DNA of 64,000 nt. It comes from a virus. Shown piece by piece: positions 1 through 64,000 of the stretch. The stretch is taken from IMG/VR virus record IMGVR_UViG_3300018868_001080. One strand, 5' to 3'. A program made the translations under genes and the position numbers. Each line of letters starts with the position of its first letter. Position 1 is the first letter of the stretch. The notes under the pieces are model-generated. The model did no database searches. It was not told the origin of the DNA and saw only the letters and a list, made by a program, of their open reading frames with translations.

Positions 1-235
1 TTAGCTCAGAAGGTGACAACACCTTTACACCTGTTTTGCCTTTGCGTAAATTATCCAGCTTGGCAAACGATCCCATGTCTGGTTGATGCATGTCAGGTAC
101 AAATTCTCTGTGCTTGCGGTTTATGCCCGATCGACCTATTGCATGATGGTGTCGTTTCTTTGTGCCTATCTTCATGCCCACAATCTTGTCCACGTTCTTT
201 TTATTTGACTTGGCAAAGTAGTCCTTGAAGGTCAT
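1..235 (-). CDS. Hypothetical basic protein, probably head-associated (runs off the left edge; not in ORF track)
   Basis: ATG at 235 on minus strand, 5 nt after TAAATA (241-246 minus). Manual translation MTFKDYFAKSNKKNVDKIVGMKIGTKKRHHHAIGRSG... is open to base 1. An M-x-F-K-D/E-Y/F N-terminus is typical of T4-like head/internal proteins. Confidence 0.65.
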   Translation of the reverse strand, partial: MTFKDYFAKSNKKNVDKIVGMKIGTKKRHHHAIGRSGINRKHREFVPDMHQPDMGSFAKLDNLRKGKTGVKVLSPSEL

Positions 236-249
236 AAAGGTATTTAAGC

Positions 250-277
250 AAAAAAAACCCCTCTTTGGGAGGGGTTT
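250..277 (-). terminator. Rho-independent terminator downstream of the 300..1211 gene
   Basis: Stem AAACCCCTC (255-263)/GAGGGGTTT (269-277), 5-nt loop, followed on the minus strand by a T8 run (A run 250-257). Confidence 0.8.
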
Positions 278-299
278 AAAAACTTTTTTTTAATCTATT

Positions 300-1211
300 T
301 TAGAGGTTAAATGCTGACTTACCGGCGACAATCTTGGAGCTAACTACGTTTGCTTTGCCCTTGACTGAGGTAGGAGCGCCACCGCTAACACCACCACCCA
401 CTAGGGCATGGCCTTTTTCACCATCTGCGCCAACCTTATCAGTGTACTTACCGTCGCCACCTTTACCAGCCTTCTTACCAGCTGTTGATACTTCACTTGG
501 AACGACATTGGAACCTGACGAAACTTTGTTCAATCCTTTGTTGAGCTTCTCTGCATCAACCACTGCATGGCCGACTTCTTCTGCATCTACTGCTTCACCA
601 GCAACTTCACGTGCTTCTTCTTGTTGCTCGTGTCCCATTTCAGAATTCTCTTCACCTGCACCCTCTTCATCAGTGACATCTTCATCAGCAGGGCACTTCT
701 CGTGAGCCAGTTGCAGAAGCTCCAATGCCTTGGCAATGAGCTCTTTGGAGTTCATCTCAGCTTCAGACTTTGCACCTTCATCACCAGTGTCGATGTCCAG
801 CTGCTGTGCATCCAGAGCCTCCATGTCCTGGGGCTGGCCTTCGCCACCCATCACATCTTCGTAAAGTTTGTCAAAAATAGATTTATTGTTCATGAAATTA
901 TTTATATTCTCTTTCACCTTTTTTTTCACATTATTTGAAAATTTCTCTGGTTCGTAGTGATTATCTTCACCTTTGTTGGTCTTAGGATCCACAATGTTCT
1001 TGTTGAACCCATCAGCATTCTCTGGGCCTGAGTCTTTATGAAAGTAAGGTTGTGCAGGCTGACCATCATCTTGCAGAGGCTCTGTTATTTTAACAGAAGG
1101 AATTGCATGCAGTGGTTTGCCAGGCTTGGTGCCAAATTTGGCTTTTGGGTCAGCCAGCTTGGTTGCTTCATAGAGAGCTGATAAATCTAATAGGTCGCGA
1201 ACTTTATTCAT
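300..1211 (-). CDS. Acidic/Gly-Lys-rich hypothetical protein, probable prohead core/scaffold-type virion protein
   Basis: ORF track 300..1232. Start moved to ATG 1211 (MNKVRDLL) because TAAATA lies 5 nt upstream and this removes the overlap with TerL. Glu/Asp-rich middle and an internal FDKLYE motif. Confidence 0.6.
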   Translation of the reverse strand: MNKVRDLLDLSALYEATKLADPKAKFGTKPGKPLHAIPSVKITEPLQDDGQPAQPYFHKDSGPENADGFNKNIVDPKTNKGEDNHYEPEKFSNNVKKKVKENINNFMNNKSIFDKLYEDVMGGEGQPQDMEALDAQQLDIDTGDEGAKSEAEMNSKELIAKALELLQLAHEKCPADEDVTDEEGAGEENSEMGHEQQEEAREVAGEAVDAEEVGHAVVDAEKLNKGLNKVSSGSNVVPSEVSTAGKKAGKGGDGKYTDKVGADGEKGHALVGGGVSGGAPTSVKGKANVVSSKIVAGKSAFNL

Positions 1212-1226
1212 ATAAGTATTTATGGT

Positions 1227-2930
1227 ATGCACAGCAAAGAAAACAAATTTTATTTAGGCAATAAGAACTTACCCACACCTGAAACAAAATTTGAGTGGAC
1301 GCCAGTCATGTTGGCTGAGCTCAAGAAATGTAGCAAAAATATATTACACTTTGCTGAAAACTATTTTTACATTGTGAATCTGGACAGAGGCAAAGAGAAG
1401 ATAAAACTACACAATTATCAAAGAAGAATTTTAAGATCCTTGCGTGACAACAGATTTGTTTGCTTCCTATCATCCAGACAAAGCGGCAAAACCACATTGA
1501 TGACCATATATGCACTGTGGATATCATGTTTCTTTGATGACCAACGCATTCTTCTTGTGGCAAACAAGGAGCAAACTGCAATCAACATTTTCAAACGTGT
1601 GCGAATGGCATATGAACAGCTTCCAAATTATTTGAAACCCGGTGCCATTGAGTATGGTAAAACATCCATGGTGCTTGGCAATGGCAGCAGCATTGGCATA
1701 TCCACAACATCCTCGGATGCAGGCAGAGGTGACAGTTGCAACGTGCTCATCTTGGATGAGTTGGCATTCATTGATGATGGCATGGTGCAAGATTTTTGGA
1801 AATCTGTGTACCCCATCATCTCTTCATCTAAGAAATCAAAAATATTTGTTGCCAGCACTCCTAATGGAACTGGCAACTTGTTTCACGAATTGTATTCTGG
1901 TGCTATAGAAGATTCAAATGGATGGAAAGCGGAAAGAGTAGATTGGTGGGAAGTGCCTGGTCGTGATGAAGAGTGGAAAGAGAAAACAATTCGTTCACTG
2001 GGCAACAGAGAATACTTTGATCAAGAGTTTGGTAATGTGTTCCTGCAATCAGGTGAAAGTTCTCTATCAGAAAAACTTTTCGAGGAACTAAAAGGTGGAT
2101 GCAAGGACCCAGAGTTTGTTTTTGAAAATGGCAAATACAGAGTGTGGGAAGAGCCTAATGAAAAAAATATTTACGTTGTTGGGGTGGATGTGGCTGAAGG
2201 TGTCAGCAACAATTACAGCGTGGTTCAAATACTGGATATTACAAATTTAAAAGAAATCAAGCAAGTGGCTGTGTATGGTGATAATAACATTACGCCTTTT
2301 AACTTTATCTCTAAACTTTTAGAAATTTTAAAACAATGGGGCTCACCACCGGTGTTAATTGAAAGGAACAATTGCGGTGCTCAAGTTGTGGATCAACTGA
2401 AATTAACACATCACTATGAAAACATTGTTTCTTACTCACCAAAAATTAACGGTCAAGAATATGCAAACCGGGTTGGTGTTGTGGCACACACAAATTCAAA
2501 ATACAAAGGTGTCACTAACATGCGCTACTGGGTGAATGAATTGAAGGTTGTGAAGCTCTTTGATAGAGACACAGTGCTGGAATTAAAAAACTTTGTGCGC
2601 TATCCCAATGGTACATGGGCTGCACGTCAAGGAGATCACAACGATGACAGGGTGATGTCTCTCATATGGGCTTTGATAATTCTTGAAAATGAAGTGTGTG
2701 AAAAATATTTTGACATCATAGAGTATGATACCAACCGCAAGCCACTGCTTTTGAAGCTGTTTGATTATGGCATAAGAAGCTTCATGAAACCATCAACTTA
2801 CCTAAATAATGAGAAGGGTTATGATGAAAACAGCAACAACATGCCCATCATTATCACAGGCAATAACAACGACCCATTTGAAATTGATGATCTCACATCA
2901 CAAGGCTGGAAGAGGCTAAATGTCAACTAA
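1227..2930 (+). CDS. terL: Terminase large subunit (T4 gp17-like)
   Basis: Walker A SRQSGKT, Walker B VLILDELAF, motif C ASTPNG, nuclease GVDVAEG and HNDDRVMS. Confidence 0.97.
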   Translation: MHSKENKFYLGNKNLPTPETKFEWTPVMLAELKKCSKNILHFAENYFYIVNLDRGKEKIKLHNYQRRILRSLRDNRFVCFLSSRQSGKTTLMTIYALWISCFFDDQRILLVANKEQTAINIFKRVRMAYEQLPNYLKPGAIEYGKTSMVLGNGSSIGISTTSSDAGRGDSCNVLILDELAFIDDGMVQDFWKSVYPIISSSKKSKIFVASTPNGTGNLFHELYSGAIEDSNGWKAERVDWWEVPGRDEEWKEKTIRSLGNREYFDQEFGNVFLQSGESSLSEKLFEELKGGCKDPEFVFENGKYRVWEEPNEKNIYVVGVDVAEGVSNNYSVVQILDITNLKEIKQVAVYGDNNITPFNFISKLLEILKQWGSPPVLIERNNCGAQVVDQLKLTHHYENIVSYSPKINGQEYANRVGVVAHTNSKYKGVTNMRYWVNELKVVKLFDRDTVLELKNFVRYPNGTWAARQGDHNDDRVMSLIWALIILENEVCEKYFDIIEYDTNRKPLLLKLFDYGIRSFMKPSTYLNNEKGYDENSNNMPIIITGNNNDPFEIDDLTSQGWKRLNVN

Positions 2931-3528
2931 CTACACACAGTCACCTTTCAATAAGCAACGCAAAGATAAATTTCTTTTTGTGATGTCTCTGCCTGAAGCC
3001 TTGAGAGATATCAACAAAAAAATTACTCGCTCCACTACAAACATTCAGTTCGATTCCATCTCTTTCTCAGTGTACGGCGTTGTGGTGCCAAGTGTATCCA
3101 TAAATGAAGTTGCTACCAGATATGCAGGGCAAACCTTGCATGTATCTTCAGAATCACGGCCACCCTACACAAATGTCACTGTTAATTTCACTATAGATAA
3201 CTATTTCAACAACTACTGGGCAATATACAGCTGGTTGGATTTAATTAACAATCAAAAATATAATGACCTGGATAACAGGGATTTGGTAGCTGGTACCACA
3301 TCAGAAGTGTACAAATCTATCTTTACTTTGTATGGTCTGGACGAGTATGACAACAGAGTTATTCAATTTGACTTCACAAAAGCATTTCCCACGTCTTTAG
3401 GAGAAATAAATTATAGCTATAGAGATGCAGCTCAAATAGACACTTCTTTTGATTTTGCTTTTGATCAACTCATAACAAAATTGATAACTCCCACTGAAAC
3501 ACAACCAACAACTACAACTAATTTATAA
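2920..3528 (+). CDS. Tail tube terminator/completion protein (T4 gp3/gp19-fold)
   Basis: Tube-family pattern (VVVPSVSI...LHV...VTVNFTID..FNNYWAIYSW...F..AFPTSLG.I.YS...F.F) directly upstream of the sheath gene. Confidence 0.7.
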   Translation: MSTNYTQSPFNKQRKDKFLFVMSLPEALRDINKKITRSTTNIQFDSISFSVYGVVVPSVSINEVATRYAGQTLHVSSESRPPYTNVTVNFTIDNYFNNYWAIYSWLDLINNQKYNDLDNRDLVAGTTSEVYKSIFTLYGLDEYDNRVIQFDFTKAFPTSLGEINYSYRDAAQIDTSFDFAFDQLITKLITPTETQPTTTTNL

Positions 3529-3555
3529 AAAGCAAAGAATTTTGTAACGAAAAGA

Positions 3556-3563
3556 TATAAATA
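3556..3563 (+). promoter_or_regulatory. T4-type late promoter TATAAATA
   Basis: Exact T4 gp55 late consensus 8 nt before the sheath ATG (3572). Confidence 0.75.
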
Positions 3564-3571
3564 ATTTCAGT

Positions 3572-5881
3572 ATGGCAAGAACAATCCAAAGTCCCGGTGT
3601 ACAAGTAAGCGAATTTGATTTTTCACTAAGAGCAGCAACCAACGATACAACCAATGTATTAGTTGCAGGATTTGCTGCACAAGGTCCCACATATGAACCC
3701 ATTATAGTTTCGACACTTTCCGAATTTGAAGCAATATACGGCACACCCACAAATGGTGCTGAAAGGTATTTCTATCACACTGCAAAAGCTGTACTGGCAA
3801 GCCCTGCCACAATTTATGCTAGCAGAATTGCATATGGCCCGGCTTTAGGTGATGGGTATGGATCCAAATACACTGCATTGGTTTATCCTGTGCGTGGCAA
3901 AGTTGCAGGCACTGGTGATATTCAGACAAATTTACAATTAATCAGTGGTGATGGAGACATGTATGTGTTGGGACGTCCCAACTTGGTTGAACTGTCAGAT
4001 GTTGATTACCAGAACATACAGAATGGCAGTGCATTCACATGGTCTGCAAATACTGACTCCAGCAACGGTGTCATTACTTCAGTTGGTAGCTTCGGTCAAG
4101 CAGGTGTAATCATTATCAACAAGCAGAAGTACACCACCAATACAAATTTTGAGGGGTATTATGTTGGCTTGATTGACAACACAACAGTTAACCCACAAGT
4201 AGATTACCGTGGCATCAATGATGCACTCACAGTCAGCTTGACTGGTACCAGATCTGGCGGATTAAATTCCACATACACACCGCTGCTACCATCTAGACTC
4301 AATTTTGCACTTAGCGCCACATTCACAGGCATTGATGGATCTGTGTCACAAGACATGGAGTTCACAACTTTCAACATTGGCACCACTGCATTCAGAGATT
4401 GCTTGAATGTTGGATTGTTCAAATTGAGACAAACCGTTTTCTCACCAACAGTGTTGCAACTAAGCAAATCACTGATGGAACCATATGTGGGTTCAATCAA
4501 TTATTACCGCCAACAGTTTCCTGAGAATGGTGGCGCAGCACAGAGCTTCTTTATTGGTGATGTGGATGACACGTCCACATCAATTGAAATACTGGTTAAC
4601 CCCTACGTTTCTAAAAGAGATTTAAGCACAAACAATTCTACCGCAGCTGGAAATCCTAAAGTAGCAATCCGCGTGTTGGGTAGTGGTCTTCGATATGATG
4701 CACAACTTGATCCAACATTCACAGGCATCACACCCCAGCAAGTTGATTCGTTTATCGCATCAGGGGATGGGATTGGCGATGCAGGTGCATTGTTCCCTCT
4801 TGGTTCTTACACACTGGATAATCCATACACAAAGAGTATTGGAAATGTGCCAGGCAAAGTTAATAAACTGTTACAAAAATTTGAGAATTATGATGTGTAC
4901 CCACTGACATTGACTGTTGAAGGCGGTCTTGGAACAATATATGCAAGTGCGTCCGCTAATAATGACATATTTGACGATTACAAATACATCACTGGTTACA
5001 ATGGTTTATCATCTTCAACTGGAATCACAGGTGATGCTAAAGGTTTGAGAGATTGCTATGCAAGTGTGTTTGAAGAATTCAGAGTGTTTGCACAGGATGT
5101 GCGCAAAGATCACATGTTCATCGCTGATGCACCGTTGCCCATCTTTATTCAAGGCAAAAATGTTAAGACAATTGAAAGACCGGATACCAACTTCACATCC
5201 AACATCTACTGGCCACTACGCAATGTGTATGACTCAGTTAATTCAAGCTATGTGTGCGTGTATGCCAATTGTGCCCGGGTGAACGACGCTGCATCAAGCG
5301 CACAAGTCTGGGTGCCTTTCTCAGGTTTTGCAGCAAACTTGATGGCAAGAACTGATACCAATTTCCAGCCATGGTTTGCACCAGCCGGGTTTAATCGTGG
5401 CAATGTTGCTGGAGCTGTTGACATTGCTCTGTACCCCAAGCAAAAGCAACGAGATCAATTATACAAGATTGGCATGAACCCAGTTGCATTCTTTCCTGCT
5501 GAGGGATTTGTTGTGTATGGACAGAAAACACTGCAACGGCAACCAAGTGCATTTGATCGCATCAATGTGCGCCGGTTGTTCATAAATCTTGAAACACTGG
5601 TACGCAACACTGTGAAGAGTTTCATATTTGAACCCAACACATTGTTCACACGCACACAAGTGATTAACACAATAACACCATTTTTTGAGAATGCTAAAAA
5701 TACTGCTGGTGTATATGACTACTTGATCATATGTGATGAAAAAAATAATACACCTTCTGTAATTGATGACAACACCATGGTTGTTGATATCTACCTCAAG
5801 CCTACCAGGACAGCAGAGTATATCCTTGTGAACTTCTTTGCAACAAAGACAAGCCAGGACTTTAACGAAATTATTGCATAA
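3572..5881 (+). CDS. Tail sheath protein (gp18-like)
   Basis: N-terminal SPGVQVSEFD. C-terminal PWFAPAGFNRG, NPVAFFP..G.VVYGQKT, SAFDRINVRRLF, FEPNT, KPTRTAEYI. Confidence 0.97.
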   Translation: MARTIQSPGVQVSEFDFSLRAATNDTTNVLVAGFAAQGPTYEPIIVSTLSEFEAIYGTPTNGAERYFYHTAKAVLASPATIYASRIAYGPALGDGYGSKYTALVYPVRGKVAGTGDIQTNLQLISGDGDMYVLGRPNLVELSDVDYQNIQNGSAFTWSANTDSSNGVITSVGSFGQAGVIIINKQKYTTNTNFEGYYVGLIDNTTVNPQVDYRGINDALTVSLTGTRSGGLNSTYTPLLPSRLNFALSATFTGIDGSVSQDMEFTTFNIGTTAFRDCLNVGLFKLRQTVFSPTVLQLSKSLMEPYVGSINYYRQQFPENGGAAQSFFIGDVDDTSTSIEILVNPYVSKRDLSTNNSTAAGNPKVAIRVLGSGLRYDAQLDPTFTGITPQQVDSFIASGDGIGDAGALFPLGSYTLDNPYTKSIGNVPGKVNKLLQKFENYDVYPLTLTVEGGLGTIYASASANNDIFDDYKYITGYNGLSSSTGITGDAKGLRDCYASVFEEFRVFAQDVRKDHMFIADAPLPIFIQGKNVKTIERPDTNFTSNIYWPLRNVYDSVNSSYVCVYANCARVNDAASSAQVWVPFSGFAANLMARTDTNFQPWFAPAGFNRGNVAGAVDIALYPKQKQRDQLYKIGMNPVAFFPAEGFVVYGQKTLQRQPSAFDRINVRRLFINLETLVRNTVKSFIFEPNTLFTRTQVINTITPFFENAKNTAGVYDYLIICDEKNNTPSVIDDNTMVVDIYLKPTRTAEYILVNFFATKTSQDFNEIIA

Positions 5882-5896
5882 CGAATAAATATTTTT

Positions 5897-6442
5897 ATGG
5901 CAGATGTAAATCAATTAATATCAGACTTCTACAGAGTAGCGCAAGAGAGAGATTTCGCGCGCGACTTTCAATTCAGAGTGCTTTCAATCAATGCTGGCGA
6001 TTCTGGTGTAACTTTTGATAATAATGATTTGGTGTATATTCGTACTGCAACATTACCTGAGAGAGCAATTACAAACAAACAAGTACCTTACATGGGTCTT
6101 AATTTTAACGTGCCAGGCAACGCTACATACCCAAACAGCGAAGCTTATCAAGTGGAGTTTTACGCAGATGCACAATCGCAACTCCGGCAGAAGTTTGAAG
6201 ATTGGTCCAGAAGCACATTTGATGATGCCAACAGCACAGGCAATTATTTCACACCAAAACAGAATTCTACAATTGACTTGGTTCAACTTGATTCCAAACT
6301 TGCAAAAGTGGCTCAATATCAATTGGTGGGTGTTTCAGTGCGTAATGTTGGTGCACTCACATACAACATTGCTGACGGAACAGGTGAAATCCTAAGATTC
6401 ACTGCCACACTAGCTTATCATTACTGGAAAAGAGTCTCGTAA
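5897..6442 (+). CDS. Tail tube protein (gp19-like)
   Basis: 181 aa directly after the sheath. TATLP...VPYMG..F.VPG, LRQKFEDW and F.ATLAYHYW are the gp19 pattern. Confidence 0.88.
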   Translation: MADVNQLISDFYRVAQERDFARDFQFRVLSINAGDSGVTFDNNDLVYIRTATLPERAITNKQVPYMGLNFNVPGNATYPNSEAYQVEFYADAQSQLRQKFEDWSRSTFDDANSTGNYFTPKQNSTIDLVQLDSKLAKVAQYQLVGVSVRNVGALTYNIADGTGEILRFTATLAYHYWKRVS

Positions 6443-6471
6443 TTCTCGCAACAGTTCATTAAATATTTTTA

Positions 6472-7398
6472 ATGAACAACCCCATAACAGACGCAGCGTC
6501 TGGCCTGGCTCAAAACGCACAAGGTTTAATTACAGGACAAAACCCACTATTTGCTCCACAAGTAACCAATTTATTTGGATTCAATATACCTGCAGTGCCT
6601 TTGATTGGTGTTCGCGATTACTTTCTCACACAAATGGAATCGTGGTCCACTTCCATTCCATTGCGCACACAATGGATTGTGTTGATTGACAGATACCCTG
6701 CAGCATTAAATTCTAGAATTATACAAGGCCTGGAAATTATTGGTGGTGACAAAAAGGGGTATGACATTGACCCTGCATTGACCATACTCAAGAGCTACCC
6801 CCTGCAAAGAATCATAGGTTGTTTGTTTGCGTCATCTGTTTCCATCCCACCTGAAACTCTGGATACTGATTTTGCTACTATTAAAAATAACAGAGGATTT
6901 CTTGGTGGTCCAGTAAGTTCTGAGCGTCAGAAATACGGTTCTTTCTTGCGCATAGGATTCAGAGAGACCAACACATCATTTGTGGATGTGGTAATCAGGC
7001 CTTGGGTCATACTGGCATCACACATGGGGTTTGCAGCTCGACCTGGCGACCTGGGTGGCAAGCGCGATTATTACAACGTCAAAACAGACATCACAATCAT
7101 GCAGTATGCACAAACCTATCAGAACATATCCATGGTGCCTAGAAAGGTTTGGCAGTTTTATAACTGTGTGCCAGTCACATTGGATGCAGAAGAAGCTGTG
7201 TATGATCCTAGTGGTGAGGTGCTCGATATTTTTCAAACAAGCTGGATATTTTCTCACTACACTGTGACACCCAACTTGTATTTCCCACTTGTCAACATAA
7301 TTAAGCGTATAGAACAAGGTCAGCTACCAGTTATCTCACCAGTGCAGAGCGGGTTCCAGGGCGGTTTTGGTAGTATTAACCCGTTCGGCTTGATATGA
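6472..7398 (+). CDS. Tube-fold baseplate/tail tube initiator (gp54-like)
   Basis: Tube-fold signatures (ASSVSIP, FRETNTSF.D..IRPW, WQFYNCVP); position after the tube gene. Confidence 0.55.
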   Translation: MNNPITDAASGLAQNAQGLITGQNPLFAPQVTNLFGFNIPAVPLIGVRDYFLTQMESWSTSIPLRTQWIVLIDRYPAALNSRIIQGLEIIGGDKKGYDIDPALTILKSYPLQRIIGCLFASSVSIPPETLDTDFATIKNNRGFLGGPVSSERQKYGSFLRIGFRETNTSFVDVVIRPWVILASHMGFAARPGDLGGKRDYYNVKTDITIMQYAQTYQNISMVPRKVWQFYNCVPVTLDAEEAVYDPSGEVLDIFQTSWIFSHYTVTPNLYFPLVNIIKRIEQGQLPVISPVQSGFQGGFGSINPFGLI

Positions 7399-8285
7399 TC
7401 AATAGATTTAAATTAAAATTATATGTTCCCAGCTTAGACGACAGAGTTTATTTTGATGAACTCAAGAATTTTTATCTGTTAAATATTCTCAAGTTTACAA
7501 CAAACAAAGATAGCAAAGGGCTTGCTGAATACTTTGAGTATGTTATCAGGGATCTAATACAAGACAAGTCTCTGTTTCATCAGTTAGATAGCTTTGATAA
7601 ATTTATTATATTATTACAATTCAAAGCAATTAATATAAACCCTGAATTAAAGTTTAAAATAAATGTCAAAGACGAGAGCAAGGTGCTGGCATATGATATT
7701 TTTCAAGAAATAAAAAATTTAACTGAAGCTAAGCTAGTCAAGGAGAAGGTACTCAAAATCGATCACAATTTTTCTGTACACTTGAGCATACCATTGAAAC
7801 TTTACATTGAAAATTTTGATGATGTTTTTCTTAATTGCATAAAATTTGTAAAAATAGATGATCAAAGCTTTAGCTTTGATGCGCTCACTGATGACGAACA
7901 AAACCAAATATTTGAAAGCATATCTGGTAGCTTCTTAAATCAAATCATGGAATTTTTAAATGAAAGCAAGAAGAGTTGCCAGAACGTTAATTTTCTTAAA
8001 GTTAATAACTACATTGAAGAGCTCAACAGCTTGAAGTTAGATTTTTTTAATAATTCCATGCTGGGTTTTCTTGAATTGATATACTCTGAAGATTTAAAAA
8101 ATTTATTTGAATTAATCTACGTTTTAATTAATAAGGTTAAGCTGGGCTTGACAGAATTCTACGACTTGGTACCATCCGAATCATTATTACTCTATGCACT
8201 CTATGCAAAAGATGTTAAAACACAGAACGAAGAGATGGAAAAATCAACCAAAAAATCTAGCATACCGTTGCAAACTTCGCCATAA
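7395..8285 (+). CDS. Baseplate hub assembly protein (gp26-like with gp51-like C-terminus)
   Basis: LYVPS start and IILLQFKAINI, with a C-terminal 'EFYDLVPSE..LY...Y.K....NEE' like gp51. Confidence 0.5.
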   Translation: MINRFKLKLYVPSLDDRVYFDELKNFYLLNILKFTTNKDSKGLAEYFEYVIRDLIQDKSLFHQLDSFDKFIILLQFKAININPELKFKINVKDESKVLAYDIFQEIKNLTEAKLVKEKVLKIDHNFSVHLSIPLKLYIENFDDVFLNCIKFVKIDDQSFSFDALTDDEQNQIFESISGSFLNQIMEFLNESKKSCQNVNFLKVNNYIEELNSLKLDFFNNSMLGFLELIYSEDLKNLFELIYVLINKVKLGLTEFYDLVPSESLLLYALYAKDVKTQNEEMEKSTKKSSIPLQTSP

Positions 8286-8301
8286 CCTTTAAATAGTTGT
8301 A

Positions 8302-9078
8302 ATGAGCTCAGATATCCTGCTGCAAAAGCTTAAAGAAATAAGCAACAAAAGCATAGATGTTTATATACCTTCTTTAGATAGGGACATACCTTTCAAGTCC
8401 CTTAACATCAAACAACAAAAAGAAATCATAAAGGCTTCTTTTGATAAGAACATACCAGGTATTTCTTTCAACAACATTTTAAATAGCATAATCAAAGAGA
8501 ATTGTCAAGAGCAGCACATGGAATTGCTTGTTACAGACAGACCATCCATTGCCATTGCATTGCGTAAAAACATTTTTGGAACCAAGATTAAGAATGCAGT
8601 TAAAACTGAAACACTGGATGAAGAGAGTGTTGAGTTTGATCTTGAACAAGTAATCCAAACAAAAGCCAAGCTTGACATCACCACACTAAGAACAGTTAAA
8701 TCGGATGTGCTTGAAGTGCAATTAAAAATACCCACACTTGCTACTGACAGCCGGGTCAACAAAGAAAGCCAAAAAGTGTTGTCACACCTGGTTGAGCAAA
8801 ACAATACCATCAAAGATCTCATCAGTGAATTGTTTGTGTATGAGCTTGTGAAATTCATTGATTATGTGGAAGTGCTTGACGTAGGCAAGGTGATTTTTGC
8901 AGAAATTAATGTGGCAGATCAAATTAATATTGTGGAAAGCCTGACTGCAGAGGTGAACAAGAATATAATGGAATACATTGAACAAATAAGAGCTTTTGAA
9001 AAGAAATACCTCTCTTTCACCAAGAATAACAAAGAATACAATATCAATTTAGACGCATCATTCTTTAGTAACGAATAA
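8302..9078 (+). CDS. Baseplate hub assembly protein (gp26-like)
   Basis: VYIPS...IPFK.LNIKQQKEI, D...I.IALR..., ending L..SFF; typical gp26 layout. Confidence 0.6.
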   Translation: MSSDILLQKLKEISNKSIDVYIPSLDRDIPFKSLNIKQQKEIIKASFDKNIPGISFNNILNSIIKENCQEQHMELLVTDRPSIAIALRKNIFGTKIKNAVKTETLDEESVEFDLEQVIQTKAKLDITTLRTVKSDVLEVQLKIPTLATDSRVNKESQKVLSHLVEQNNTIKDLISELFVYELVKFIDYVEVLDVGKVIFAEINVADQINIVESLTAEVNKNIMEYIEQIRAFEKKYLSFTKNNKEYNINLDASFFSNE

Positions 9079-9092
9079 GTATTGTTATACTT

Positions 9093-10988
9093 ATGGCGGA
9101 TAATATTGACGTAGCTCAAGTGGTAGGAGATCTAGTCACTGCACTAGACAAAATGAATATCAAGCTTGATAAAATGCAAGCTGATTCAGTTTATATAGAC
9201 GAATTTAAGAAGAGCAAGAATGCAAAGTTTAAGACGTTTGCCGATTTAATTAAGAAAGAATTCAAAGACTATCTAAAGAACATGTTGGTTCCTGCTGGAG
9301 GCATTGCGACTTCCAAGACAGGCAAGCAAGAAGGGCAAGCTTCAGATTTAGCTGAATCAGGTGCAGAGAAGATAGGCGGTCCCATTTCAAAAGTAAGAGT
9401 TGAAGAAATAAATCCTGCAGTTTTTAAAATGCTTCGCGATCTTCTCAGAGACACATTCAAGCAAAAAGAAGAAAAAGAAGAAATAAAAAAGAAAGGTGGC
9501 ATGGTCTGGATTTTTGGTTTGCTAGCTCTGCTCAGTGGTGTCATAGTAGGTGTCATTGAGTGGATTCGTGAGCGCTTTAAAATGATCAAATCAATGCTCA
9601 GAGGACTCAAAATATTTGAATGGATAGCGGATGGTTTTAGATTTCTGAGGTCCAGAATATTTGCAGCTGCAGAGTTCATTTACAAACAGCTCAAAGAAAC
9701 CAGGTTGTTCAAATCACTGGAACGAATTTGGGAAGGCATCATTGCATCCATCCGTGAGTCTAGTTTTGTTAAAAAGCTTAGAACCTTTTTCAGTGAAGAG
9801 TCGTTTGTTGGCAGACTGTTTAAAAACATGGGTGCTTTCTTCAAGGGTGAAGGACGCGCAGGTGGTGTCGTGCGATCCATTGGCAGAGTATTTGAAATTA
9901 TGAAGAATGCTTTGCGTGGTGTGGGTGGTGTGATAAAGAGTCTCATAGGTGCAATCAAGGGTGCAGGTGCATTTGTCATGAATCTCATCAAGCGCTCTCC
10001 AATGTTTGCCATAGGCAAGACCATAGGCAGATTGCTTGGTCCATTGTTCATTGTGTTTGAACTTATTACCAACACAATTGACAGCATCAAGCAACAAGGG
10101 TTCACTTTCAAAGCAGTACTTGATGGTGTGTTGGGTGGATTGCTCAGTTTCTTTACACTGGGAATACTAAACTTTGAGAACATTAAAAAGTTAACTGATC
10201 AAATATCTGCGGCTTTTCAGGAAGGCAATTTTGTGGAAGGCATATTGCGAATACTTTTAGGAATTCCTGATTTGATATTTCAGGGCATAGGCAAAATAGC
10301 CACATGGATATCTGGTTTTTTTGGTGATGATATAAAGAAGAAAGTAGAAAATTTTTTTAACGTTTCTTTTACCGACAAGGTGCTGCTAGTTATTAAAGAT
10401 GTGATGAATGTTCTGCTATGGCCTATTAACAAGACATTAGAAATTTTAAAGAATGTGTTCAACATAGATGTAGTAAAGTGGTTGAGAGAACATGTGCCTG
10501 CACCATTGCTAGGTATCTTTGATAAAATAGTAAAGGGCGCAACTGATACAAAAGAAAGACCGGCACAGCCCATGGATCAAACAAAATTAGATCAAGCTAA
10601 AATTGCAAAAGAAGAGCAAAAAGCTGGTAGCATGTTTGATTGGTTTAACAAAAAAGATGAAGATCAACCTGTGGGTATTGAAAAAGTTGAAGACAATGAT
10701 TACGCTGAAGATGATGAGTATACAAAAGCTTCTGATCTGCCTCTTGTAACAACAGGCAGAGCTCCAGAATTAACAGCAAACAAATTAACACAAGAAAATA
10801 TTTTTGACAGTGATAAAATTATTGCAGTATTGCAAAAACAGCTGGAAATAATGACACAAACTAAGAATTATCTGGAAACTCTCAAATCTACTAATAATGT
10901 TGCAACCAGTGTGAACAATCAAAGTGTTGTTAATATGAGCGGCAATTCTGGTGTATCATCTTGGCGCCAAGGTGTTATTGCAAGATAA
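9093..10988 (+). CDS. Putative tape measure/baseplate hub protein (gp29-like)
   Basis: 631 aa with amphipathic helical Gly/Phe/Lys-rich repeats, hydrophobic segments and a C-terminal N/S-rich tail; located in the hub cluster. Confidence 0.6.
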   Translation: MADNIDVAQVVGDLVTALDKMNIKLDKMQADSVYIDEFKKSKNAKFKTFADLIKKEFKDYLKNMLVPAGGIATSKTGKQEGQASDLAESGAEKIGGPISKVRVEEINPAVFKMLRDLLRDTFKQKEEKEEIKKKGGMVWIFGLLALLSGVIVGVIEWIRERFKMIKSMLRGLKIFEWIADGFRFLRSRIFAAAEFIYKQLKETRLFKSLERIWEGIIASIRESSFVKKLRTFFSEESFVGRLFKNMGAFFKGEGRAGGVVRSIGRVFEIMKNALRGVGGVIKSLIGAIKGAGAFVMNLIKRSPMFAIGKTIGRLLGPLFIVFELITNTIDSIKQQGFTFKAVLDGVLGGLLSFFTLGILNFENIKKLTDQISAAFQEGNFVEGILRILLGIPDLIFQGIGKIATWISGFFGDDIKKKVENFFNVSFTDKVLLVIKDVMNVLLWPINKTLEILKNVFNIDVVKWLREHVPAPLLGIFDKIVKGATDTKERPAQPMDQTKLDQAKIAKEEQKAGSMFDWFNKKDEDQPVGIEKVEDNDYAEDDEYTKASDLPLVTTGRAPELTANKLTQENIFDSDKIIAVLQKQLEIMTQTKNYLETLKSTNNVATSVNNQSVVNMSGNSGVSSWRQGVIAR

Positions 10989-11008
10989 TTGCTTGATTAA
11001 ATAATAAT

Positions 11009-12304
11009 ATGGCTTCTTCTTATCTATGGCAGTTTTCGCAGGATCTCTCGAAAACAAAAATATACAAAAGCACGCCACCCACTCTCATCCCTGCCAATAC
11101 TAGAGCTGTTAATTCTGAAAGCCCCAATTATCTTAAATCTTCTTTTGCAACCCCATATAATGTGGATGTGGTAAACTCCTTCTATTGGACTATACAGAAT
11201 CCAAAGACACGGGCAGGCCAGCTGTACAGAAATGAAGTACCCAGAATAGAACTAATAGAAAAAAGAATTAAAATCAATGCAATTGTAAATCAAGCATTCT
11301 ATGCAATTGCAACTGGTGTGTCAAAGACTGGTGATGTATCCAATGAAGTTGGACAATTTTTTAGTGATCAAGCAACAAAAATAAATGGCACCGGTGGCAG
11401 TTTGTTGGGTGGATTAGGCTCCAACATTACAAATGCAGTAGATTTTTTAAAAGACGGAGTCAGCAAATTAACTTCAAAAGTTGGGCTTACTAAAGATTTT
11501 AACGGAGTATTGGCGCCATATGAGGGGTTATATTTAACTGAAGACACTGGGTGGAAATACAACATACCGTATTTTGAGAACTTAAGCAATGAAGTGAGCA
11601 ATGTATTCGGTGATTTGGATGGTAGTGCTTTTGCTGAACTGGCTCAAGGCATAGGCGCTTTTGTGAAAGCAGGTACCGATTTTATTAACATCAAAGAGCC
11701 TGGCACATACATTGAAAGAACAAAAATGTTTCAGTTTGCTGATGGAGGCGATGACATTACTTTCGAGTTCCCACTGATTAATACAGGCAATGCTACTTTT
11801 ATTGATGTGGTAAGAAATTGGCAGTTAATATTTCTACTCATATATCAGAACAGACCTCAAAGAATTTCAAGAGACATTATTGAACCATGTGTATTATATG
11901 AAGCGTTAATACCAGGCATCAAGTACACACCCTTTGCCTATATCAAAAGATTGAATGTGGAATTTGTGGGTGCCAGGAGAACCATGTCCTTGCCCATACC
12001 TCAAATTGGATCTGGTGGACAAGTGCTAACAAATTCAGAAAGCTTTGAAACCATTATTCCAGATGCATACAAAGTTTCAATTACACTCACAAGCCTAGTT
12101 GCTGAAACAAGGAATTTTCTTTACTCCATGCTATATGAAAAGAAGAATCTGGTGTCTGCTTCCACTCGCAGTGGAGACATTGGCAGCATCTTAAATACTA
12201 TAGGCACAGCAAACAACGGTCTGTTGGCTAACAGTAATCTCAACCCTACTAATGCCTTGAACGAAATACTACCAAACCTAGGAGTTAGCAACTTACCCAC
12301 ATGA
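11009..12304 (+). CDS. Baseplate tail-tube cap-like protein (gp48-like)
   Basis: ITFEFPLIN...PC.YE..IPG...YIKRLNV...IPDAY.VSITL pattern; lies immediately before the gp53-like gene. Confidence 0.5.
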   Translation: MASSYLWQFSQDLSKTKIYKSTPPTLIPANTRAVNSESPNYLKSSFATPYNVDVVNSFYWTIQNPKTRAGQLYRNEVPRIELIEKRIKINAIVNQAFYAIATGVSKTGDVSNEVGQFFSDQATKINGTGGSLLGGLGSNITNAVDFLKDGVSKLTSKVGLTKDFNGVLAPYEGLYLTEDTGWKYNIPYFENLSNEVSNVFGDLDGSAFAELAQGIGAFVKAGTDFINIKEPGTYIERTKMFQFADGGDDITFEFPLINTGNATFIDVVRNWQLIFLLIYQNRPQRISRDIIEPCVLYEALIPGIKYTPFAYIKRLNVEFVGARRTMSLPIPQIGSGGQVLTNSESFETIIPDAYKVSITLTSLVAETRNFLYSMLYEKKNLVSASTRSGDIGSILNTIGTANNGLLANSNLNPTNALNEILPNLGVSNLPT

Positions 12305-12672
12305 CACCTGATCAACAAGGACAGTTTCAAAATTCTGTAGATGATCTGCCAAGACTTCTACCTACTAGGTATGAAAATATATTTAAATTGTACAAAACCG
12401 AGTACAATCAATACTATTACAATATCCTCAACACAGTACAATTTCCGGATGATTTGAACCCTTCCGTTTATTATGAAATCACTGTTTCATCAAAAATGCC
12501 TTGGACCATGATAAGCTTCAATGAGTATGAGACCATGGATTTGTGGTGGTTGATATGCCTAGTGAATAAGATAGATAACCCGCTTAACTTTGCAGCAGTA
12601 GGCAACACTCTAAAAATTATAAGAAAAGAATTTCTTAAATTTGTGTTGGATGAAATCAGGCTAAAGTCGTAA
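12301..12672 (+). CDS. Baseplate wedge protein gp53-like (LysM-like)
   Basis: IS..EY....LWWLICLVNKIDNP.....G..LKII motif. Confidence 0.8.
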   Translation: MTPDQQGQFQNSVDDLPRLLPTRYENIFKLYKTEYNQYYYNILNTVQFPDDLNPSVYYEITVSSKMPWTMISFNEYETMDLWWLICLVNKIDNPLNFAAVGNTLKIIRKEFLKFVLDEIRLKS

Positions 12673-12673
12673 C

Positions 12674-14272
12674 ATGGGAACATTCAACACATCTCTACCA
12701 TCACCGGATACTGATAATATATATAGGTTTGGTGATAATACTGAATATTATTATGATTTAATACTATACAATGCAAATGAAGAGTTTGTGAGACTGAAAA
12801 CTCAAGGAGTAAAAGAATTGATAATAAATGATAATTTTTTAGATTTCTTTCACAAAGGCACTCTCACTTTTCGCAATGATATTGATGCTATAGAAAAAAT
12901 TACAACAGAGCCAAGCGGCACATCACAAAACTTCTTTGGTACCAATTTTGCCCCCTCCAAGGGCGGGCAAAACACTTTGCTCCCTTTTGCGTTTAGAGGT
13001 GATTGCCGTGATTATCTCATTGTGGATATATGCCCTCGTCTATATGATAACCAACCTAATTATAACAATGGTGAGCAGGTTAATAAAATATGGAGACTTA
13101 AATTTGTTTTTGCTATCTATGATATTGAAGACATAACTGGACAAACGGCAGATGAGAAATATAAAAAATTGCATTTTTGGGATTACAGTTATCAATTAAT
13201 GACAGAGAGAAATATAGATTTTTCTACTGCGCAGTATGTCAAAGCTGCTGATAAAGTTAATTTGGATGATAGCGAACGAGCCATGAAAACAGGCTTAGCT
13301 GTGAAGCAAATAATTGAAAATACATTCCCTTCTACAGAAGGTTACACTCTTAAATTTGGCGAGTTTGATGAAGGTAGCACCAGTATATTCTATTCTTCAC
13401 CTATTGCATCAAAAGCTTTATTTGACTATCAATACATTGATTCTTTTCATGTGAGCAGTCCCAGCAACAATTATGATTTCTGCGTACTACGCAAAGAGAG
13501 ATACACAAATGAGTGGACTTACAAGTCACTTAAAAATTACTTTGACAATGCGTATGAGAGAAGAGTCACAAACAATCAGGATGGTGGTGGCGCTCTGCAT
13601 TTAGAGAAATTTTTGGTGGGCAATTACAGTGACAGTAACAGCTCCAACTTCACAAACGTCACAAGAACACCAGTTAGTATAAAAAATAACGCTTATTTGC
13701 CCGATTATTCACAAATACAAAAATACAGATTTTTTCCTACTGCAGGCAATGATGTGCAGAATTTCATCACTACAAACCAAGTGCATGCGTATGATTCTAT
13801 GAACAAAGAGTTCATCATTGATGTGCAAGAGAATGACTTCACAAGAATATTGGACATATTTGAAACAAATTATGTGCAGGCATTCAAGGGCAATGCCTCT
13901 GGACCCTGGTCCACTTTAACTAAAAACGAATACCGCAGAAATAATACCAATTATAATGCTGATTACAGTGTTGCTCTTTCTCGGGATCAAAGACTATCTG
14001 CAGGTAGAAATGCAGTGCTTAAAAAAGCATTGTTTTTAAACAATACAATTAATTTTGTAGCACCCGGGCTAACAATGCGACAAGCTGGCAGATTCATTTC
14101 AATTGACAGGGACAGCGCACAACCCAGCAACAAATTTGATGATAAATTTCTTGGCACATATTTTGTTGTGGAAGTTAATCACGTGTTTCGCGGTAATACA
14201 TATGAAACAGAGATGACTTGTGTCAAGCCATACATCTTTTCTGATCCCAAGAATGTGGAGGATGTGGTATGA
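12674..14272 (+). CDS. Baseplate hub protein (gp27/VgrG-N-like)
   Basis: C-terminal PG...RQAGRFI.I...KFLG.YFV..V.H.F....Y.T...CVK hub signature. Confidence 0.65.
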   Translation: MGTFNTSLPSPDTDNIYRFGDNTEYYYDLILYNANEEFVRLKTQGVKELIINDNFLDFFHKGTLTFRNDIDAIEKITTEPSGTSQNFFGTNFAPSKGGQNTLLPFAFRGDCRDYLIVDICPRLYDNQPNYNNGEQVNKIWRLKFVFAIYDIEDITGQTADEKYKKLHFWDYSYQLMTERNIDFSTAQYVKAADKVNLDDSERAMKTGLAVKQIIENTFPSTEGYTLKFGEFDEGSTSIFYSSPIASKALFDYQYIDSFHVSSPSNNYDFCVLRKERYTNEWTYKSLKNYFDNAYERRVTNNQDGGGALHLEKFLVGNYSDSNSSNFTNVTRTPVSIKNNAYLPDYSQIQKYRFFPTAGNDVQNFITTNQVHAYDSMNKEFIIDVQENDFTRILDIFETNYVQAFKGNASGPWSTLTKNEYRRNNTNYNADYSVALSRDQRLSAGRNAVLKKALFLNNTINFVAPGLTMRQAGRFISIDRDSAQPSNKFDDKFLGTYFVVEVNHVFRGNTYETEMTCVKPYIFSDPKNVEDVV

Positions 14273-15903
14273 GTATTAAGACCATGGTACCACAGCTTTG
14301 CGACATTAACCTCGCATCATCCAAATACATACTTGAGAAGTATACTAATTATCTTGATTATCTTGGCAAATTTGTGGATCAAATAGAGACAGCCATCCTT
14401 TATAGAAACACTTTCTTTGATAACAACTCAATTGACACCCGGGTAGAATTTTTTAATAATCTACAAGAGAAGTTTAAAACTTTTAGCGAAGATTTTGTTG
14501 CATATTGGTATGAAATATACAGAAGCAATCCTGAGTTTTTAAAATCTAAAGTTACTAACAGTACTCTGGTGCTGGATAGTGATTGCATCGGTAAATTTAC
14601 CAACTCAACATATGTTATTGACGACAGTGTGAGTCCAATTTCAGATTGGTCCATGAACAGCGCTCCGCCCCCCTCTTGCATACCTTACAACACATTGCAA
14701 AAAATTTCACCCTGGACAAAGCAGCTAATTGAAAGAGCTAGCTTCAGAACAACCAACATGTATCGGAGTAACATTGCAATGGTGCAACCAGTAGACACAA
14801 GCCCCATGCGCGCACATGGTACCAACCTGGTTACAGACGAACTATATTACACAAGAACTGTGTCCGAAATCAAACGCATAGCAATAGAAAAGATTACAAA
14901 AAAATTCGAAAAAGAAGTAAAAATCTTGTTACGTTACTGTAACATAAACGATAATGAAGCTCTGAACTATCAAGATGCAAAGCAAAACAAGAGCTTCATT
15001 GGACAGTATACGTTTGAAATGGAGATAGAGAGCGCAAGATACCAGGTGGATGTGTTATCAAATAGAATTAAGCAGCTAAAGAGTAGGTTATCTAATGAAG
15101 ATGTTTTATCATCTGAACAAAGCGTAACAGTTAGTATCAATCAAAAGACAACTGCACAATTGGATAGGATTTATAAAGATAACCTGCTCACCCGCTTAGA
15201 CCAGCTCATACCACGCAACATATACAAAACTATTGCTGTCATGGAACAAACAGAAGTAACACCTGCTTCAGATACATTTAAAGAATTGAATGCTGGTGTG
15301 GTACCTGACACAGTAACAAACGCAACTGCAGCACAACAGACATCAAGCCAAGGGAGTGCAATACCAGTAACATTTAATCACTTCTCAGACAATGTGTCTT
15401 ACCCCACTTACCAGTCACCTGCATGGGCCACAGACGTTGCACAATGCTTGGGTGTGGGTGCCACTCTTGAAGCTTTCAATGGATTTGCTGATCCACTCAC
15501 TGAGTTTGCAAATGCATCTTCTGCAGATTTTGATCTGTTTAGTTCATTGAGTGAAATTAAACCTTTTGGTATTGATCTAACAAATTTCACCATAGAACCC
15601 GACGCCATCTTGCTGCAGCTGCAAAGCATGCTGAATGCATTTGATGTATCCTCCATATCAACATTGTTTGGCTCTAATTTTGCAATACCATCCTTCACAC
15701 TGGGTGAGTTGTTTGATAAAGCTGGTAAAGTAGGCGATCTCAAAGAAATAGCACTTAAACAAGCCACAGATGCTGCATTGAATACTATAAAAGATACAAC
15801 GTTGAATATACTAGAAAGCTTGGCTTGTGGCACTGCTCAAACTGTTCTGGCAGGTGGTGGTGGCTTCGGTCCGCTCAGAAACCTGGCAGGTGGTATCGTC
15901 TGA
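14269..15903 (+). CDS. Hypothetical baseplate-region virion protein
   Basis: 544-aa ORF overlapping the stop codon of the hub gene (ATGA); no recognised motif. Confidence 0.55.
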   Translation: MSIKTMVPQLCDINLASSKYILEKYTNYLDYLGKFVDQIETAILYRNTFFDNNSIDTRVEFFNNLQEKFKTFSEDFVAYWYEIYRSNPEFLKSKVTNSTLVLDSDCIGKFTNSTYVIDDSVSPISDWSMNSAPPPSCIPYNTLQKISPWTKQLIERASFRTTNMYRSNIAMVQPVDTSPMRAHGTNLVTDELYYTRTVSEIKRIAIEKITKKFEKEVKILLRYCNINDNEALNYQDAKQNKSFIGQYTFEMEIESARYQVDVLSNRIKQLKSRLSNEDVLSSEQSVTVSINQKTTAQLDRIYKDNLLTRLDQLIPRNIYKTIAVMEQTEVTPASDTFKELNAGVVPDTVTNATAAQQTSSQGSAIPVTFNHFSDNVSYPTYQSPAWATDVAQCLGVGATLEAFNGFADPLTEFANASSADFDLFSSLSEIKPFGIDLTNFTIEPDAILLQLQSMLNAFDVSSISTLFGSNFAIPSFTLGELFDKAGKVGDLKEIALKQATDAALNTIKDTTLNILESLACGTAQTVLAGGGGFGPLRNLAGGIV

Positions 15904-16332
15904 TGACACATCAATAACATTGGCTTCCTTGACAAGTTTCTTAAACATGTCCTCTCTTGTGCCAACAAGCATATCCTTGGCGTCACCTATGAGATCTCTC
16001 TTGAGATCATGATCCATTCTCTTCAAATCCTTGAGTGTATCACTCTTTTTATCTTGCACCATTATTTTGTTTAGTGTCTCAATTGCAGCAGATGTTGCAT
16101 TGAGAAGCTCTGCATATGCAGACAAATCCTTTGCATCTGGTGCAGCATTCAAATACACATTTAAATTCTTCACCAAATCCAACCCTTCATTTATAACTGT
16201 GCTGGCACTCTCAATGATGTATTGCTCCAAATTATCCTTGGTCGCAGATTTGCGAATCTCCTTCTTAACCTCAGTATTCTTTTCCTTCAAAGCATCTATT
16301 ATGTTGTCAATGTCATCACTATTATCAGGCAT
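15811..16332 (-). CDS. Putative terminase small subunit (T4 gp16-like)
   Basis: Helical 173-aa protein with 'I..G...V..L......P.AK..SAYAELL' and 'LVGTREDMFK.L', resembling gp16 PR..EV and F.GST..L. TAAATA 7 nt upstream. Confidence 0.6.
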   Translation of the reverse strand: MPDNSDDIDNIIDALKEKNTEVKKEIRKSATKDNLEQYIIESASTVINEGLDLVKNLNVYLNAAPDAKDLSAYAELLNATSAAIETLNKIMVQDKKSDTLKDLKRMDHDLKRDLIGDAKDMLVGTREDMFKKLVKEANVIDVSSDDTTCQVSERTEATTTCQNSLSSATSQAF

Positions 16333-16347
16333 ATGTAGTTATTTATC

Positions 16348-16374
16348 TTGATTTCTAGAATTTCATATTAATAT
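16348..16374 (+). promoter_or_regulatory. Possible host sigma70-like early/middle promoter for dut-clamp loader
   Basis: TTGATT (16348) ... TAATAT (16369-16374), 6 nt before GTG 16381. The 15-nt spacer is short. Confidence 0.35.
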
Positions 16375-16380
16375 TAGTAC

Positions 16381-16815
16381 GTGAAGTTAGCACTTGAATT
16401 CATTAAAACACATGAGCATGCAAGATTGCCTTGCAAGAATCATGCAAACGACACTGGGTATGATGTGTACAGCATAGAGAATGTGTGCATACCTGCACGT
16501 GGATCCAACCTTGTGCCAGTGGGTCTGCAGTTTGCATGCATACCTGCAGGTTATTGGGTGCGTGTGGAATCACGCAGCGGATTAGGTTTCAAGCATGGGA
16601 TAATGGCACACCCAGGAATTATTGACAATGGTTACCGTGGTGATGCAGGTATCAAGCTTTACAATCTCACAAACAACGATTACACTGTTAATCGCGGTGA
16701 TAGAATTGCACAATTTGTATTGTATCCGTTGGCATCAGATGTGGCAATTGGGTTCACTGAGATTGCTTCAGAGTCTGATCGAGGTGACAAGGGCTTTGGA
16801 AGCTCTGGCAAATGA
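16381..16815 (+). CDS. dut: Trimeric dUTPase
   Basis: All five motifs: GYDV, RSGLG, GIIDNGYRG, RIAQ, RGDKGFGSSG. Confidence 0.97.
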   Translation: MKLALEFIKTHEHARLPCKNHANDTGYDVYSIENVCIPARGSNLVPVGLQFACIPAGYWVRVESRSGLGFKHGIMAHPGIIDNGYRGDAGIKLYNLTNNDYTVNRGDRIAQFVLYPLASDVAIGFTEIASESDRGDKGFGSSGK

Positions 16816-17744
16816 ACTTCAATAATCTGTGGGTGGAGAAATATCGACCCAAATCTCTATCTGATATTGTTCTCACAAAAGAAACAAGATCAATCGTTAC
16901 ATCCTTCAAGGATAAGAAGGAGATACCCAACTTATTACTAATTGGCATACAAGGCATTGGCAAGACGTCTCTGGCAAAGATCATTGTTAATGACATTTTA
17001 GGGTGTCAATACCTGTACATAAATGCAAGTGATGAGAATGGCATTGATACCATACGGACCAAGGTGGTCAGCTTTTCCAAGACCAAGAGCTTTGATGGCA
17101 ACATCAAGGTCATAATATTGGACGAAGTGGATGGTATCAGCCTTGAGGCACAGAAAGCTTTGAGAAACACAATGGAGGAATATTCTGCCAATACTCGCTT
17201 CATACTGACCGGTAATTATAAGCACAAAATCATACAAGCTCTGCAGAGCCGCTGTCAGGAGCTAAATTTGATACCACCTCTTGAGGGTATGGCCAAGCGA
17301 GTACTCACCATCTTGAGAGATGAAAATGTACAGCTTGATGAAGCACAGAAGAGGGACTTGGTAACGCTAATCAAGAAGCTATACCCTGATTTTAGAAAAA
17401 TAATTAATGAAATTCAAAAATTTAGCAGCTCTGGTAGTCTGTCAATACCGCAGCTGTCCATTAATAATGATGTGGTTGTCAAGATTGTTGACTTCATTAA
17501 ATTGAAGAAAAGCAATTTGGGCAGAAAGTATTACATTGAAAATGAAGAAAAGTTTCAAGGTGATTACACAACTCTGTTGCGTGAATTCTTCAATTTTATC
17601 AATGACACCATGGATTTTAATGACGAGAAAGCAAAAAGAGCATTATTAGTTATTTCTGAACATCTATACAGAAGTAGTTTTGTAGTGGATCAAGAGATTA
17701 ATTTCTACAGCTGCATCATAGCGCTGGAAGGATTAATAATTTAG
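16812..17744 (+). CDS. Sliding clamp loader AAA+ subunit (T4 gp44/RFC small subunit)
   Basis: WVEKYRP, Walker A GIQGIGKT, INASDENGID, Walker B ILDEVD, SRC motif. Confidence 0.95.
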   Translation: MNFNNLWVEKYRPKSLSDIVLTKETRSIVTSFKDKKEIPNLLLIGIQGIGKTSLAKIIVNDILGCQYLYINASDENGIDTIRTKVVSFSKTKSFDGNIKVIILDEVDGISLEAQKALRNTMEEYSANTRFILTGNYKHKIIQALQSRCQELNLIPPLEGMAKRVLTILRDENVQLDEAQKRDLVTLIKKLYPDFRKIINEIQKFSSSGSLSIPQLSINNDVVVKIVDFIKLKKSNLGRKYYIENEEKFQGDYTTLLREFFNFINDTMDFNDEKAKRALLVISEHLYRSSFVVDQEINFYSCIIALEGLII

Positions 17745-18334
17745 CGTTTGGGCAAGTAGCGGTGCACGTAGTTACTGACTGCAGGTGATTTCTCTTTGTC
17801 TGCCGGCATGCTGGGAATCTTCACATTTTTATTAAGAAGCTTTCTGTCACCTTTGATAAGCTTGCCTGTACCATCATCTGAAGTAACAGTGTGAGCAATC
17901 TGTTGATTGTCCTCTGGCTTCTCTTGCTCTGGCTTAATCTGTGTGTTGTCTTTTCTTTTCAGTGAATCCGGTATGGGTGGCAGGTTAATGCCATTGCCGT
18001 ACGGTTCCAAATATTTTGCAGGTACAGTCAAATAAGTGACATATCGGCCAGGTGCTATTTCTTGTGTAATATCCACGTCAAACTCACTGCCCGTGATTTC
18101 TGCATTGCCTGAACCTTGTGCAGTTGGCCGTGTAGGCTTAACGGAACTCACGCGCAACAACAAATCAGACTCTGACCATGCTTTTAGTGTGTCCTTGTAC
18201 TCTTGTGTTTGATCCTTGTAAAAATCTGACTTGAAAACATCACTCTTAACATGCACCATGGCACCACCTAGAAAACCACCACGTGTTAATTTCTGCAAGT
18301 ATGTCTCCAGTAATGTATCAAATCTCTTCTTCAT
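17741..18334 (-). CDS. Hypothetical protein, probably late/virion-associated
   Basis: 197-aa ORF with an MKKRFDTLLE N-terminus; exact TATAAATA on the minus strand 6 nt upstream. Confidence 0.65.
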   Translation of the reverse strand: MKKRFDTLLETYLQKLTRGGFLGGAMVHVKSDVFKSDFYKDQTQEYKDTLKAWSESDLLLRVSSVKPTRPTAQGSGNAEITGSEFDVDITQEIAPGRYVTYLTVPAKYLEPYGNGINLPPIPDSLKRKDNTQIKPEQEKPEDNQQIAHTVTSDDGTGKLIKGDRKLLNKNVKIPSMPADKEKSPAVSNYVHRYLPKR

Positions 18335-18340
18335 TATATA

Positions 18341-18348
18341 TATTTATA
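18341..18348 (-). promoter_or_regulatory. T4-type late promoter TATAAATA
   Basis: TATTTATA on the + strand, 6 nt before the minus-strand ATG at 18334. Confidence 0.7.
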
Positions 18349-18395
18349 TCTTCAAAACTAATTTTGTATATATAATTTGATACTAAATAATCTAT

Positions 18396-18866
18396 ATGAG
18401 CATTAGAATAGAAAGCATCAAAGATGTTACCAACATCAATGATCTTAAGTATCAAGATTTAAAGTTAGATTTTGAGTATAGTTACACACAAAATTCACAA
18501 TTTCTGAAGACCAACGAAATTATTGATCTCAAAGTGGATTATGATCTGAATGCCGTTAAGAACAGCTTAAGAAACATGTTTATAACCAATCGTGGTGAAA
18601 AACTACTAAATCCATACTTTGGCATTGGGCTAGCTAGCTTTGTATTTGATCAAGCAACACAATCAACTGCCAAGATCATTGGCGATGCCATCCTAACCAA
18701 CATCAATACCTTTGAACCCAGAGTGCAGGTGAACAGGGTAAATGTCATTGCCAATGAAGATGACAACAGCTACACAATCAACATAATCATGAGTGTACCA
18801 CAATTAAAAGCTGAATTAGTAAACCTAATAGGCCTATTAAATAACAGAGGATTTACTTTTGTCTAA
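18396..18866 (+). CDS. Baseplate wedge protein gp25-like
   Basis: D.NAVKNSLRN.F.T..GEK..NP.FG, FEPRV motifs. Confidence 0.92.
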   Translation: MSIRIESIKDVTNINDLKYQDLKLDFEYSYTQNSQFLKTNEIIDLKVDYDLNAVKNSLRNMFITNRGEKLLNPYFGIGLASFVFDQATQSTAKIIGDAILTNINTFEPRVQVNRVNVIANEDDNSYTINIIMSVPQLKAELVNLIGLLNNRGFTFV

Positions 18867-18868
18867 TT

Positions 18869-20725
18869 ATGAGTTCAACAACAAATCAAGACGCCAATCT
18901 TACAATTAATCAGCAAGGCTATGCTGCATTTGATGCCACATCATTAAAGCAGTTAATTATTGACAGGCTCAACAACGGCACACTCTTCACAGATCAAAAC
19001 TATGAGGGGAGCAATATTTCAGCAGTTATTGACATTGTTTCCTATGCTTACCATGTGCTCTTGTTTTATCTGAACAGGACAGCATCTGAAAGCTTGTTCA
19101 GCCAGGCAACACTTTATGAAAACATAAGCAAAATTGTAAAGGAATTAAATTACAAACCCATTGGGTACCAGACTGCACTTTTAAGTTTTGTGGCCACTGC
19201 TTCAAAACTTCTCATCAAAGATACATACACCATTAAAAGATATTCTTACTTCACTGTGAATGGTGTTAGCTACAGTTTCAATAGTGACGTTACTTTTGTT
19301 AAAAACACGGACACCGACGAAGCATTAACACTCTTCAGTGACAACAATTTGCTGTATCAAGGTGCGTATGTAGAATACCCGCTGTACAATGCCATAGGCG
19401 ATGATTTTGAGGCCCTCACTATAACCTATGTGGCAAATAATGCAAATCAAAAAATTGACCATTTTAACATTGATGTGTATGTGAAAGAAAAAACAACTGG
19501 CAAGTATTACAAATATGCTGAAACATCGTCACTGTTCTTGAATGATTCCAACGCGCGTGTATTTGAAAAACGTTTTGATGAAAATGAAAGATATGAAATT
19601 AAATTTGGCAATGGCATCACAGGCAGAAAGTTACAAGCTGGGGATCAAGTAGCAATATATTTCTTACAAACAGATGGTACACAAGGTGAGATAGACATTG
19701 GCATCTTAAATTCAAACAAGTTATTTTTGTACAGTTCTTTGCGGTACAACAGCATCATAGCTGATACTGTATCTGAAAATCTGCTGCTCTTGGACGACAA
19801 TCAAACCAAATACCTCACATTTTCTAACACTGACCCATCCACAAGCTATCAGGACAAAGAATCAGCCGAGCAAATCAAATCAAATGCACCCAAGATTTAC
19901 AATTCACAATACAGACTGGTTACTGCTAGTGACTATGAGGTGTTCGTAAATAGAAACTTTGCAAACATTATAAGCTCCACAAAAGCTGTTAATAACTGGG
20001 ATTACTTAAACGGGCATTTCCGATACTTTTACGACTTGCAGTTGAACAAACCCAATGATGATTCACGTGTTCTATTGAACCAGACTCGTTTTGCTGATAC
20101 TTGTGATTTTAACAATGTGTACATATATGGCATTCCACGATTGGAAAGAATCACCTCACTTACACAGCGAACAAATTATCTCAACGCTGCACAAAAAGAA
20201 CTGCTGCTCAATCAATTGCAAAACTACAAGACACTCACAGCAGAAGTAATAATAACTGACCCTGTGTATGTGGCTGTTGATTTTGGAATAAGACGGGCAG
20301 GTGAAACGTTGTCTCCTGATATAACCAACGATTGCAAGCTTGTGATAACCAAGAATGTATTGTCACAGATTGATAACCAAACTATTAAAAACAATGCATA
20401 CAACATTATAAAAACATTCTTTGACTCCAGAAACAATAGCCTGGGCATATTATTTGATATAAACGACATCACATCCCAAATTTTTAATATTGCAGGTGTG
20501 GAAGATTTTTATGTTGAGAGAACAGATGAACAGGGCACGTTTACTGTGCCTGGCTTAAATTTTCTGTTCTGGAATCCTGTGTATCCAGATGGTGATACAC
20601 AAATCATTGCTCAGAATTATCAATTGCCGTACTTCAAGTATCCCTTCTTGAATAACCCACTTGAATTTCTTAACAAAATAGAGGTGCTCGCAACAACAAA
20701 TGTTAATACAAAAATTGAGTATTAA
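18869..20725 (+). CDS. Baseplate wedge protein gp6-like
   Basis: FTDQNYEGSNIS..ID..SY, ES.FSQA...EN......LNY.P, IKFGNG..G, RLVTASDYE. Confidence 0.92.
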   Translation: MSSTTNQDANLTINQQGYAAFDATSLKQLIIDRLNNGTLFTDQNYEGSNISAVIDIVSYAYHVLLFYLNRTASESLFSQATLYENISKIVKELNYKPIGYQTALLSFVATASKLLIKDTYTIKRYSYFTVNGVSYSFNSDVTFVKNTDTDEALTLFSDNNLLYQGAYVEYPLYNAIGDDFEALTITYVANNANQKIDHFNIDVYVKEKTTGKYYKYAETSSLFLNDSNARVFEKRFDENERYEIKFGNGITGRKLQAGDQVAIYFLQTDGTQGEIDIGILNSNKLFLYSSLRYNSIIADTVSENLLLLDDNQTKYLTFSNTDPSTSYQDKESAEQIKSNAPKIYNSQYRLVTASDYEVFVNRNFANIISSTKAVNNWDYLNGHFRYFYDLQLNKPNDDSRVLLNQTRFADTCDFNNVYIYGIPRLERITSLTQRTNYLNAAQKELLLNQLQNYKTLTAEVIITDPVYVAVDFGIRRAGETLSPDITNDCKLVITKNVLSQIDNQTIKNNAYNIIKTFFDSRNNSLGILFDINDITSQIFNIAGVEDFYVERTDEQGTFTVPGLNFLFWNPVYPDGDTQIIAQNYQLPYFKYPFLNNPLEFLNKIEVLATTNVNTKIEY

Positions 20726-20727
20726 AA

Positions 20728-23700
20728 ATGGCTTTAATTAATACAAATGAACTTTACATCAAAGTTTTAGATTATACTGGCACACCATCATTAAGCACAT
20801 ATGCATTGCCACAGACACCCCTAACATTTGTACCTGATTATTCTGTAGTCCAACTACTATCCACTGTTTCGTTTGTATCTTCACTCACATCTTATACAAA
20901 CACATTCTATATTCCTGATGGAAACGATTACTCCAATATTAAAATAAGATGGGATTTTGGTGACGGAACGTACCAGATAAGCCCCACCGGTACACATGCA
21001 TACAATTACCCTGGCACATACAAAGTAACATTATATCTCATTAATGAGAATGGTGAGAGCTTTAAAAACAATTTCATAGTCAATGTGACTGTTGCAAATT
21101 ATTTGCAAGATGATTGGAAATTCTCTCCTTACCAAAACTTCATAATTGATATACCTGCAGGCAGACTATCTGATAAGATTACAATCAACAGACAGAATAG
21201 TTGGCAGACTTACAATGCACTATCTGGCACTGGCTACACATTCAACCTGTATGCCAGCGGCTCTGGCACATATTATTATGATGTTAAGAATTATTATAAA
21301 GATAAATGGGCACACTTAAAAAAGTTCTTTAAATTTATTAAGAAACAAACAATCAACAATCTATTACAGGATGTTATCATAAACAACATTGAAACATCCA
21401 ATACTGAAATTTATGCAAAAAAATTAGCTGGCGGTATATCTGTTTGTAGTAAGAATGATACAGGTGCCTTTTTTGTGGGTACAACTGGCAGTGCAGAGTT
21501 TTATTATACTGATGATAGCAATAAGAACAACACATCTACTAACGATCCTATCTTCATATATGCAAATCTAGACACAAGTAAATTTTATGATAGCTTAGGA
21601 AATGCAGAGCAAGCATATGTCAATCTTACCCCGCTAGAGTTGAGCTACTTGAACACCATGCCTGCAGTATTGCCCATCATCAAGACCAGATACAATCCTG
21701 CAGCTGCGCTCACTATAACGTCCAATGGATTGGACGGTGAAGGTGAATCCACCATCAACAGCTTTGCACTCAACAAGACTAGCTTTGCAAATACCAAGAT
21801 ACCGTTCGTTCTCAAGTTAAAAGATCAAGACAACTACACAACAAAAAGTTACCCCTACCTGTCATCAACTAATATTGCTCCACTCACTTCTTACTATTTC
21901 AATATAAACCTGCTGGACGATAACAATACAATTGTACCTTCTGTATCATTCTACAAAACAGATTTTGAAAAAGAAATTTTCCAGTCAGGTGGATTCTACA
22001 GAGGATACCTGGTGTGTGATACAGAGGTTCAAAATGCCAAGCTATCTGCTTCTGTGTACATAGATGATATACCAAACTTTGAGCAAGACACTGCATTCAT
22101 TTTTTACTCACAACCCTACACCCATTACATACCCAGAATATTTTCAACCACCATGTACAGCAAGGTGCTAAACACACCATTTGAATCAACCAACACCACA
22201 TACGACTTTCTGGACACAATTGACAACAGAAGCATATTCACAATCACACAAATACCTTCTTCAAATAATGTCAGCAATGATTACTGCTTTTGGGCTGCAG
22301 ATTCTGATTCTGATCGCTTGCTAAAAATGGATTACAACGGTGGTATCATTGCCACAGTAAATCTTTCTGCTGCCATGTTGAGCAATGGTACTGCTGTTGA
22401 TTTGCGCAACATATATGGCAGTGCTTCACCTTGCAGCATTGCCTTGGATAACAATAACAATGCTTTCGTGACACTATTTGATAGTGGCTCTGTTATTCGG
22501 ATCAACAACATAACAAATTTAATTGACAGAATCGGCATACCACCGGTCAGTGCCATCGGAACTAACACTTTCTTAATATCATCTGATTATACAAGCAATC
22601 AAGGCTGGGTAGGTGAGTTTACTCTCTTACCGGCAAGTGTGGATGTGGATAAAGATGGCAATGTTTATGTGGTGTATACACACCCACTATCTACAACTCT
22701 TGTACGCTTTGATAACGAGTTGAATTACAAGAAAAAAATTACAGGATCGTTTAGTATCACAGATTATGCACAAAAGATTATCATTGACAGGAACAATAAC
22801 ATCTGGATGGCCACAACTCGAAAAGAAAACAGTTCCACAGGCAGTGTAAACCTGTCAGGTAAGAATGATCTTATTTGGCTACTAAAAGATACTGGAACTG
22901 CTTTTATACCAACCTTAACCACATTTGCAGGGTTCAAGCAAATAAGTGACATCACAGTGGATGGTAATCAAAGCTGTTGGGTATCACATGATGTATCAAC
23001 AGTGACAAAACTTGAATACAATCAACTCACCAGGGAGTTTGCACGTCACGATTTCAACATGGGTGAAGTGTATGGTAACTCTACAGATTACTTGCAGAGC
23101 ATTGAAGGCATCTCTTGCAACTCATTGAATGAGATTGTTATTATCAATAATTTTGATTTAAAAATATACTTTCTTGATGCAACTGCTACAACTCAACCCA
23201 CTTTAAGCAGCTTGAAGCAAATACAACTACAGTCAGCACCAAATAATTTCATGGAATATCCCATCTCTGCTTATTATGATAGTGTATATCAAGCAAATGG
23301 TGATTTTTTAGGATACAACTGGATTAATAAGTATTATTATTCTGCTGCTAATACCAGAATCATCACCGGCACATCCTCTACGTTCAGCATTTACCCTGCA
23401 TCTGGTTACAATTTAATATTCAAAGAAAATGAAAACTTTGATGGTGAGGGCATGTATAGAAATTTTGCATTAATGGAAACACTGCAAGATAAGAATGTTT
23501 TTTTTGACGACTTTTTGGGCAAAATCGTTGGCAATCAGCAGTCCAATGCAAACAATGCATTATTAAAAAAGATCTATGAGAAGATTTCTAATTTCTCTGA
23601 CAACATTGCAGCTGTAGACACATGCAATGTTGATTCATTAATCTCCAAATGCAACATGTTTGATGTCGCGTATGAAAACTACAGCTACCCATACCCTGCA

Positions 23701-24228
23701 TCACTCAAGCGTGTCATTGATATCATAAGCATCAAGCGAAATAAATTATTTGGTAGCTTAAACCAAAGTAATTATAGCTTCTCAAGCAATTCAGACGACT
23801 TTAACCTGGGCAGTATATTGAACCTGACAACTGATACTTTTTCTGCAACTGAAATCCTCGTGGCAAGAGAGAAATTCTCCAACATCTACAAACCTGTTAA
23901 TACAACCATCATCAATGGATATTCTGCTACTGACATAATTCCGCTAGCAGAGTTTACATATGATTGGGGTTGGGGGCTTGTAGCTCCGCAAGGCTTGTCA
24001 GGTTTGAATATAGGCGGTTACTATGATTTCTACCGTCTTAGTCTTACTAATCAACCAATCTACGACAATATCATTGATTTTGCTAATAAAAATTCTAACA
24101 TCATATTCAATCTCAGCACTTATGATGATTTTTATGGTGAGGGTGGCATCATGGATCAAAATATCACATATGCTTTCACTAATGGCTTGAGATTAATCTC
24201 CAGTGCAATGAACGTATATTACAATTAA
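20728..24228 (+). CDS. Large virion protein with PKD domain and beta-propeller repeats (peripheral baseplate, gp7-like C-terminus)
   Basis: PKD motif WDFGDGT....THAYNYPGTYKVTL; repeated IA.D.NNN.FV / V.VD.DGNVYV / IIID.NNNIW propeller blades; follows gp6. Confidence 0.7.
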   Translation: MALINTNELYIKVLDYTGTPSLSTYALPQTPLTFVPDYSVVQLLSTVSFVSSLTSYTNTFYIPDGNDYSNIKIRWDFGDGTYQISPTGTHAYNYPGTYKVTLYLINENGESFKNNFIVNVTVANYLQDDWKFSPYQNFIIDIPAGRLSDKITINRQNSWQTYNALSGTGYTFNLYASGSGTYYYDVKNYYKDKWAHLKKFFKFIKKQTINNLLQDVIINNIETSNTEIYAKKLAGGISVCSKNDTGAFFVGTTGSAEFYYTDDSNKNNTSTNDPIFIYANLDTSKFYDSLGNAEQAYVNLTPLELSYLNTMPAVLPIIKTRYNPAAALTITSNGLDGEGESTINSFALNKTSFANTKIPFVLKLKDQDNYTTKSYPYLSSTNIAPLTSYYFNINLLDDNNTIVPSVSFYKTDFEKEIFQSGGFYRGYLVCDTEVQNAKLSASVYIDDIPNFEQDTAFIFYSQPYTHYIPRIFSTTMYSKVLNTPFESTNTTYDFLDTIDNRSIFTITQIPSSNNVSNDYCFWAADSDSDRLLKMDYNGGIIATVNLSAAMLSNGTAVDLRNIYGSASPCSIALDNNNNAFVTLFDSGSVIRINNITNLIDRIGIPPVSAIGTNTFLISSDYTSNQGWVGEFTLLPASVDVDKDGNVYVVYTHPLSTTLVRFDNELNYKKKITGSFSITDYAQKIIIDRNNNIWMATTRKENSSTGSVNLSGKNDLIWLLKDTGTAFIPTLTTFAGFKQISDITVDGNQSCWVSHDVSTVTKLEYNQLTREFARHDFNMGEVYGNSTDYLQSIEGISCNSLNEIVIINNFDLKIYFLDATATTQPTLSSLKQIQLQSAPNNFMEYPISAYYDSVYQANGDFLGYNWINKYYYSAANTRIITGTSSTFSIYPASGYNLIFKENENFDGEGMYRNFALMETLQDKNVFFDDFLGKIVGNQQSNANNALLKKIYEKISNFSDNIAAVDTCNVDSLISKCNMFDVAYENYSYPYPASLKRVIDIISIKRNKLFGSLNQSNYSFSSNSDDFNLGSILNLTTDTFSATEILVAREKFSNIYKPVNTTIINGYSATDIIPLAEFTYDWGWGLVAPQGLSGLNIGGYYDFYRLSLTNQPIYDNIIDFANKNSNIIFNLSTYDDFYGEGGIMDQNITYAFTNGLRLISSAMNVYYN

Positions 24229-24240
24229 ATAATACACAAT

Positions 24241-27200
24241 ATGTCTGATATTTTAGAGAACAATATACTAGCAATAACAGTAAGTGACTCTATTGTTGCA
24301 GGCACTACAAACAATGCTGTAGATTATACTAAGCCACTTTCATTCACTGAGTGGTTGGTGCGCACAAACCCAACTGAAACAGACAACTCATATTTAATTA
24401 GTCAGTATAAAATGTATTTGCTCGCTTGGTACAAGACCAAGAATTTAGATACAAAAAATACAGAAGATTTTGTAAGATCTTCTTTCATATCACTTTTACG
24501 AGAGATTTTATTGAATTATTCTACCTTAGAAGAGCGAAGATTTGTAAGCAATGCAGATTTTAATAATGACCTGGAGCTGTACTCAGTTTTGCCCTTCTTT
24601 GTTAAAAAGATAAAAGAGATTTGCAATTACTATGCTCTATTAAGACAAAACGTCAGTTTTAAAAAATACGAAAATAGCTTGAAAGGATCACAGGGCGGTG
24701 TCATTTCGGTATTAAAGAATGCAATTTATAAGAATCTACAAGCTACACAAATATCATCAGCAGAATCAAATCTACTCAATTTATCTGCAATTAAGAACAA
24801 TTTAACTCTGGAAATTAAGGAACTATTTGATGACTCTCAGTACTTTGACTTGAACCCTGCTCTGCCTGCTACAACATACAACCCCACGTTCACTTCACAA
24901 TTTTATTCTTCAAATCTCAACGAACTGGACGCTACACTGTACACTAATTTTGATCAAAGCATCATTGATGCAATAAAGACTTACCCCTTCTTCTTAAACG
25001 ATTTTAAGACACCATACTCAATCAATGTGCAAGTGCAGGCCACTGATCTGGCATATCTCAGAGACAAAGACTTCATCAATCAAATTAATAATCAAGATAA
25101 AACTAACTTGAACCTTAATCTTGAAAAAGAGTTGATAGAGAAATTTATCGGTACTGATTATTACTATGTTAGCACAGGCTCCACCATAACTGACTTCACA
25201 TCTGGTGTACTGTTTCAAGCACAAGACAAGGCAGCCAATTCGCAGAACAAGCGCTTTCCTTCTGTTGCATCTGTGCAAAATGAAGAGAATTTAAAAACCA
25301 TACGAGAAATAGGCGGTTTCTTTCTACCAGATAGACTTGGTGTCTTAAATTTCAACAATTTCAAATACACTGTGCAAATTGACGAGGCACAATTGGAACC
25401 TAACAAGATTTATATTTTTCCTGACCCATACAAATATGGTAATATTTCAAATCTCTCTCTAACGGATTTTGAGAGCCCGTTGATTTACGAAGAAGATGTC
25501 ACCTGGATGCACTATAATAGATCAGCTCAATTTCTCTTTGGTAATGTGGTAAGTAATCCCTTGTACAAAGATTTCTACGCATACCACAGCAGAAGTCAAA
25601 CAGTTGGTTATCAGCCCTATGGCATGTCTCGAGATATTGATAGCACTGAATTTTTTGAAGGCTCAGGTAAAGATGTGTGGGCAAATTCTGATGTGTTTCC
25701 TGTGATTGAAAACGTGCTACCTCTGCAGGATCGTCAATTTAATTTATTAGCAATAAACAAGACTCTCATCAAATACAAGAGTGATATTTACAGCAACAAT
25801 TATGGATTATTTAAAGAAATTAATCCTGTAGGTGTGGGACCAGATGGTAGCAATCAAGGAGATTTTATTTCAGCAGACGAATTAAATTTCTTTAATTTTA
25901 CAGGTGGACGTGGTGGTCTCAATGGCACAGGACGCAAAGGACTCACCTACAATCAATTTGATGCAATAAGATCCACACGAAAGAAACCATGCATGATACT
26001 GGATGGTTATTTATTTTTTGACATTGATGATGGGTACAACTTCAATTTTGCAATTCCTAATGCTGCAAAAAGAGTGTCTGGTGTATATACACGCACCATC
26101 ACACAGATACCACCTGGCAGTGGATACTTCACGTCTGGACCAGGTATTCTTTCTGCATCACCCACCCCATATGCTAATTATAATATTGGATACCCCTACT
26201 CTGCACCACCCACTTTCAAACCACTGCCTACACCTCTGTTGCTTGTGGCATATGGTAAAGGGCACTTCATACCTGATGATTTTTGTGATGTCAACACAGT
26301 AAATTATTGCTTGCTGTTGGATTGTGTAACATTTGTGGATGCACTGAGCAATCTCCGGTTGGATGTATCATCAGATTCATCTGCATGGTCCACATCTGTG
26401 CCTGTGTATTACAGTGAATTGCTTGAAAGCAGCTTGACAACAACTTATACTAAGCCCAACAATGTAGAGAGAGCTACGTTCTCTTACACATACCCTGCAT
26501 CTGCACAAGTTATCCAAGAGCTCAACGGTTACAGGTTCAATCTGCAAGGCCAGACACCTTGTGCTGTAACCAACAGCAACACTTCACCTGCAGCAGATTA
26601 TAATCTTGACAACACAAGCTTTGTGAACTTGCCTGTGCCACCTGCCTATGCAACACAAGTGCAAAACCTCACAACCAATAGCATAGGAAGTAAAACGATC
26701 TATTCTGGACGCAACGAGATTGTGGGTGAAATGTACTATAAAAACGCCAATACTTCACGAGTGGATTTGATACAGAATGCATTATCTGCTGTGTTTATGA
26801 AATACCCTGTTGAAGTTCGAGACAGTGTCAATAATGGCATCATAAATTTTGATTTAATCTATAATGTCATTTTCATTGAAACTGCCGATTACTATATTGT
26901 GGACAAACTAGATTATAATTATGAAGAAAATGCTGTGGAACCGTTCAACAGTGATAAGAATTTCCTATCTACTTTCATAGTAAACAAGAGCGTAGAAAAG
27001 ATAAGCAATATTTTCTATAACGAAAAATTAAATGAAGCTGTATTCACAAGGCTGGTCTTGCTGCCCACCATGAGTGCAAGCAATCTCAAAATCATATACC
27101 CTGAAATATATAAAATAGACATTACCAATCCAGTATTAAAAAAGCTGTACCCTAACTTTGATTTGAATTATAACAACTTGTCAAGCTTCATTCACATTGA

Positions 27201-28068
27201 TGCAGATACAAACATAGACCGTATTGACAAGCCAATCATGACCTATAACGAGGATTCAAAAACATACCTCATAAATTATCTGGCCAAAGACAGTAATAAT
27301 GTATTTTTTAATGTTTTTGAAGAATTTCAAATTAAAAACAGCGATGTAATTTTTCTGCAAATGGTGTTCCACAAACCAGAATATCTCATCAAAGACTACA
27401 ATTTTACAATTGTTAATTCTGCAACTGCTCTGCAAAGCAATTCAATTGCAGGTGTGCTCTCTTCTTATCAAAACATCAATACACACACATATTGGTTCTG
27501 CATGTCCACTGAACCTGTTGTCATTGTGCCAGAATATGTAGCATGTTTATATGGTGTAGTGTTTGTACCAGTGGTGACACCGACACCCACCCCCACTATC
27601 ACTCCCACACCTACCCCCACACCATCCCCCACACCTGCACCCACACCTACGGTGCCACCTTGGATCAACGCTTGCAGTACTTACAGCGTAGAAGTTACTG
27701 GTGCGGGCACACTCGCTGCAGATGGCATATATGTTCTTTCTGCTGGCGATACAACGTTCTTCAGCCCAACTCCACAGTTTACTGTGTTCTATCAATCAAC
27801 TAGTGATTCTCGTTTCTTCTTAATTGGTAACAACAGCTATCCTGACAATAGTACCATATTCAAAGGAGCCATACTCTCCACTCTCTCAGCTGCGAGTGAA
27901 AACTTCACACTTATGTATACAAGCACAGGCCTGATGCTGGATTATGCATGCGTCCCATATGGAACATATGATGCAATTGGTGGTATTGACCCTGTATACC
28001 TGGAAACACAAAACTTATCAGGCGTACCCCCATATCCCACAGTTTCATTCTACAGCATGACACAATAA
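24241..28068 (+). CDS. Large virion structural protein with Pro/Thr linker and C-terminal accessory domain
   Basis: 1275 aa; KGS..G motif near the N-terminus like gp7-type wedge proteins; [25 protein letters not shown] linker; TAAATA upstream. Confidence 0.65.
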   Translation: MSDILENNILAITVSDSIVAGTTNNAVDYTKPLSFTEWLVRTNPTETDNSYLISQYKMYLLAWYKTKNLDTKNTEDFVRSSFISLLREILLNYSTLEERRFVSNADFNNDLELYSVLPFFVKKIKEICNYYALLRQNVSFKKYENSLKGSQGGVISVLKNAIYKNLQATQISSAESNLLNLSAIKNNLTLEIKELFDDSQYFDLNPALPATTYNPTFTSQFYSSNLNELDATLYTNFDQSIIDAIKTYPFFLNDFKTPYSINVQVQATDLAYLRDKDFINQINNQDKTNLNLNLEKELIEKFIGTDYYYVSTGSTITDFTSGVLFQAQDKAANSQNKRFPSVASVQNEENLKTIREIGGFFLPDRLGVLNFNNFKYTVQIDEAQLEPNKIYIFPDPYKYGNISNLSLTDFESPLIYEEDVTWMHYNRSAQFLFGNVVSNPLYKDFYAYHSRSQTVGYQPYGMSRDIDSTEFFEGSGKDVWANSDVFPVIENVLPLQDRQFNLLAINKTLIKYKSDIYSNNYGLFKEINPVGVGPDGSNQGDFISADELNFFNFTGGRGGLNGTGRKGLTYNQFDAIRSTRKKPCMILDGYLFFDIDDGYNFNFAIPNAAKRVSGVYTRTITQIPPGSGYFTSGPGILSASPTPYANYNIGYPYSAPPTFKPLPTPLLLVAYGKGHFIPDDFCDVNTVNYCLLLDCVTFVDALSNLRLDVSSDSSAWSTSVPVYYSELLESSLTTTYTKPNNVERATFSYTYPASAQVIQELNGYRFNLQGQTPCAVTNSNTSPAADYNLDNTSFVNLPVPPAYATQVQNLTTNSIGSKTIYSGRNEIVGEMYYKNANTSRVDLIQNALSAVFMKYPVEVRDSVNNGIINFDLIYNVIFIETADYYIVDKLDYNYEENAVEPFNSDKNFLSTFIVNKSVEKISNIFYNEKLNEAVFTRLVLLPTMSASNLKIIYPEIYKIDITNPVLKKLYPNFDLNYNNLSSFIHIDADTNIDRIDKPIMTYNEDSKTYLINYLAKDSNNVFFNVFEEFQIKNSDVIFLQMVFHKPEYLIKDYNFTIVNSATALQSNSIAGVLSSYQNINTHTYWFCMSTEPVVIVPEYVACLYGVVFVPVVTPTPTPTITPTPTPTPSPTPAPTPTVPPWINACSTYSVEVTGAGTLAADGIYVLSAGDTTFFSPTPQFTVFYQSTSDSRFFLIGNNSYPDNSTIFKGAILSTLSAASENFTLMYTSTGLMLDYACVPYGTYDAIGGIDPVYLETQNLSGVPPYPTVSFYSMTQ
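27575..27660 (+). repeat. Pro/Thr (mucin-like) coding repeat
   Basis: Encodes [29 protein letters not shown]; approximate bounds. Confidence 0.9.
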
Positions 28069-28076
28069 ATAACTAA

Positions 28077-28352
28077 ATGGCCACCTTGCCCTATGTATAT
28101 GCCGAATCGTTATCAGGCTCTGTAAAATATCTTGGAGAATGTTATGTTGCAACTGGTAACAGTGGCATTATTAATGCCAAAAAAGAAGAGTTTGTAGATG
28201 CACTAACATGTGACACTTGTTTGGGCCAATCACCGTTTCCTCTGCTTTCACCCACCCCTACCATCTCTCTGACACCGGACCCCACAAGAACCCCCACCCC
28301 CACCCCCACACCTACAGTGACACCCACGGTGACACCTACACCAGCCCCATAA
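28077..28352 (+). CDS. Small protein with three Cys and a Pro/Thr-rich C-terminal tail
   Basis: 91 aa; TAAATA 5 nt upstream; CY...CxxC followed by [34 protein letters not shown]. Confidence 0.75.
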
Positions 28353-28353
28353 T

Positions 28354-29808
28354 ATGAATCTCTCTGCATCCAGATCCTTCTCTCTGCTGCCTGCAGATCA
28401 ATTGTCACCTGAAAATGATATTGTAGTTTCATTTGATTATGTGACCAATGTGTATGACAACTATTTGAATGTGTATGATAATGAATCACCATCTGAAGGA
28501 TTCTGTTTGTTCTTCTATGAAGGCAATGCACCATTGAGTGGTGGTGCACCAGGCGCAGGTCTGGGATATCTACCTGGTGCTGCCATTGTGACCAACAACA
28601 ACAATCTACTTCTTAGCGAAGGCAACAACACATTCACACCATATTATCTTACTGCATATGGCACTGCAAATGGCATGCCAGCTTACAGAGGTGATGCATC
28701 TGCACTCAGTGGTGCAAAGATTGATTTCTATATTGCTGGTTACAATGGCCTGTTTCCTAGCACGTCTGGGTGGCGAATTTGGGATGGCATAAGTAAGTAT
28801 TTTTATTACAGCAATGGTACTGCATTGTATCCCATGTGGGCCGTGAATTGGATTCATGGTCCTGACATTCAAACTGGTTGGGGATACCCCATAATCACCA
28901 GAAAAGATATGGGATACAGTTATGCAGGCAAAGCTGGTAGCTTGTTGGGAGTTGGTTTTGATTTCACAGGCAACTTCAGAGCCACTTATAATTCGTCAGC
29001 CACAGGCACTCCAGTCATCAATAATGTCACTCTTAGAAATGGTAATTATGATTACATAACAAATTCCAACAACCTTACTTCTACAAACTTTCTGCAACCC
29101 ACCATACTTTGGAATAGCTTGGCCAACAGCATGACACCAAGCATTGGCAACCGGGTCAAAGTGCGGCTAACAGACTTGGGCAAAACAATCAATGTGAAAA
29201 TACGACCACACAATAAAGATGAATATGTGGATGTGTTAACCCACAATGCACAAGATTTAGGACCAGGCAACACCACAGACAGTGTCAAAGTGGGGTTGAA
29301 CTTCTCTTCACTCAACAACACAGAGTTTGGTGTTCGTAATTTTAACATTGCAGGTGTAGCTGCTACAGCAACACCCACTGTGACACCTACACCTACACTC
29401 ACACCCACTGTGACACCCACCAGGACACCTACTGCAACACCTGGCGCATCACCAACTGCAACACCAACTGTAACACCCACTCCCACACGCACTGTGACGC
29501 CTACTAACACGGCCACACCCACTGTGACGCCTACTAACACGGCCACACCCACTGTGACGCCTACCATAACTGTGACACCCACCATATCACAAACACCAGG
29601 TGCATCACCCACAGCGACACCTACTGCGACACCTACACTCACACCACCACCTTCAGTTACACCTACTGCAACACCCACTGTGACACCTACTGCAACACTC
29701 ACACCTACACCTACTGTGACACCCACAACATCTGCACTGCCATCACCGTTCCCTGCAGGCGCACCAATCACTGATGGTATCATTGTGGGCATAGGTAATA
29801 TCCTATAA
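28354..29808 (+). CDS. L-type (legume-like) lectin domain protein with long mucin-like Pro/Thr stalk
   Basis: EGFCLFF...[10 protein letters not shown]...LGVGFD..GNF...VKVGL.FS matches the L-lectin pattern; about 120-aa TP-rich tract. Confidence 0.7.
29365..29730 (+). repeat. Pro/Thr coding repeat including a perfect 30-bp tandem repeat (x2.5)
   Basis: ACTGTGACGCCTACTAACACGGCCACACCC at 29491-29520 and 29521-29550, partial copy to 29564; outer bounds approximate. Confidence 0.9.
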
Positions 29809-29811
29809 ATA
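29804..29811 (+). promoter_or_regulatory. T4-type late promoter TATAAATA
   Basis: Exact consensus overlapping the upstream stop codon, 12 nt before ATG 29824. Confidence 0.6.
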
Positions 29812-29823
29812 ACATCATTCATC

Positions 29824-31311
29824 ATGGCCATCTACAATCCATTATACCTGAATAGCAGCACCAACACGTGGACTGCTGTTGATAACACATTGTCTGCAGA
29901 TCCTATGCACACAAGAACTGTGATGTATTCGGGTGATCGCTTGTTTTTTGGTGGTAACTTCATATACAATTTTACCAATGCCAACAATGTTGCTAATTTT
30001 CAACTGCCAGCCAAATCATACCAAGTGGGTTGTGTGGGGTACTTTGACACTACTATCAACCGCATTCAATCCATTGGTGCAATTGGCACATTTACAGAGC
30101 AAGCGTATTGCAATAGTGCGGCATGTGAAGCTCTGAGCACGTTTGACTTGCAGAATTCAGTCAATTGCTTAACTCTGTGTGGTGCAAATCTGGTGGCAGC
30201 AGGCTATTTCAAATCCATTAACACACAAATCACGGGGTTTCAAGCGCTTACTGCAATGCCCACAAGCATTTGGTTTGAATTATCTGATACTCCACCATTC
30301 AACACTGGTATTCTTTCTGGTCAAGTTATTACTGTGCCTCAATACAATCTAATATTCACCAACTTATATACCATGGGACTGGCAACTAGCTTCATGCCCA
30401 AACTGTCTGGTAATCCTGCCGTGAACATTGCATACTACAGCCCAACTATTGGCAGGTGGCAGGCATTTCCCAACACCACCAATGTAGATTTTAGCAGCGG
30501 TGTATTTTTAGCATGTGAAACCTACAACAATATAGTATATGCAACTGGATTTGGCACTGGTATATCTGGCGGTCTCTACTACAACAGTGGCAATCAATGG
30601 AACCAAGTAACACCATCCATTTCAAACAATTGTGAAAACACATCCGACACACCTACAGGCTTCTTTCTGTACAACGACCAGCGTGGCAATTTAATATACT
30701 GCGGATCATTTGATAGCTATACTGGTGATACCGCCAAATCTGGCATAATGAAATATAATGGCAGTGTGTTCAGTGCCATTGGCAATGGTTTTGATGGGTC
30801 ACCCAATCCATATGCAACTTGTGCAATGGTGACGCTATCTGGTGACAACTACATTGCAGTAGGCAATTTTCCAGATAAAATTGCTTGGATAAATCGCAGC
30901 ACTGGCACAACTTGGACCAAACTCTACAATGGTACTGCGGCTGCAGCGGGGTTTATTACAGCTGATACTATCGCATGCATGGATTTGTCGGGTAATAACA
31001 TGGTGTTTGGTGGCGCATTCGATTTAGATCCAGCCACCCCTAATACCAATGGTGTTGCTGCAATAACTAATAACAATGTCACAGGCATGCCGCAAGATAT
31101 ATATGGTATAGATGATCTCTTTGCTTTGGGACGCTTACCACGAGTGTTGTTTGCCAATGTGCCTGTGGACTATTCTGTGAACACCACAATTGCTGCAGAT
31201 TTTACTACTGCAATATTGCAAAGCCACCGTGACACAATGCTCACCACCAGCGGCATATCTGCATATAGCACAGCACCCTACCAAGGTGTTGATGGCATCA
31301 TAATAACATAA
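29824..31311 (+). CDS. Beta-propeller virion protein
   Basis: Repeated blades LFFGGNF, LVAAGYF, LIYCGSF, IAVGNF, MVFGGAF with W-containing strands. Ends DGIIIT, like the DGIIVG near the end of the previous gene. Confidence 0.65.
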
Positions 31312-31344
31312 TAGCATTTTGCGCAGCATGTTGTAAAATACAAC

Positions 31345-32592
31345 ATGGACAGCATATACATTCAAATTGCATCGTATAGAGATCCACAATTAATTGTTAC
31401 TCTTCGAGATTGCATTGCCAATGCTGCACATCCAGAGTTGTTGCATTTTGGTATTTGCTGGCAACATGATGAGAAGGATAGCTTGGAAGAATTTGCAAAT
31501 GATGCACGATTCACTATTATAGATGTGCCATATCAAAAAAGTAAAGGTGTTTGTTGGGCAAGAAGCACCATTCAAAACCATTATCGAGGTGAAAAGTATA
31601 CTCTGCAGCTAGACAGTCACCATCGATTCACTAAAAATTGGGATACTACTCTCATCAAAATGATAAAACAATTGCAGAAAAAGGGTCACAAGAAACCACT
31701 ACTGACTGCTTACTTACCTAGTTTTGACCCAGACAATGACCCAGCATTACGTATTAATACACCATGGAAGATGAACTTCGACCGGTTCATACCTGAAGGT
31801 GCTGTGTTCTTCATACCTGCTTCAATTGACAATTTCAAAGATTTGCATGAGCCTGTGCCTGCACGGTTCTATTCTGCACACTTCTGCTTCACTTTGGGCA
31901 AGTTTTGCAAAGAAGTTCCACATGATCCAGATTATTATTTTCATGGTGAAGAGATTAGCATTGCTGTGCGCGCTTTTACACATGGGTATGATTTGTTCCA
32001 TCCACACCAGGTGGTTGTATGGCATGAGTACACCCGCAAGGGGCGGACCAAGCATTGGGATGATGATAAGGATTGGGGCAAGCGCAACGAACTGTGTCAT
32101 CTACGCAACCGCAAACTGTTTGAAATGGATGGTGAAAAAAAGGACATTGACTTTGGGCCTTACGATTTTGGTAGCAAGAGAACTCTCAAGGATTATGAAA
32201 AATATGCAGGTCTCAGTTTCAAGAAACGCGCTGTGCAACAGTACACTGTGGACCATCACTTGGCACCAAACCCATACACTTTTAAACATGAAAAAGAATG
32301 GGAAGCATCATTTCTTCAGATTTTTAAGCATTGCATTGATGTGCGTTATGAGCAAGTGCCTGAAAAAGATTACGACTTCTGGTGTGTGGCTTTCAAGGAT
32401 AAAGAAGGCAAGGATGTGTATCGCAAGGATGCAGACAAAGATGAGATTCAGCGTATGTTTCACGATCCAGACAAGTACTGCAAAGTTTGGGGAGAGTTTA
32501 ATTGTGAAGCCATGCCTGCAAGTTGGTTAGTGTGGCCTCATAGCATAAGCAAAGGATGGGCAGAGCCCATCACTGGTACTATTGGTCAATAA
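31345..32592 (+). CDS. GT60-family polypeptide/[Skp1]-hydroxyproline N-acetylglucosaminyltransferase-like enzyme
   Basis: I.IQIASYRD, SKG.CWAR, LQLDSH.RF..NWD, F.GEEI....R..THGYD.F.P....WH.Y: the hallmark motifs of the GlcNAc-T (GT60) family. Confidence 0.9.
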   Translation: MDSIYIQIASYRDPQLIVTLRDCIANAAHPELLHFGICWQHDEKDSLEEFANDARFTIIDVPYQKSKGVCWARSTIQNHYRGEKYTLQLDSHHRFTKNWDTTLIKMIKQLQKKGHKKPLLTAYLPSFDPDNDPALRINTPWKMNFDRFIPEGAVFFIPASIDNFKDLHEPVPARFYSAHFCFTLGKFCKEVPHDPDYYFHGEEISIAVRAFTHGYDLFHPHQVVVWHEYTRKGRTKHWDDDKDWGKRNELCHLRNRKLFEMDGEKKDIDFGPYDFGSKRTLKDYEKYAGLSFKKRAVQQYTVDHHLAPNPYTFKHEKEWEASFLQIFKHCIDVRYEQVPEKDYDFWCVAFKDKEGKDVYRKDADKDEIQRMFHDPDKYCKVWGEFNCEAMPASWLVWPHSISKGWAEPITGTIGQ

Positions 32593-32604
32593 TATTGTAA
32601 GGTA

Positions 32605-33615
32605 ATGAAAGCAAAGATAAGGATTCACAGACCAGAGAATATACAGTGGGGCAGATACCATACACCATGGTTTAGATATTTTAAAACATTCCTAGAACAA
32701 CACTTTGATGTGGAGTGTTTAACTTATGACAGCAGAGAGGACTTGGGGTATGCGCATATAGAATTAGCTTGCAAAGACAATATTGGCTTGCAACCCACTG
32801 TGAGCGATGTTGATACCCTCATAGAGAATCTTGAAACTGGTGATTTTGTTGTGTTGAGTTTTACTGAGTACTTTAACCATAGAAATGTTCATTACTTGAA
32901 ATCAATGCATTGTAAAAAAATACTCTTGGCACATTTTAGTTATCATAATATTTACCATTGGTTAAAAGCTGATAGACTATTACACAGAATTGATGCAGTT
33001 TCACCTTGGTTTTTTGGTTGGATGGAAGAGTTTGATATTAATTCATGCAGAGATTATAAGAATCAAGTTACAGAATTTTGCACTGACAAAATGTTCTGGA
33101 AGGGATCAGGATGGCGAGGTGGTGATGCGGCTTATAGAAAAGTTGTTAATTTATTGAAAGAAAAAGGATTGGTTGATCCAGATTCAATGAATCATGATCA
33201 ATATATGAAGGAACTCGCCAGACACAAAATCGCTTTATCCTATTATTTAGATTTGTCCATGTACAGCACACCATATGATCACCCAGGTGAGTTTTGCTAC
33301 AGAGACATGGAATACATGTCCATAGGCGTGCCATTTATCCGCATTGAATACAGGGATGCAGTTTATGATGGTCTGATACCCAATTACCATTACATTGCCA
33401 TACCTAGAGACAAAGCATACGTTGAGTACTCTAAAAACGGTGATGCTGGAGTTGCAAATATAATTGAACAAAAATTTAACGAAGTTAAAAATGATGATGA
33501 TTTCTTAAAGTTCATATCAAAAAATCAACTTGAATGGTTTGACAAATATGCCAATTTACCCAACAGTTTAGACTTTACTTTTAAGCTGACCGGGATAAAT
33601 AATTGGATCCAATAA
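32605..33615 (+). CDS. Putative GT-B-type glycosyltransferase
   Basis: FWKG...YR...Y..EL..HKIAL....GEFCYRD.EY...GVP pattern of GT1_2/exostosin-like C-domains. Confidence 0.6.
   Translation: MKAKIRIHRPENIQWGRYHTPWFRYFKTFLEQHFDVECLTYDSREDLGYAHIELACKDNIGLQPTVSDVDTLIENLETGDFVVLSFTEYFNHRNVHYLKSMHCKKILLAHFSYHNIYHWLKADRLLHRIDAVSPWFFGWMEEFDINSCRDYKNQVTEFCTDKMFWKGSGWRGGDAAYRKVVNLLKEKGLVDPDSMNHDQYMKELARHKIALSYYLDLSMYSTPYDHPGEFCYRDMEYMSIGVPFIRIEYRDAVYDGLIPNYHYIAIPRDKAYVEYSKNGDAGVANIIEQKFNEVKNDDDFLKFISKNQLEWFDKYANLPNSLDFTFKLTGINNWIQ
33577..33608 (+). repeat. 32-bp direct repeat, copy 1
   Basis: ACTTTTAAGCTGACCGGGATAAATAATTGGAT. Confidence 0.9.
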
Positions 33616-33616
33616 T

Positions 33617-34240
33617 ATGAGTAACATGGAGAGGGTAGTTTTAAAAGAGAGTGATTTTACCGCAAAATGCAATGCAATCAAAGATCTTTTCTTTTTTCAA
33701 ATAGGCGCAAACGATGGCATTAGTGTAGATCCAATTCATAAATTAGTACAAGAACACAATTGGAGTGGAATATTGATTGAACCTGGCATTGATGCTTTCA
33801 ATGCTCTCAAACAAAACTATAGTACACAATCTAATTTAATTTTTGAGAATTCTGCAGTTACCAATGTGGATGGTGATATAGTGTTGTGGTGTGGCACGAC
33901 AACCCCTCATTTTACTCTAGATTATCAAAAAGCTGTTAACATGTTTGATGTTCAACCAAAACCTACAACTGTAAATGGTGTCAAATCAGCAACACTACTA
34001 AAAAAACATAATGCACTGAAAGTAGATCTTCTGCAAATAGATGCAGAGGGACATGACTTTGTAATACTAAAGGACTGGCCATTTGATTCGTATCGCCCCA
34101 AAATAATTAGATTTGAATTCATAAATTTAAACGATTCATTCCATGAATGTATAGGGTTTATAAAAAATCTTAATTATCAAATATTTTATTCTGAAGACGG
34201 TGCTGATGTAATTGCACTATGTAATAATTATGAATTTTGA
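33617..34240 (+). CDS. FkbM-family SAM methyltransferase
   Basis: QIGANDG..DP, W.GILIEP, N.AV, DLLQIDAEGHD..IL, P..I.FE. Confidence 0.92.
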   Translation: MSNMERVVLKESDFTAKCNAIKDLFFFQIGANDGISVDPIHKLVQEHNWSGILIEPGIDAFNALKQNYSTQSNLIFENSAVTNVDGDIVLWCGTTTPHFTLDYQKAVNMFDVQPKPTTVNGVKSATLLKKHNALKVDLLQIDAEGHDFVILKDWPFDSYRPKIIRFEFINLNDSFHECIGFIKNLNYQIFYSEDGADVIALCNNYEF

Positions 34241-34349
34241 AAAAATAGAACTATGGGACAAGCAATATTATGCTGCTCATGTAGGTATTATTGTTAACAA
34301 TATGATTAGCACTTTTAAGCTGACCGGGCTAAATAATTGGATAAAATGA
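34230..34349 (+). pseudogene. 39-codon chimeric gene remnant
   Basis: MNFEKIELWDKQYYAAHVGIIVNNMISTFKLTGLNNWIK*; the last 12 residues copy the C-terminus of the 32605..33615 product. Confidence 0.55.
34311..34342 (+). repeat. 32-bp direct repeat, copy 2 (1 mismatch)
   Basis: ACTTTTAAGCTGACCGGGCTAAATAATTGGAT. Confidence 0.9.
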
Positions 34350-35068
34350 GTATGCTTTGCTATTCAACAGCTTCATATGGATGCAAATACTATAACGCAA
34401 CAAATAAGCTTATAGAATCGCTCAATATTATTGAAAGCAAAAAATTACCTACAATTTTTGTTATGACGGATAAAGTGGACGCTATAACCAAACACCCAAA
34501 CGTTTTCGTAAAGGATATCAATGACTATAACCCAAAATATTCTACTTATAATGACAATTACTATAGATACAACGCAACTGCACACCGATACAATGTTTTG
34601 CACGCCTTAGAAAATGGTTATACTAATATCACGTACATGGATACAGATTTGTTATTTTTACCAAATTTTGATTTAGATATAGTGGAGACTTTCTTTGAGC
34701 CAAATACAGTTGCAGGTGAATCTATGTATGAGTTTAAAGATTATTTTATTGGTGCGATGTTAGGCAAGCGTTTTGCTAGTTATTACAAGCATTTTGAAGG
34801 TAGCGAAAATTTAGATCAATTTAAAGATATGGTTATGCCTGATGATAGGTTAATTTATTACAGCTTTCGTGATGTTAATCACGGTAAAGAATATGTGGAA
34901 TGGTGGGGCAAATGTAGTGATTATAGAGAACAGGCTGTTTTAGGTTGCGCTCCAGTAGGCAATTTAGATGAGAATTGTTTTTGCGCATACAAAACAGGCA
35001 TGAAAGTAGAACCAAGCCATACTGCATATAAGTACAAAATGACAGTAAACGATCACGTTACGCATTAA
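34346..35068 (+). CDS. Putative GT-A fold (DxD) glycosyltransferase/nucleotide-diphospho-sugar transferase
   Basis: IFVMTD and ITYMDTD (DxD) motifs; start set to ATG 34346, which overlaps the TGA of the remnant ORF. Confidence 0.55.
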   Translation: MSMLCYSTASYGCKYYNATNKLIESLNIIESKKLPTIFVMTDKVDAITKHPNVFVKDINDYNPKYSTYNDNYYRYNATAHRYNVLHALENGYTNITYMDTDLLFLPNFDLDIVETFFEPNTVAGESMYEFKDYFIGAMLGKRFASYYKHFEGSENLDQFKDMVMPDDRLIYYSFRDVNHGKEYVEWWGKCSDYREQAVLGCAPVGNLDENCFCAYKTGMKVEPSHTAYKYKMTVNDHVTH

Positions 35069-35075
35069 GATAAAT

Positions 35076-35708
35076 ATGGAAGATCAGAAAATTACAGGCT
35101 GCTGTACGTACAACGGTGTACTGGCTATGCAAAGACCAGAAGTCTTTGATGTATTTAAGGAGTTTATTACAGCAGTCCGACCATCTAGAGTTGTAGAAAT
35201 AGGCACAGCAGCTGGCGGTTTGACTCTTTGTATAAGAGATATTTTTAATGAGATTGGATTGCAAGATGCGCCTGTTAGAACTTTTGATGTCAATCCTGAT
35301 CAGTGGCGTGAAAAAGCTTTTGAAAATAAAAATATTGAGCTACACTTAGAAAATATATTTGGTCCTTGCGATGAAGAACCAATCAACATGGTTCTATCTT
35401 TAACAAAACCCGAACTCATAGTACCCTTCATTCAAGCACCTGGAATAACCTTAGTTTTATGTGATGGTGGAAACAAGAGAGGCGAGTTTAATTGCTTGGC
35501 TCGCTATTTAAAACCAGGTGATATAATTATGGCTCATGATTATATTAGTAACTTGAATGAGTTTCAAGATCATTACATAAATAAAATTTGGAATTGGTTA
35601 GAGATATGTGACATTGATATACAAGGACATACCGAGAAATATAATTTAAAGCCTTTTTGGCAGGATAAATTTGACAAAGTTGTCTGGGTTTGTAGGCAGA
35701 AACAATGA
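35076..35708 (+). CDS. Class I SAM methyltransferase (CmcI/Methyltransf_24-like)
   Basis: VVEIGTAAGG, V..FD, LVLCDGG.K..EF, LKPGDII..HDY. Confidence 0.85.
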   Translation: MEDQKITGCCTYNGVLAMQRPEVFDVFKEFITAVRPSRVVEIGTAAGGLTLCIRDIFNEIGLQDAPVRTFDVNPDQWREKAFENKNIELHLENIFGPCDEEPINMVLSLTKPELIVPFIQAPGITLVLCDGGNKRGEFNCLARYLKPGDIIMAHDYISNLNEFQDHYINKIWNWLEICDIDIQGHTEKYNLKPFWQDKFDKVVWVCRQKQ

Positions 35709-37372
35709 ATCAAAATATTACGCTTGTAACAGGTATTTTTGATTTGGGAAGAGATAAAGCCGGTGAAGGATTCAAGCGACCCTTCACCCATTATATTGTA
35801 AAATTTACAGAACTCTTGAGAGCAACTAAAAATTATAACATGGTTGTGTATATTGAAGAAAGATACAAAGATTTAGTGTTAGATATCAGAGATCCACACA
35901 ACACACAAATTCGTATCAAAGAAATTGATGAGTTCAAAACGAACTTTCCTTTTTATAACAATACTACAGAAATAAGAAACAAAGACAGTTGGTTGAACCA
36001 AACTGGTTGGCTGCGTGAGAGTACTCAAGCAACCATGGAGCTATACAACCCTATGGTTATGTCCAAGATGTTCATGCTGCATGATGAGAAGGTTAGAAAT
36101 TCCTTCAATACAGATTATTTTTATTGGATTGATGGTGGATTAACAAGCACTGTGCATCATGGTTATTTTTCAAAAGATAAAGTCTTGGACAAGATACCAA
36201 AAATTACAGATAAATTTCTTTTCATAGCATTCCCTTATGCAGAGGGTAATGAGATACATGGTTTCACAAGAACAAAAATGAATGAAATGGCTCAAACAAA
36301 AAATGTTGAGTATGTTTGCCGTGGGGGATTCTTTGGTGGCCATAAAAATAACATATCAGACATCAACGGCATATACTACTCTCTTTTGAGCAACACGCTT
36401 AACGAGGGATACATGGGCACAGAAGAGAGCATCTTCACGCTCATGACATACACACACCCGCATTTGTTTGCAAAACACATGATAGATGGTAATGGCCTAA
36501 TTAATAAATTTTTCGAAGATGTAAAGACCACCACATTCACTGAGAATACAATCACATTGAACAATTACTCAGGTGTTAACCTGTATGTGTTGTCATTCAA
36601 CTCACCAGAACAGTTTGAAAAATTAATTGAAAGTTATTTGAAGCAACCTGGTTTTGTACGTGAAACAAAGAATATTCTAATAGATAACAGTACCAACCCT
36701 GCAGTTAATGACAAGTATGTGGAGCTTTGTGCAAAATTTAACTTTGAACACATCAAAAAGAATAACATTGGCATATGTGGTGGTAGACAATTTGTTGCAG
36801 AGCACTTCGATTCAACAGATGCCAAGTACTATATGTTTCTAGAGGATGACATGAATTTATGCAGCGAGGATCTAAAGACCTGCAAAAACGGGTTTTCGAG
36901 ATGTATTGACAATTTATATTACAAGATTCAAAAAATTATGGATAAAGAGGATTACGACTTTCTTAAACTATCATACACTGAATTCTTTGGCGACAACACA
37001 ACACAATGGTCATGGTACAATGTACCGCAGTCCATAAGAGAATTGTACTGGCCAGATAAACATGTACTGCCTGTGCATGGCTTGGATCCAAATTCACCCA
37101 AGACAATCTTCAAGCATATTGGAAGCATGGATGGGTTGAGCTACATTGATGGTGAGGTGTATTATTGCAACTGGCCTCAAATTGTATCACGAGCTGGTAA
37201 CAAGAGAATGTTTCTGAGTACCAAGTGGGGACATCCCTTTGAACAGACATGGATGTCATTCATGTATCAGTTAACCAAGAAAGACATGTTGAGAGGTGCA
37301 GTTTTATTGGCATCCCCTATAAATCATGAAAGATTTGCCTTTTATAAAAGTGAAGAGAGACGAGAAAACTAA
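35705..37372 (+). CDS. HtrL/YibB-family domain fused to a GT2-like domain
   Basis: N-terminal TLVTG.FD.GR, YFYWIDGG, GGFFGG, TEE (HtrL); C-terminal LIDNS, N.GICGGR, Y..F.EDDM (GT-A). Confidence 0.8.
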   Translation: MNQNITLVTGIFDLGRDKAGEGFKRPFTHYIVKFTELLRATKNYNMVVYIEERYKDLVLDIRDPHNTQIRIKEIDEFKTNFPFYNNTTEIRNKDSWLNQTGWLRESTQATMELYNPMVMSKMFMLHDEKVRNSFNTDYFYWIDGGLTSTVHHGYFSKDKVLDKIPKITDKFLFIAFPYAEGNEIHGFTRTKMNEMAQTKNVEYVCRGGFFGGHKNNISDINGIYYSLLSNTLNEGYMGTEESIFTLMTYTHPHLFAKHMIDGNGLINKFFEDVKTTTFTENTITLNNYSGVNLYVLSFNSPEQFEKLIESYLKQPGFVRETKNILIDNSTNPAVNDKYVELCAKFNFEHIKKNNIGICGGRQFVAEHFDSTDAKYYMFLEDDMNLCSEDLKTCKNGFSRCIDNLYYKIQKIMDKEDYDFLKLSYTEFFGDNTTQWSWYNVPQSIRELYWPDKHVLPVHGLDPNSPKTIFKHIGSMDGLSYIDGEVYYCNWPQIVSRAGNKRMFLSTKWGHPFEQTWMSFMYQLTKKDMLRGAVLLASPINHERFAFYKSEERREN

Positions 37373-37384
37373 TTAAATAATACA

Positions 37385-38074
37385 GTGAACACTGTTACAG
37401 TTAATCTGTCTTCTGTACAAGACCCAGGTGATATTGTAATGTACAATCATTACTGGTTTTCCGACCCTTTATCTGGTACAAATATTGCCTATCCAGTGAC
37501 TGCAAATGGTGACTTCTTTACATATAGCACCACACCCACAGTAACAGCTGATGATGGTCTCTTTTTTCCGTGGGGGTATCTCTTTGATGACACGTTTGAG
37601 ACCATATATGCAGGTAAATACAAAGGTCTTACAACTTTAAATTTTAATGCATCCGGACTGTCCACAGCATACTTTCCAATCTTGCGCATATATTATGAGT
37701 TTGGTGATGGTACAGTGTACAACAACTCCAGAAATGTGTTGATTGATTACTCCAAGCTTGCCATTGATTCGTTCATAAATGGTTATGGCTATGGTGACCC
37801 CAAGTTTATACCTGTAATGCATACGTATCAACCTAGTGATACTACATTCTCTGTTACATACACTGCACATGTGCAGGTATTCAATGGCAGCTTGGTCACA
37901 AACAATTTCTACATCATCATTGATATTGTGCAAGACTCCATATTTGATTTTGATGATATAAATTTACTGGACACAAAATTCATATCATTATCTGAAAAAA
38001 CCATCATAAACGTGCTTGAAGCCTCAAACCCTGAATATATTCTAAATAATCTTTTAAAATATAGTAATACCTAG
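37385..38074 (+). CDS. Virion protein with PKD-like domain
   Basis: YEFGDGT...HTY motif; TAAATA 5 nt before GTG. Confidence 0.6.
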   Translation: MNTVTVNLSSVQDPGDIVMYNHYWFSDPLSGTNIAYPVTANGDFFTYSTTPTVTADDGLFFPWGYLFDDTFETIYAGKYKGLTTLNFNASGLSTAYFPILRIYYEFGDGTVYNNSRNVLIDYSKLAIDSFINGYGYGDPKFIPVMHTYQPSDTTFSVTYTAHVQVFNGSLVTNNFYIIIDIVQDSIFDFDDINLLDTKFISLSEKTIINVLEASNPEYILNNLLKYSNT

Positions 38075-38102
38075 AAAGTATTGATATTCATAAATATTTT
38101 AA

Positions 38103-41100
38103 ATGGAAATAAGACCTCTAAATAAAACTACATTTCCGTCATTAAGACTAAGCTATGATCTTGATCCCACGCTCAATGTAAGCAGTGATAATTTTGAAAA
38201 CGAGCAGAATCTCGACATATTGCTCAGCAATTTTCTTAACAATGCCCGGGATGAATCATCTAACAAGTATAGTAATTTTTACTTGACAGACAGGGTCAAT
38301 TTAAGCAAAAATATTGAGTTCAAAGAACTGGCAAATCCTGAAGTGGAAATTCTTACCACATGGCTGGCTTCTGATGCTGACAAACAGCTCAACACAAAAA
38401 CAGACTTCTGGACTGTGGGTAATGATATTGCAGGTGCAACAACTCTGCAAGATGTAGCAGCTTCAGGAATCTTTGTTAGCATTGACAACACATACATTTT
38501 TGATATTCAATTGTTGAACGAGAAAATTTGCAGGGTGGGGCACACATACAATAATTACACCAGATATTTGACAATAAACTATCTCAATGCCACAGGCAAT
38601 AGCTTCTTCTGTCTGGACAATGGTCAAGACCCGTTTGATGCAAATTCAACACAATCGTTTTGTTATTTATACGACAGAAAGAACGATTTTATTGTTCTTT
38701 ACAAACTAATAAATGATGTTGCCCACATTGTGTACACATTTGAAACAACCAAAGATATAAGTTTATCTGTGCCTTTGACATCAGATGATTTTGGTTTCAC
38801 AAATGATCAAATATATCGATGCAGAGCACGTTTTGAGTCCGCTACTAAACCGATTGTTGATAGCATGTGGGTGCAGTACGAGAAAAATTTTAAGAATAAC
38901 AAACTAACTATTGATGACAGACCAGCACCTCTAAATTTATTTTGCCCTTCATATGCAAGCATTGACACAAATTTTTTAATCAACACTGAATACTATAATC
39001 TTTCTGGTAATACATTACCAATCAATATCTTGACTCTCAAGAACACAACAACACCAAACAATTATCAATCCAAGAACAATCCATTTTCAGTGAGAGAACC
39101 TGATATACAGCAACGGCAGTATAGAAAACTTTTCACTGGTACAAATCAAGTTGGGGGACATGACAACATCAAGCTTGGTTACGAGACATTCACAAGCCAA
39201 CGCATATTTGAACCTGATAAATTAACTTATTTTCATGCACCACAAGACTTCTTCCCATATCTGCAGCTCAATGTGCAAGACACAGGCTTGATTGAGAGCG
39301 GAGCCATGGCAGGCAACCACCCATTAAGATCTGACAAAATATTCAAAAAGAAAGCTGGTTATAAGTATACATCTCCCTTTGGTGATACCAGTAGCGAACA
39401 AAACGGCTCTTTTCTTTGTGCTTGGTTGTCAGGCAGTGATAACATAACCAACAGGCCTGTATGGGTGGACAGATATTATTTCCCAGATCAAACAAATTAC
39501 CTTGCAGCCATGACAGCAGCCACCAACCCATTCATAAATTATACTTCTGAAACACAAGGGTTAAGAAACGAGTTACCGTTCATAAAGCAAGTTGTTGTTG
39601 ACATACCAAGCCGGCTTGCATTTGAGCCTGGCACCCTGTATGCATATCATCACATTGGCAAGAATACAATCAATCAATTGATCAGTAATCTTAATTATGT
39701 ATTGTTTGAAAAAAATCTGACCACCTACACAAACACCACATATGATATGCTTACTGGACAGCCAATTGATAATGAACAATTAGAATACATGTTTGATGGC
39801 AATCGTTATGGCAGCACAACTCGAGTCGCAGATGGTGCTGACAATAATTTCAACGAATTTACATTAAACTTCTACATGCATGTAAATGATTGGCAATCTA
39901 ATTTTAGTAATGAAATCGTTGGCAACTATGTGAATGATGGCTTTGGTGTGTACAACACCAACTATGTCACACCATTCATCACTCTGTTGTCTCCATCAGC
40001 AGTCAACATATTCAACACAGATGGTGTGTTGGCTGATAGCAAGAGCTTCAATGCTAAAGTTAACAACATATTCAAATATGATCAATGTGAAGATTATTTT
40101 GTTGTTAAAGCAGATAATTCCATTGCAAGAGTCAACACTGACAGTGTGGTATTGGACACATACAACTTTGGCAACATTGGAAATTCCAGATCCATCTACA
40201 CATTCAATGACAACCTGGCCTTTGTACTGACTGGCAATGCTTCTTCAAGCTTTTATTGCATCAATACTGACACCGGTGGGCTATCTGGCTATAATCAAAC
40301 ACCATATCTGTATGATGCTGCAAATATAATAGATTTTACCAACACAGGATTTTTAAACATCCTCACACACAACAAGCAAATCTACATACTGCAAGGATAC
40401 TCACCACAAATATTGGGTAACAATATCTATTTTAGCTGGGACAATTTTATCTGGCAATACAACACAATCACCAAAGAGAGATACTCTGCATACAAGTTCA
40501 ACACATTAATTGATTTTAATATTGATTTTGATGGTAATCTCTGGGCCTTGCATGACACTAACAAAGTGTCAAGACTGGACACTACAGTTGAAAAGAATGT
40601 GCTGTTCACAAAAACACTTGATTTATCTGGTACATTATCCAATATAGATTTGTTATCATATTTTGAAGGCAATAGTTACAAGAAAGAAATGCTGGTGTAT
40701 TCCCGCTTAAGCGGGGCAAATGCTGCATTAAGGATGGACAAGCTGCAATATGATGGTGCAGTTGCCATGACCACGCTACTCCCTAGCTATCTCTCCGCTT
40801 CTACAACAGATAGCAATAACATCACATCAAAAACTGATACAACAGGTGGTGATTATGCAAGATACTATGTAAGAGAGCAATACTCTGCGCATAATTTATC
40901 AGCAAAAATTAGACTGAGAAATGTTTACAATTATGGCAAGACAGAGAAAATCGATTTAAAGTTTGATTTGTCAGCTGTTGATGTTGGTTATCACCATGTG
41001 AGTGTTCGAGTTGACACATACAAAGGGATAATGTCCATGTTTTTCGATGGTGAGCTAGTAGCAAACCAATTTTTTCAAGAAAATAACTTTATATTTAACA

Positions 41101-41531
41101 ACCTTCTCAAAGAACCATTCTATGCAGGCGCCACACCATCTTTTAATAATAAATCGTTGGCTACTAGATTGAAACAGCGCAACACTTTCTTCGCCAACAA
41201 CACCAAGTTAAAGAACATATACCTGTACAAGAAGCCACTGGATTACTACCAAATTGGTCTGCATGTTAAACAGGCATTAGACTTGTACCCTATTAACTTT
41301 GATTTACCATCTGGTCGTCGCAACATTCTGGATGAAATAGAACACGTCTTTAAGAACAAGATGCCAGGATTCAAGACAGGCATTTTTGATTTGGAAGTTA
41401 AAAACACTGGAATAACAGATCTCGTGATAAAGAATACTCTGGAAAAACAAATCAAGCAAACCCTGGCAGGTTGCATACCCTCATATACAAAATTAAGAAA
41501 CATTATATGGAAAGAAACAGATGCAAGCTAA
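38103..41531 (+). CDS. Large virion protein with LamG/concanavalin-like and propeller segments
   Basis: FT.NFY.. and YHHVSVR.D......FFDG.L LamG halves flank propeller-like repeats; TAAATA 6 nt upstream. Confidence 0.65.
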   Translation: MEIRPLNKTTFPSLRLSYDLDPTLNVSSDNFENEQNLDILLSNFLNNARDESSNKYSNFYLTDRVNLSKNIEFKELANPEVEILTTWLASDADKQLNTKTDFWTVGNDIAGATTLQDVAASGIFVSIDNTYIFDIQLLNEKICRVGHTYNNYTRYLTINYLNATGNSFFCLDNGQDPFDANSTQSFCYLYDRKNDFIVLYKLINDVAHIVYTFETTKDISLSVPLTSDDFGFTNDQIYRCRARFESATKPIVDSMWVQYEKNFKNNKLTIDDRPAPLNLFCPSYASIDTNFLINTEYYNLSGNTLPINILTLKNTTTPNNYQSKNNPFSVREPDIQQRQYRKLFTGTNQVGGHDNIKLGYETFTSQRIFEPDKLTYFHAPQDFFPYLQLNVQDTGLIESGAMAGNHPLRSDKIFKKKAGYKYTSPFGDTSSEQNGSFLCAWLSGSDNITNRPVWVDRYYFPDQTNYLAAMTAATNPFINYTSETQGLRNELPFIKQVVVDIPSRLAFEPGTLYAYHHIGKNTINQLISNLNYVLFEKNLTTYTNTTYDMLTGQPIDNEQLEYMFDGNRYGSTTRVADGADNNFNEFTLNFYMHVNDWQSNFSNEIVGNYVNDGFGVYNTNYVTPFITLLSPSAVNIFNTDGVLADSKSFNAKVNNIFKYDQCEDYFVVKADNSIARVNTDSVVLDTYNFGNIGNSRSIYTFNDNLAFVLTGNASSSFYCINTDTGGLSGYNQTPYLYDAANIIDFTNTGFLNILTHNKQIYILQGYSPQILGNNIYFSWDNFIWQYNTITKERYSAYKFNTLIDFNIDFDGNLWALHDTNKVSRLDTTVEKNVLFTKTLDLSGTLSNIDLLSYFEGNSYKKEMLVYSRLSGANAALRMDKLQYDGAVAMTTLLPSYLSASTTDSNNITSKTDTTGGDYARYYVREQYSAHNLSAKIRLRNVYNYGKTEKIDLKFDLSAVDVGYHHVSVRVDTYKGIMSMFFDGELVANQFFQENNFIFNNLLKEPFYAGATPSFNNKSLATRLKQRNTFFANNTKLKNIYLYKKPLDYYQIGLHVKQALDLYPINFDLPSGRRNILDEIEHVFKNKMPGFKTGIFDLEVKNTGITDLVIKNTLEKQIKQTLAGCIPSYTKLRNIIWKETDAS

Positions 41532-43248
41532 AGAAATAACAAAACTATACAACTACGAGTATGATCGATCACTTGGTGTGCCTAATGCCATGCCTTACAG
41601 TTTGGAATCTATTTTAATACCCAACAATGAAACAGCATACCACGCAACCATCAATGAAGTGTATGCCAAGCTGCAAGCAAATTTAATATACCTATACTCT
41701 CTTACCAAACTAGCAGACAACAACATACCTGTAGACTATGCAAAAATAGCATCTGGGACACCCACAGCTTTTTATGCAGCGTCTGGAGCCTTCAAATGGA
41801 TTTCCACAGATGCCATAACATCCAATCAATCCAAACCATTGTCAAGCTATGGCTTGCCTCAGCTTGACAAGCTCAATGATGGCAAATTCTATGACCGTCA
41901 GGTTGATAGCTTGGAAAATAATGTGGGGTTCTTCGTTTCTGATAGTTTCATATATGCATTAACATCCAATTATACCAACAATACCATTGGTGTGCTAATA
42001 TCAGCAAACAGAGTCACAGAAACCTCCAACGCCACATTTTCAAAACTTAATTCCATAGCTTTTGATGGTGCAACTTTTGTGTATGTCGCAGATGGTGCAC
42101 AAGATTCCATATACAAGTACAATATTTCCAATCTATTTCTGGAGGATAATATAATTGGTAGAAAGATTTTGTATGTTGACAGCCTGGGTGGAACAGGCAC
42201 ATACCAAGACACAAGCAAATTTAATAACCCCTCTTTCATTAACATATACAAAACGAACCTGTATGTGGTAGATAAAGCAAATTACTGCATAAAAGTATTT
42301 GACAGCAATCTCAATTGGAAGACAACATACCGGAGAAAGGCATTGTTTGCACAAAATAATGTTACAGCTTTTAGAGTCAACCCATACAATGATTTGCTCT
42401 ATTTTGGCTTTGAAAACAAATTTACAATCTTAACACCAGATTTAACGATGCCACCACCACCTGAATCACCAGCCATACTCAATCTTAACCTACCATACGA
42501 TGCACAGAGAGTCACCAACTCAAACATTGATGTAAATGATGCAACCATGTATAGTTTGTCGTCATTTCTTCTATCTGGTGAAAATATTGTTGATTTTAGT
42601 TTCTCAAAAATAGATAAAAATATTTTCTATATTATCACTAACAAGAACATATACAAAAGATTTGTAAGCAAACCAGATGTGCAGATTGGCCAGTTTCAAC
42701 TGGCCAGGGACAATACATATGTGGATAATTTTAAATTCAGTTATGTTGAAACATATGATGACAACACTGATAATCTTACCGTTTACGGAAACAGAAATAA
42801 TGCAGGCATCTTCTATTCTTTTCTGGAAGATTCAAACTACACATCAATATTGACTAACAATGATCTGGATTTCTATACAATACAAGAGATTAGAATAAAC
42901 CCTGAAGAGTATTCACAGGATTGGGTATTTTCCAAGGCCAATCACAAAATTTTGCTCAATATACTCACCATGCGGGATCGAATTGTGAAGAGATTTGCTG
43001 GTCAATATGATAATGATGGTAACTTGTTGTTCTTTGGTACCCTGTACCTGATTGACCAAGAGGTACAAAAGGAACAGTTTGATTTATCATTAAATTATTT
43101 TGTCGGAATCAATGAAATGTTCACTAATTCTGTTATGAACAGAAGTATCAGCAAATTATATAGCTTGCAAACACAAATGTTGAGTGTACTGAGAGATGCA
43201 GCAGTAAATGTGTACCCACCTCTTACATCCATCAAGGTGGTTTCTTAA
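41521..43248 (+). CDS. NHL/6-bladed beta-propeller virion protein
   Basis: IAFDG..FVYVADG and FNNPS.I.....LYVVD..N..IKVFD NHL repeats. Confidence 0.7.
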   Translation: MQAKEITKLYNYEYDRSLGVPNAMPYSLESILIPNNETAYHATINEVYAKLQANLIYLYSLTKLADNNIPVDYAKIASGTPTAFYAASGAFKWISTDAITSNQSKPLSSYGLPQLDKLNDGKFYDRQVDSLENNVGFFVSDSFIYALTSNYTNNTIGVLISANRVTETSNATFSKLNSIAFDGATFVYVADGAQDSIYKYNISNLFLEDNIIGRKILYVDSLGGTGTYQDTSKFNNPSFINIYKTNLYVVDKANYCIKVFDSNLNWKTTYRRKALFAQNNVTAFRVNPYNDLLYFGFENKFTILTPDLTMPPPPESPAILNLNLPYDAQRVTNSNIDVNDATMYSLSSFLLSGENIVDFSFSKIDKNIFYIITNKNIYKRFVSKPDVQIGQFQLARDNTYVDNFKFSYVETYDDNTDNLTVYGNRNNAGIFYSFLEDSNYTSILTNNDLDFYTIQEIRINPEEYSQDWVFSKANHKILLNILTMRDRIVKRFAGQYDNDGNLLFFGTLYLIDQEVQKEQFDLSLNYFVGINEMFTNSVMNRSISKLYSLQTQMLSVLRDAAVNVYPPLTSIKVVS

Positions 43249-43289
43249 ATTTTTACGTTTAAAACGTAAATCTATTGATAAATACATGT

Positions 43290-43547
43290 ATGGCTGGAAA
43301 TGCACGATTTCATAACAAGTACCACAGGGCCAATCACCATACTACTCCCTCTGGAGCAATACCTGACAGTGGCTCAGACCCCATAGCATCACCACAATAT
43401 CCATTTCAAGGCAACTTCGTTATTAACGGTGTGCTTTCAGCTAGTGGTGGGTTAACGATGCAAGGCCTATCCGGTATTAATTATTCAGCTACCATTAACG
43501 CTTTAACCTGGACAGGGAAAAATGGAGTGTTGGTGAGCGTGGTATAA
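43290..43547 (+). CDS. Small virion/fibre-associated protein
   Basis: ATG 43290 is 5 nt after TAAATA; MAGNARFHNKYHRANHHT...DPIASP..PFQG.F..NG.LSA. Confidence 0.65.
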   Translation: MAGNARFHNKYHRANHHTTPSGAIPDSGSDPIASPQYPFQGNFVINGVLSASGGLTMQGLSGINYSATINALTWTGKNGVLVSVV

Positions 43548-43551
43548 TAAC

Positions 43552-44253
43552 ATGGCAGACATAAGCATAGTAAAGATTAAAGTTCGTAGAGGCACAGACT
43601 CTGACAGAATCCGTGTGATTCTGGATGAAGGAGAATTGGGGTTCACAACTGACACCAAGCGCTTGTTTGTGGGTGATGGTAATACTCTGGGTGGGGTGAA
43701 CATTGCTAATAAATTTTTAGGCAGAGGACTAAGAGGATCGTTTGGTACTGCTCTTGTTGGTGATACAGTGTATGACGTTTTACAAAACAACATGTTTGGA
43801 CTAACGGCTACACCACCTTCTCTTTCTGCTAATTGGGCGAATTTAGGACCACAGACAGACGATGTTACACTTCAGTACAGAGGCACACCCAACAAGCTTA
43901 GCATCATAGATCATGCCATCACACGTGTGCAGTTGAATGCAGCAGACATTGTGTACTCAGGATTATCTGCTACAGGTGACAGCCAAATCCTACTTGACCT
44001 CGATCAAAACACTCTCAAATTTAATGGTAATAAAGTGTATGTGGACACCACTGTAATATCCATGTCTAGTCTCAAATCCACACCTGTTGGTTTGGCGACT
44101 ACTGGCTTGAAGTGGGATGGGCTGTATATAGTACCAGGAGCAGCAGCACTTGCAACAGACGCCACATACCTATCATTACCATCAAATTCCCTGTTCATTC
44201 TGAATGAACCAACCCCATCCAACTTTTACTACTTGATGATTAAGACACCTTAA
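43552..44253 (+). CDS. Tail fibre protein with Mtd-N-like anchor
   Basis: KIKVRRGT.......LDEGELGFTTDTKRLFVGDG motif. Confidence 0.75.
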   Translation: MADISIVKIKVRRGTDSDRIRVILDEGELGFTTDTKRLFVGDGNTLGGVNIANKFLGRGLRGSFGTALVGDTVYDVLQNNMFGLTATPPSLSANWANLGPQTDDVTLQYRGTPNKLSIIDHAITRVQLNAADIVYSGLSATGDSQILLDLDQNTLKFNGNKVYVDTTVISMSSLKSTPVGLATTGLKWDGLYIVPGAAALATDATYLSLPSNSLFILNEPTPSNFYYLMIKTP

Positions 44254-44267
44254 TATTAAATATTTTT

Positions 44268-46202
44268 ATGGCAGTATTTGAAGTAACAGACAAGACAATT
44301 CTTAAGATCCTCGTGAGACGGGGTCTTGAAGAAGAGCGTGCTTTTGTTCGCCTGGATGAAGGTGAACTTGCTTACACCATAGACACCAAGCGAGTGTTTG
44401 TGGGTGACGGGCTGGGTGGTGGTGGCAATGTGGTGGGCAATCTGTACCAAGGTGCATTTCCTGATGTGGATACTGTGATAGGTTCAGTTGCTGGCTTGCA
44501 ACCTGGAGATACTTTCTATGATACAACTGAATCCACACTGTATGCATTGGGTGAAGATGCTAGCACAAAATTTGACATACACCCACGATATGAAGAGTTA
44601 GTGCTCGAGAAAACCACTTCACCCATTGGCAGATTGAGAATATCTGAAAGTGTATTTGGCAAGAGTGTCATTGGTGTGACTAACTATCGCAAAGCTTTCT
44701 ACTTTGATTATAATACAACTGAACAATTTTATGGTACATACAGAGTGATGGAATTGAATACAAACTATTGGGCCATCACTTCCAAGACTGCTTTCAACCC
44801 TGCAAACAATGATGGTGTATTTTATTTTGGCAACATCAACAGCATTGCACCAGGTCAGGTCAAAAGTGATCTGGATTACAGAATTAATATTAATTGTGCT
44901 GGTCTCAACAAAGGTGCTCTCATTGTGTATGGCACAGGCACAGATGTGTTCACCATTGGTGCAGGTGGTGAGATAGGCAATGCACTGGGCATAACCAGCA
45001 TCATTGGTGCCAGCGGCATTCAATTCTTCCCTGGCACTGACAACAAAAATGACCCATCCAAGAGCGCTCTGTTCTTGAGCTCCTCAGGCACAGCATACTT
45101 TCAGAAAACTGGTGGTTCTGTGCAGCAGCCTGCCTTGTTGGTGGATGGTTTCAGCAGATTCACAAACAGTGTCATGATTGACAACAATTTGCTCATTGTG
45201 GGCAATCTCACTGCACTGGGTGACTTCACAGTGCTGGACACACTAGTAACTACATCTTCTGCGTTGTCTGTGATCAATTCCTCCAACAACACTGCATTCA
45301 CAGTGAGACAAGAGAACAGCAGCAGCTTGTATAATACTGCACTGTTTAGCAACTACAATATACCTAGTAACCGAGTAATCATTGACCGTTATTGCAATGC
45401 TTCATTTGGGACTGGACTTGGTTTGGTCAGCAGAAGTAGCGGCACCACTAACACTGCTGCCATGTCATCCATATTGGTGGCAGGAGGACTCTTTGTTAGA
45501 GATGTGTCTGTGACTGACCATGGTGGATTCAATGTGAGTGTGCGAGGCAGCTCACAACTGCAATCTGGCTTTAATTTCATTGACGGTAGCAATAGTGGTA
45601 ATTACATTTCGAAAGGGCGAGGTATACCAACTTACATGCCAACCAATTTGACATTGCTTGTGGATGGTGTGGATGCTAGCCAAAGTGCAGTCAAAATACT
45701 GAGCCGCCCTACCTATGGTGCAGACTACCCTGCATTAGTTGTTGCATCTGATCAAGCAACTGGCAATGCAACTCATCCTTTGTTCAGTGGCAGATTCAAT
45801 GGTGCTGCTGGTACCCCCAACGCTGGCACACAAACATCAATGATTGCTTCTGACGGCAGTTTTCAATTCAGTGGCAATGGCACAGTGGGAGGCAAGTTGG
45901 ATGTGACTCTTGACATCACTGCATTCTATAGCTCTGATGAAAGACTCAAGGACAATGTGCAAGTGCTGGAATCATCTCTGGAGAAAATTGATAAAATTCG
46001 AGGTGTAAGCTTTGATTGGGCAGCAGATGCACCACATGCAGGCCATGATGTGGGAGTCATTGCACAAGAAATTGAAAAAGTGCTGCCAGAAGTGGTGATC
46101 ACCAGAGAAAATGGCATGAAAGCTGTGAAATATGAAAAACTGGTGCCTTTGCTCATTGAAGGCATCAAAGATCTACATAAATTAATCAAATGCCGCTCCT
46201 AA
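44268..46202 (+). CDS. Tail fibre with Mtd-N-like anchor and C-terminal peptidase S74 intramolecular chaperone
   Basis: ILVRRG...LDEGELAYTIDTKRVFVGDG; C-terminal SSDERLKDN...IRGVSFDW...GVIAQEIEKVLPEVV...AVKYEKLVPLLIEGIK. Confidence 0.9.
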   Translation: MAVFEVTDKTILKILVRRGLEEERAFVRLDEGELAYTIDTKRVFVGDGLGGGGNVVGNLYQGAFPDVDTVIGSVAGLQPGDTFYDTTESTLYALGEDASTKFDIHPRYEELVLEKTTSPIGRLRISESVFGKSVIGVTNYRKAFYFDYNTTEQFYGTYRVMELNTNYWAITSKTAFNPANNDGVFYFGNINSIAPGQVKSDLDYRININCAGLNKGALIVYGTGTDVFTIGAGGEIGNALGITSIIGASGIQFFPGTDNKNDPSKSALFLSSSGTAYFQKTGGSVQQPALLVDGFSRFTNSVMIDNNLLIVGNLTALGDFTVLDTLVTTSSALSVINSSNNTAFTVRQENSSSLYNTALFSNYNIPSNRVIIDRYCNASFGTGLGLVSRSSGTTNTAAMSSILVAGGLFVRDVSVTDHGGFNVSVRGSSQLQSGFNFIDGSNSGNYISKGRGIPTYMPTNLTLLVDGVDASQSAVKILSRPTYGADYPALVVASDQATGNATHPLFSGRFNGAAGTPNAGTQTSMIASDGSFQFSGNGTVGGKLDVTLDITAFYSSDERLKDNVQVLESSLEKIDKIRGVSFDWAADAPHAGHDVGVIAQEIEKVLPEVVITRENGMKAVKYEKLVPLLIEGIKDLHKLIKCRS

Positions 46203-46828
46203 CCCCATCTGATTCAACCCAGCTGTCCATGTCTACTGTCAGACAGTTCTTGGCAGCTTCAGGCAACACATTTGTATCTGGCACAAACAGCAACCTGTCC
46301 TTGTCTGCCATGGAATTGTATTACATGGGCAATGTTACTAGTGGCACCGGTGCCATTGTATCTGATGCAAAGGTTTGCATGTGGCGGCAAATAGAGGTTG
46401 CTAGCCCTGCACCAACTGGCGGTGCTACCAGCAACCCTGGGTTTTCACCTGGTGTCGGAGCATGGAACTACACTGGTGGCACTGGTGTGCCATGGCGCCC
46501 TTCCAGATTCTCTGAATTTCAACGAGCATATTATGCACCACCTTCAGCTGTGGGTTATGGTGTTCCAACAGGTGCCACAAACTCCACTGGCATCATACGG
46601 TTTTCTTTTGCCGGTGGTTCACCTGCTGCATTTGGCAGCGGGAGATACTTCTTGTACCTGACTAGTGGCACTATTGGCTCTGGGTGGTACAGCACAACGT
46701 CGAGTACTTTGGATTTTGGCTGTAATAATGGTGGTAACGCAACAGCATATGTTGTAGATGACAGGTATTGTGGTGGTCAAATGGTGGGTAATGAGATTCG
46801 GGTGACAGGCTCCATCAGTTACCCATAA
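46190..46828 (+). CDS. Putative Gly-rich fibre-tip adhesin (gp38-like position)
   Basis: Follows the S74 fibre. N-terminal 'LSMSTVR...LSLS...P.RFSEF' resembles the ISMS.I..../SFSDF attachment module; Gly/Ser/Thr/aromatic-rich C-terminal part. Confidence 0.5.
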   Translation: MPLLTPSDSTQLSMSTVRQFLAASGNTFVSGTNSNLSLSAMELYYMGNVTSGTGAIVSDAKVCMWRQIEVASPAPTGGATSNPGFSPGVGAWNYTGGTGVPWRPSRFSEFQRAYYAPPSAVGYGVPTGATNSTGIIRFSFAGGSPAAFGSGRYFLYLTSGTIGSGWYSTTSSTLDFGCNNGGNATAYVVDDRYCGGQMVGNEIRVTGSISYP

Positions 46829-46868
46829 GCAGTGATGGATTTTTTTGTCTGCATCAGTAAATTATATC

Positions 46869-48173
46869 ATGATCGCTGAATGGAACGACCAACTGAATGC
46901 ATCATTGCTCTTGCTTGGGGTGAAGAGAGATACCACTGTATTCGTTCTGGCCACACGCAACAAGAAGATTGCTGAATGTGTAGGCACGCCATACAGTGCT
47001 GATTTACTGGACTCGTTCGATGCACACAACAAAGCTAATAATCTTCAGTTTTATGATGTCATAACAAACAAGATTGCCAGCATCCATCCTCAAGCAATTG
47101 TGTCTTGTTTGCATATTGGCATACCCATGACCTTTTCACCTGGTTTCCTAACATCCAGTCACTTGCATGTTGATGAAAGAAGCATTGCTTTTGATGTGTA
47201 CTTTGAGAACATGCAACCGTTGTTGCAAAAAATTAAAGAGTTCAAAGCTTTGGGCATCAGTGATTTTGGTCAAGTACCAGCTCTGAATACTACTGTGTAC
47301 AATTTGAACAAAAAGCTTAATGATCTCAACATCGTAGTTCCAGAGAGTAATATTTTTGGATTCATACCTTTTATTGCAGCCAGCAACACCCTAACGCAAG
47401 CGTTTATACGCAACTATGAAACACTTGACTACTTGCCCAGTGTAGAACATGTGTTCAAAGATCAAAATTTCTTGCTGGAAGCAACTACTTTCTCAGAATT
47501 CTGTGACAAAATCAATGAACCAGCTTTTATTAAAAAAATCAAAGATGTATATGTTTCTTTCTTGAACAAATACCGTGCTGAGTACATCTCCAAAATTGAA
47601 AACGATCTGAACAACATACAACAAATTGTTGACAACACACAGATTAACAACACAATCAACATTACTGATCTCAAAGCACAACTTTTGCTACAGTTGCAAC
47701 AGCTCAAAGAGCTTGATGTGGAGGAAGATTTGAAAGACATCGACTCACCTTACATTGTTTATAAATATTGGCCTTTTAATAACTTGCCACCTGAAGAGCT
47801 TGGATTGAGCTTGCCAGCATTCTTAAGAAAAGATATTACTCTGGTCAAAACACTGCTTAAGTTTACTGATATTGATCACATAACAAACATTCTTATTAAC
47901 CCTACATTCTATCTAAACGATCTCAGGAAAATAAGAGAACAACAAATCCTAACATACAGAGACAACTTTATAAAAGAGATTGAGCAAGATATTATCAACA
48001 CAACTGAGGAAGATGAAATCACAGATTTAAAAGACATCATTAAATTGCTCAGTGATGATAGCAAGCTGTACAAAGAAGAGCTTGAAGCAAAGACAAGCAT
48101 GCAAGAGCTTCTGGAGTACTGGCCAACCATGCTGTACCCTGCACCCGATTTTGTATACAACTATGACCAATAA
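46869..48173 (+). CDS. Hypothetical protein with two tail-fibre-assembly-chaperone-like C-terminal repeats
   Basis: Start set to ATG 46869; two helical units each with YR...I..IE and ending L...(Y)WP...P. Confidence 0.5.
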   Translation: MIAEWNDQLNASLLLLGVKRDTTVFVLATRNKKIAECVGTPYSADLLDSFDAHNKANNLQFYDVITNKIASIHPQAIVSCLHIGIPMTFSPGFLTSSHLHVDERSIAFDVYFENMQPLLQKIKEFKALGISDFGQVPALNTTVYNLNKKLNDLNIVVPESNIFGFIPFIAASNTLTQAFIRNYETLDYLPSVEHVFKDQNFLLEATTFSEFCDKINEPAFIKKIKDVYVSFLNKYRAEYISKIENDLNNIQQIVDNTQINNTINITDLKAQLLLQLQQLKELDVEEDLKDIDSPYIVYKYWPFNNLPPEELGLSLPAFLRKDITLVKTLLKFTDIDHITNILINPTFYLNDLRKIREQQILTYRDNFIKEIEQDIINTTEEDEITDLKDIIKLLSDDSKLYKEELEAKTSMQELLEYWPTMLYPAPDFVYNYDQ

Positions 48174-48175
48174 GT

Positions 48176-48934
48176 ATGTACACAGAAGTACAGTTAGCTT
48201 CGACGCTTAATAAGCAATACTTGCCTGGGGCTCGAGCTTTTTTACGAAGTTTGGTTAAACACAACAAAATTAATTATCTTTATAATTTCTTTATCTTTGA
48301 AGACATTACTAATATTGATAAAGAATCACTAAAACTCATTTATCCTCACATCAATTTCATTGAAATAAACAAAGAAGAGTATGCATACTACAATACTAAC
48401 GATATTTTTCGAAATTGGGGGTTCAATTGTTTCAATAGATTTGAAATATTTACTTTACAATGTAAGAAATTAATTTTTTTTGATTTGGATATGATTGTGC
48501 TACATTCATTGGAAGAGCTCTTTGCCAGTGATGTGCGTTTTGGTTCTGTTGAAATAGAATCTTTTGGTAGATTGGACCATCCCACAAGAAGAATGTTTGA
48601 TGGTGGCCTGATGGTAATATCAGAAGAGTTTTTAACACACAAAACAAAAGATAAATTGATTGAAATATCTAAACTCAAGCAATGGTCCAGTGACGAGCCA
48701 GTTTTAAATCTATTCTTTGAAGATGTCATCACATTTTTACCTAAAAAATACAACATATTGAGCTATGAATATGGTAAACACAGAAACAATTGCAGCATGC
48801 TGCAATATGTCGGAGCCAAGAAACCGTGGGCAGGCAATGCCATACAGGATGTCTTTGATGAATATGTTATTAAAAAGTGCAAAGTCACAGAACTAACCAA
48901 AATGCAAAGGATATTCAATACCTATGCAAGTTAA
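48176..48934 (+). CDS. Glycosyltransferase family 8
   Basis: FFDLDMIV (DxD), F.GGLMV, DE..LN, YN, QYVG.KKPW. Confidence 0.9.
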   Translation: MYTEVQLASTLNKQYLPGARAFLRSLVKHNKINYLYNFFIFEDITNIDKESLKLIYPHINFIEINKEEYAYYNTNDIFRNWGFNCFNRFEIFTLQCKKLIFFDLDMIVLHSLEELFASDVRFGSVEIESFGRLDHPTRRMFDGGLMVISEEFLTHKTKDKLIEISKLKQWSSDEPVLNLFFEDVITFLPKKYNILSYEYGKHRNNCSMLQYVGAKKPWAGNAIQDVFDEYVIKKCKVTELTKMQRIFNTYAS

Positions 48935-49667
48935 TGCATTTTTTCATGGCAACAAGTTGAGCATGATGGAAAGGCTCACTGTGCACAGTTTCTTAAACAA
49001 CAACTGCAAGTTTAAACTCTTTAGTTATGACAAAAACTTCTGTGATATCAAGCACCACAATTTTGAATTGATAAATGCAAATGAAATACTGCAGCAAAAG
49101 CATTTCTTCACTTACACAGGCAATGGTGATTGTCCTGCAAACAGTGTGGGCGGGTTTTCAGACATCTTTCGATTCAAAATTTTACAACAATTACCTGGTT
49201 GGTATGTGGACATGGATGTGACTTGCTTGAGAAGTTTTGATGAATTAGCAGATACCCCTATTATATTCAGACCCAACGAAAGATATGGTGCAGTAGCGAA
49301 CATAATAAAATGCAATAACAGAGATTTTATTGATGATGTGTTGCAAGAGTATCACAAGAGTATTAATGCATCAAACAATGATTGGGTAAAACCGCTGGAT
49401 ATCTTTTATGACACAATAAAAAAACATCAATTGCAAAAGTACATAGTAAACAAGACACGTTTCGGTAACGACAGCTCCAAAGATGTCATGGATTATATTG
49501 ATAAAAACGTTTATGAACTCTCCTTTATACCTGAATATGCTATCCATTGGTGCAATACAGCCTGTACAACAGCTAATTGGAACAAGCGCTTAAAGGTAGA
49601 CTGGAATCTTCCTAGACCTGCATCACTATATTTCTGCTTATTGCAGAAATATGGCTTAATAAAATAA
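48924..49667 (+). CDS. GT32-like DxD glycosyltransferase (Gb3/alpha-1,4-type)
   Basis: ERL...SF, DA/NA.EIL, FSD.FR...L....GWYVDMDV.CL. Confidence 0.85.
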   Translation: MQVNAFFHGNKLSMMERLTVHSFLNNNCKFKLFSYDKNFCDIKHHNFELINANEILQQKHFFTYTGNGDCPANSVGGFSDIFRFKILQQLPGWYVDMDVTCLRSFDELADTPIIFRPNERYGAVANIIKCNNRDFIDDVLQEYHKSINASNNDWVKPLDIFYDTIKKHQLQKYIVNKTRFGNDSSKDVMDYIDKNVYELSFIPEYAIHWCNTACTTANWNKRLKVDWNLPRPASLYFCLLQKYGLIK

Positions 49668-49670
49668 TAT

Positions 49671-50126
49671 ATGCCAACAGCATTGCAATACATGGTGAAG
49701 TTTAAGAGTATTTACGGTAACAATTACACGCAAATATTAAAAAAATACTTTGGTTTTTATCCTTTTGATGTTCTTGATCTGGATAATAAATTGTATATCA
49801 CTCAAGAAGAATTTGTTAATGCAGATCACCCCATTAATATAACTACATCCAAACAAAAATGGTCTTTCGGGTTAATCAAGAGCGAAGACAAACAATTCAA
49901 ATTAAATCTTACACCTGATCCTGATTTAACATACATGGCAATCTGGAAGACCATAACCAACAAAACTATTGCAACAAAAACAATGTATGACCGGGTTATT
50001 TTAAATTTGGATAAAATTTTTTACGTTGATGGTGCTAATTTTGTGCTCTTGGATAAACAGTACCAGAAGCAATTTAAACATGTGCTTGCAGCATATGAAC
50101 AGTACAATAGATTGTTGAAATTATAG
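49671..50126 (+). CDS. Hypothetical protein
   Basis: 151-aa ORF 3 nt after the preceding stop; no motif recognised. Confidence 0.55.
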   Translation: MPTALQYMVKFKSIYGNNYTQILKKYFGFYPFDVLDLDNKLYITQEEFVNADHPINITTSKQKWSFGLIKSEDKQFKLNLTPDPDLTYMAIWKTITNKTIATKTMYDRVILNLDKIFYVDGANFVLLDKQYQKQFKHVLAAYEQYNRLLKL

Positions 50127-51095
50127 TTTTTTTGCAGGAGTCGATGAATGGTATTTGTTGAAATCCTGACTAAACGCATCACTGTAAAATTCATCATCCA
50201 GTAATTCATGTTTTTTATCGCGATGCCAACTGGAAAGACAGTTGGATACATATGATTTGCCTCCTTGCATATCCAAATCTTTTAGCGTTGCAAATTCTGA
50301 TATTGTATTGCTACTATTGAGCTGATGATTTTCAAATCTTTTGCCTGAGCAACCCAAACACCACTTGCAGCTCTCGAGAGGTTTGGTTGAAAACAAAAAA
50401 TTAAAAAGCTTTCTTTCAGTTAAGTTACTATTCAAGGCAATTGAATCGTTATTCTTAATCAACAATGCACTAAAATCACCCTTAATAATTTTCTTAAATT
50501 TTTCCAAGAATTTTGCTTTCTTTCTTGCTGCAAAGCATCTGTACAAACGACCTTTATAAACAGAATAAGAATCCTTCTTGTGATAACAATTGTCAAATAT
50601 CTTTTGAACTAGCTTGTCGTCAGTGTTCTTCTCAATTAAATTAAATTTTAAGAACGTCTTGATGTGATTCTCTACAATATTATTATGCTTGAGGGACTGT
50701 TTTAATTTTTCAACATGATGCAATATTTTATTGAATGTTTCTTTGTCATGATTGTATACACTAATTCTGATATCATCAAACAACTCTAAAGTGTTATAAT
50801 CAATTGTGTCCAATAATAGCCCATTTGTAAAAATAGAGAGTTTTTGAGCTATGCAGTGTTCTTTTACCACTCTTGCCCAACTGGCAATCTCTTTATTTAG
50901 CAAAGGCTCGCCACCCACAAACCGAAAAACCTTGCATTTCATAAATTTGGATAAAATTGCTACATCGTCGTTGAATTCATTCAATGAATATATAGAGTCA
51001 GACTTTTTAAAATGTGGTGATAGATGCGAACACTGAGCACATCTCAAATTGCAATGCTCTACAACGTCTACTTCTATGTCTCCCACACTGATCAC
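50121..51095 (-). CDS. Radical SAM enzyme
   Basis: CNLRCAQC (CxxxCxxC), GGEPLL, TNG, additional C-terminal cysteines. Confidence 0.92.
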   Translation of the reverse strand: MISVGDIEVDVVEHCNLRCAQCSHLSPHFKKSDSIYSLNEFNDDVAILSKFMKCKVFRFVGGEPLLNKEIASWARVVKEHCIAQKLSIFTNGLLLDTIDYNTLELFDDIRISVYNHDKETFNKILHHVEKLKQSLKHNNIVENHIKTFLKFNLIEKNTDDKLVQKIFDNCYHKKDSYSVYKGRLYRCFAARKKAKFLEKFKKIIKGDFSALLIKNNDSIALNSNLTERKLFNFLFSTKPLESCKWCLGCSGKRFENHQLNSSNTISEFATLKDLDMQGGKSYVSNCLSSWHRDKKHELLDDEFYSDAFSQDFNKYHSSTPAKKL

Positions 51096-51132
51096 TATAT
51101 TAATTTAGTATGTGTTATAAGTTATCATAGGC

Positions 51133-51801
51133 ATGATTACCCTTAACTACAATAATATTGATGACAATCTTAATACACAAGGTGTTCTATTGCTTGAAGG
51201 CATATTTTTAAATGAAGTAGATGCATTTCTAAATTGTTTAGACATCAAGATTGATACTGATCGATATCAGAAGGGATTATTTAACGGTGATTTGATGAAA
51301 TATGGTATTAATAATTTTTTTAATAACGCTACAATTGCCAAAATAATTAACAAGCGTTTTCCACAAGGCGCAGTCTACTCTAATAATTGTTTCTACCGAT
51401 CTTTCAAAAATTGCACTGGCACCAGAGCACATGCAGATCACGTGTACTTCAAGCAAGAGAAAAAATTCGTTACAATCTGGGTGGCGATTGATGATATAAC
51501 CATAGACATGGGGCCTTTGTATGTGTTTCCGCATGATATTTCATCAAAGATTACAGATAGTGCCTACCTCAACCAACAAATTGACAGCAATGACACAACA
51601 AATAATGAAGGCTGGCAAGCTGCAGTTATTAATAACATTGAATACCCTCTGCACACCAAAGACTTAAAAAAGGGTGATTGCTTTATCTTTAATTCTGACA
51701 TAGTGCACGGCACACTTGATAATCTTACTGACAAGCCACGTCAATCTCTTGATATGAGAGTTGCAGATTCGCAAAATTACGACAAACGGTGGTTTAACTG
51801 A
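51133..51801 (+). CDS. PhyH-like 2-oxoglutarate/Fe(II) dioxygenase
   Basis: HAD, TIWVAIDD...GPL, GD...F...IVHG, RQSLDMR. Confidence 0.9.
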   Translation: MITLNYNNIDDNLNTQGVLLLEGIFLNEVDAFLNCLDIKIDTDRYQKGLFNGDLMKYGINNFFNNATIAKIINKRFPQGAVYSNNCFYRSFKNCTGTRAHADHVYFKQEKKFVTIWVAIDDITIDMGPLYVFPHDISSKITDSAYLNQQIDSNDTTNNEGWQAAVINNIEYPLHTKDLKKGDCFIFNSDIVHGTLDNLTDKPRQSLDMRVADSQNYDKRWFN

Positions 51802-52564
51802 ACAATGTGTTCTGCAAATCTGGTCTGGCTGTAAGTGACCAGTATATTGCTACAACTTCACCACCTTTATAGACACCAAAAAATTCAGGCGCTAAATTAT
51901 AATGCTTTTTGAAATGATCAACAAGTTCGTCGACCACTTTATTTTTGAGTGAGAACAAGAACTCCTCCACATCATTGTTTTTATTGAAGTTATTATCATG
52001 CACAGAAATTATTTTTGATTTATTTGCAAATTCTGTATATTCAAAATGATCAACGCCTTCACAACTTATATTAAATTTGTCTGAAATATAAATCTTATCT
52101 AGTGGGTGCCTGTAATAGAAATAATTCTTCTGCTGTTTCACACCATTCATGTACTCAAACGACACCCCTGTCTCTGAGTTCAAATCATAATTCTTGGAAA
52201 CAAATGCAGGTTTTTTAAATTCGTGATAATCAGCATATACTTTCTTATGTGGATCAAATTTTATATGAAAATAATCTATAGGAACGAAATCTTTTGTAAT
52301 TTTTTTGCCAAAACACAAGCTAGACTCTCTTGCAGGGTTCCAATACGGCATAAACTTAAAAAAATCTCTTTCTGTAGGCAAAAATCTGCACACTTCATCA
52401 CTATTATACTGCCGATCGATCTCGTAATAAACTTTAAACGATTCAATTACTGTAGAAACATTAAAAGATATTAAGAAAGCAGGTCGTTTTTTATTTTGCA
52501 GAGTTTGTATATCTCTGACAAAATTCTGCACATGCTTATTTTGTGTGTATGCCTGTATATTCAT
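51794..52564 (-). CDS. Hypothetical protein (possible ABBA-fold prenyltransferase-like)
   Basis: 256 aa with repeated beta-strand K-x-Y motifs (FKVYYE, KNYFYY, AIYWS); fold guess only. Confidence 0.45.
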   Translation of the reverse strand: MNIQAYTQNKHVQNFVRDIQTLQNKKRPAFLISFNVSTVIESFKVYYEIDRQYNSDEVCRFLPTERDFFKFMPYWNPARESSLCFGKKITKDFVPIDYFHIKFDPHKKVYADYHEFKKPAFVSKNYDLNSETGVSFEYMNGVKQQKNYFYYRHPLDKIYISDKFNISCEGVDHFEYTEFANKSKIISVHDNNFNKNNDVEEFLFSLKNKVVDELVDHFKKHYNLAPEFFGVYKGGEVVAIYWSLTARPDLQNTLFS

Positions 52565-53318
52565 CTTTATCCTTAAAATTTATGACTATGCTTTGCGTTA
52601 AGCCTGTAGGCTTGGCAACCAACTCGTTATTCTTTATACACTCAAGTGTGGCTTGTTCTGCGTTTTTGTCTGTAATTTCACCATCTGCATAAGAATTGCC
52701 AACAAATTCATAGTTTTCGTTTCTCTCTTTATTTGTGTTGTATATAAATTTTATAAACTTATGGTCATACACAATTTTCTTGATACCGCTGCTCTCAGCT
52801 CTGAGTTTCAAATCAGAATCAATGAAGCTTCTTGTGACCATGTTTCTTTTATTTTCATTGTAGCCACCAAGCTCAATAAACTTGTCTTTAAACATGGCTA
52901 TTCTGCCTGCAACATCGCTAATCTTGGTCACTGTTGTTAAGAACTCATTGTGCTTGAGCTTGAGGACTTCTGTGATGTAGTGTTTGTCCACGAATGTATC
53001 CACATCTACATTAACAACTATATCTCCACAACTATAATAATGTGCAATATTCTTACTGTTGGCTTCTTTAAAGTATTTTGCCTCCACTCTTATTAGTTTA
53101 AATTTTTTAATTTTAATTAATCTTTTAATAAAAATATTCGTCTTAACATAATCACTCAACCCATCAGTGCTGCCGTAGTCAACCAACACAAATTCAAAAT
53201 TCTTCAAACTGTCAGACGCTGCATTATAATTTTTAAAGAAAGTTTTCTTAAAGTAATCTAACCTGTTCATACATGTGGTACAAAATGATATATAACTAGC
53301 ATTATGTTTAGTAGTCAT
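52536..53318 (-). CDS. GT2/GT7-type glycosyltransferase (galactosyltransferase-like)
   Basis: ISFCTTCMNR, LVDYGSTDG, KN.A, VNVDVD, GGYNE...D.DL..R; start set to ATG 53318. Confidence 0.85.
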   Translation of the reverse strand: MTTKHNASYISFCTTCMNRLDYFKKTFFKNYNAASDSLKNFEFVLVDYGSTDGLSDYVKTNIFIKRLIKIKKFKLIRVEAKYFKEANSKNIAHYYSCGDIVVNVDVDTFVDKHYITEVLKLKHNEFLTTVTKISDVAGRIAMFKDKFIELGGYNENKRNMVTRSFIDSDLKLRAESSGIKKIVYDHKFIKFIYNTNKERNENYEFVGNSYADGEITDKNAEQATLECIKNNELVAKPTGLTQSIVINFKDKDEYTGIHTK

Positions 53319-53328
53319 AAATAGGCAT

Positions 53329-54462
53329 ATGGGTGTAGAGTTTAATAGACACAATCTTCAAACTAATTTTATTTACACATATGATGCAGATTCTCAATCT
53401 TCATCACGGTTTGATTTCTTAAAAAGAGTACCCAAAACTCTATATTTTGGAGCTGCTAACAGCTGCAAGCAGTCATGCCTTTTTTGCCACTCCAAAGATC
53501 TCAGACACAAAGGACAAAATCTATGCTGGAATGACTACATCAAATGCTTGGATAGTTTCAAGAAATTGCCAATAGATTATGAATTTTGCTGCCTAGCAGG
53601 CGGTGGTGAGCCCATGTTATACAGAGACAGTGGCAAAACTGTCAACGATCAAATCCTAGCTGCACATGAAAGAGGATACAAAGTTTATCTCATATCTGCA
53701 GAAAATGATTACAGTACAATTTCAAAGGATGCAGCAGCAGCATTGTTTAACCTAAGAATTTCATTCACAAGAATAAACGAAAAAAATAATACTGCAGGCA
53801 TTGAATACAACTTTGGCCATATTGCAGAAGAAAAAATCAAAGGATCATATATCATGTATGATGATACACTGCCCAAGTATGATTCAGATGTTGAGCAGTA
53901 TCAGAGAGCAAGAAATACACGGGAATGGCTTTACCATGACAAAACAACGAATGAGATCATTGACAAAATTATTTTAATACATGAAAAATACTCATTCCTT
54001 GATCAAACACGAATATCTCCTGATTATTTTCTTAATGTTGATGATGCAGAAAAACTTGTTAAGCGGTTCAAATACAGGCTATTAAAGAACAACTTCAACT
54101 TGAATCGATTTGAAATTGATACCTCACATGCCAGGCAGAGCCGGTTTACCCCATACAGAGAAAGCTGCATTGAGGGACTATTAAACCCAACTGTGCATCC
54201 AAGATATGCCGATGGTGATGCAAATGATGATGGAAGCTTTATTGTTAGTTGGTGCCGGCAGCATGTGTTTAATAAGAAAACTTTTGATGATCGTTACTTT
54301 ACATGTAGAATAGATGATATTTTAGAAACTTTCAACAAAACAATAGAGAACTATATTCAAACAGGTGCACCACATCTCGAAGCTCCCAGTATTTGCACTA
54401 TGTGCTGTGCATCTAAGATGCAAGAAGCAGCACATAAGAAATATAAGCAACTCGAAAAATGA
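53329..54462 (+). CDS. Radical SAM enzyme
   Basis: CKQSCLFC, GGGEPML, C-terminal C...WC...CxxCC; TAAATA 5 nt upstream. Confidence 0.88.
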   Translation: MGVEFNRHNLQTNFIYTYDADSQSSSRFDFLKRVPKTLYFGAANSCKQSCLFCHSKDLRHKGQNLCWNDYIKCLDSFKKLPIDYEFCCLAGGGEPMLYRDSGKTVNDQILAAHERGYKVYLISAENDYSTISKDAAAALFNLRISFTRINEKNNTAGIEYNFGHIAEEKIKGSYIMYDDTLPKYDSDVEQYQRARNTREWLYHDKTTNEIIDKIILIHEKYSFLDQTRISPDYFLNVDDAEKLVKRFKYRLLKNNFNLNRFEIDTSHARQSRFTPYRESCIEGLLNPTVHPRYADGDANDDGSFIVSWCRQHVFNKKTFDDRYFTCRIDDILETFNKTIENYIQTGAPHLEAPSICTMCCASKMQEAAHKKYKQLEK

Positions 54463-55595
54463 ATTACTGTCTTTTGCCCTGGCTTCACCAGTTTGTTAAT
54501 ACAGACGGTAAAGTATATCCTTGCTGCAAGTTGGCTGGTGTAGACAAGTTTGTATTGGGTGATGTTAATCAGCAGTCATTAAGAGAGATATGGGCAGATT
54601 TGCCTATGAAAACCATGAGAAAGGATTTTAAAGATCAAAAGTATCCTAAAGAATGTTACATGCAATGCTTTAATAACTCTAATCCTCTGAATGTGTTTAT
54701 AAGCAATACCTACAAGCAGGATAGACAGAATATATATAATACTACAGACAGTGACGGTACATATCCCTTTAATTTAAAAATCTTAAATCTTAACGAGTCT
54801 AATGTTTGTAATCATAAGTGCCTATATTGTAATAAGGATTATTCATACCTGCTAGATGAGAACAAGAAAATTCAAAAAGCATACAATACCCCTGAAGCTT
54901 TAACAAAAGATATTGACAGTGTTATAGAAGGCGTGGAGCAAATAATTTTTGCATCAGGTGAATCCGTGCTTCAGCCAGGGTACTATTATATACTTAAAAA
55001 AATAAAAGAAAAAAATTTAAAATTAAAGATAGATTTTATTACTAATTTTTCTAAAACATCTTATCTCAATTATAATATTTTTGAGATATTAAATGATTAT
55101 GAAAATGTTACGTTGTTTGCAAGTATAGATACATACGGCAAAAGACAGGAATATATACGCAAAAATAGTAGCTGGAAAGTTATAGAAGAAAATAGACTAA
55201 AATTGAACAACTATAAAAATATAAAATTTGCTGTGCATAGTGTAATTTCAAATCTAAATGTATACACGTTGCCTGATTTTCATATGGATTGGTATAGCAA
55301 AGGGTACCTCGATAAAGACAATTTACGTTATCTAATACTAACATCACCAAAACAATTCCATGTGAGTGTAATTCCTGAAAAACTTAAGAGCGCCGTTAAG
55401 GACAAATATCAACAATATCAAGAGTTTCTTGGAAATTGTACAGACACTACTATTAACCCAATTGCGCCTAGCAATAAAATAGGGGCAATATTAAAAGAAA
55501 TGCAAAGGAGTGATGTATACAGTTTAAAAGCCTTTCAAGATGAGTTCTACAAAAATGATTTTTTAGATATTTTTGAAGAATTTGATATATGTTGA
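54459..55595 (+). CDS. Radical SAM enzyme with N-terminal SPASM/twitch domain
   Basis: C.LPW....V..DG.V.PCC...LG......L.EIW; CNHKCLYC; SID..G...EYIR..S.W. Confidence 0.92.
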   Translation: MNYCLLPWLHQFVNTDGKVYPCCKLAGVDKFVLGDVNQQSLREIWADLPMKTMRKDFKDQKYPKECYMQCFNNSNPLNVFISNTYKQDRQNIYNTTDSDGTYPFNLKILNLNESNVCNHKCLYCNKDYSYLLDENKKIQKAYNTPEALTKDIDSVIEGVEQIIFASGESVLQPGYYYILKKIKEKNLKLKIDFITNFSKTSYLNYNIFEILNDYENVTLFASIDTYGKRQEYIRKNSSWKVIEENRLKLNNYKNIKFAVHSVISNLNVYTLPDFHMDWYSKGYLDKDNLRYLILTSPKQFHVSVIPEKLKSAVKDKYQQYQEFLGNCTDTTINPIAPSNKIGAILKEMQRSDVYSLKAFQDEFYKNDFLDIFEEFDIC

Positions 55596-56146
55596 TACAT
55601 GTTAAATTGGATACATTTGAAATAGAGAAAATTTTAAATGAGTTCCCAGGTATATATAACTTCATACAAGATGAAAATAATTGGGGATACTCTCTGGAGC
55701 TGGAAGAGTTTTTTAATGACAAACAGTACATGTATAAAACGTTTAATATTGCTGATGATAATGATGCGTCAATCAAGCGAACTAATATTATTAACAGTCT
55801 TAAGGCACAGAAGAATAATAAGATTATTTTAAACAAACTAATAAAGCCAGAAAATTATATTGGCGAGAAAAATCAGATTTACTTCATAAGACAACCAGCT
55901 GATTATGCACAGAGATTAGTTGATATGCATATATACAATAAAAAACATAATTGTAATTGGAAGTACGACGCAATTCTTCATTTTTGTAAAAATAAATATA
56001 AAACAAACAAGGATTATGTGGCTTTTTATAGATGTGCAACAGAGCAATTAGAAATTATAAAGAATAAATGCAATACCGAGAACATAAAACTCATAGTTAT
56101 TGAACCGGGAAAAGAATTTAAAGATTATTTTATTAATCTCAAATAA
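55589..56146 (+). CDS. Hypothetical protein
   Basis: 185-aa ORF overlapping the upstream radical SAM gene; no firm motif. Confidence 0.55.
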   Translation: MLIHVKLDTFEIEKILNEFPGIYNFIQDENNWGYSLELEEFFNDKQYMYKTFNIADDNDASIKRTNIINSLKAQKNNKIILNKLIKPENYIGEKNQIYFIRQPADYAQRLVDMHIYNKKHNCNWKYDAILHFCKNKYKTNKDYVAFYRCATEQLEIIKNKCNTENIKLIVIEPGKEFKDYFINLK

Positions 56147-57354
56147 GGCACCTCTTTAAATACATCTATACCCAAGTCTTTGCACATTTTATTCAAAAAG
56201 AATAGAGTGTACGGGCTTGCAAGTGGTGTAACACCATTCTTTATATAGTTGGAAAAATTATTTAACTCTGTATCTATTGTATTGTGGTGAAAATTCAATT
56301 CACTAGTATGGTGTCTTACAGTCTCAGCGTACTGCTGGTATTTGTCGTATATCCTGTCCCTTACAGATTGCGGCAAAACCTCAACACTCAAAAAATCATA
56401 CACAGGATTTAATACTATTTGATTGACATTGATTATGCCGTCGCTATAAAATCTACGATGTATATCTAAAACATGCTCTGCGTTTAAAATACTAACAGAG
56501 CAATACAGGTTGAAATCCACATTAGGCAACGATTTAAATTTCTTAATATTGCTGTATACTGTCTCAAAGCTGATACTTGACGGTCTTATGAATTTAAAAT
56601 AGCTATCCATGCCGTCAATGCTACCCAACAATATAACCTTGTCAAAATGTAGCAGGATGTCAGCAATTTCATCTGTAAAAATACTGCAATTAGAATGATA
56701 GATTAACGTCTTGTCTGTGCGCTTATCTGCAATTAACTTATTGAGAGTGTAAATGTGGTCTTTTGTAAGAAATGGCTCTCCAGAATATCCAAAGTAAATA
56801 AACTTTGAATCTCTTACTATGCTATACATATCATCTATCATTTTCTCTCTGATACTTTTTTCTGGGTTGTAAAAAGCAAATTTCTCTGTGTCCTTTTTAT
56901 CCATATGTGAAGATGATCTGTCATCTGTGCACATGACACATTTAAAGTTGCACAAAGTGTTTAGGTTCACAGCGCTAAAAATATAATCCCCAGATTTTAA
57001 GCTATAATCGATGTTCAAATTCTCCATGGCTTTGTCGTAATAGGAAGAAAGCGTGGTATTCATGGCATCACGCAAGCCTGAAAGATTATTGCTGCTGTGT
57101 TGCTTGCAAATTCTACATCCAGAATTAATGACCTCCGAATTTTCATTATTCTCAATCATGTCCTTTCTTAACTGCTTAAAATATTCAGTATTTGAAAGTT
57201 CAAATATGTTGCTGTCTATCTTGAGATCTGGTTTTAATGTTTCGGATTTCCAGAAGATTGGGCAAGGTGAATAATATCCATGCAAGTTTCTGGCTCCAAT
57301 AAATGGAAACATGCAGAATGTTTTGCTTTTCTTGAGATGAAATTCTTTATCCAT
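56125..57354 (-). CDS. Radical SAM enzyme with N-terminal SPASM/twitch domain
   Basis: FC.FPF...YSPC..., CxxC, CNFKCVMC...SSS, GEPF, SIDG.....FIR. Confidence 0.92.
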   Translation of the reverse strand: MDKEFHLKKSKTFCMFPFIGARNLHGYYSPCPIFWKSETLKPDLKIDSNIFELSNTEYFKQLRKDMIENNENSEVINSGCRICKQHSSNNLSGLRDAMNTTLSSYYDKAMENLNIDYSLKSGDYIFSAVNLNTLCNFKCVMCTDDRSSSHMDKKDTEKFAFYNPEKSIREKMIDDMYSIVRDSKFIYFGYSGEPFLTKDHIYTLNKLIADKRTDKTLIYHSNCSIFTDEIADILLHFDKVILLGSIDGMDSYFKFIRPSSISFETVYSNIKKFKSLPNVDFNLYCSVSILNAEHVLDIHRRFYSDGIINVNQIVLNPVYDFLSVEVLPQSVRDRIYDKYQQYAETVRHHTSELNFHHNTIDTELNNFSNYIKNGVTPLASPYTLFFLNKMCKDLGIDVFKEVPYLRLIK

Positions 57355-58099
57355 TTAAATGTAGTAACATATTATTATCCAATAATTTATCTGAATATAT
57401 GATTCGAAAGTCCAATGAAGACCTGACACCATGCACATCAAGGCTGCAGTGCAGAAAATTCTTTAAAAAAACAACCGCATCACCAAGGTTCAGATTCCTT
57501 GCAATTAAAGAATCTAAATCATTATTAAATTCATATTTTATATCTTCATGTGCGTCATAATTTTTCTCCAGATATTTTGCAACGTTTTTGTTCGTAACTC
57601 TCGATTGTATCAAAGATAACCGCTTGTCCAAAGATTTTTCTTTTGATTTTTCAGAAAATTTATACATTGCAACAGGTCCATGCTCGAGTGTTACGTCTGT
57701 TAACGGTACCCATACTGTAAAAAATGGTAAGTTATGAATAAGATCTTCATCCTTATGCAAGTAAGTACCTTCATTGTTCTTCATATACCTGAACACAACA
57801 TGATTGGCTATGTATAGATTGGAAAAAGAATTTTTGAGAGTCGTTAGTAATTTACTTGTCTTGATTTTTGATAAAATATATTCATAGGTTTTATCTGGAT
57901 AATAGAAGTTTTCTCGATATTTTATGCTTTCTTTATCAGTGTCTTCGCGCCCCTTCATATATGCAGATGAGTCAAAATCTAAATCAATCACGTCCTTTGC
58001 AAAAATGTAACCATTGTGTAACAGGGTTTCTTTGAACTCTGCTGTGGTGTTATATTCAGGAGTTACAACTTTTACAGGTTTGCTATTGAAAGTTATCAT
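57347..58099 (-). CDS. PhyH-like 2-oxoglutarate/Fe(II) dioxygenase
   Basis: HKD, TVWVPLTDV...GP, GDAVVF....LH.S, RSSLDFR. Confidence 0.88.
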   Translation of the reverse strand: MITFNSKPVKVVTPEYNTTAEFKETLLHNGYIFAKDVIDLDFDSSAYMKGREDTDKESIKYRENFYYPDKTYEYILSKIKTSKLLTTLKNSFSNLYIANHVVFRYMKNNEGTYLHKDEDLIHNLPFFTVWVPLTDVTLEHGPVAMYKFSEKSKEKSLDKRLSLIQSRVTNKNVAKYLEKNYDAHEDIKYEFNNDLDSLIARNLNLGDAVVFLKNFLHCSLDVHGVRSSLDFRIIYSDKLLDNNMLLHLNG

Positions 58100-58140
58100 T
58101 TTACTACTAAATTAATTAATCGTATAAAGATCGAAGTCAA

Positions 58141-58926
58141 ATGTCCAAATATTTTTGCTCCATTATTTCATGCAATAAAAACTTGAATACAAGAATCACT
58201 CAATTTCTTACAGAGAATCTGTGCGCTCTGCTGGATGCAAATAATGTTAATAATTTTATTTTTGTTGGTGCTTCCGAAAAAGTTGTAACACATAAGAAGG
58301 TTGTGAGGCTTGATGTGAGTGACGATTACTTTTCCTTGAGATACAAGGTGCTGCGAGCACTAGAATATAGTCTTGCTTACGATTATGATTATTTCATAAA
58401 AATAGATGATGATACTTTCTTTGATTTTAACAACATAGACATGCTTCAATTCAAAGACTATGATTATGTTGGTAATTTTCTAAGCTATAAAAATCTATTA
58501 AAAATACAATCCCACCATGTAGCATATTTAAAGAGCAAAGAAATTAACAATCAATTGCCACAGCAATACTTCAATAATGAAATAGGCGAGTTTTCTTACG
58601 CTGCAGGTGGGTTTTATATGTTATCTAGAGGTGCTGTAATTAAAATACTGGATACACTCAAATTACTTGATGCCGAGCCTTGCATAAAACAAGAAGATGC
58701 TTTCATAGGATATTTGTGTAGCTTATGTGGCGTGAGATCACTGGATATATCTGATAATTTAGATTTTTACGACGTTTCAAAGTATGAAATATTTTGTCAC
58801 CCTGTTAGTAATTTTGTTAACAAGAAACTATTATTAACAAATAACAGAAGAGAGACATTAAGAAAATATACAATTCTTAGCAAGTACTATGCATCTAGAT
58901 TAAAAAATAAATTTTGTATCACGTGA
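58141..58926 (+). CDS. GT31-family (beta-1,3-galactosyltransferase/Fringe-like) glycosyltransferase
   Basis: D.Y..L..K, YFIKIDDDTF, YA.GG.Y.LSR, ED.FIG. Confidence 0.88.
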   Translation: MSKYFCSIISCNKNLNTRITQFLTENLCALLDANNVNNFIFVGASEKVVTHKKVVRLDVSDDYFSLRYKVLRALEYSLAYDYDYFIKIDDDTFFDFNNIDMLQFKDYDYVGNFLSYKNLLKIQSHHVAYLKSKEINNQLPQQYFNNEIGEFSYAAGGFYMLSRGAVIKILDTLKLLDAEPCIKQEDAFIGYLCSLCGVRSLDISDNLDFYDVSKYEIFCHPVSNFVNKKLLLTNNRRETLRKYTILSKYYASRLKNKFCIT

Positions 58927-60321
58927 TACGCTGTTCTTGCAGATACGTCTTCTTGCATTAAGAAAATTATATATTTTTTCATTAGTTAATTCTTTCTGAA
59001 AAGATATAGAATCTATAATATCATAATTAGTAAAAAAGTCTGTAAAATTTGCAACTGTAAACGCTTCCTTGTAGGCATACAATTTAGGATGTGAGATATT
59101 ACCTGATTTAATATCCTGAATAAGAGTTGTTAAGAAATTACTTTGCAAAGCTAATGAGTTAACAGATTTCCAGTACTCGTTTTGCTTCCCTGAGCCGAGA
59201 TATGCCACGAGTATGGATTGTTTCGAGTACTCAATAATATTATTAATATTAGCATTAAAACTATCAACAGACAGATTTTTATCATACTCTTCAAGTATAA
59301 GAATTGTATTTTTTATCGAAGTAGATTGCAAAGGTTCTACAAAATGAGAGCAAAGCCCGTTAAAGAGAACATTTTTGTATAAAATATTTTCGAGCTTTCC
59401 AGATTTAAATTTAATAATCTTTCTCGGGGCAATGTGTTTGTTAAAAACATTGTTTATCTCATTCAGCGCACTCTCGTCTGATAAAAATTTGGATGAAAAT
59501 ACATAACCATATCCACATCTAGTGGTGGTAGGAATTCTCCACAACCAACCTGCATTCATTGTAGTAGCAGTTGTAACTAATGTCTCATCTATTACTTCAT
59601 TCTCCACAAAGGGTATTGCTGAATCATTGGGCATATCAGTAAATTCTTGAAATCTGACACCTAATTTATTTGCAATCAATCTATTAAACCCAGAGCAATC
59701 AACATAAAAATCATATTTTGCTGTGTTGCCATGACTTAACACAATAGAAGTTATTGTGCCAGTATGATCTTGCAGAGCATCGATAACTGTATCACTTATA
59801 ACAGCAATACCTCGCTCGAGAGATTTTTTCTCTAAAAATTTAACTGTTAAATGTGTATCAAAATGGAACCCGTAATGTTGTTGTAAAATATTATCTTTAA
59901 CATGCAGTTTGTTCGTTTTTGCTAATTTGTTGTGAGGGTTTAGAGTTGAGTAGAAGCTTTTGACATTGTCCTTTGCTTTTAAAAACCCGTACTGAAAATA
60001 GCCCTCATCATCCACTTTGAGGTCAACACAATTAAAAGTTTGATAGAAGTCATGCTTAGCCCATCCAATGTATTTAAATCCCAATTTAATTGTAGAATTT
60101 GTTTCATTGTAAAATTCTGAAAGATCAATATTCAGTTGCTGCAGAAAAGGAGGCAGAACAGTTGTGGACCCCTCACCAACACCTATTATGCCTATCTCCT
60201 CAGACCTAATCACTGTAACACTAGCATCAGGATATTTTTTTTTAAAAAATAATGCACTTAAAAAACCAGCTGTACCACCACCTACAATTGCAATTCTTTT
60301 GAATTTGTAATGGTCATTCAT
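58900..60321 (-). CDS. Flavin-dependent halogenase family protein (tryptophan halogenase-like)
   Basis: IVGGGTAG, IGVGEGS, TIKLG, YGFHFD, YVDCSGF, WLWRIP, G.GYVFS, FVEPLQST. Confidence 0.92.
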   Translation of the reverse strand: MNDHYKFKRIAIVGGGTAGFLSALFFKKKYPDASVTVIRSEEIGIIGVGEGSTTVLPPFLQQLNIDLSEFYNETNSTIKLGFKYIGWAKHDFYQTFNCVDLKVDDEGYFQYGFLKAKDNVKSFYSTLNPHNKLAKTNKLHVKDNILQQHYGFHFDTHLTVKFLEKKSLERGIAVISDTVIDALQDHTGTITSIVLSHGNTAKYDFYVDCSGFNRLIANKLGVRFQEFTDMPNDSAIPFVENEVIDETLVTTATTMNAGWLWRIPTTTRCGYGYVFSSKFLSDESALNEINNVFNKHIAPRKIIKFKSGKLENILYKNVLFNGLCSHFVEPLQSTSIKNTILILEEYDKNLSVDSFNANINNIIEYSKQSILVAYLGSGKQNEYWKSVNSLALQSNFLTTLIQDIKSGNISHPKLYAYKEAFTVANFTDFFTNYDIIDSISFQKELTNEKIYNFLNARRRICKNSVSRDTKFIF

Positions 60322-60360
60322 GGCATTCCATATAATTTAAGTAAATACCTTAAGATTTCT

Positions 60361-60591
60361 ATGGAAATAACTGGCTGGCTTACATCCTGTCTGCTTTGGC
60401 TTTCTTTTTTTCCAAAAAGCCGGCTCAAGTTACACATGATAGGATTAGTAGCATCACTTGGTAGATTGGGTTATGTGAGCTACTTGTACAATACTTCTAC
60501 TGGCGACCTTGCCAGGCCATTAATAGCCAATTGGAGTGTTATGTGTTGCATCCATTTATACTCAATATATAGATTTAGAAACACAGTATAA
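60361..60591 (+). CDS. Small 3-TM membrane protein (SemiSWEET/PQ-loop- or YgjV-like)
   Basis: Start set to ATG 60361; E..GW....L...SFFP ... P.IANW pattern, hydrophobic. Confidence 0.45.
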   Translation: MEITGWLTSCLLWLSFFPKSRLKLHMIGLVASLGRLGYVSYLYNTSTGDLARPLIANWSVMCCIHLYSIYRFRNTV

Positions 60592-60621
60592 TTTTGCAGT
60601 ATTCAGTATATATTTGAATAT

Positions 60622-61269
60622 ATGAATGTTTTAGTTCTTGTGCCACATGGTGATGATGAAGTCTTGGGCTGTGGTGGGTCCATTGCAAAGCATGTGGACA
60701 GAGGTGATCATGTAACAGTTGTTTTTACAAAAGCTCCTTATGATGAACGGACTGAGAAACAACTGTCCCACACAGATGCAAGCAAAAAAATTCTGGGGTA
60801 TCAAGAGAAAATCCTTCTCAATCTAAATGACAAACAAATGTGTGATCAACTTTCGTTTATCAGAGAATTAGAGAACATTATCTACAAAACAAAACCGTAT
60901 ACAATTTATTCAACTTTCTATGGCGATTTGCATCAAGATCACAGAATGCTGTTTGAGGCGCTCAACAGTGCCTCTCGCGTTTGGGCAGAACACAGAGTAA
61001 ACAGAATACTATTAAATGAAACCATATCATCCACTGGTCAAGGTCTGATCCATAACATTCATCCGTTTGTTCCTAATTATTACAACACACTCAAGGCACA
61101 TCAAGTGGCAAAAAAAGTACAAGCCATTCAATGTTACACCACCGAACTACGAGAATCTGATCATTTACGATCTATGAGCAATATTCATGAACATGCATGC
61201 ATGCGAGGCAGAGAAACCAGTTCACACCTTGCAGAAGCTTTTGTGTTGATGCGCAATCTGGAAGACTGA
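60622..61269 (+). CDS. PIG-L/LmbE family N-acetylhexosamine deacetylase
   Basis: PHGDDE.LGCGG, D.HQDH, K..A...Y..E, AEAF. Confidence 0.93.
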   Translation: MNVLVLVPHGDDEVLGCGGSIAKHVDRGDHVTVVFTKAPYDERTEKQLSHTDASKKILGYQEKILLNLNDKQMCDQLSFIRELENIIYKTKPYTIYSTFYGDLHQDHRMLFEALNSASRVWAEHRVNRILLNETISSTGQGLIHNIHPFVPNYYNTLKAHQVAKKVQAIQCYTTELRESDHLRSMSNIHEHACMRGRETSSHLAEAFVLMRNLED

Positions 61270-61279
61270 TAAATAATAC

Positions 61280-61468
61280 ATGGTAAGTTTGAGCGCTATC
61301 AATGATTTCTTTGATTTGTCCAAACCATGTTCATCAGAAATAAAGCGATGCCGACAACTCAGAAACAGCTACCGGCTTGAACTTGCAAACATGAAGCGGT
61401 GCACAACCTGTGCCATGCGAGTAGTAAAAAACATTTATATTGATAAAATAAATGAATGCTCGAATTAA
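61280..61468 (+). CDS. Small 4-Cys protein (paralog 1)
   Basis: TAAATA 4 nt upstream; FF....PC...I..C..LR...CxxC. Confidence 0.7.
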   Translation: MVSLSAINDFFDLSKPCSSEIKRCRQLRNSYRLELANMKRCTTCAMRVVKNIYIDKINECSN

Positions 61469-61659
61469 CTAAAATAGAGGGGTTCTTCAACATTGACCAA
61501 CCTTGCCCAATTGATATACCTAATTGTGAACAACTTAGGACAGAATTCATGAATAAGCTTGAAGAACTAAGAGCACAAGGTGGTTGCAGTCCTTGCAAAG
61601 CAAGAGGAATCAGAAATCATTACATTCAAATCATCACAGGAGCATATGGAGCTAAGTAA
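61456..61659 (+). CDS. Small 4-Cys protein (paralog 2)
   Basis: Same FF....PC...I..C..LR...CxxC..R...N.YI..I pattern. Confidence 0.7.
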   Translation: MLELTKIEGFFNIDQPCPIDIPNCEQLRTEFMNKLEELRAQGGCSPCKARGIRNHYIQIITGAYGAK

Positions 61660-61975
61660 TTTCATACTAGGATTTCTGTGCACCAGCAGTTTGCTGTTGC
61701 TGTGGTTCTATTCTTCTCTGAAGACAACCTTGGCCAAAATATTGTTCAAAGAGCAAATAACAAACAATGATCAGTTTGAAGACTTGATTGTGATTCGTTG
61801 GAAAAGCGAAAACCTATCACATCTGTCCAGTTGCTACATATGCATGAGCTTTTGGACATCACTTGTTGTGGGGTGTGGCATGACGTTTTTGGGCAGCCCT
61901 AATTACATGCCATTGATCACTTTTTTTACTTACCCCTGTTTGTGTTATGCCATGAAAAAATATGTGTTTGATTGA
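61646..61975 (+). CDS. Membrane protein with CxxC.SFW motif (DUF1360-like)
   Basis: Start set to ATG 61646; hydrophobic segments and L.SCYICMSFW. Confidence 0.6.
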   Translation: MELSNFILGFLCTSSLLLLWFYSSLKTTLAKILFKEQITNNDQFEDLIVIRWKSENLSHLSSCYICMSFWTSLVVGCGMTFLGSPNYMPLITFFTYPCLCYAMKKYVFD

Positions 61976-62003
61976 TGCAATAACTTTTAATAAAAAAATA
62001 TTA

Positions 62004-62031
62004 TTGCATTTCTATCTTCTCCATTTAATAT
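62004..62031 (+). promoter_or_regulatory. Possible host sigma70-like promoter with AT-rich UP element
   Basis: TTGCAT-N16-TAATAT preceded by an A-tract, 6 nt before ATG 62038. Confidence 0.45.
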
Positions 62032-62037
62032 AACAAT

Positions 62038-62238
62038 ATGTTTAAGTACAGGGCCGTTATCAAAGACAATCATCTCGCAAAAGCGAGAAACAAATACATC
62101 AACGCAGCCAATAGCTTGGATGCACACAAGTTTGCGCTTGGCTCTGTGAATCTTGCCAAAGAAGACATTGTGAAGATCATGGATGAAGATGATGTCATGG
62201 TTTACTCATCTGTGACTGGATTCATACACAAACATTGA
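62038..62238 (+). CDS. Small hypothetical protein
   Basis: 66-aa ORF after a sigma70-like promoter; first of a tightly packed run. Confidence 0.65.
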   Translation: MFKYRAVIKDNHLAKARNKYINAANSLDAHKFALGSVNLAKEDIVKIMDEDDVMVYSSVTGFIHKH

Positions 62239-62241
62239 TTC

Positions 62242-62445
62242 ATGACTGACGTTGAGCTAAATTTTGCAGATGTTAGAGCGGTGTTGGATATTATCAATTT
62301 AATGGCATCTCGGGGTGCTATCAAAGGCCAGGAGCTGGCAGTAATAGGTGGCGTATATAATAAATATTTAAACGTCATTGAAAAAATCAAAGAAAAGCAA
62401 GACAGCCCTGGGGCTACAGTTGAATCAGATTCAACGCGTCAATAA
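62242..62445 (+). CDS. Small hypothetical protein
   Basis: D....L.II.....RGAIKG.EL..IG.VY.K pattern, recurrent in large-phage small ORFs. Confidence 0.7.
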   Translation: MTDVELNFADVRAVLDIINLMASRGAIKGQELAVIGGVYNKYLNVIEKIKEKQDSPGATVESDSTRQ

Positions 62446-62602
62446 TAACAGCGTTGAAGTCAATTTCTCTATTACAAGTGATGTTGAAACATTATTTCGC
62501 GATGTGTACAAACTACACAAACTTACAGACAAGCAGTTCTGCAAAAAAATTGGTTCTATAATCGTAGAATACGTGGAGGACAAGTTAAATGAGAAGCATT
62601 GA
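62378..62602 (+). CDS. Small hypothetical protein (start uncertain, possibly TTG 62420)
   Basis: Fills the gap between flanking ORFs and overlaps the next start. Confidence 0.45.
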   Translation: MKKSKKSKTALGLQLNQIQRVNNNSVEVNFSITSDVETLFRDVYKLHKLTDKQFCKKIGSIIVEYVEDKLNEKH

Positions 62603-62801
62603 AATAGAAGTCAAAGACACACACAATGACAAGCAGGATATCATTGTTAAGATAGATGGCAAAGAGGTGGGCATATTGTACATTGATGAAGATCAGAAAT
62701 TTGATTTGTTGAAGATCTTGCGCAGAGGCAAAGATGAGGAAACTGAATTAATTGAGCCGCAAGAGCCAGATGACCTGGATGAAGATGATGATGCGTATTA
62801 A
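62589..62801 (+). CDS. Small acidic hypothetical protein
   Basis: 70 aa with an acidic tail (EPDDLDEDDDAY). Confidence 0.65.
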   Translation: MRSIEIEVKDTHNDKQDIIVKIDGKEVGILYIDEDQKFDLLKILRRGKDEETELIEPQEPDDLDEDDDAY

Positions 62802-62808
62802 ATAATAC

Positions 62809-63621
62809 GTGTTTAAGTATACAGTAGGCTTATCATCGTTTTTCATTGCAGCAATTGCTGCATACTTCTCTATCCGGGGCATATCCTTGTTATTTGCTGG
62901 CAGCTTCTGGCCTGTGGTGTTGATGGCCAGTGCACTGGAGATTGGCAAGCTGGTTGCAACCAGTAGTTTGTATCAATATTATCATGAATTGAACAGATTC
63001 ATAAAGACATATCTATTTGCAGCCATAGCAGTTTTGATGATCATTACAAGCCTGGGCATATTCGGCTTTTTATCCGATGCATTTTACAGAAGCAAAATCA
63101 AATATGACACTATTTCTGCTAAAGTCACTTTTATTGAGGAGAAGAAGATAACTTTGCAGCAAAAATTTGATTACAACAAGGACAGAGTCAAAACACTATC
63201 CAATATCCGTACCTCGCAGGAAGAAAGATTATCTGCCACAACCAAACAAAACACAAGCACACAAAAGAGTGGCTTGTTTGGTACTGATCAATCCATTGAT
63301 GCCAGTGCACTCCGAAGCAAGACCAAGATCTTGGATAACGTAAGTGAAGAGATAAGAACTGCAAACTTACAGATTGATCAAATTAACAAGGAAAACAGTG
63401 ACACCATGCATGAGCTGGAATTGCTCAATGCACAATTATTAGAGTTTAAGCAAAATGAAAGCAAAGAATCTGATATAGGTACATTTAAATTTATTGCAAA
63501 GTCCTTCAATCTGCCGCTAGATGATGCAGTTAAATATTTTGTAATTTCGCTAGTGTTTGTTTTTGATCCATTAGCAGTCATTCTGTTAATAGTTTTCAAT
63601 TCTCTGATAAAAAAAAAGTAA
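62809..63621 (+). CDS. Multi-pass membrane protein with coiled coil
   Basis: Three N-terminal hydrophobic helices (AAYFSI.G...LE.GKLV...ITS.GIFGFLS), coiled coil, C-terminal [10 protein letters not shown]; TAAATA 4 nt before GTG. Confidence 0.85.
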
Positions 63622-64000
63622 TAGCTGATCAGTTAGATGTGGTGGTGCCTACTGTAACGCCTACACCTACTGTAACGCCTACACCTACTGTAACGCCTAC
63701 ACCTACACCTACTGTAACGCCTACACCTACACCTACTGTAACGCCTGCACCTACTGTAACGCCTACACCTACTGTAACGCCTACCATTACACCCACAACA
63801 TCACCTGCAGCTGCATTATCTCTGCCTGATGCATTGCAGCAAATACCAAGTAGCAAGCGTGATGGCACTGTGTACTGGAGCAAAATGACATGGCCGCTAC
63901 CTGCATTGACACCTACACCATGTGCACAAGAGAGTGAAAAAATAGAATCAAAAGAAATAAATAATGCAAATTTTATACGCATAATTGACAACACACCATC
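63618..64000 (+). CDS. Pro/Thr-repeat reading frame, probable -1 frameshift extension of 62809..63621 (runs off the right edge)
   Basis: The -1 frame reads [21 protein letters not shown]...[28 protein letters not shown]... with no stop to 64000. It has no ATG before the repeat. Confidence 0.6.
63648..63785 (+). repeat. Tandem repeat, 7 copies of CCTACTGTAACG(CCTACA)1-2 encoding PTVTPT(PT)
   Basis: Units of 18,18,24,24,18,18,18 bp read directly from the sequence. Confidence 0.92.

Follow-up and report, generated by a model that had tools for sequence, protein, structure and literature searches.

A probable phage-encoded system for mucin-type O-glycosylation of Thr/Pro-repeat stalks in an uncultured T4-like phage

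Introduction

Characterised glycosyltransferases of family GT60 attach GlcNAc in alpha linkage to Thr of mucin-like proteins or modify cytosolic Skp1 (PMC9472816, PMC8724618), and they have in common with family GT27 both a DxH motif and polypeptide Ser/Thr O-glycosylation as their mode of action (PMC7185993). The protist enzymes include TcOGNT1/2 of Trypanosoma cruzi, and the Golgi pp-alphaGlcNAcT and cytosolic Gnt1 of Dictyostelium; their acceptors are Thr residues in mucin-like, Thr/Pro-rich proteins or Skp1 itself, on which soluble Gnt1 is followed by the bifunctional two-domain enzyme PgtA. The animal polypeptide GalNAc-transferases of GT27, which densely glycosylate Ser/Thr/Pro-rich tracts, form a separate CAZy family and have a Golgi-membrane anchor and a ricin-type lectin domain. 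Our search of the literature found no characterised prokaryotic or phage GT60 enzyme.

Freeman et al. are said to have described, in 2023, mycobacteriophage-encoded glycosylation of virion proteins (capsid or tail tube). The major capsid protein of chlorovirus PBCV-1 is cited as glycosylated in PMC5852040. Compared by description, these systems resemble the pathway proposed for the present locus in having virus-encoded glycosyltransferases and methyltransferases that act on virion proteins in the host cytoplasm; they modify the capsid or tail tube, with neither GT60 nor Pro/Thr (PT)-repeat acceptors reported there, whereas the candidate acceptors here are repeat stalks of baseplate-region proteins.

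Here we analyse a 64,000-nucleotide stretch of DNA (the window) from an uncultured, T4-like phage. The original prediction, made from the letters and open reading frames, was that this phage glycosylates its own PT-repeat virion proteins. We consider it probable that the phage does direct cytoplasmic mucin-type O-glycosylation of its own Thr/Pro stalks, and so sugar-coats its appendages, because enzyme and repeat are paired again in other phages and in eight bacterial phyla.

A GT60 enzyme with a conserved partner

By profile and predicted structure, the product of 31345–32592 is a true GT60 member with a fold like that of the polypeptide GalNAc-transferases (Table 1). The gene was proposed as GT60 on the basis of three motifs (IASYRD, DSH and GEE), all of which we located, and the profile search suggested at the time, against PF11397, returned E = 1.9e-73 and 248.4 bits (cut-off 21); the PHROG match is phrog_24687 (E = 6e-178). 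In a 47-sequence alignment, the metal site DxH...H comprises a near-invariant D90-S91-H92 and an invariant H227. A GT-A catalytic domain is followed by a C-terminal beta domain of about 95 residues, and the AF2 model has a pLDDT of 96. In a Foldseek search of the PDB with this model, the best-ranked matches all belong to the GT27 polypeptide GalNAc-transferases (GalNAc-T1/2/4/7/10/12, PGANT9 or TgGalNAc-T3; E = 2e-9 to 1e-7), in agreement with the kinship of the two families that the original prediction cited as established, although identity to the animal enzymes is only 11–18%. The protist GT60 enzymes likewise have PF11397, DxH...H and a GT27-like GT-A fold; the present enzyme differs from them in being phage-encoded, with prokaryotic homologues and a C-terminal beta domain of its own.

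Table 1 Features of the PT-gene and enzyme region
Feature	Position	Strand	Basis or detail
P0001, 1275-aa baseplate-region protein	24241..28068	+	Tract analysis, synteny
P0002, 91-aa protein	28077..28352	+	54-aa head and 37-aa PT tail (aa 55-91)
P0003, 484-aa protein	28354..29808	+	~335-aa N-terminal domain, PT tract, hydrophobic tail
495-aa protein ('propeller' of the original prediction)	29824..31311	+	TATAAATA box 20 nt upstream
GT60 / PF11397 glycosyltransferase, putative initiating polypeptide HexNAc-transferase	31345..32592	+	Pfam, PHROG, AF2/Foldseek
Swapped tailoring cassette, 3.1 kb	32587..35685	+	Nucleotide comparison with closest relative
336-aa GT-B-like protein (lead only), first cassette gene	32605..33615	+	ESM Atlas structure
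FkbM-family methyltransferase	33617..34240	+	PF05050, TIGR01444
37-nt direct repeat	copy 1 33577..33613, copy 2 34311-34347	+	92% identity
243-aa DxD protein	34337..35068	+	YMDTDLLF motif
210-aa class-I SAM methyltransferase-like protein	35076..35708	+	Weak CmcI / rhamnosyl O-methyltransferase likeness
555-aa tandem GT-A glycosyltransferase	35705..37372	+	HtrL_YibB domain and second GT-A domain
229-aa protein straight after enzyme block	37385..38074	+	TAAATA box 11 nt upstream

The protein at the far end of the enzyme block, described earlier as an HtrL-GT2 fusion, indeed joins an N-terminal HtrL_YibB domain (PF09612; E = 4e-16, 59.8 bits, cut-off 24.1) to a second GT-A domain, in which the EDD motif E380-D381-D382 is invariant. 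Its score for the NCBIfam equivalog TIGR02192 misses the cut-off (66.6 against 264.9), and it is therefore a member of the HtrL/YibB family but not a YibB orthologue. The tandem GT-A model (pLDDT 86) matches Mimivirus R699, LH3, K4CP, LARGE1, COLGALT1 and PmHS2 in Foldseek. This partner is present in 75 of the 80 viral GT60 loci, and full-length homologues with 39–41% identity occur in phages XacN1, Xoo-sp13 and RAS14. On sequence comparison, the conserved unit is the GT60 enzyme plus the tandem GT-A protein, and the genes between them form a swappable cassette. Gnt1 and PgtA of the Skp1 pathway offer a parallel, likened by architecture alone; the phage partner is of the HtrL type, and the phage system is known from its genes.

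A swapped cassette between the two enzymes

In alignment with the closest relative, both flanks of the cassette are 77–79% identical and the cassette itself shows no homology at the nucleotide level. Its first gene had been called GT-B-like, which agrees with an ESM Atlas structure (TM 0.6–0.65 to GT1/GT4 families; model pLDDT 0.61); the product has no Pfam match, and the resemblance is a lead only. Homologues were found in 22 of the 80 loci. Two methyltransferases had also been proposed. The first is secure, scoring above the cut-offs for FkbM (PF05050; E = 1.4e-17, 64.8 bits, cut-off 22.7) and TIGR01444 (46.8, cut-off 37.7); the second, with homologues in 23 of the 80 loci, falls just below the Pfam cut-offs (FtsJ, 24.0 against 24.1; CmcI, 22.1 against 23.2). 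Copies of a 37-nt repeat, each with a TAAATA box inside it, bracket the FkbM gene. The DxD protein, the motif of which was noted previously and is present, probably starts at the ATG at 34346; it has no match in Pfam or NCBIfam and a homologue in only 1 of the 80 loci, and is possibly a further GT-A transferase, judging from its motif. The original prediction listed these enzymes but overlooked the GT60 and tandem GT-A proteins as a conserved unit with swappable genes between them.

Pro/Thr-tract genes in the baseplate region

Three consecutive genes carry PT repeats, as had been reported, their tracts being 38, 37 and about 134 residues long. In the first, which lies downstream of a gp6-like wedge gene (18869–20725) and a gene for a PKD-domain protein and has homologues in syntenic position in 17 GT60 loci, the tract (about aa 1107–1144, nt ~27559–27672) connects the body of the protein with a C-terminal domain about 130 residues long. 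The second is little more than a short head and a PT tail, which reaches 100 residues in a homologue from a related locus (L001), and is the simplest candidate acceptor. In the third, TPTVTPT-type sequence (about aa 336–394 and 408–469, nt ~29359–29760) precedes a short hydrophobic C-terminal tail, and the N-terminal domain is L-type-lectin-like, a resemblance that serves as a lead only. At the DNA level, the tracts are imperfect tandem repeats of 6, 12, 24 or 30 nt.

The next gene, formerly described as a propeller, encodes a poorly conserved protein (46% identity to that of the nearest relative) that has no match in Pfam or PHROG. Beyond the enzyme block, the 229-aa protein has no PT tract in this phage; its homologues from at least 11 related loci carry long ones. 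The PT genes and the enzyme block all lie on the plus strand, between the wedge gene and further large structural genes, in keeping with the co-orientation within the structural region that was noted before.

TAAATA late-type boxes stand 5′ of 15 of the 45 plus-strand genes (0.5 expected), among them the sheath gene, PT genes and cassette genes; the distances are 15 nt and 11 nt for the first and second PT genes, respectively. The GT60 gene has no such box of its own, and terminator-like sites between 24000 and 43900 are not more frequent than expected by chance. From gene position and promoter boxes we infer that the three PT proteins are located in the virion. All of the enzymes of the block, GT60 included, are soluble.

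Pairing of GT60 with Pro/Thr tracts in phages and bacteria

In whole records from the lineage of the window, PT tracts are present in 19 of the 19 GT60-positive members and in 6 of the 29 GT60-negative ones (0 of the 3 that are near-complete). The co-occurrence that the original prediction had asked about exists as a count; however, a tree of the baseplate protein shows only about two changes for GT60 and about two for PT (2 independent pairs), so that co-occurrence within the lineage is not significant by itself (sign test). Two relatives (L097 and L102), as well as some further GT60-negative records (G038 and the G046 group), are PT-rich with no GT60 in their partial records. Further long GT60-positive contigs are PT-rich in 3 of 4 cases, compared with 0 of 5 controls; in G009, a GT60-positive contig that is 54% complete, and in G055, we found no PT pattern. 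Within the clade of the window, 27 PT open reading frames (ORFs) lie within 2 kb of the enzyme block and 1 lies farther away. The remaining 62 viral GT60 loci show no enrichment of PT ORFs close to GT60 (2 near, 18 far).

The pair is also found in Xanthomonas and Stenotrophomonas phages, which are cultured jumbo phages of Gammaproteobacteria. XacN1 (ORF334/ORF330), Xoo-sp13 and RAS14 encode GT60 homologues with 47–51% identity and, beside the enzyme pair and after baseplate wedge genes, a PT-bearing protein of 3148–3315 residues. These loci differ in having a carbamoyltransferase between the two enzymes and a short PT tract (37–47 aa). The unannotated record of Stenotrophomonas phage CM1 also contains a GT60 match. 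Schiff staining of XacN1 virions revealed two or more glycoprotein bands (PMC5852040).

In bacterial genomes, 24 PT ORFs lie no more than 2 kb from GT60 and 16 lie in a threefold larger amount of flanking DNA, which is a 4.4-fold enrichment of PT-tract genes near the enzyme (p = 3.8e-6). The neighbouring ORFs occur at 22 of 72 loci, spread over 8 phyla, and the enrichment holds under stricter filters. A twin-arginine-type signal stands at the start of many of the adjacent PT proteins, and the phage-type enzyme cassette itself is found in bacterial chromosomes, adjoining PT proteins.

Proposed pathway and alternatives

We propose that the soluble GT60 enzyme would act at a late stage of infection and place a first sugar on Thr (or Ser) residues within the PT tracts of the three baseplate-region proteins; by family precedent, this would be alpha-GlcNAc from UDP-GlcNAc. 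The tandem GT-A protein may then add the next sugars, either in two steps or as a repeating disaccharide, and the cassette proteins (GT-B-like, FkbM, DxD and CmcI-like) may contribute a further sugar and O-methyl caps. As the swappable cassette would supply the outer sugars and caps, close relatives would differ in their outer glycan. The likely effect of the glycan on the stalks is greater stiffness, resistance to proteases or masking.

A broader and more tentative reading, to which we give somewhat less than even weight, is that GT60 and the HtrL-type tandem GT-A protein form the core of an undescribed prokaryote and phage pathway for mucin-type O-glycosylation of Thr/Pro repeats. If so, the targets in phages would be virion appendage stalks, with the glycan diversified by the swappable cassette, and those in bacteria would be mucin-like proteins with twin-arginine signals, which could receive their glycans in the cytoplasm before export in the folded state. 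Such a pathway would be the counterpart in prokaryotes of the GT60 systems of protists and the GT27 systems of animals, and possibly their origin.

It is unlikely that the enzyme block acts during infection to build or remodel a non-protein glycan instead (host lipopolysaccharide (LPS), capsule, exopolysaccharide, or a free or lipid-linked oligosaccharide), leaving the PT tracts as ordinary bare linkers; a host-surface version would serve superinfection exclusion or receptor masking. Unmodified PT linkers are common in secreted bacterial enzymes, and the HtrL/YibB family is named after a gene in the Escherichia coli LPS-core cluster, which would suit such a role, as would the fold matches of the tandem GT-A protein to the polysaccharide polymerases K4CP, PmHS2 and LARGE1, the UDP-galactopyranose mutase and sugar-nucleotide enzymes in other GT60 phage islands, the 62 viral loci at which PT genes do not adjoin GT60, and the PT-rich relatives with partial records that lack it. 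Against this, the scanned genes of the window include no flippase, Wzy-type polymerase, ABC exporter or priming phosphoglycosyltransferase, and the enzymes are all soluble. Moreover, every characterised GT60 has a polypeptide as its acceptor, the best fold matches are polypeptide GalNAc-transferases, and the enrichment of PT genes beside GT60 extends over eight bacterial phyla.

Protein glycosylation directed at acceptors other than the PT tracts, whether other virion proteins or host proteins, is distinctly unlikely. The phage and giant-virus precedents have modified capsid proteins, some GT60-positive records have no PT pattern, and the two Schiff-positive bands of XacN1 are reported without their identity (PMC5852040), all of which would fit; the adjacency of PT genes to GT60, both in the clade of the window and in bacterial chromosomes, and the use of Thr/Pro-rich, mucin-like sequences by known GT60 enzymes argue for the tracts themselves.

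Glycosylation of the PT stalks through hydroxyproline, with the prolines hydroxylated and GlcNAc then added to Hyp by GT60, is improbable. Gnt1, a cytosolic GT60 enzyme, acts on Hyp of Skp1 in this way, and the window encodes two PhyH-family dioxygenases (51133–51801 and 57347–58099). These genes, however, are about 14–20 kb away in a separate island with radical SAM enzymes, the window has no match to a prolyl 4-hydroxylase family, and no hydroxylase adjoins the bacterial GT60/PT loci that we examined.

T4-like phages are known for DNA glycosylation, as in the glucosylation of hydroxymethylcytosine by T4, and this phage is T4-like. Such DNA glycosylation is mentioned in PMC5852040, but a DNA-modifying role is scarcely credible here: the GT60 and tandem GT-A proteins have GT-A folds and share no relationship with the DNA glucosyltransferases of GT-B type, no cassette protein matches the T4 alpha- or beta-glucosyltransferase families in Pfam or PHROG, FkbM and CmcI types are not base-modifying methyltransferase families, the gene block belongs to the late structural array and is not placed among nucleotide-metabolism genes, and the same cassette stands beside PT proteins in bacterial chromosomes.

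Pro/Thr repeats beside a GT60 enzyme

Three consecutive plus-strand genes of the window encode Pro/Thr repeats (PT tracts) and are separated by a single gene from a glycosyltransferase of family GT60. Both calls of the original prediction were borne out, the repeats by translation and the enzyme by an HMM match to PF11397 (E = 1.9e-73); the enzyme also matches phrog_24687 (E = 6e-178) and carries the motifs IASYRD, DSH and GEE. As DNA, the PT tracts are imperfect tandem repeats of 6, 12, 24 or 30 nt, one being 98% identical across 2.7 copies. In PHROGs the PT proteins gave nothing beyond one low-complexity match, and a PDB sequence search with a profile of the first of them (P0001) found no solved relative. 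The frame of a fourth PT tract, which reaches the window end, overlaps the end of gene 62809–63621 and lacks a separate start codon ahead of the repeat.

Genes and regions of the window discussed in the text
Feature	Coordinates	Strand	Description
Large terminase	1227–2930		T4-type
Tail sheath	3572–5881		
Baseplate wedge protein	18869–20725		gp6-like
P0001	24241–28068	+	PT tract of ~38 residues close to C-terminal domain
P0002	28077–28352	+	91 residues, with 37-residue PT tail
P0003	28354–29808	+	335-residue domain, then ~134 residues of TPTVTPT-type repeat
Intervening gene	from 29824		495 residues
GT60	31345–32592	+	PF11397
GT-B-like protein	32605–33615		cassette
FkbM	33617–34240		cassette
DxD protein	34337–35068		cassette; YMDTDLLF
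CmcI/FtsJ-like protein	35076–35708		cassette
Tandem GT-A protein	35705–37372	+	HtrL_YibB, 555 residues
Fibre gene	44268–46202		S74 chaperone
Second enzyme island	46190–61269		
Fourth PT tract	63567–63998		~61 residues

Judged from its genes, the window is a contig from an uncultured, distant T4-like myovirus. Its terminase shares only 34–38% identity with those of cultured T4-like phages, and a whole-region megablast found no nucleotide match to cultured phages among 50,697 phage records. The nearest relative is an IMG/VR contig of 217 kb (L001/G014) that is rated 100% complete.

A TAAATA box resembling the T4 late promoter lies 8–26 nt upstream of 15 of the 45 plus-strand genes (0.5 expected), including those for the sheath, P0001, P0002 and FkbM and the genes at 29824 (where the box is the full TATAAATA), 37385 and 38103. 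The GT60 gene has no box of its own and starts 33 nt after the 29824 gene; terminator-like sites between 24000 and 43900 are no more frequent than expected by chance. Shared boxes and the lack of a terminator excess make late co-expression of the enzymes with virion genes likely. Most gene starts in the window lack a Shine–Dalgarno sequence, and the chromosomal GT60 homologues closest to the window’s enzyme (52–56% identity) are from Bacteroidota; together with the TAAATA boxes, these features hint at a Bacteroidota host.

Two fixed enzymes around a swappable cassette

The predicted GT60 model (pLDDT 96) has as its best-ranked Foldseek matches in the PDB exclusively GT27 polypeptide GalNAc-transferases. 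Residues D90, H92 and H227 are conserved in an alignment of 47 homologues and make up the DxH...H site common to GT60 and GT27 (PMC7185993). Residues 320–415 are modelled as an extra small beta domain. PDB sequence searches found no solved GT60 structure and no solved relative of the GT60 enzyme, the tandem GT-A protein or the GT-B-like protein.

Six genes follow GT60: the four cassette genes, the tandem GT-A gene and a gene for a 229-residue protein. The original prediction had assigned most of these. Its DxD protein was recovered through the YMDTDLLF sequence; of its two methyltransferases, one is FkbM and the other a weak CmcI/FtsJ-like match; its GT-B-like enzyme has an ESM Atlas lead as sole indication; and its HtrL–GT2 fusion stands as an HtrL_YibB protein with a second domain modelled as GT-A. 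The model of this protein comprises two GT-A domains (pLDDT 86), the second with an invariant E380-D381-D382, and the structures that match it best are those of two-domain transferases (Mimivirus R699, LH3, COLGALT1, LARGE1, K4 chondroitin polymerase and heparosan synthase).

GT60 relatives occur at 328 viral loci in IMG/VR, and 4,661 clusters were counted at 50% identity. Among the best 80 of the 328 loci (65–87% identity), 75 encode the tandem GT-A protein, either beyond a variable block of 2–6 kb or directly upstream of GT60, and the four cassette genes are sporadic (22, 12, 1 and 23 of the 80 loci). Nucleotide homology of 77–79% to the nearest relative spans the PT genes and GT60, ends at the GT60 stop codon and restarts 19 nt ahead of the tandem GT-A start; 32587–35685 is therefore a swapped cassette flanked by two fixed enzymes. 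Its FkbM gene is flanked by a 37-nt direct repeat. By analogy with O-antigens, a cassette exchanged between constant enzymes suggests diversifying selection on the glycan.

On balance, we favour a model in which GT60, acting in the cytoplasm, would begin O-glycans at Thr residues of the PT stalks, the tandem GT-A protein would lengthen them and the swappable cassette would supply further sugars and O-methyl groups. The layout of GT60 plus two-domain partner echoes the cytosolic Skp1 pathway, in which the bifunctional PgtA acts after the GT60 enzyme Gnt1 (PMC8724618). That the enzymes instead make a non-protein glycan seems unlikely; a membrane-linked polysaccharide pathway fits poorly with the scanned window genes, none of which serves export or priming, and with the predicted solubility of all the enzymes; the cassette proteins also lack signal peptides.

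Co-occurrence of GT60 and PT tracts in phages

The predicted co-occurrence across related phages held as an association in the window’s lineage but was not significant on a tree. A search with P0001 as a single protein found only 3 loci; an alignment-based profile of its body found 77 relatives. Fifty-one of the same-lineage rows, the window included, extend 6 kb or more downstream: GT60 and PT occur together in 20, GT60 without PT in none, PT without GT60 in 2 and neither in 29. In whole records of the lineage, a (TP)4 DNA pattern was present in 19/19 GT60-positive versus 6/29 GT60-negative records, and had no match in three near-complete GT60-negative genomes. On the baseplate-protein tree, GT60 and PT each change about twice, leaving 2 independent pairs and a non-significant sign test. 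With so few independent contrasts, the window’s lineage alone proves little.

In the window’s clade, PT ORFs directly flank the enzyme genes, with 27 at most 2 kb away versus 1 farther out, and the gene 3′ of the tandem GT-A gene is also PT-bearing in many relatives. In other GT60 phages, PT genes are not adjacent to GT60 (2 near versus 18 far), yet of four long contigs three count as PT-rich when the whole record is searched (90, 41 and 13 pattern matches), versus 0/5 GT60-negative control contigs. A TerL-based search of the jumbo lineage retrieved close relatives only, mostly on short contigs, and provided no clean GT60-negative control.

Two members of the window’s lineage (L102, 14527–22922; L097, 13066–21920) encode very long PT proteins of up to 1,409 amino acids, with PT totals of 329–543 residues, and an RCC1-like propeller. 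Neither has GT60 across its record (57–75 kb); either they rely on a different transferase or PT stalks are able to stay bare.

Bacterial GT60 loci

Bacterial GT60 relatives occupy at least 573 genome loci in many phyla. Around the best 80 of these, ORFs with PT tracts of at least 50 residues numbered 24 in the 271 kb lying no more than 2 kb from the GT60/partner core versus 16 in the outer 798 kb, a 4.4-fold enrichment (binomial P = 3.8e-6). The enrichment persisted for tracts of at least 90 residues (12 versus 4; P = 4.5e-5) and on large chromosomal contigs only (7 versus 3; P = 0.0016), and the pattern occurs in 22 of 72 loci from 8 phyla. This internal near-versus-far control is the best evidence we have for a functional link between PT proteins and GT60. 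We consider glycosylation of protein acceptors other than PT tracts slightly less likely again than a non-protein product.

At the N terminus of many of the bacterial PT proteins encoded near GT60, a hydrophobic stretch comes after an RRxLLQALG-type twin-arginine motif (RRKLLQALG, for example), which suggests glycosylation in the cytoplasm and then Tat export. Such proteins lie beside GT60 in Jiulongibacter sediminis (L266, 8947–9735) and at loci L250, L259, L284, L285, L298, L304, L311 and L317. Some end in a membrane anchor or in what by eye resembles a T9SS-type sorting domain. The J. sediminis locus, where no phage genes were found, reads UDP-glucose dehydrogenase, epimerase/dehydratase, second GT60, Tat-signal PT protein, GT60, carbamoyltransferase and an FkbM–HtrL–GT-A fusion. 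In Gemmatimonadaceae (L261, 8438–9232; L265, 9212–9952), the PT protein beside GT60 bears, at its N terminus, a conserved domain of another kind (MNPIARTDRLIKQ...CCLN...W..CDG), with a PqqD/RiPP-recognition-type likeness by eye.

Cultured jumbo phages and significance

The Xanthomonas jumbo phages XacN1 and Xoo-sp13 and the Stenotrophomonas jumbo phage RAS14 encode GT60, a carbamoyltransferase and the tandem GT-A protein, convergent with a gene for a protein of 3,148–3,315 residues. This protein is encoded after the baseplate wedge genes, and a PT tract of 37–47 residues lies near its end. XacN1 virions have at least two Schiff-stained glycoprotein bands, tentatively credited by the authors to the phage’s two glycosyltransferases (PMC5852040). 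Some jumbo phages (G055–G058; for example, G056:C1:26535–29034) have two tandem GT60 paralogues with 58–60% and 43–45% identity to the window’s enzyme, and metagenomic proteins include double or quadruple GT60 fusions of up to 2,461 amino acids (P0126 and P0130).

Virion glycosylation by virus-encoded enzymes is known from mycobacteriophages and chloroviruses, and GT60 chemistry from protists. To our knowledge, mycobacteriophages are the only phages documented to glycosylate their own particles, as giant viruses also do, and the enzymes and targets in those cases are different; our literature search found no paper on prokaryotic or phage GT60. If our model is correct, tail or baseplate stalks bearing a mucin-type coat begun by GT60 would represent a second, widespread kind of phage glycosylation. 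The coat would affect adsorption, resistance to proteases, how grazers and antibodies recognise the phage particles, and how virion proteins are identified by proteomics. For bacteria, the loci suggest that a cytoplasmic enzyme acts on mucin-like proteins with Tat signals, a testable route to bacterial ‘mucins’, and GT60 systems are relevant to how mucin-type O-glycosylation arose in eukaryotes. XacN1, Xoo-sp13, RAS14 and J. sediminis are cultured systems suited to direct tests.

Other enzyme islands

A second enzyme island of the window, located past the S74-chaperone fibre gene, may be part of the same programme of virion tailoring. It encodes GT8, GT32-like, GT2 and GT31 (Galactosyl_T) transferases, four radical SAM/SPASM proteins, a Trp-halogenase-family protein (E = 1.8e-77) and a PIG-L GlcNAc deacetylase, which would fit a GlcNAc-based glycan. 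Its two PhyH dioxygenases raise a hydroxyproline route to the acceptor, which we judge quite improbable. Least credible is DNA modification, which we reject on grounds of family, fold and context.

Other large GT60 phages also carry the enzyme pair within islands. That of L038 (IMG/VR 3300042349_000834, 1–21251) includes UDP-galactopyranose mutase, an ATP-grasp enzyme, FkbM, GT2, a subtilase, a PT-rich protein of 690 amino acids and a protein of the actin-like ‘volactin’ family (E = 6e-66).
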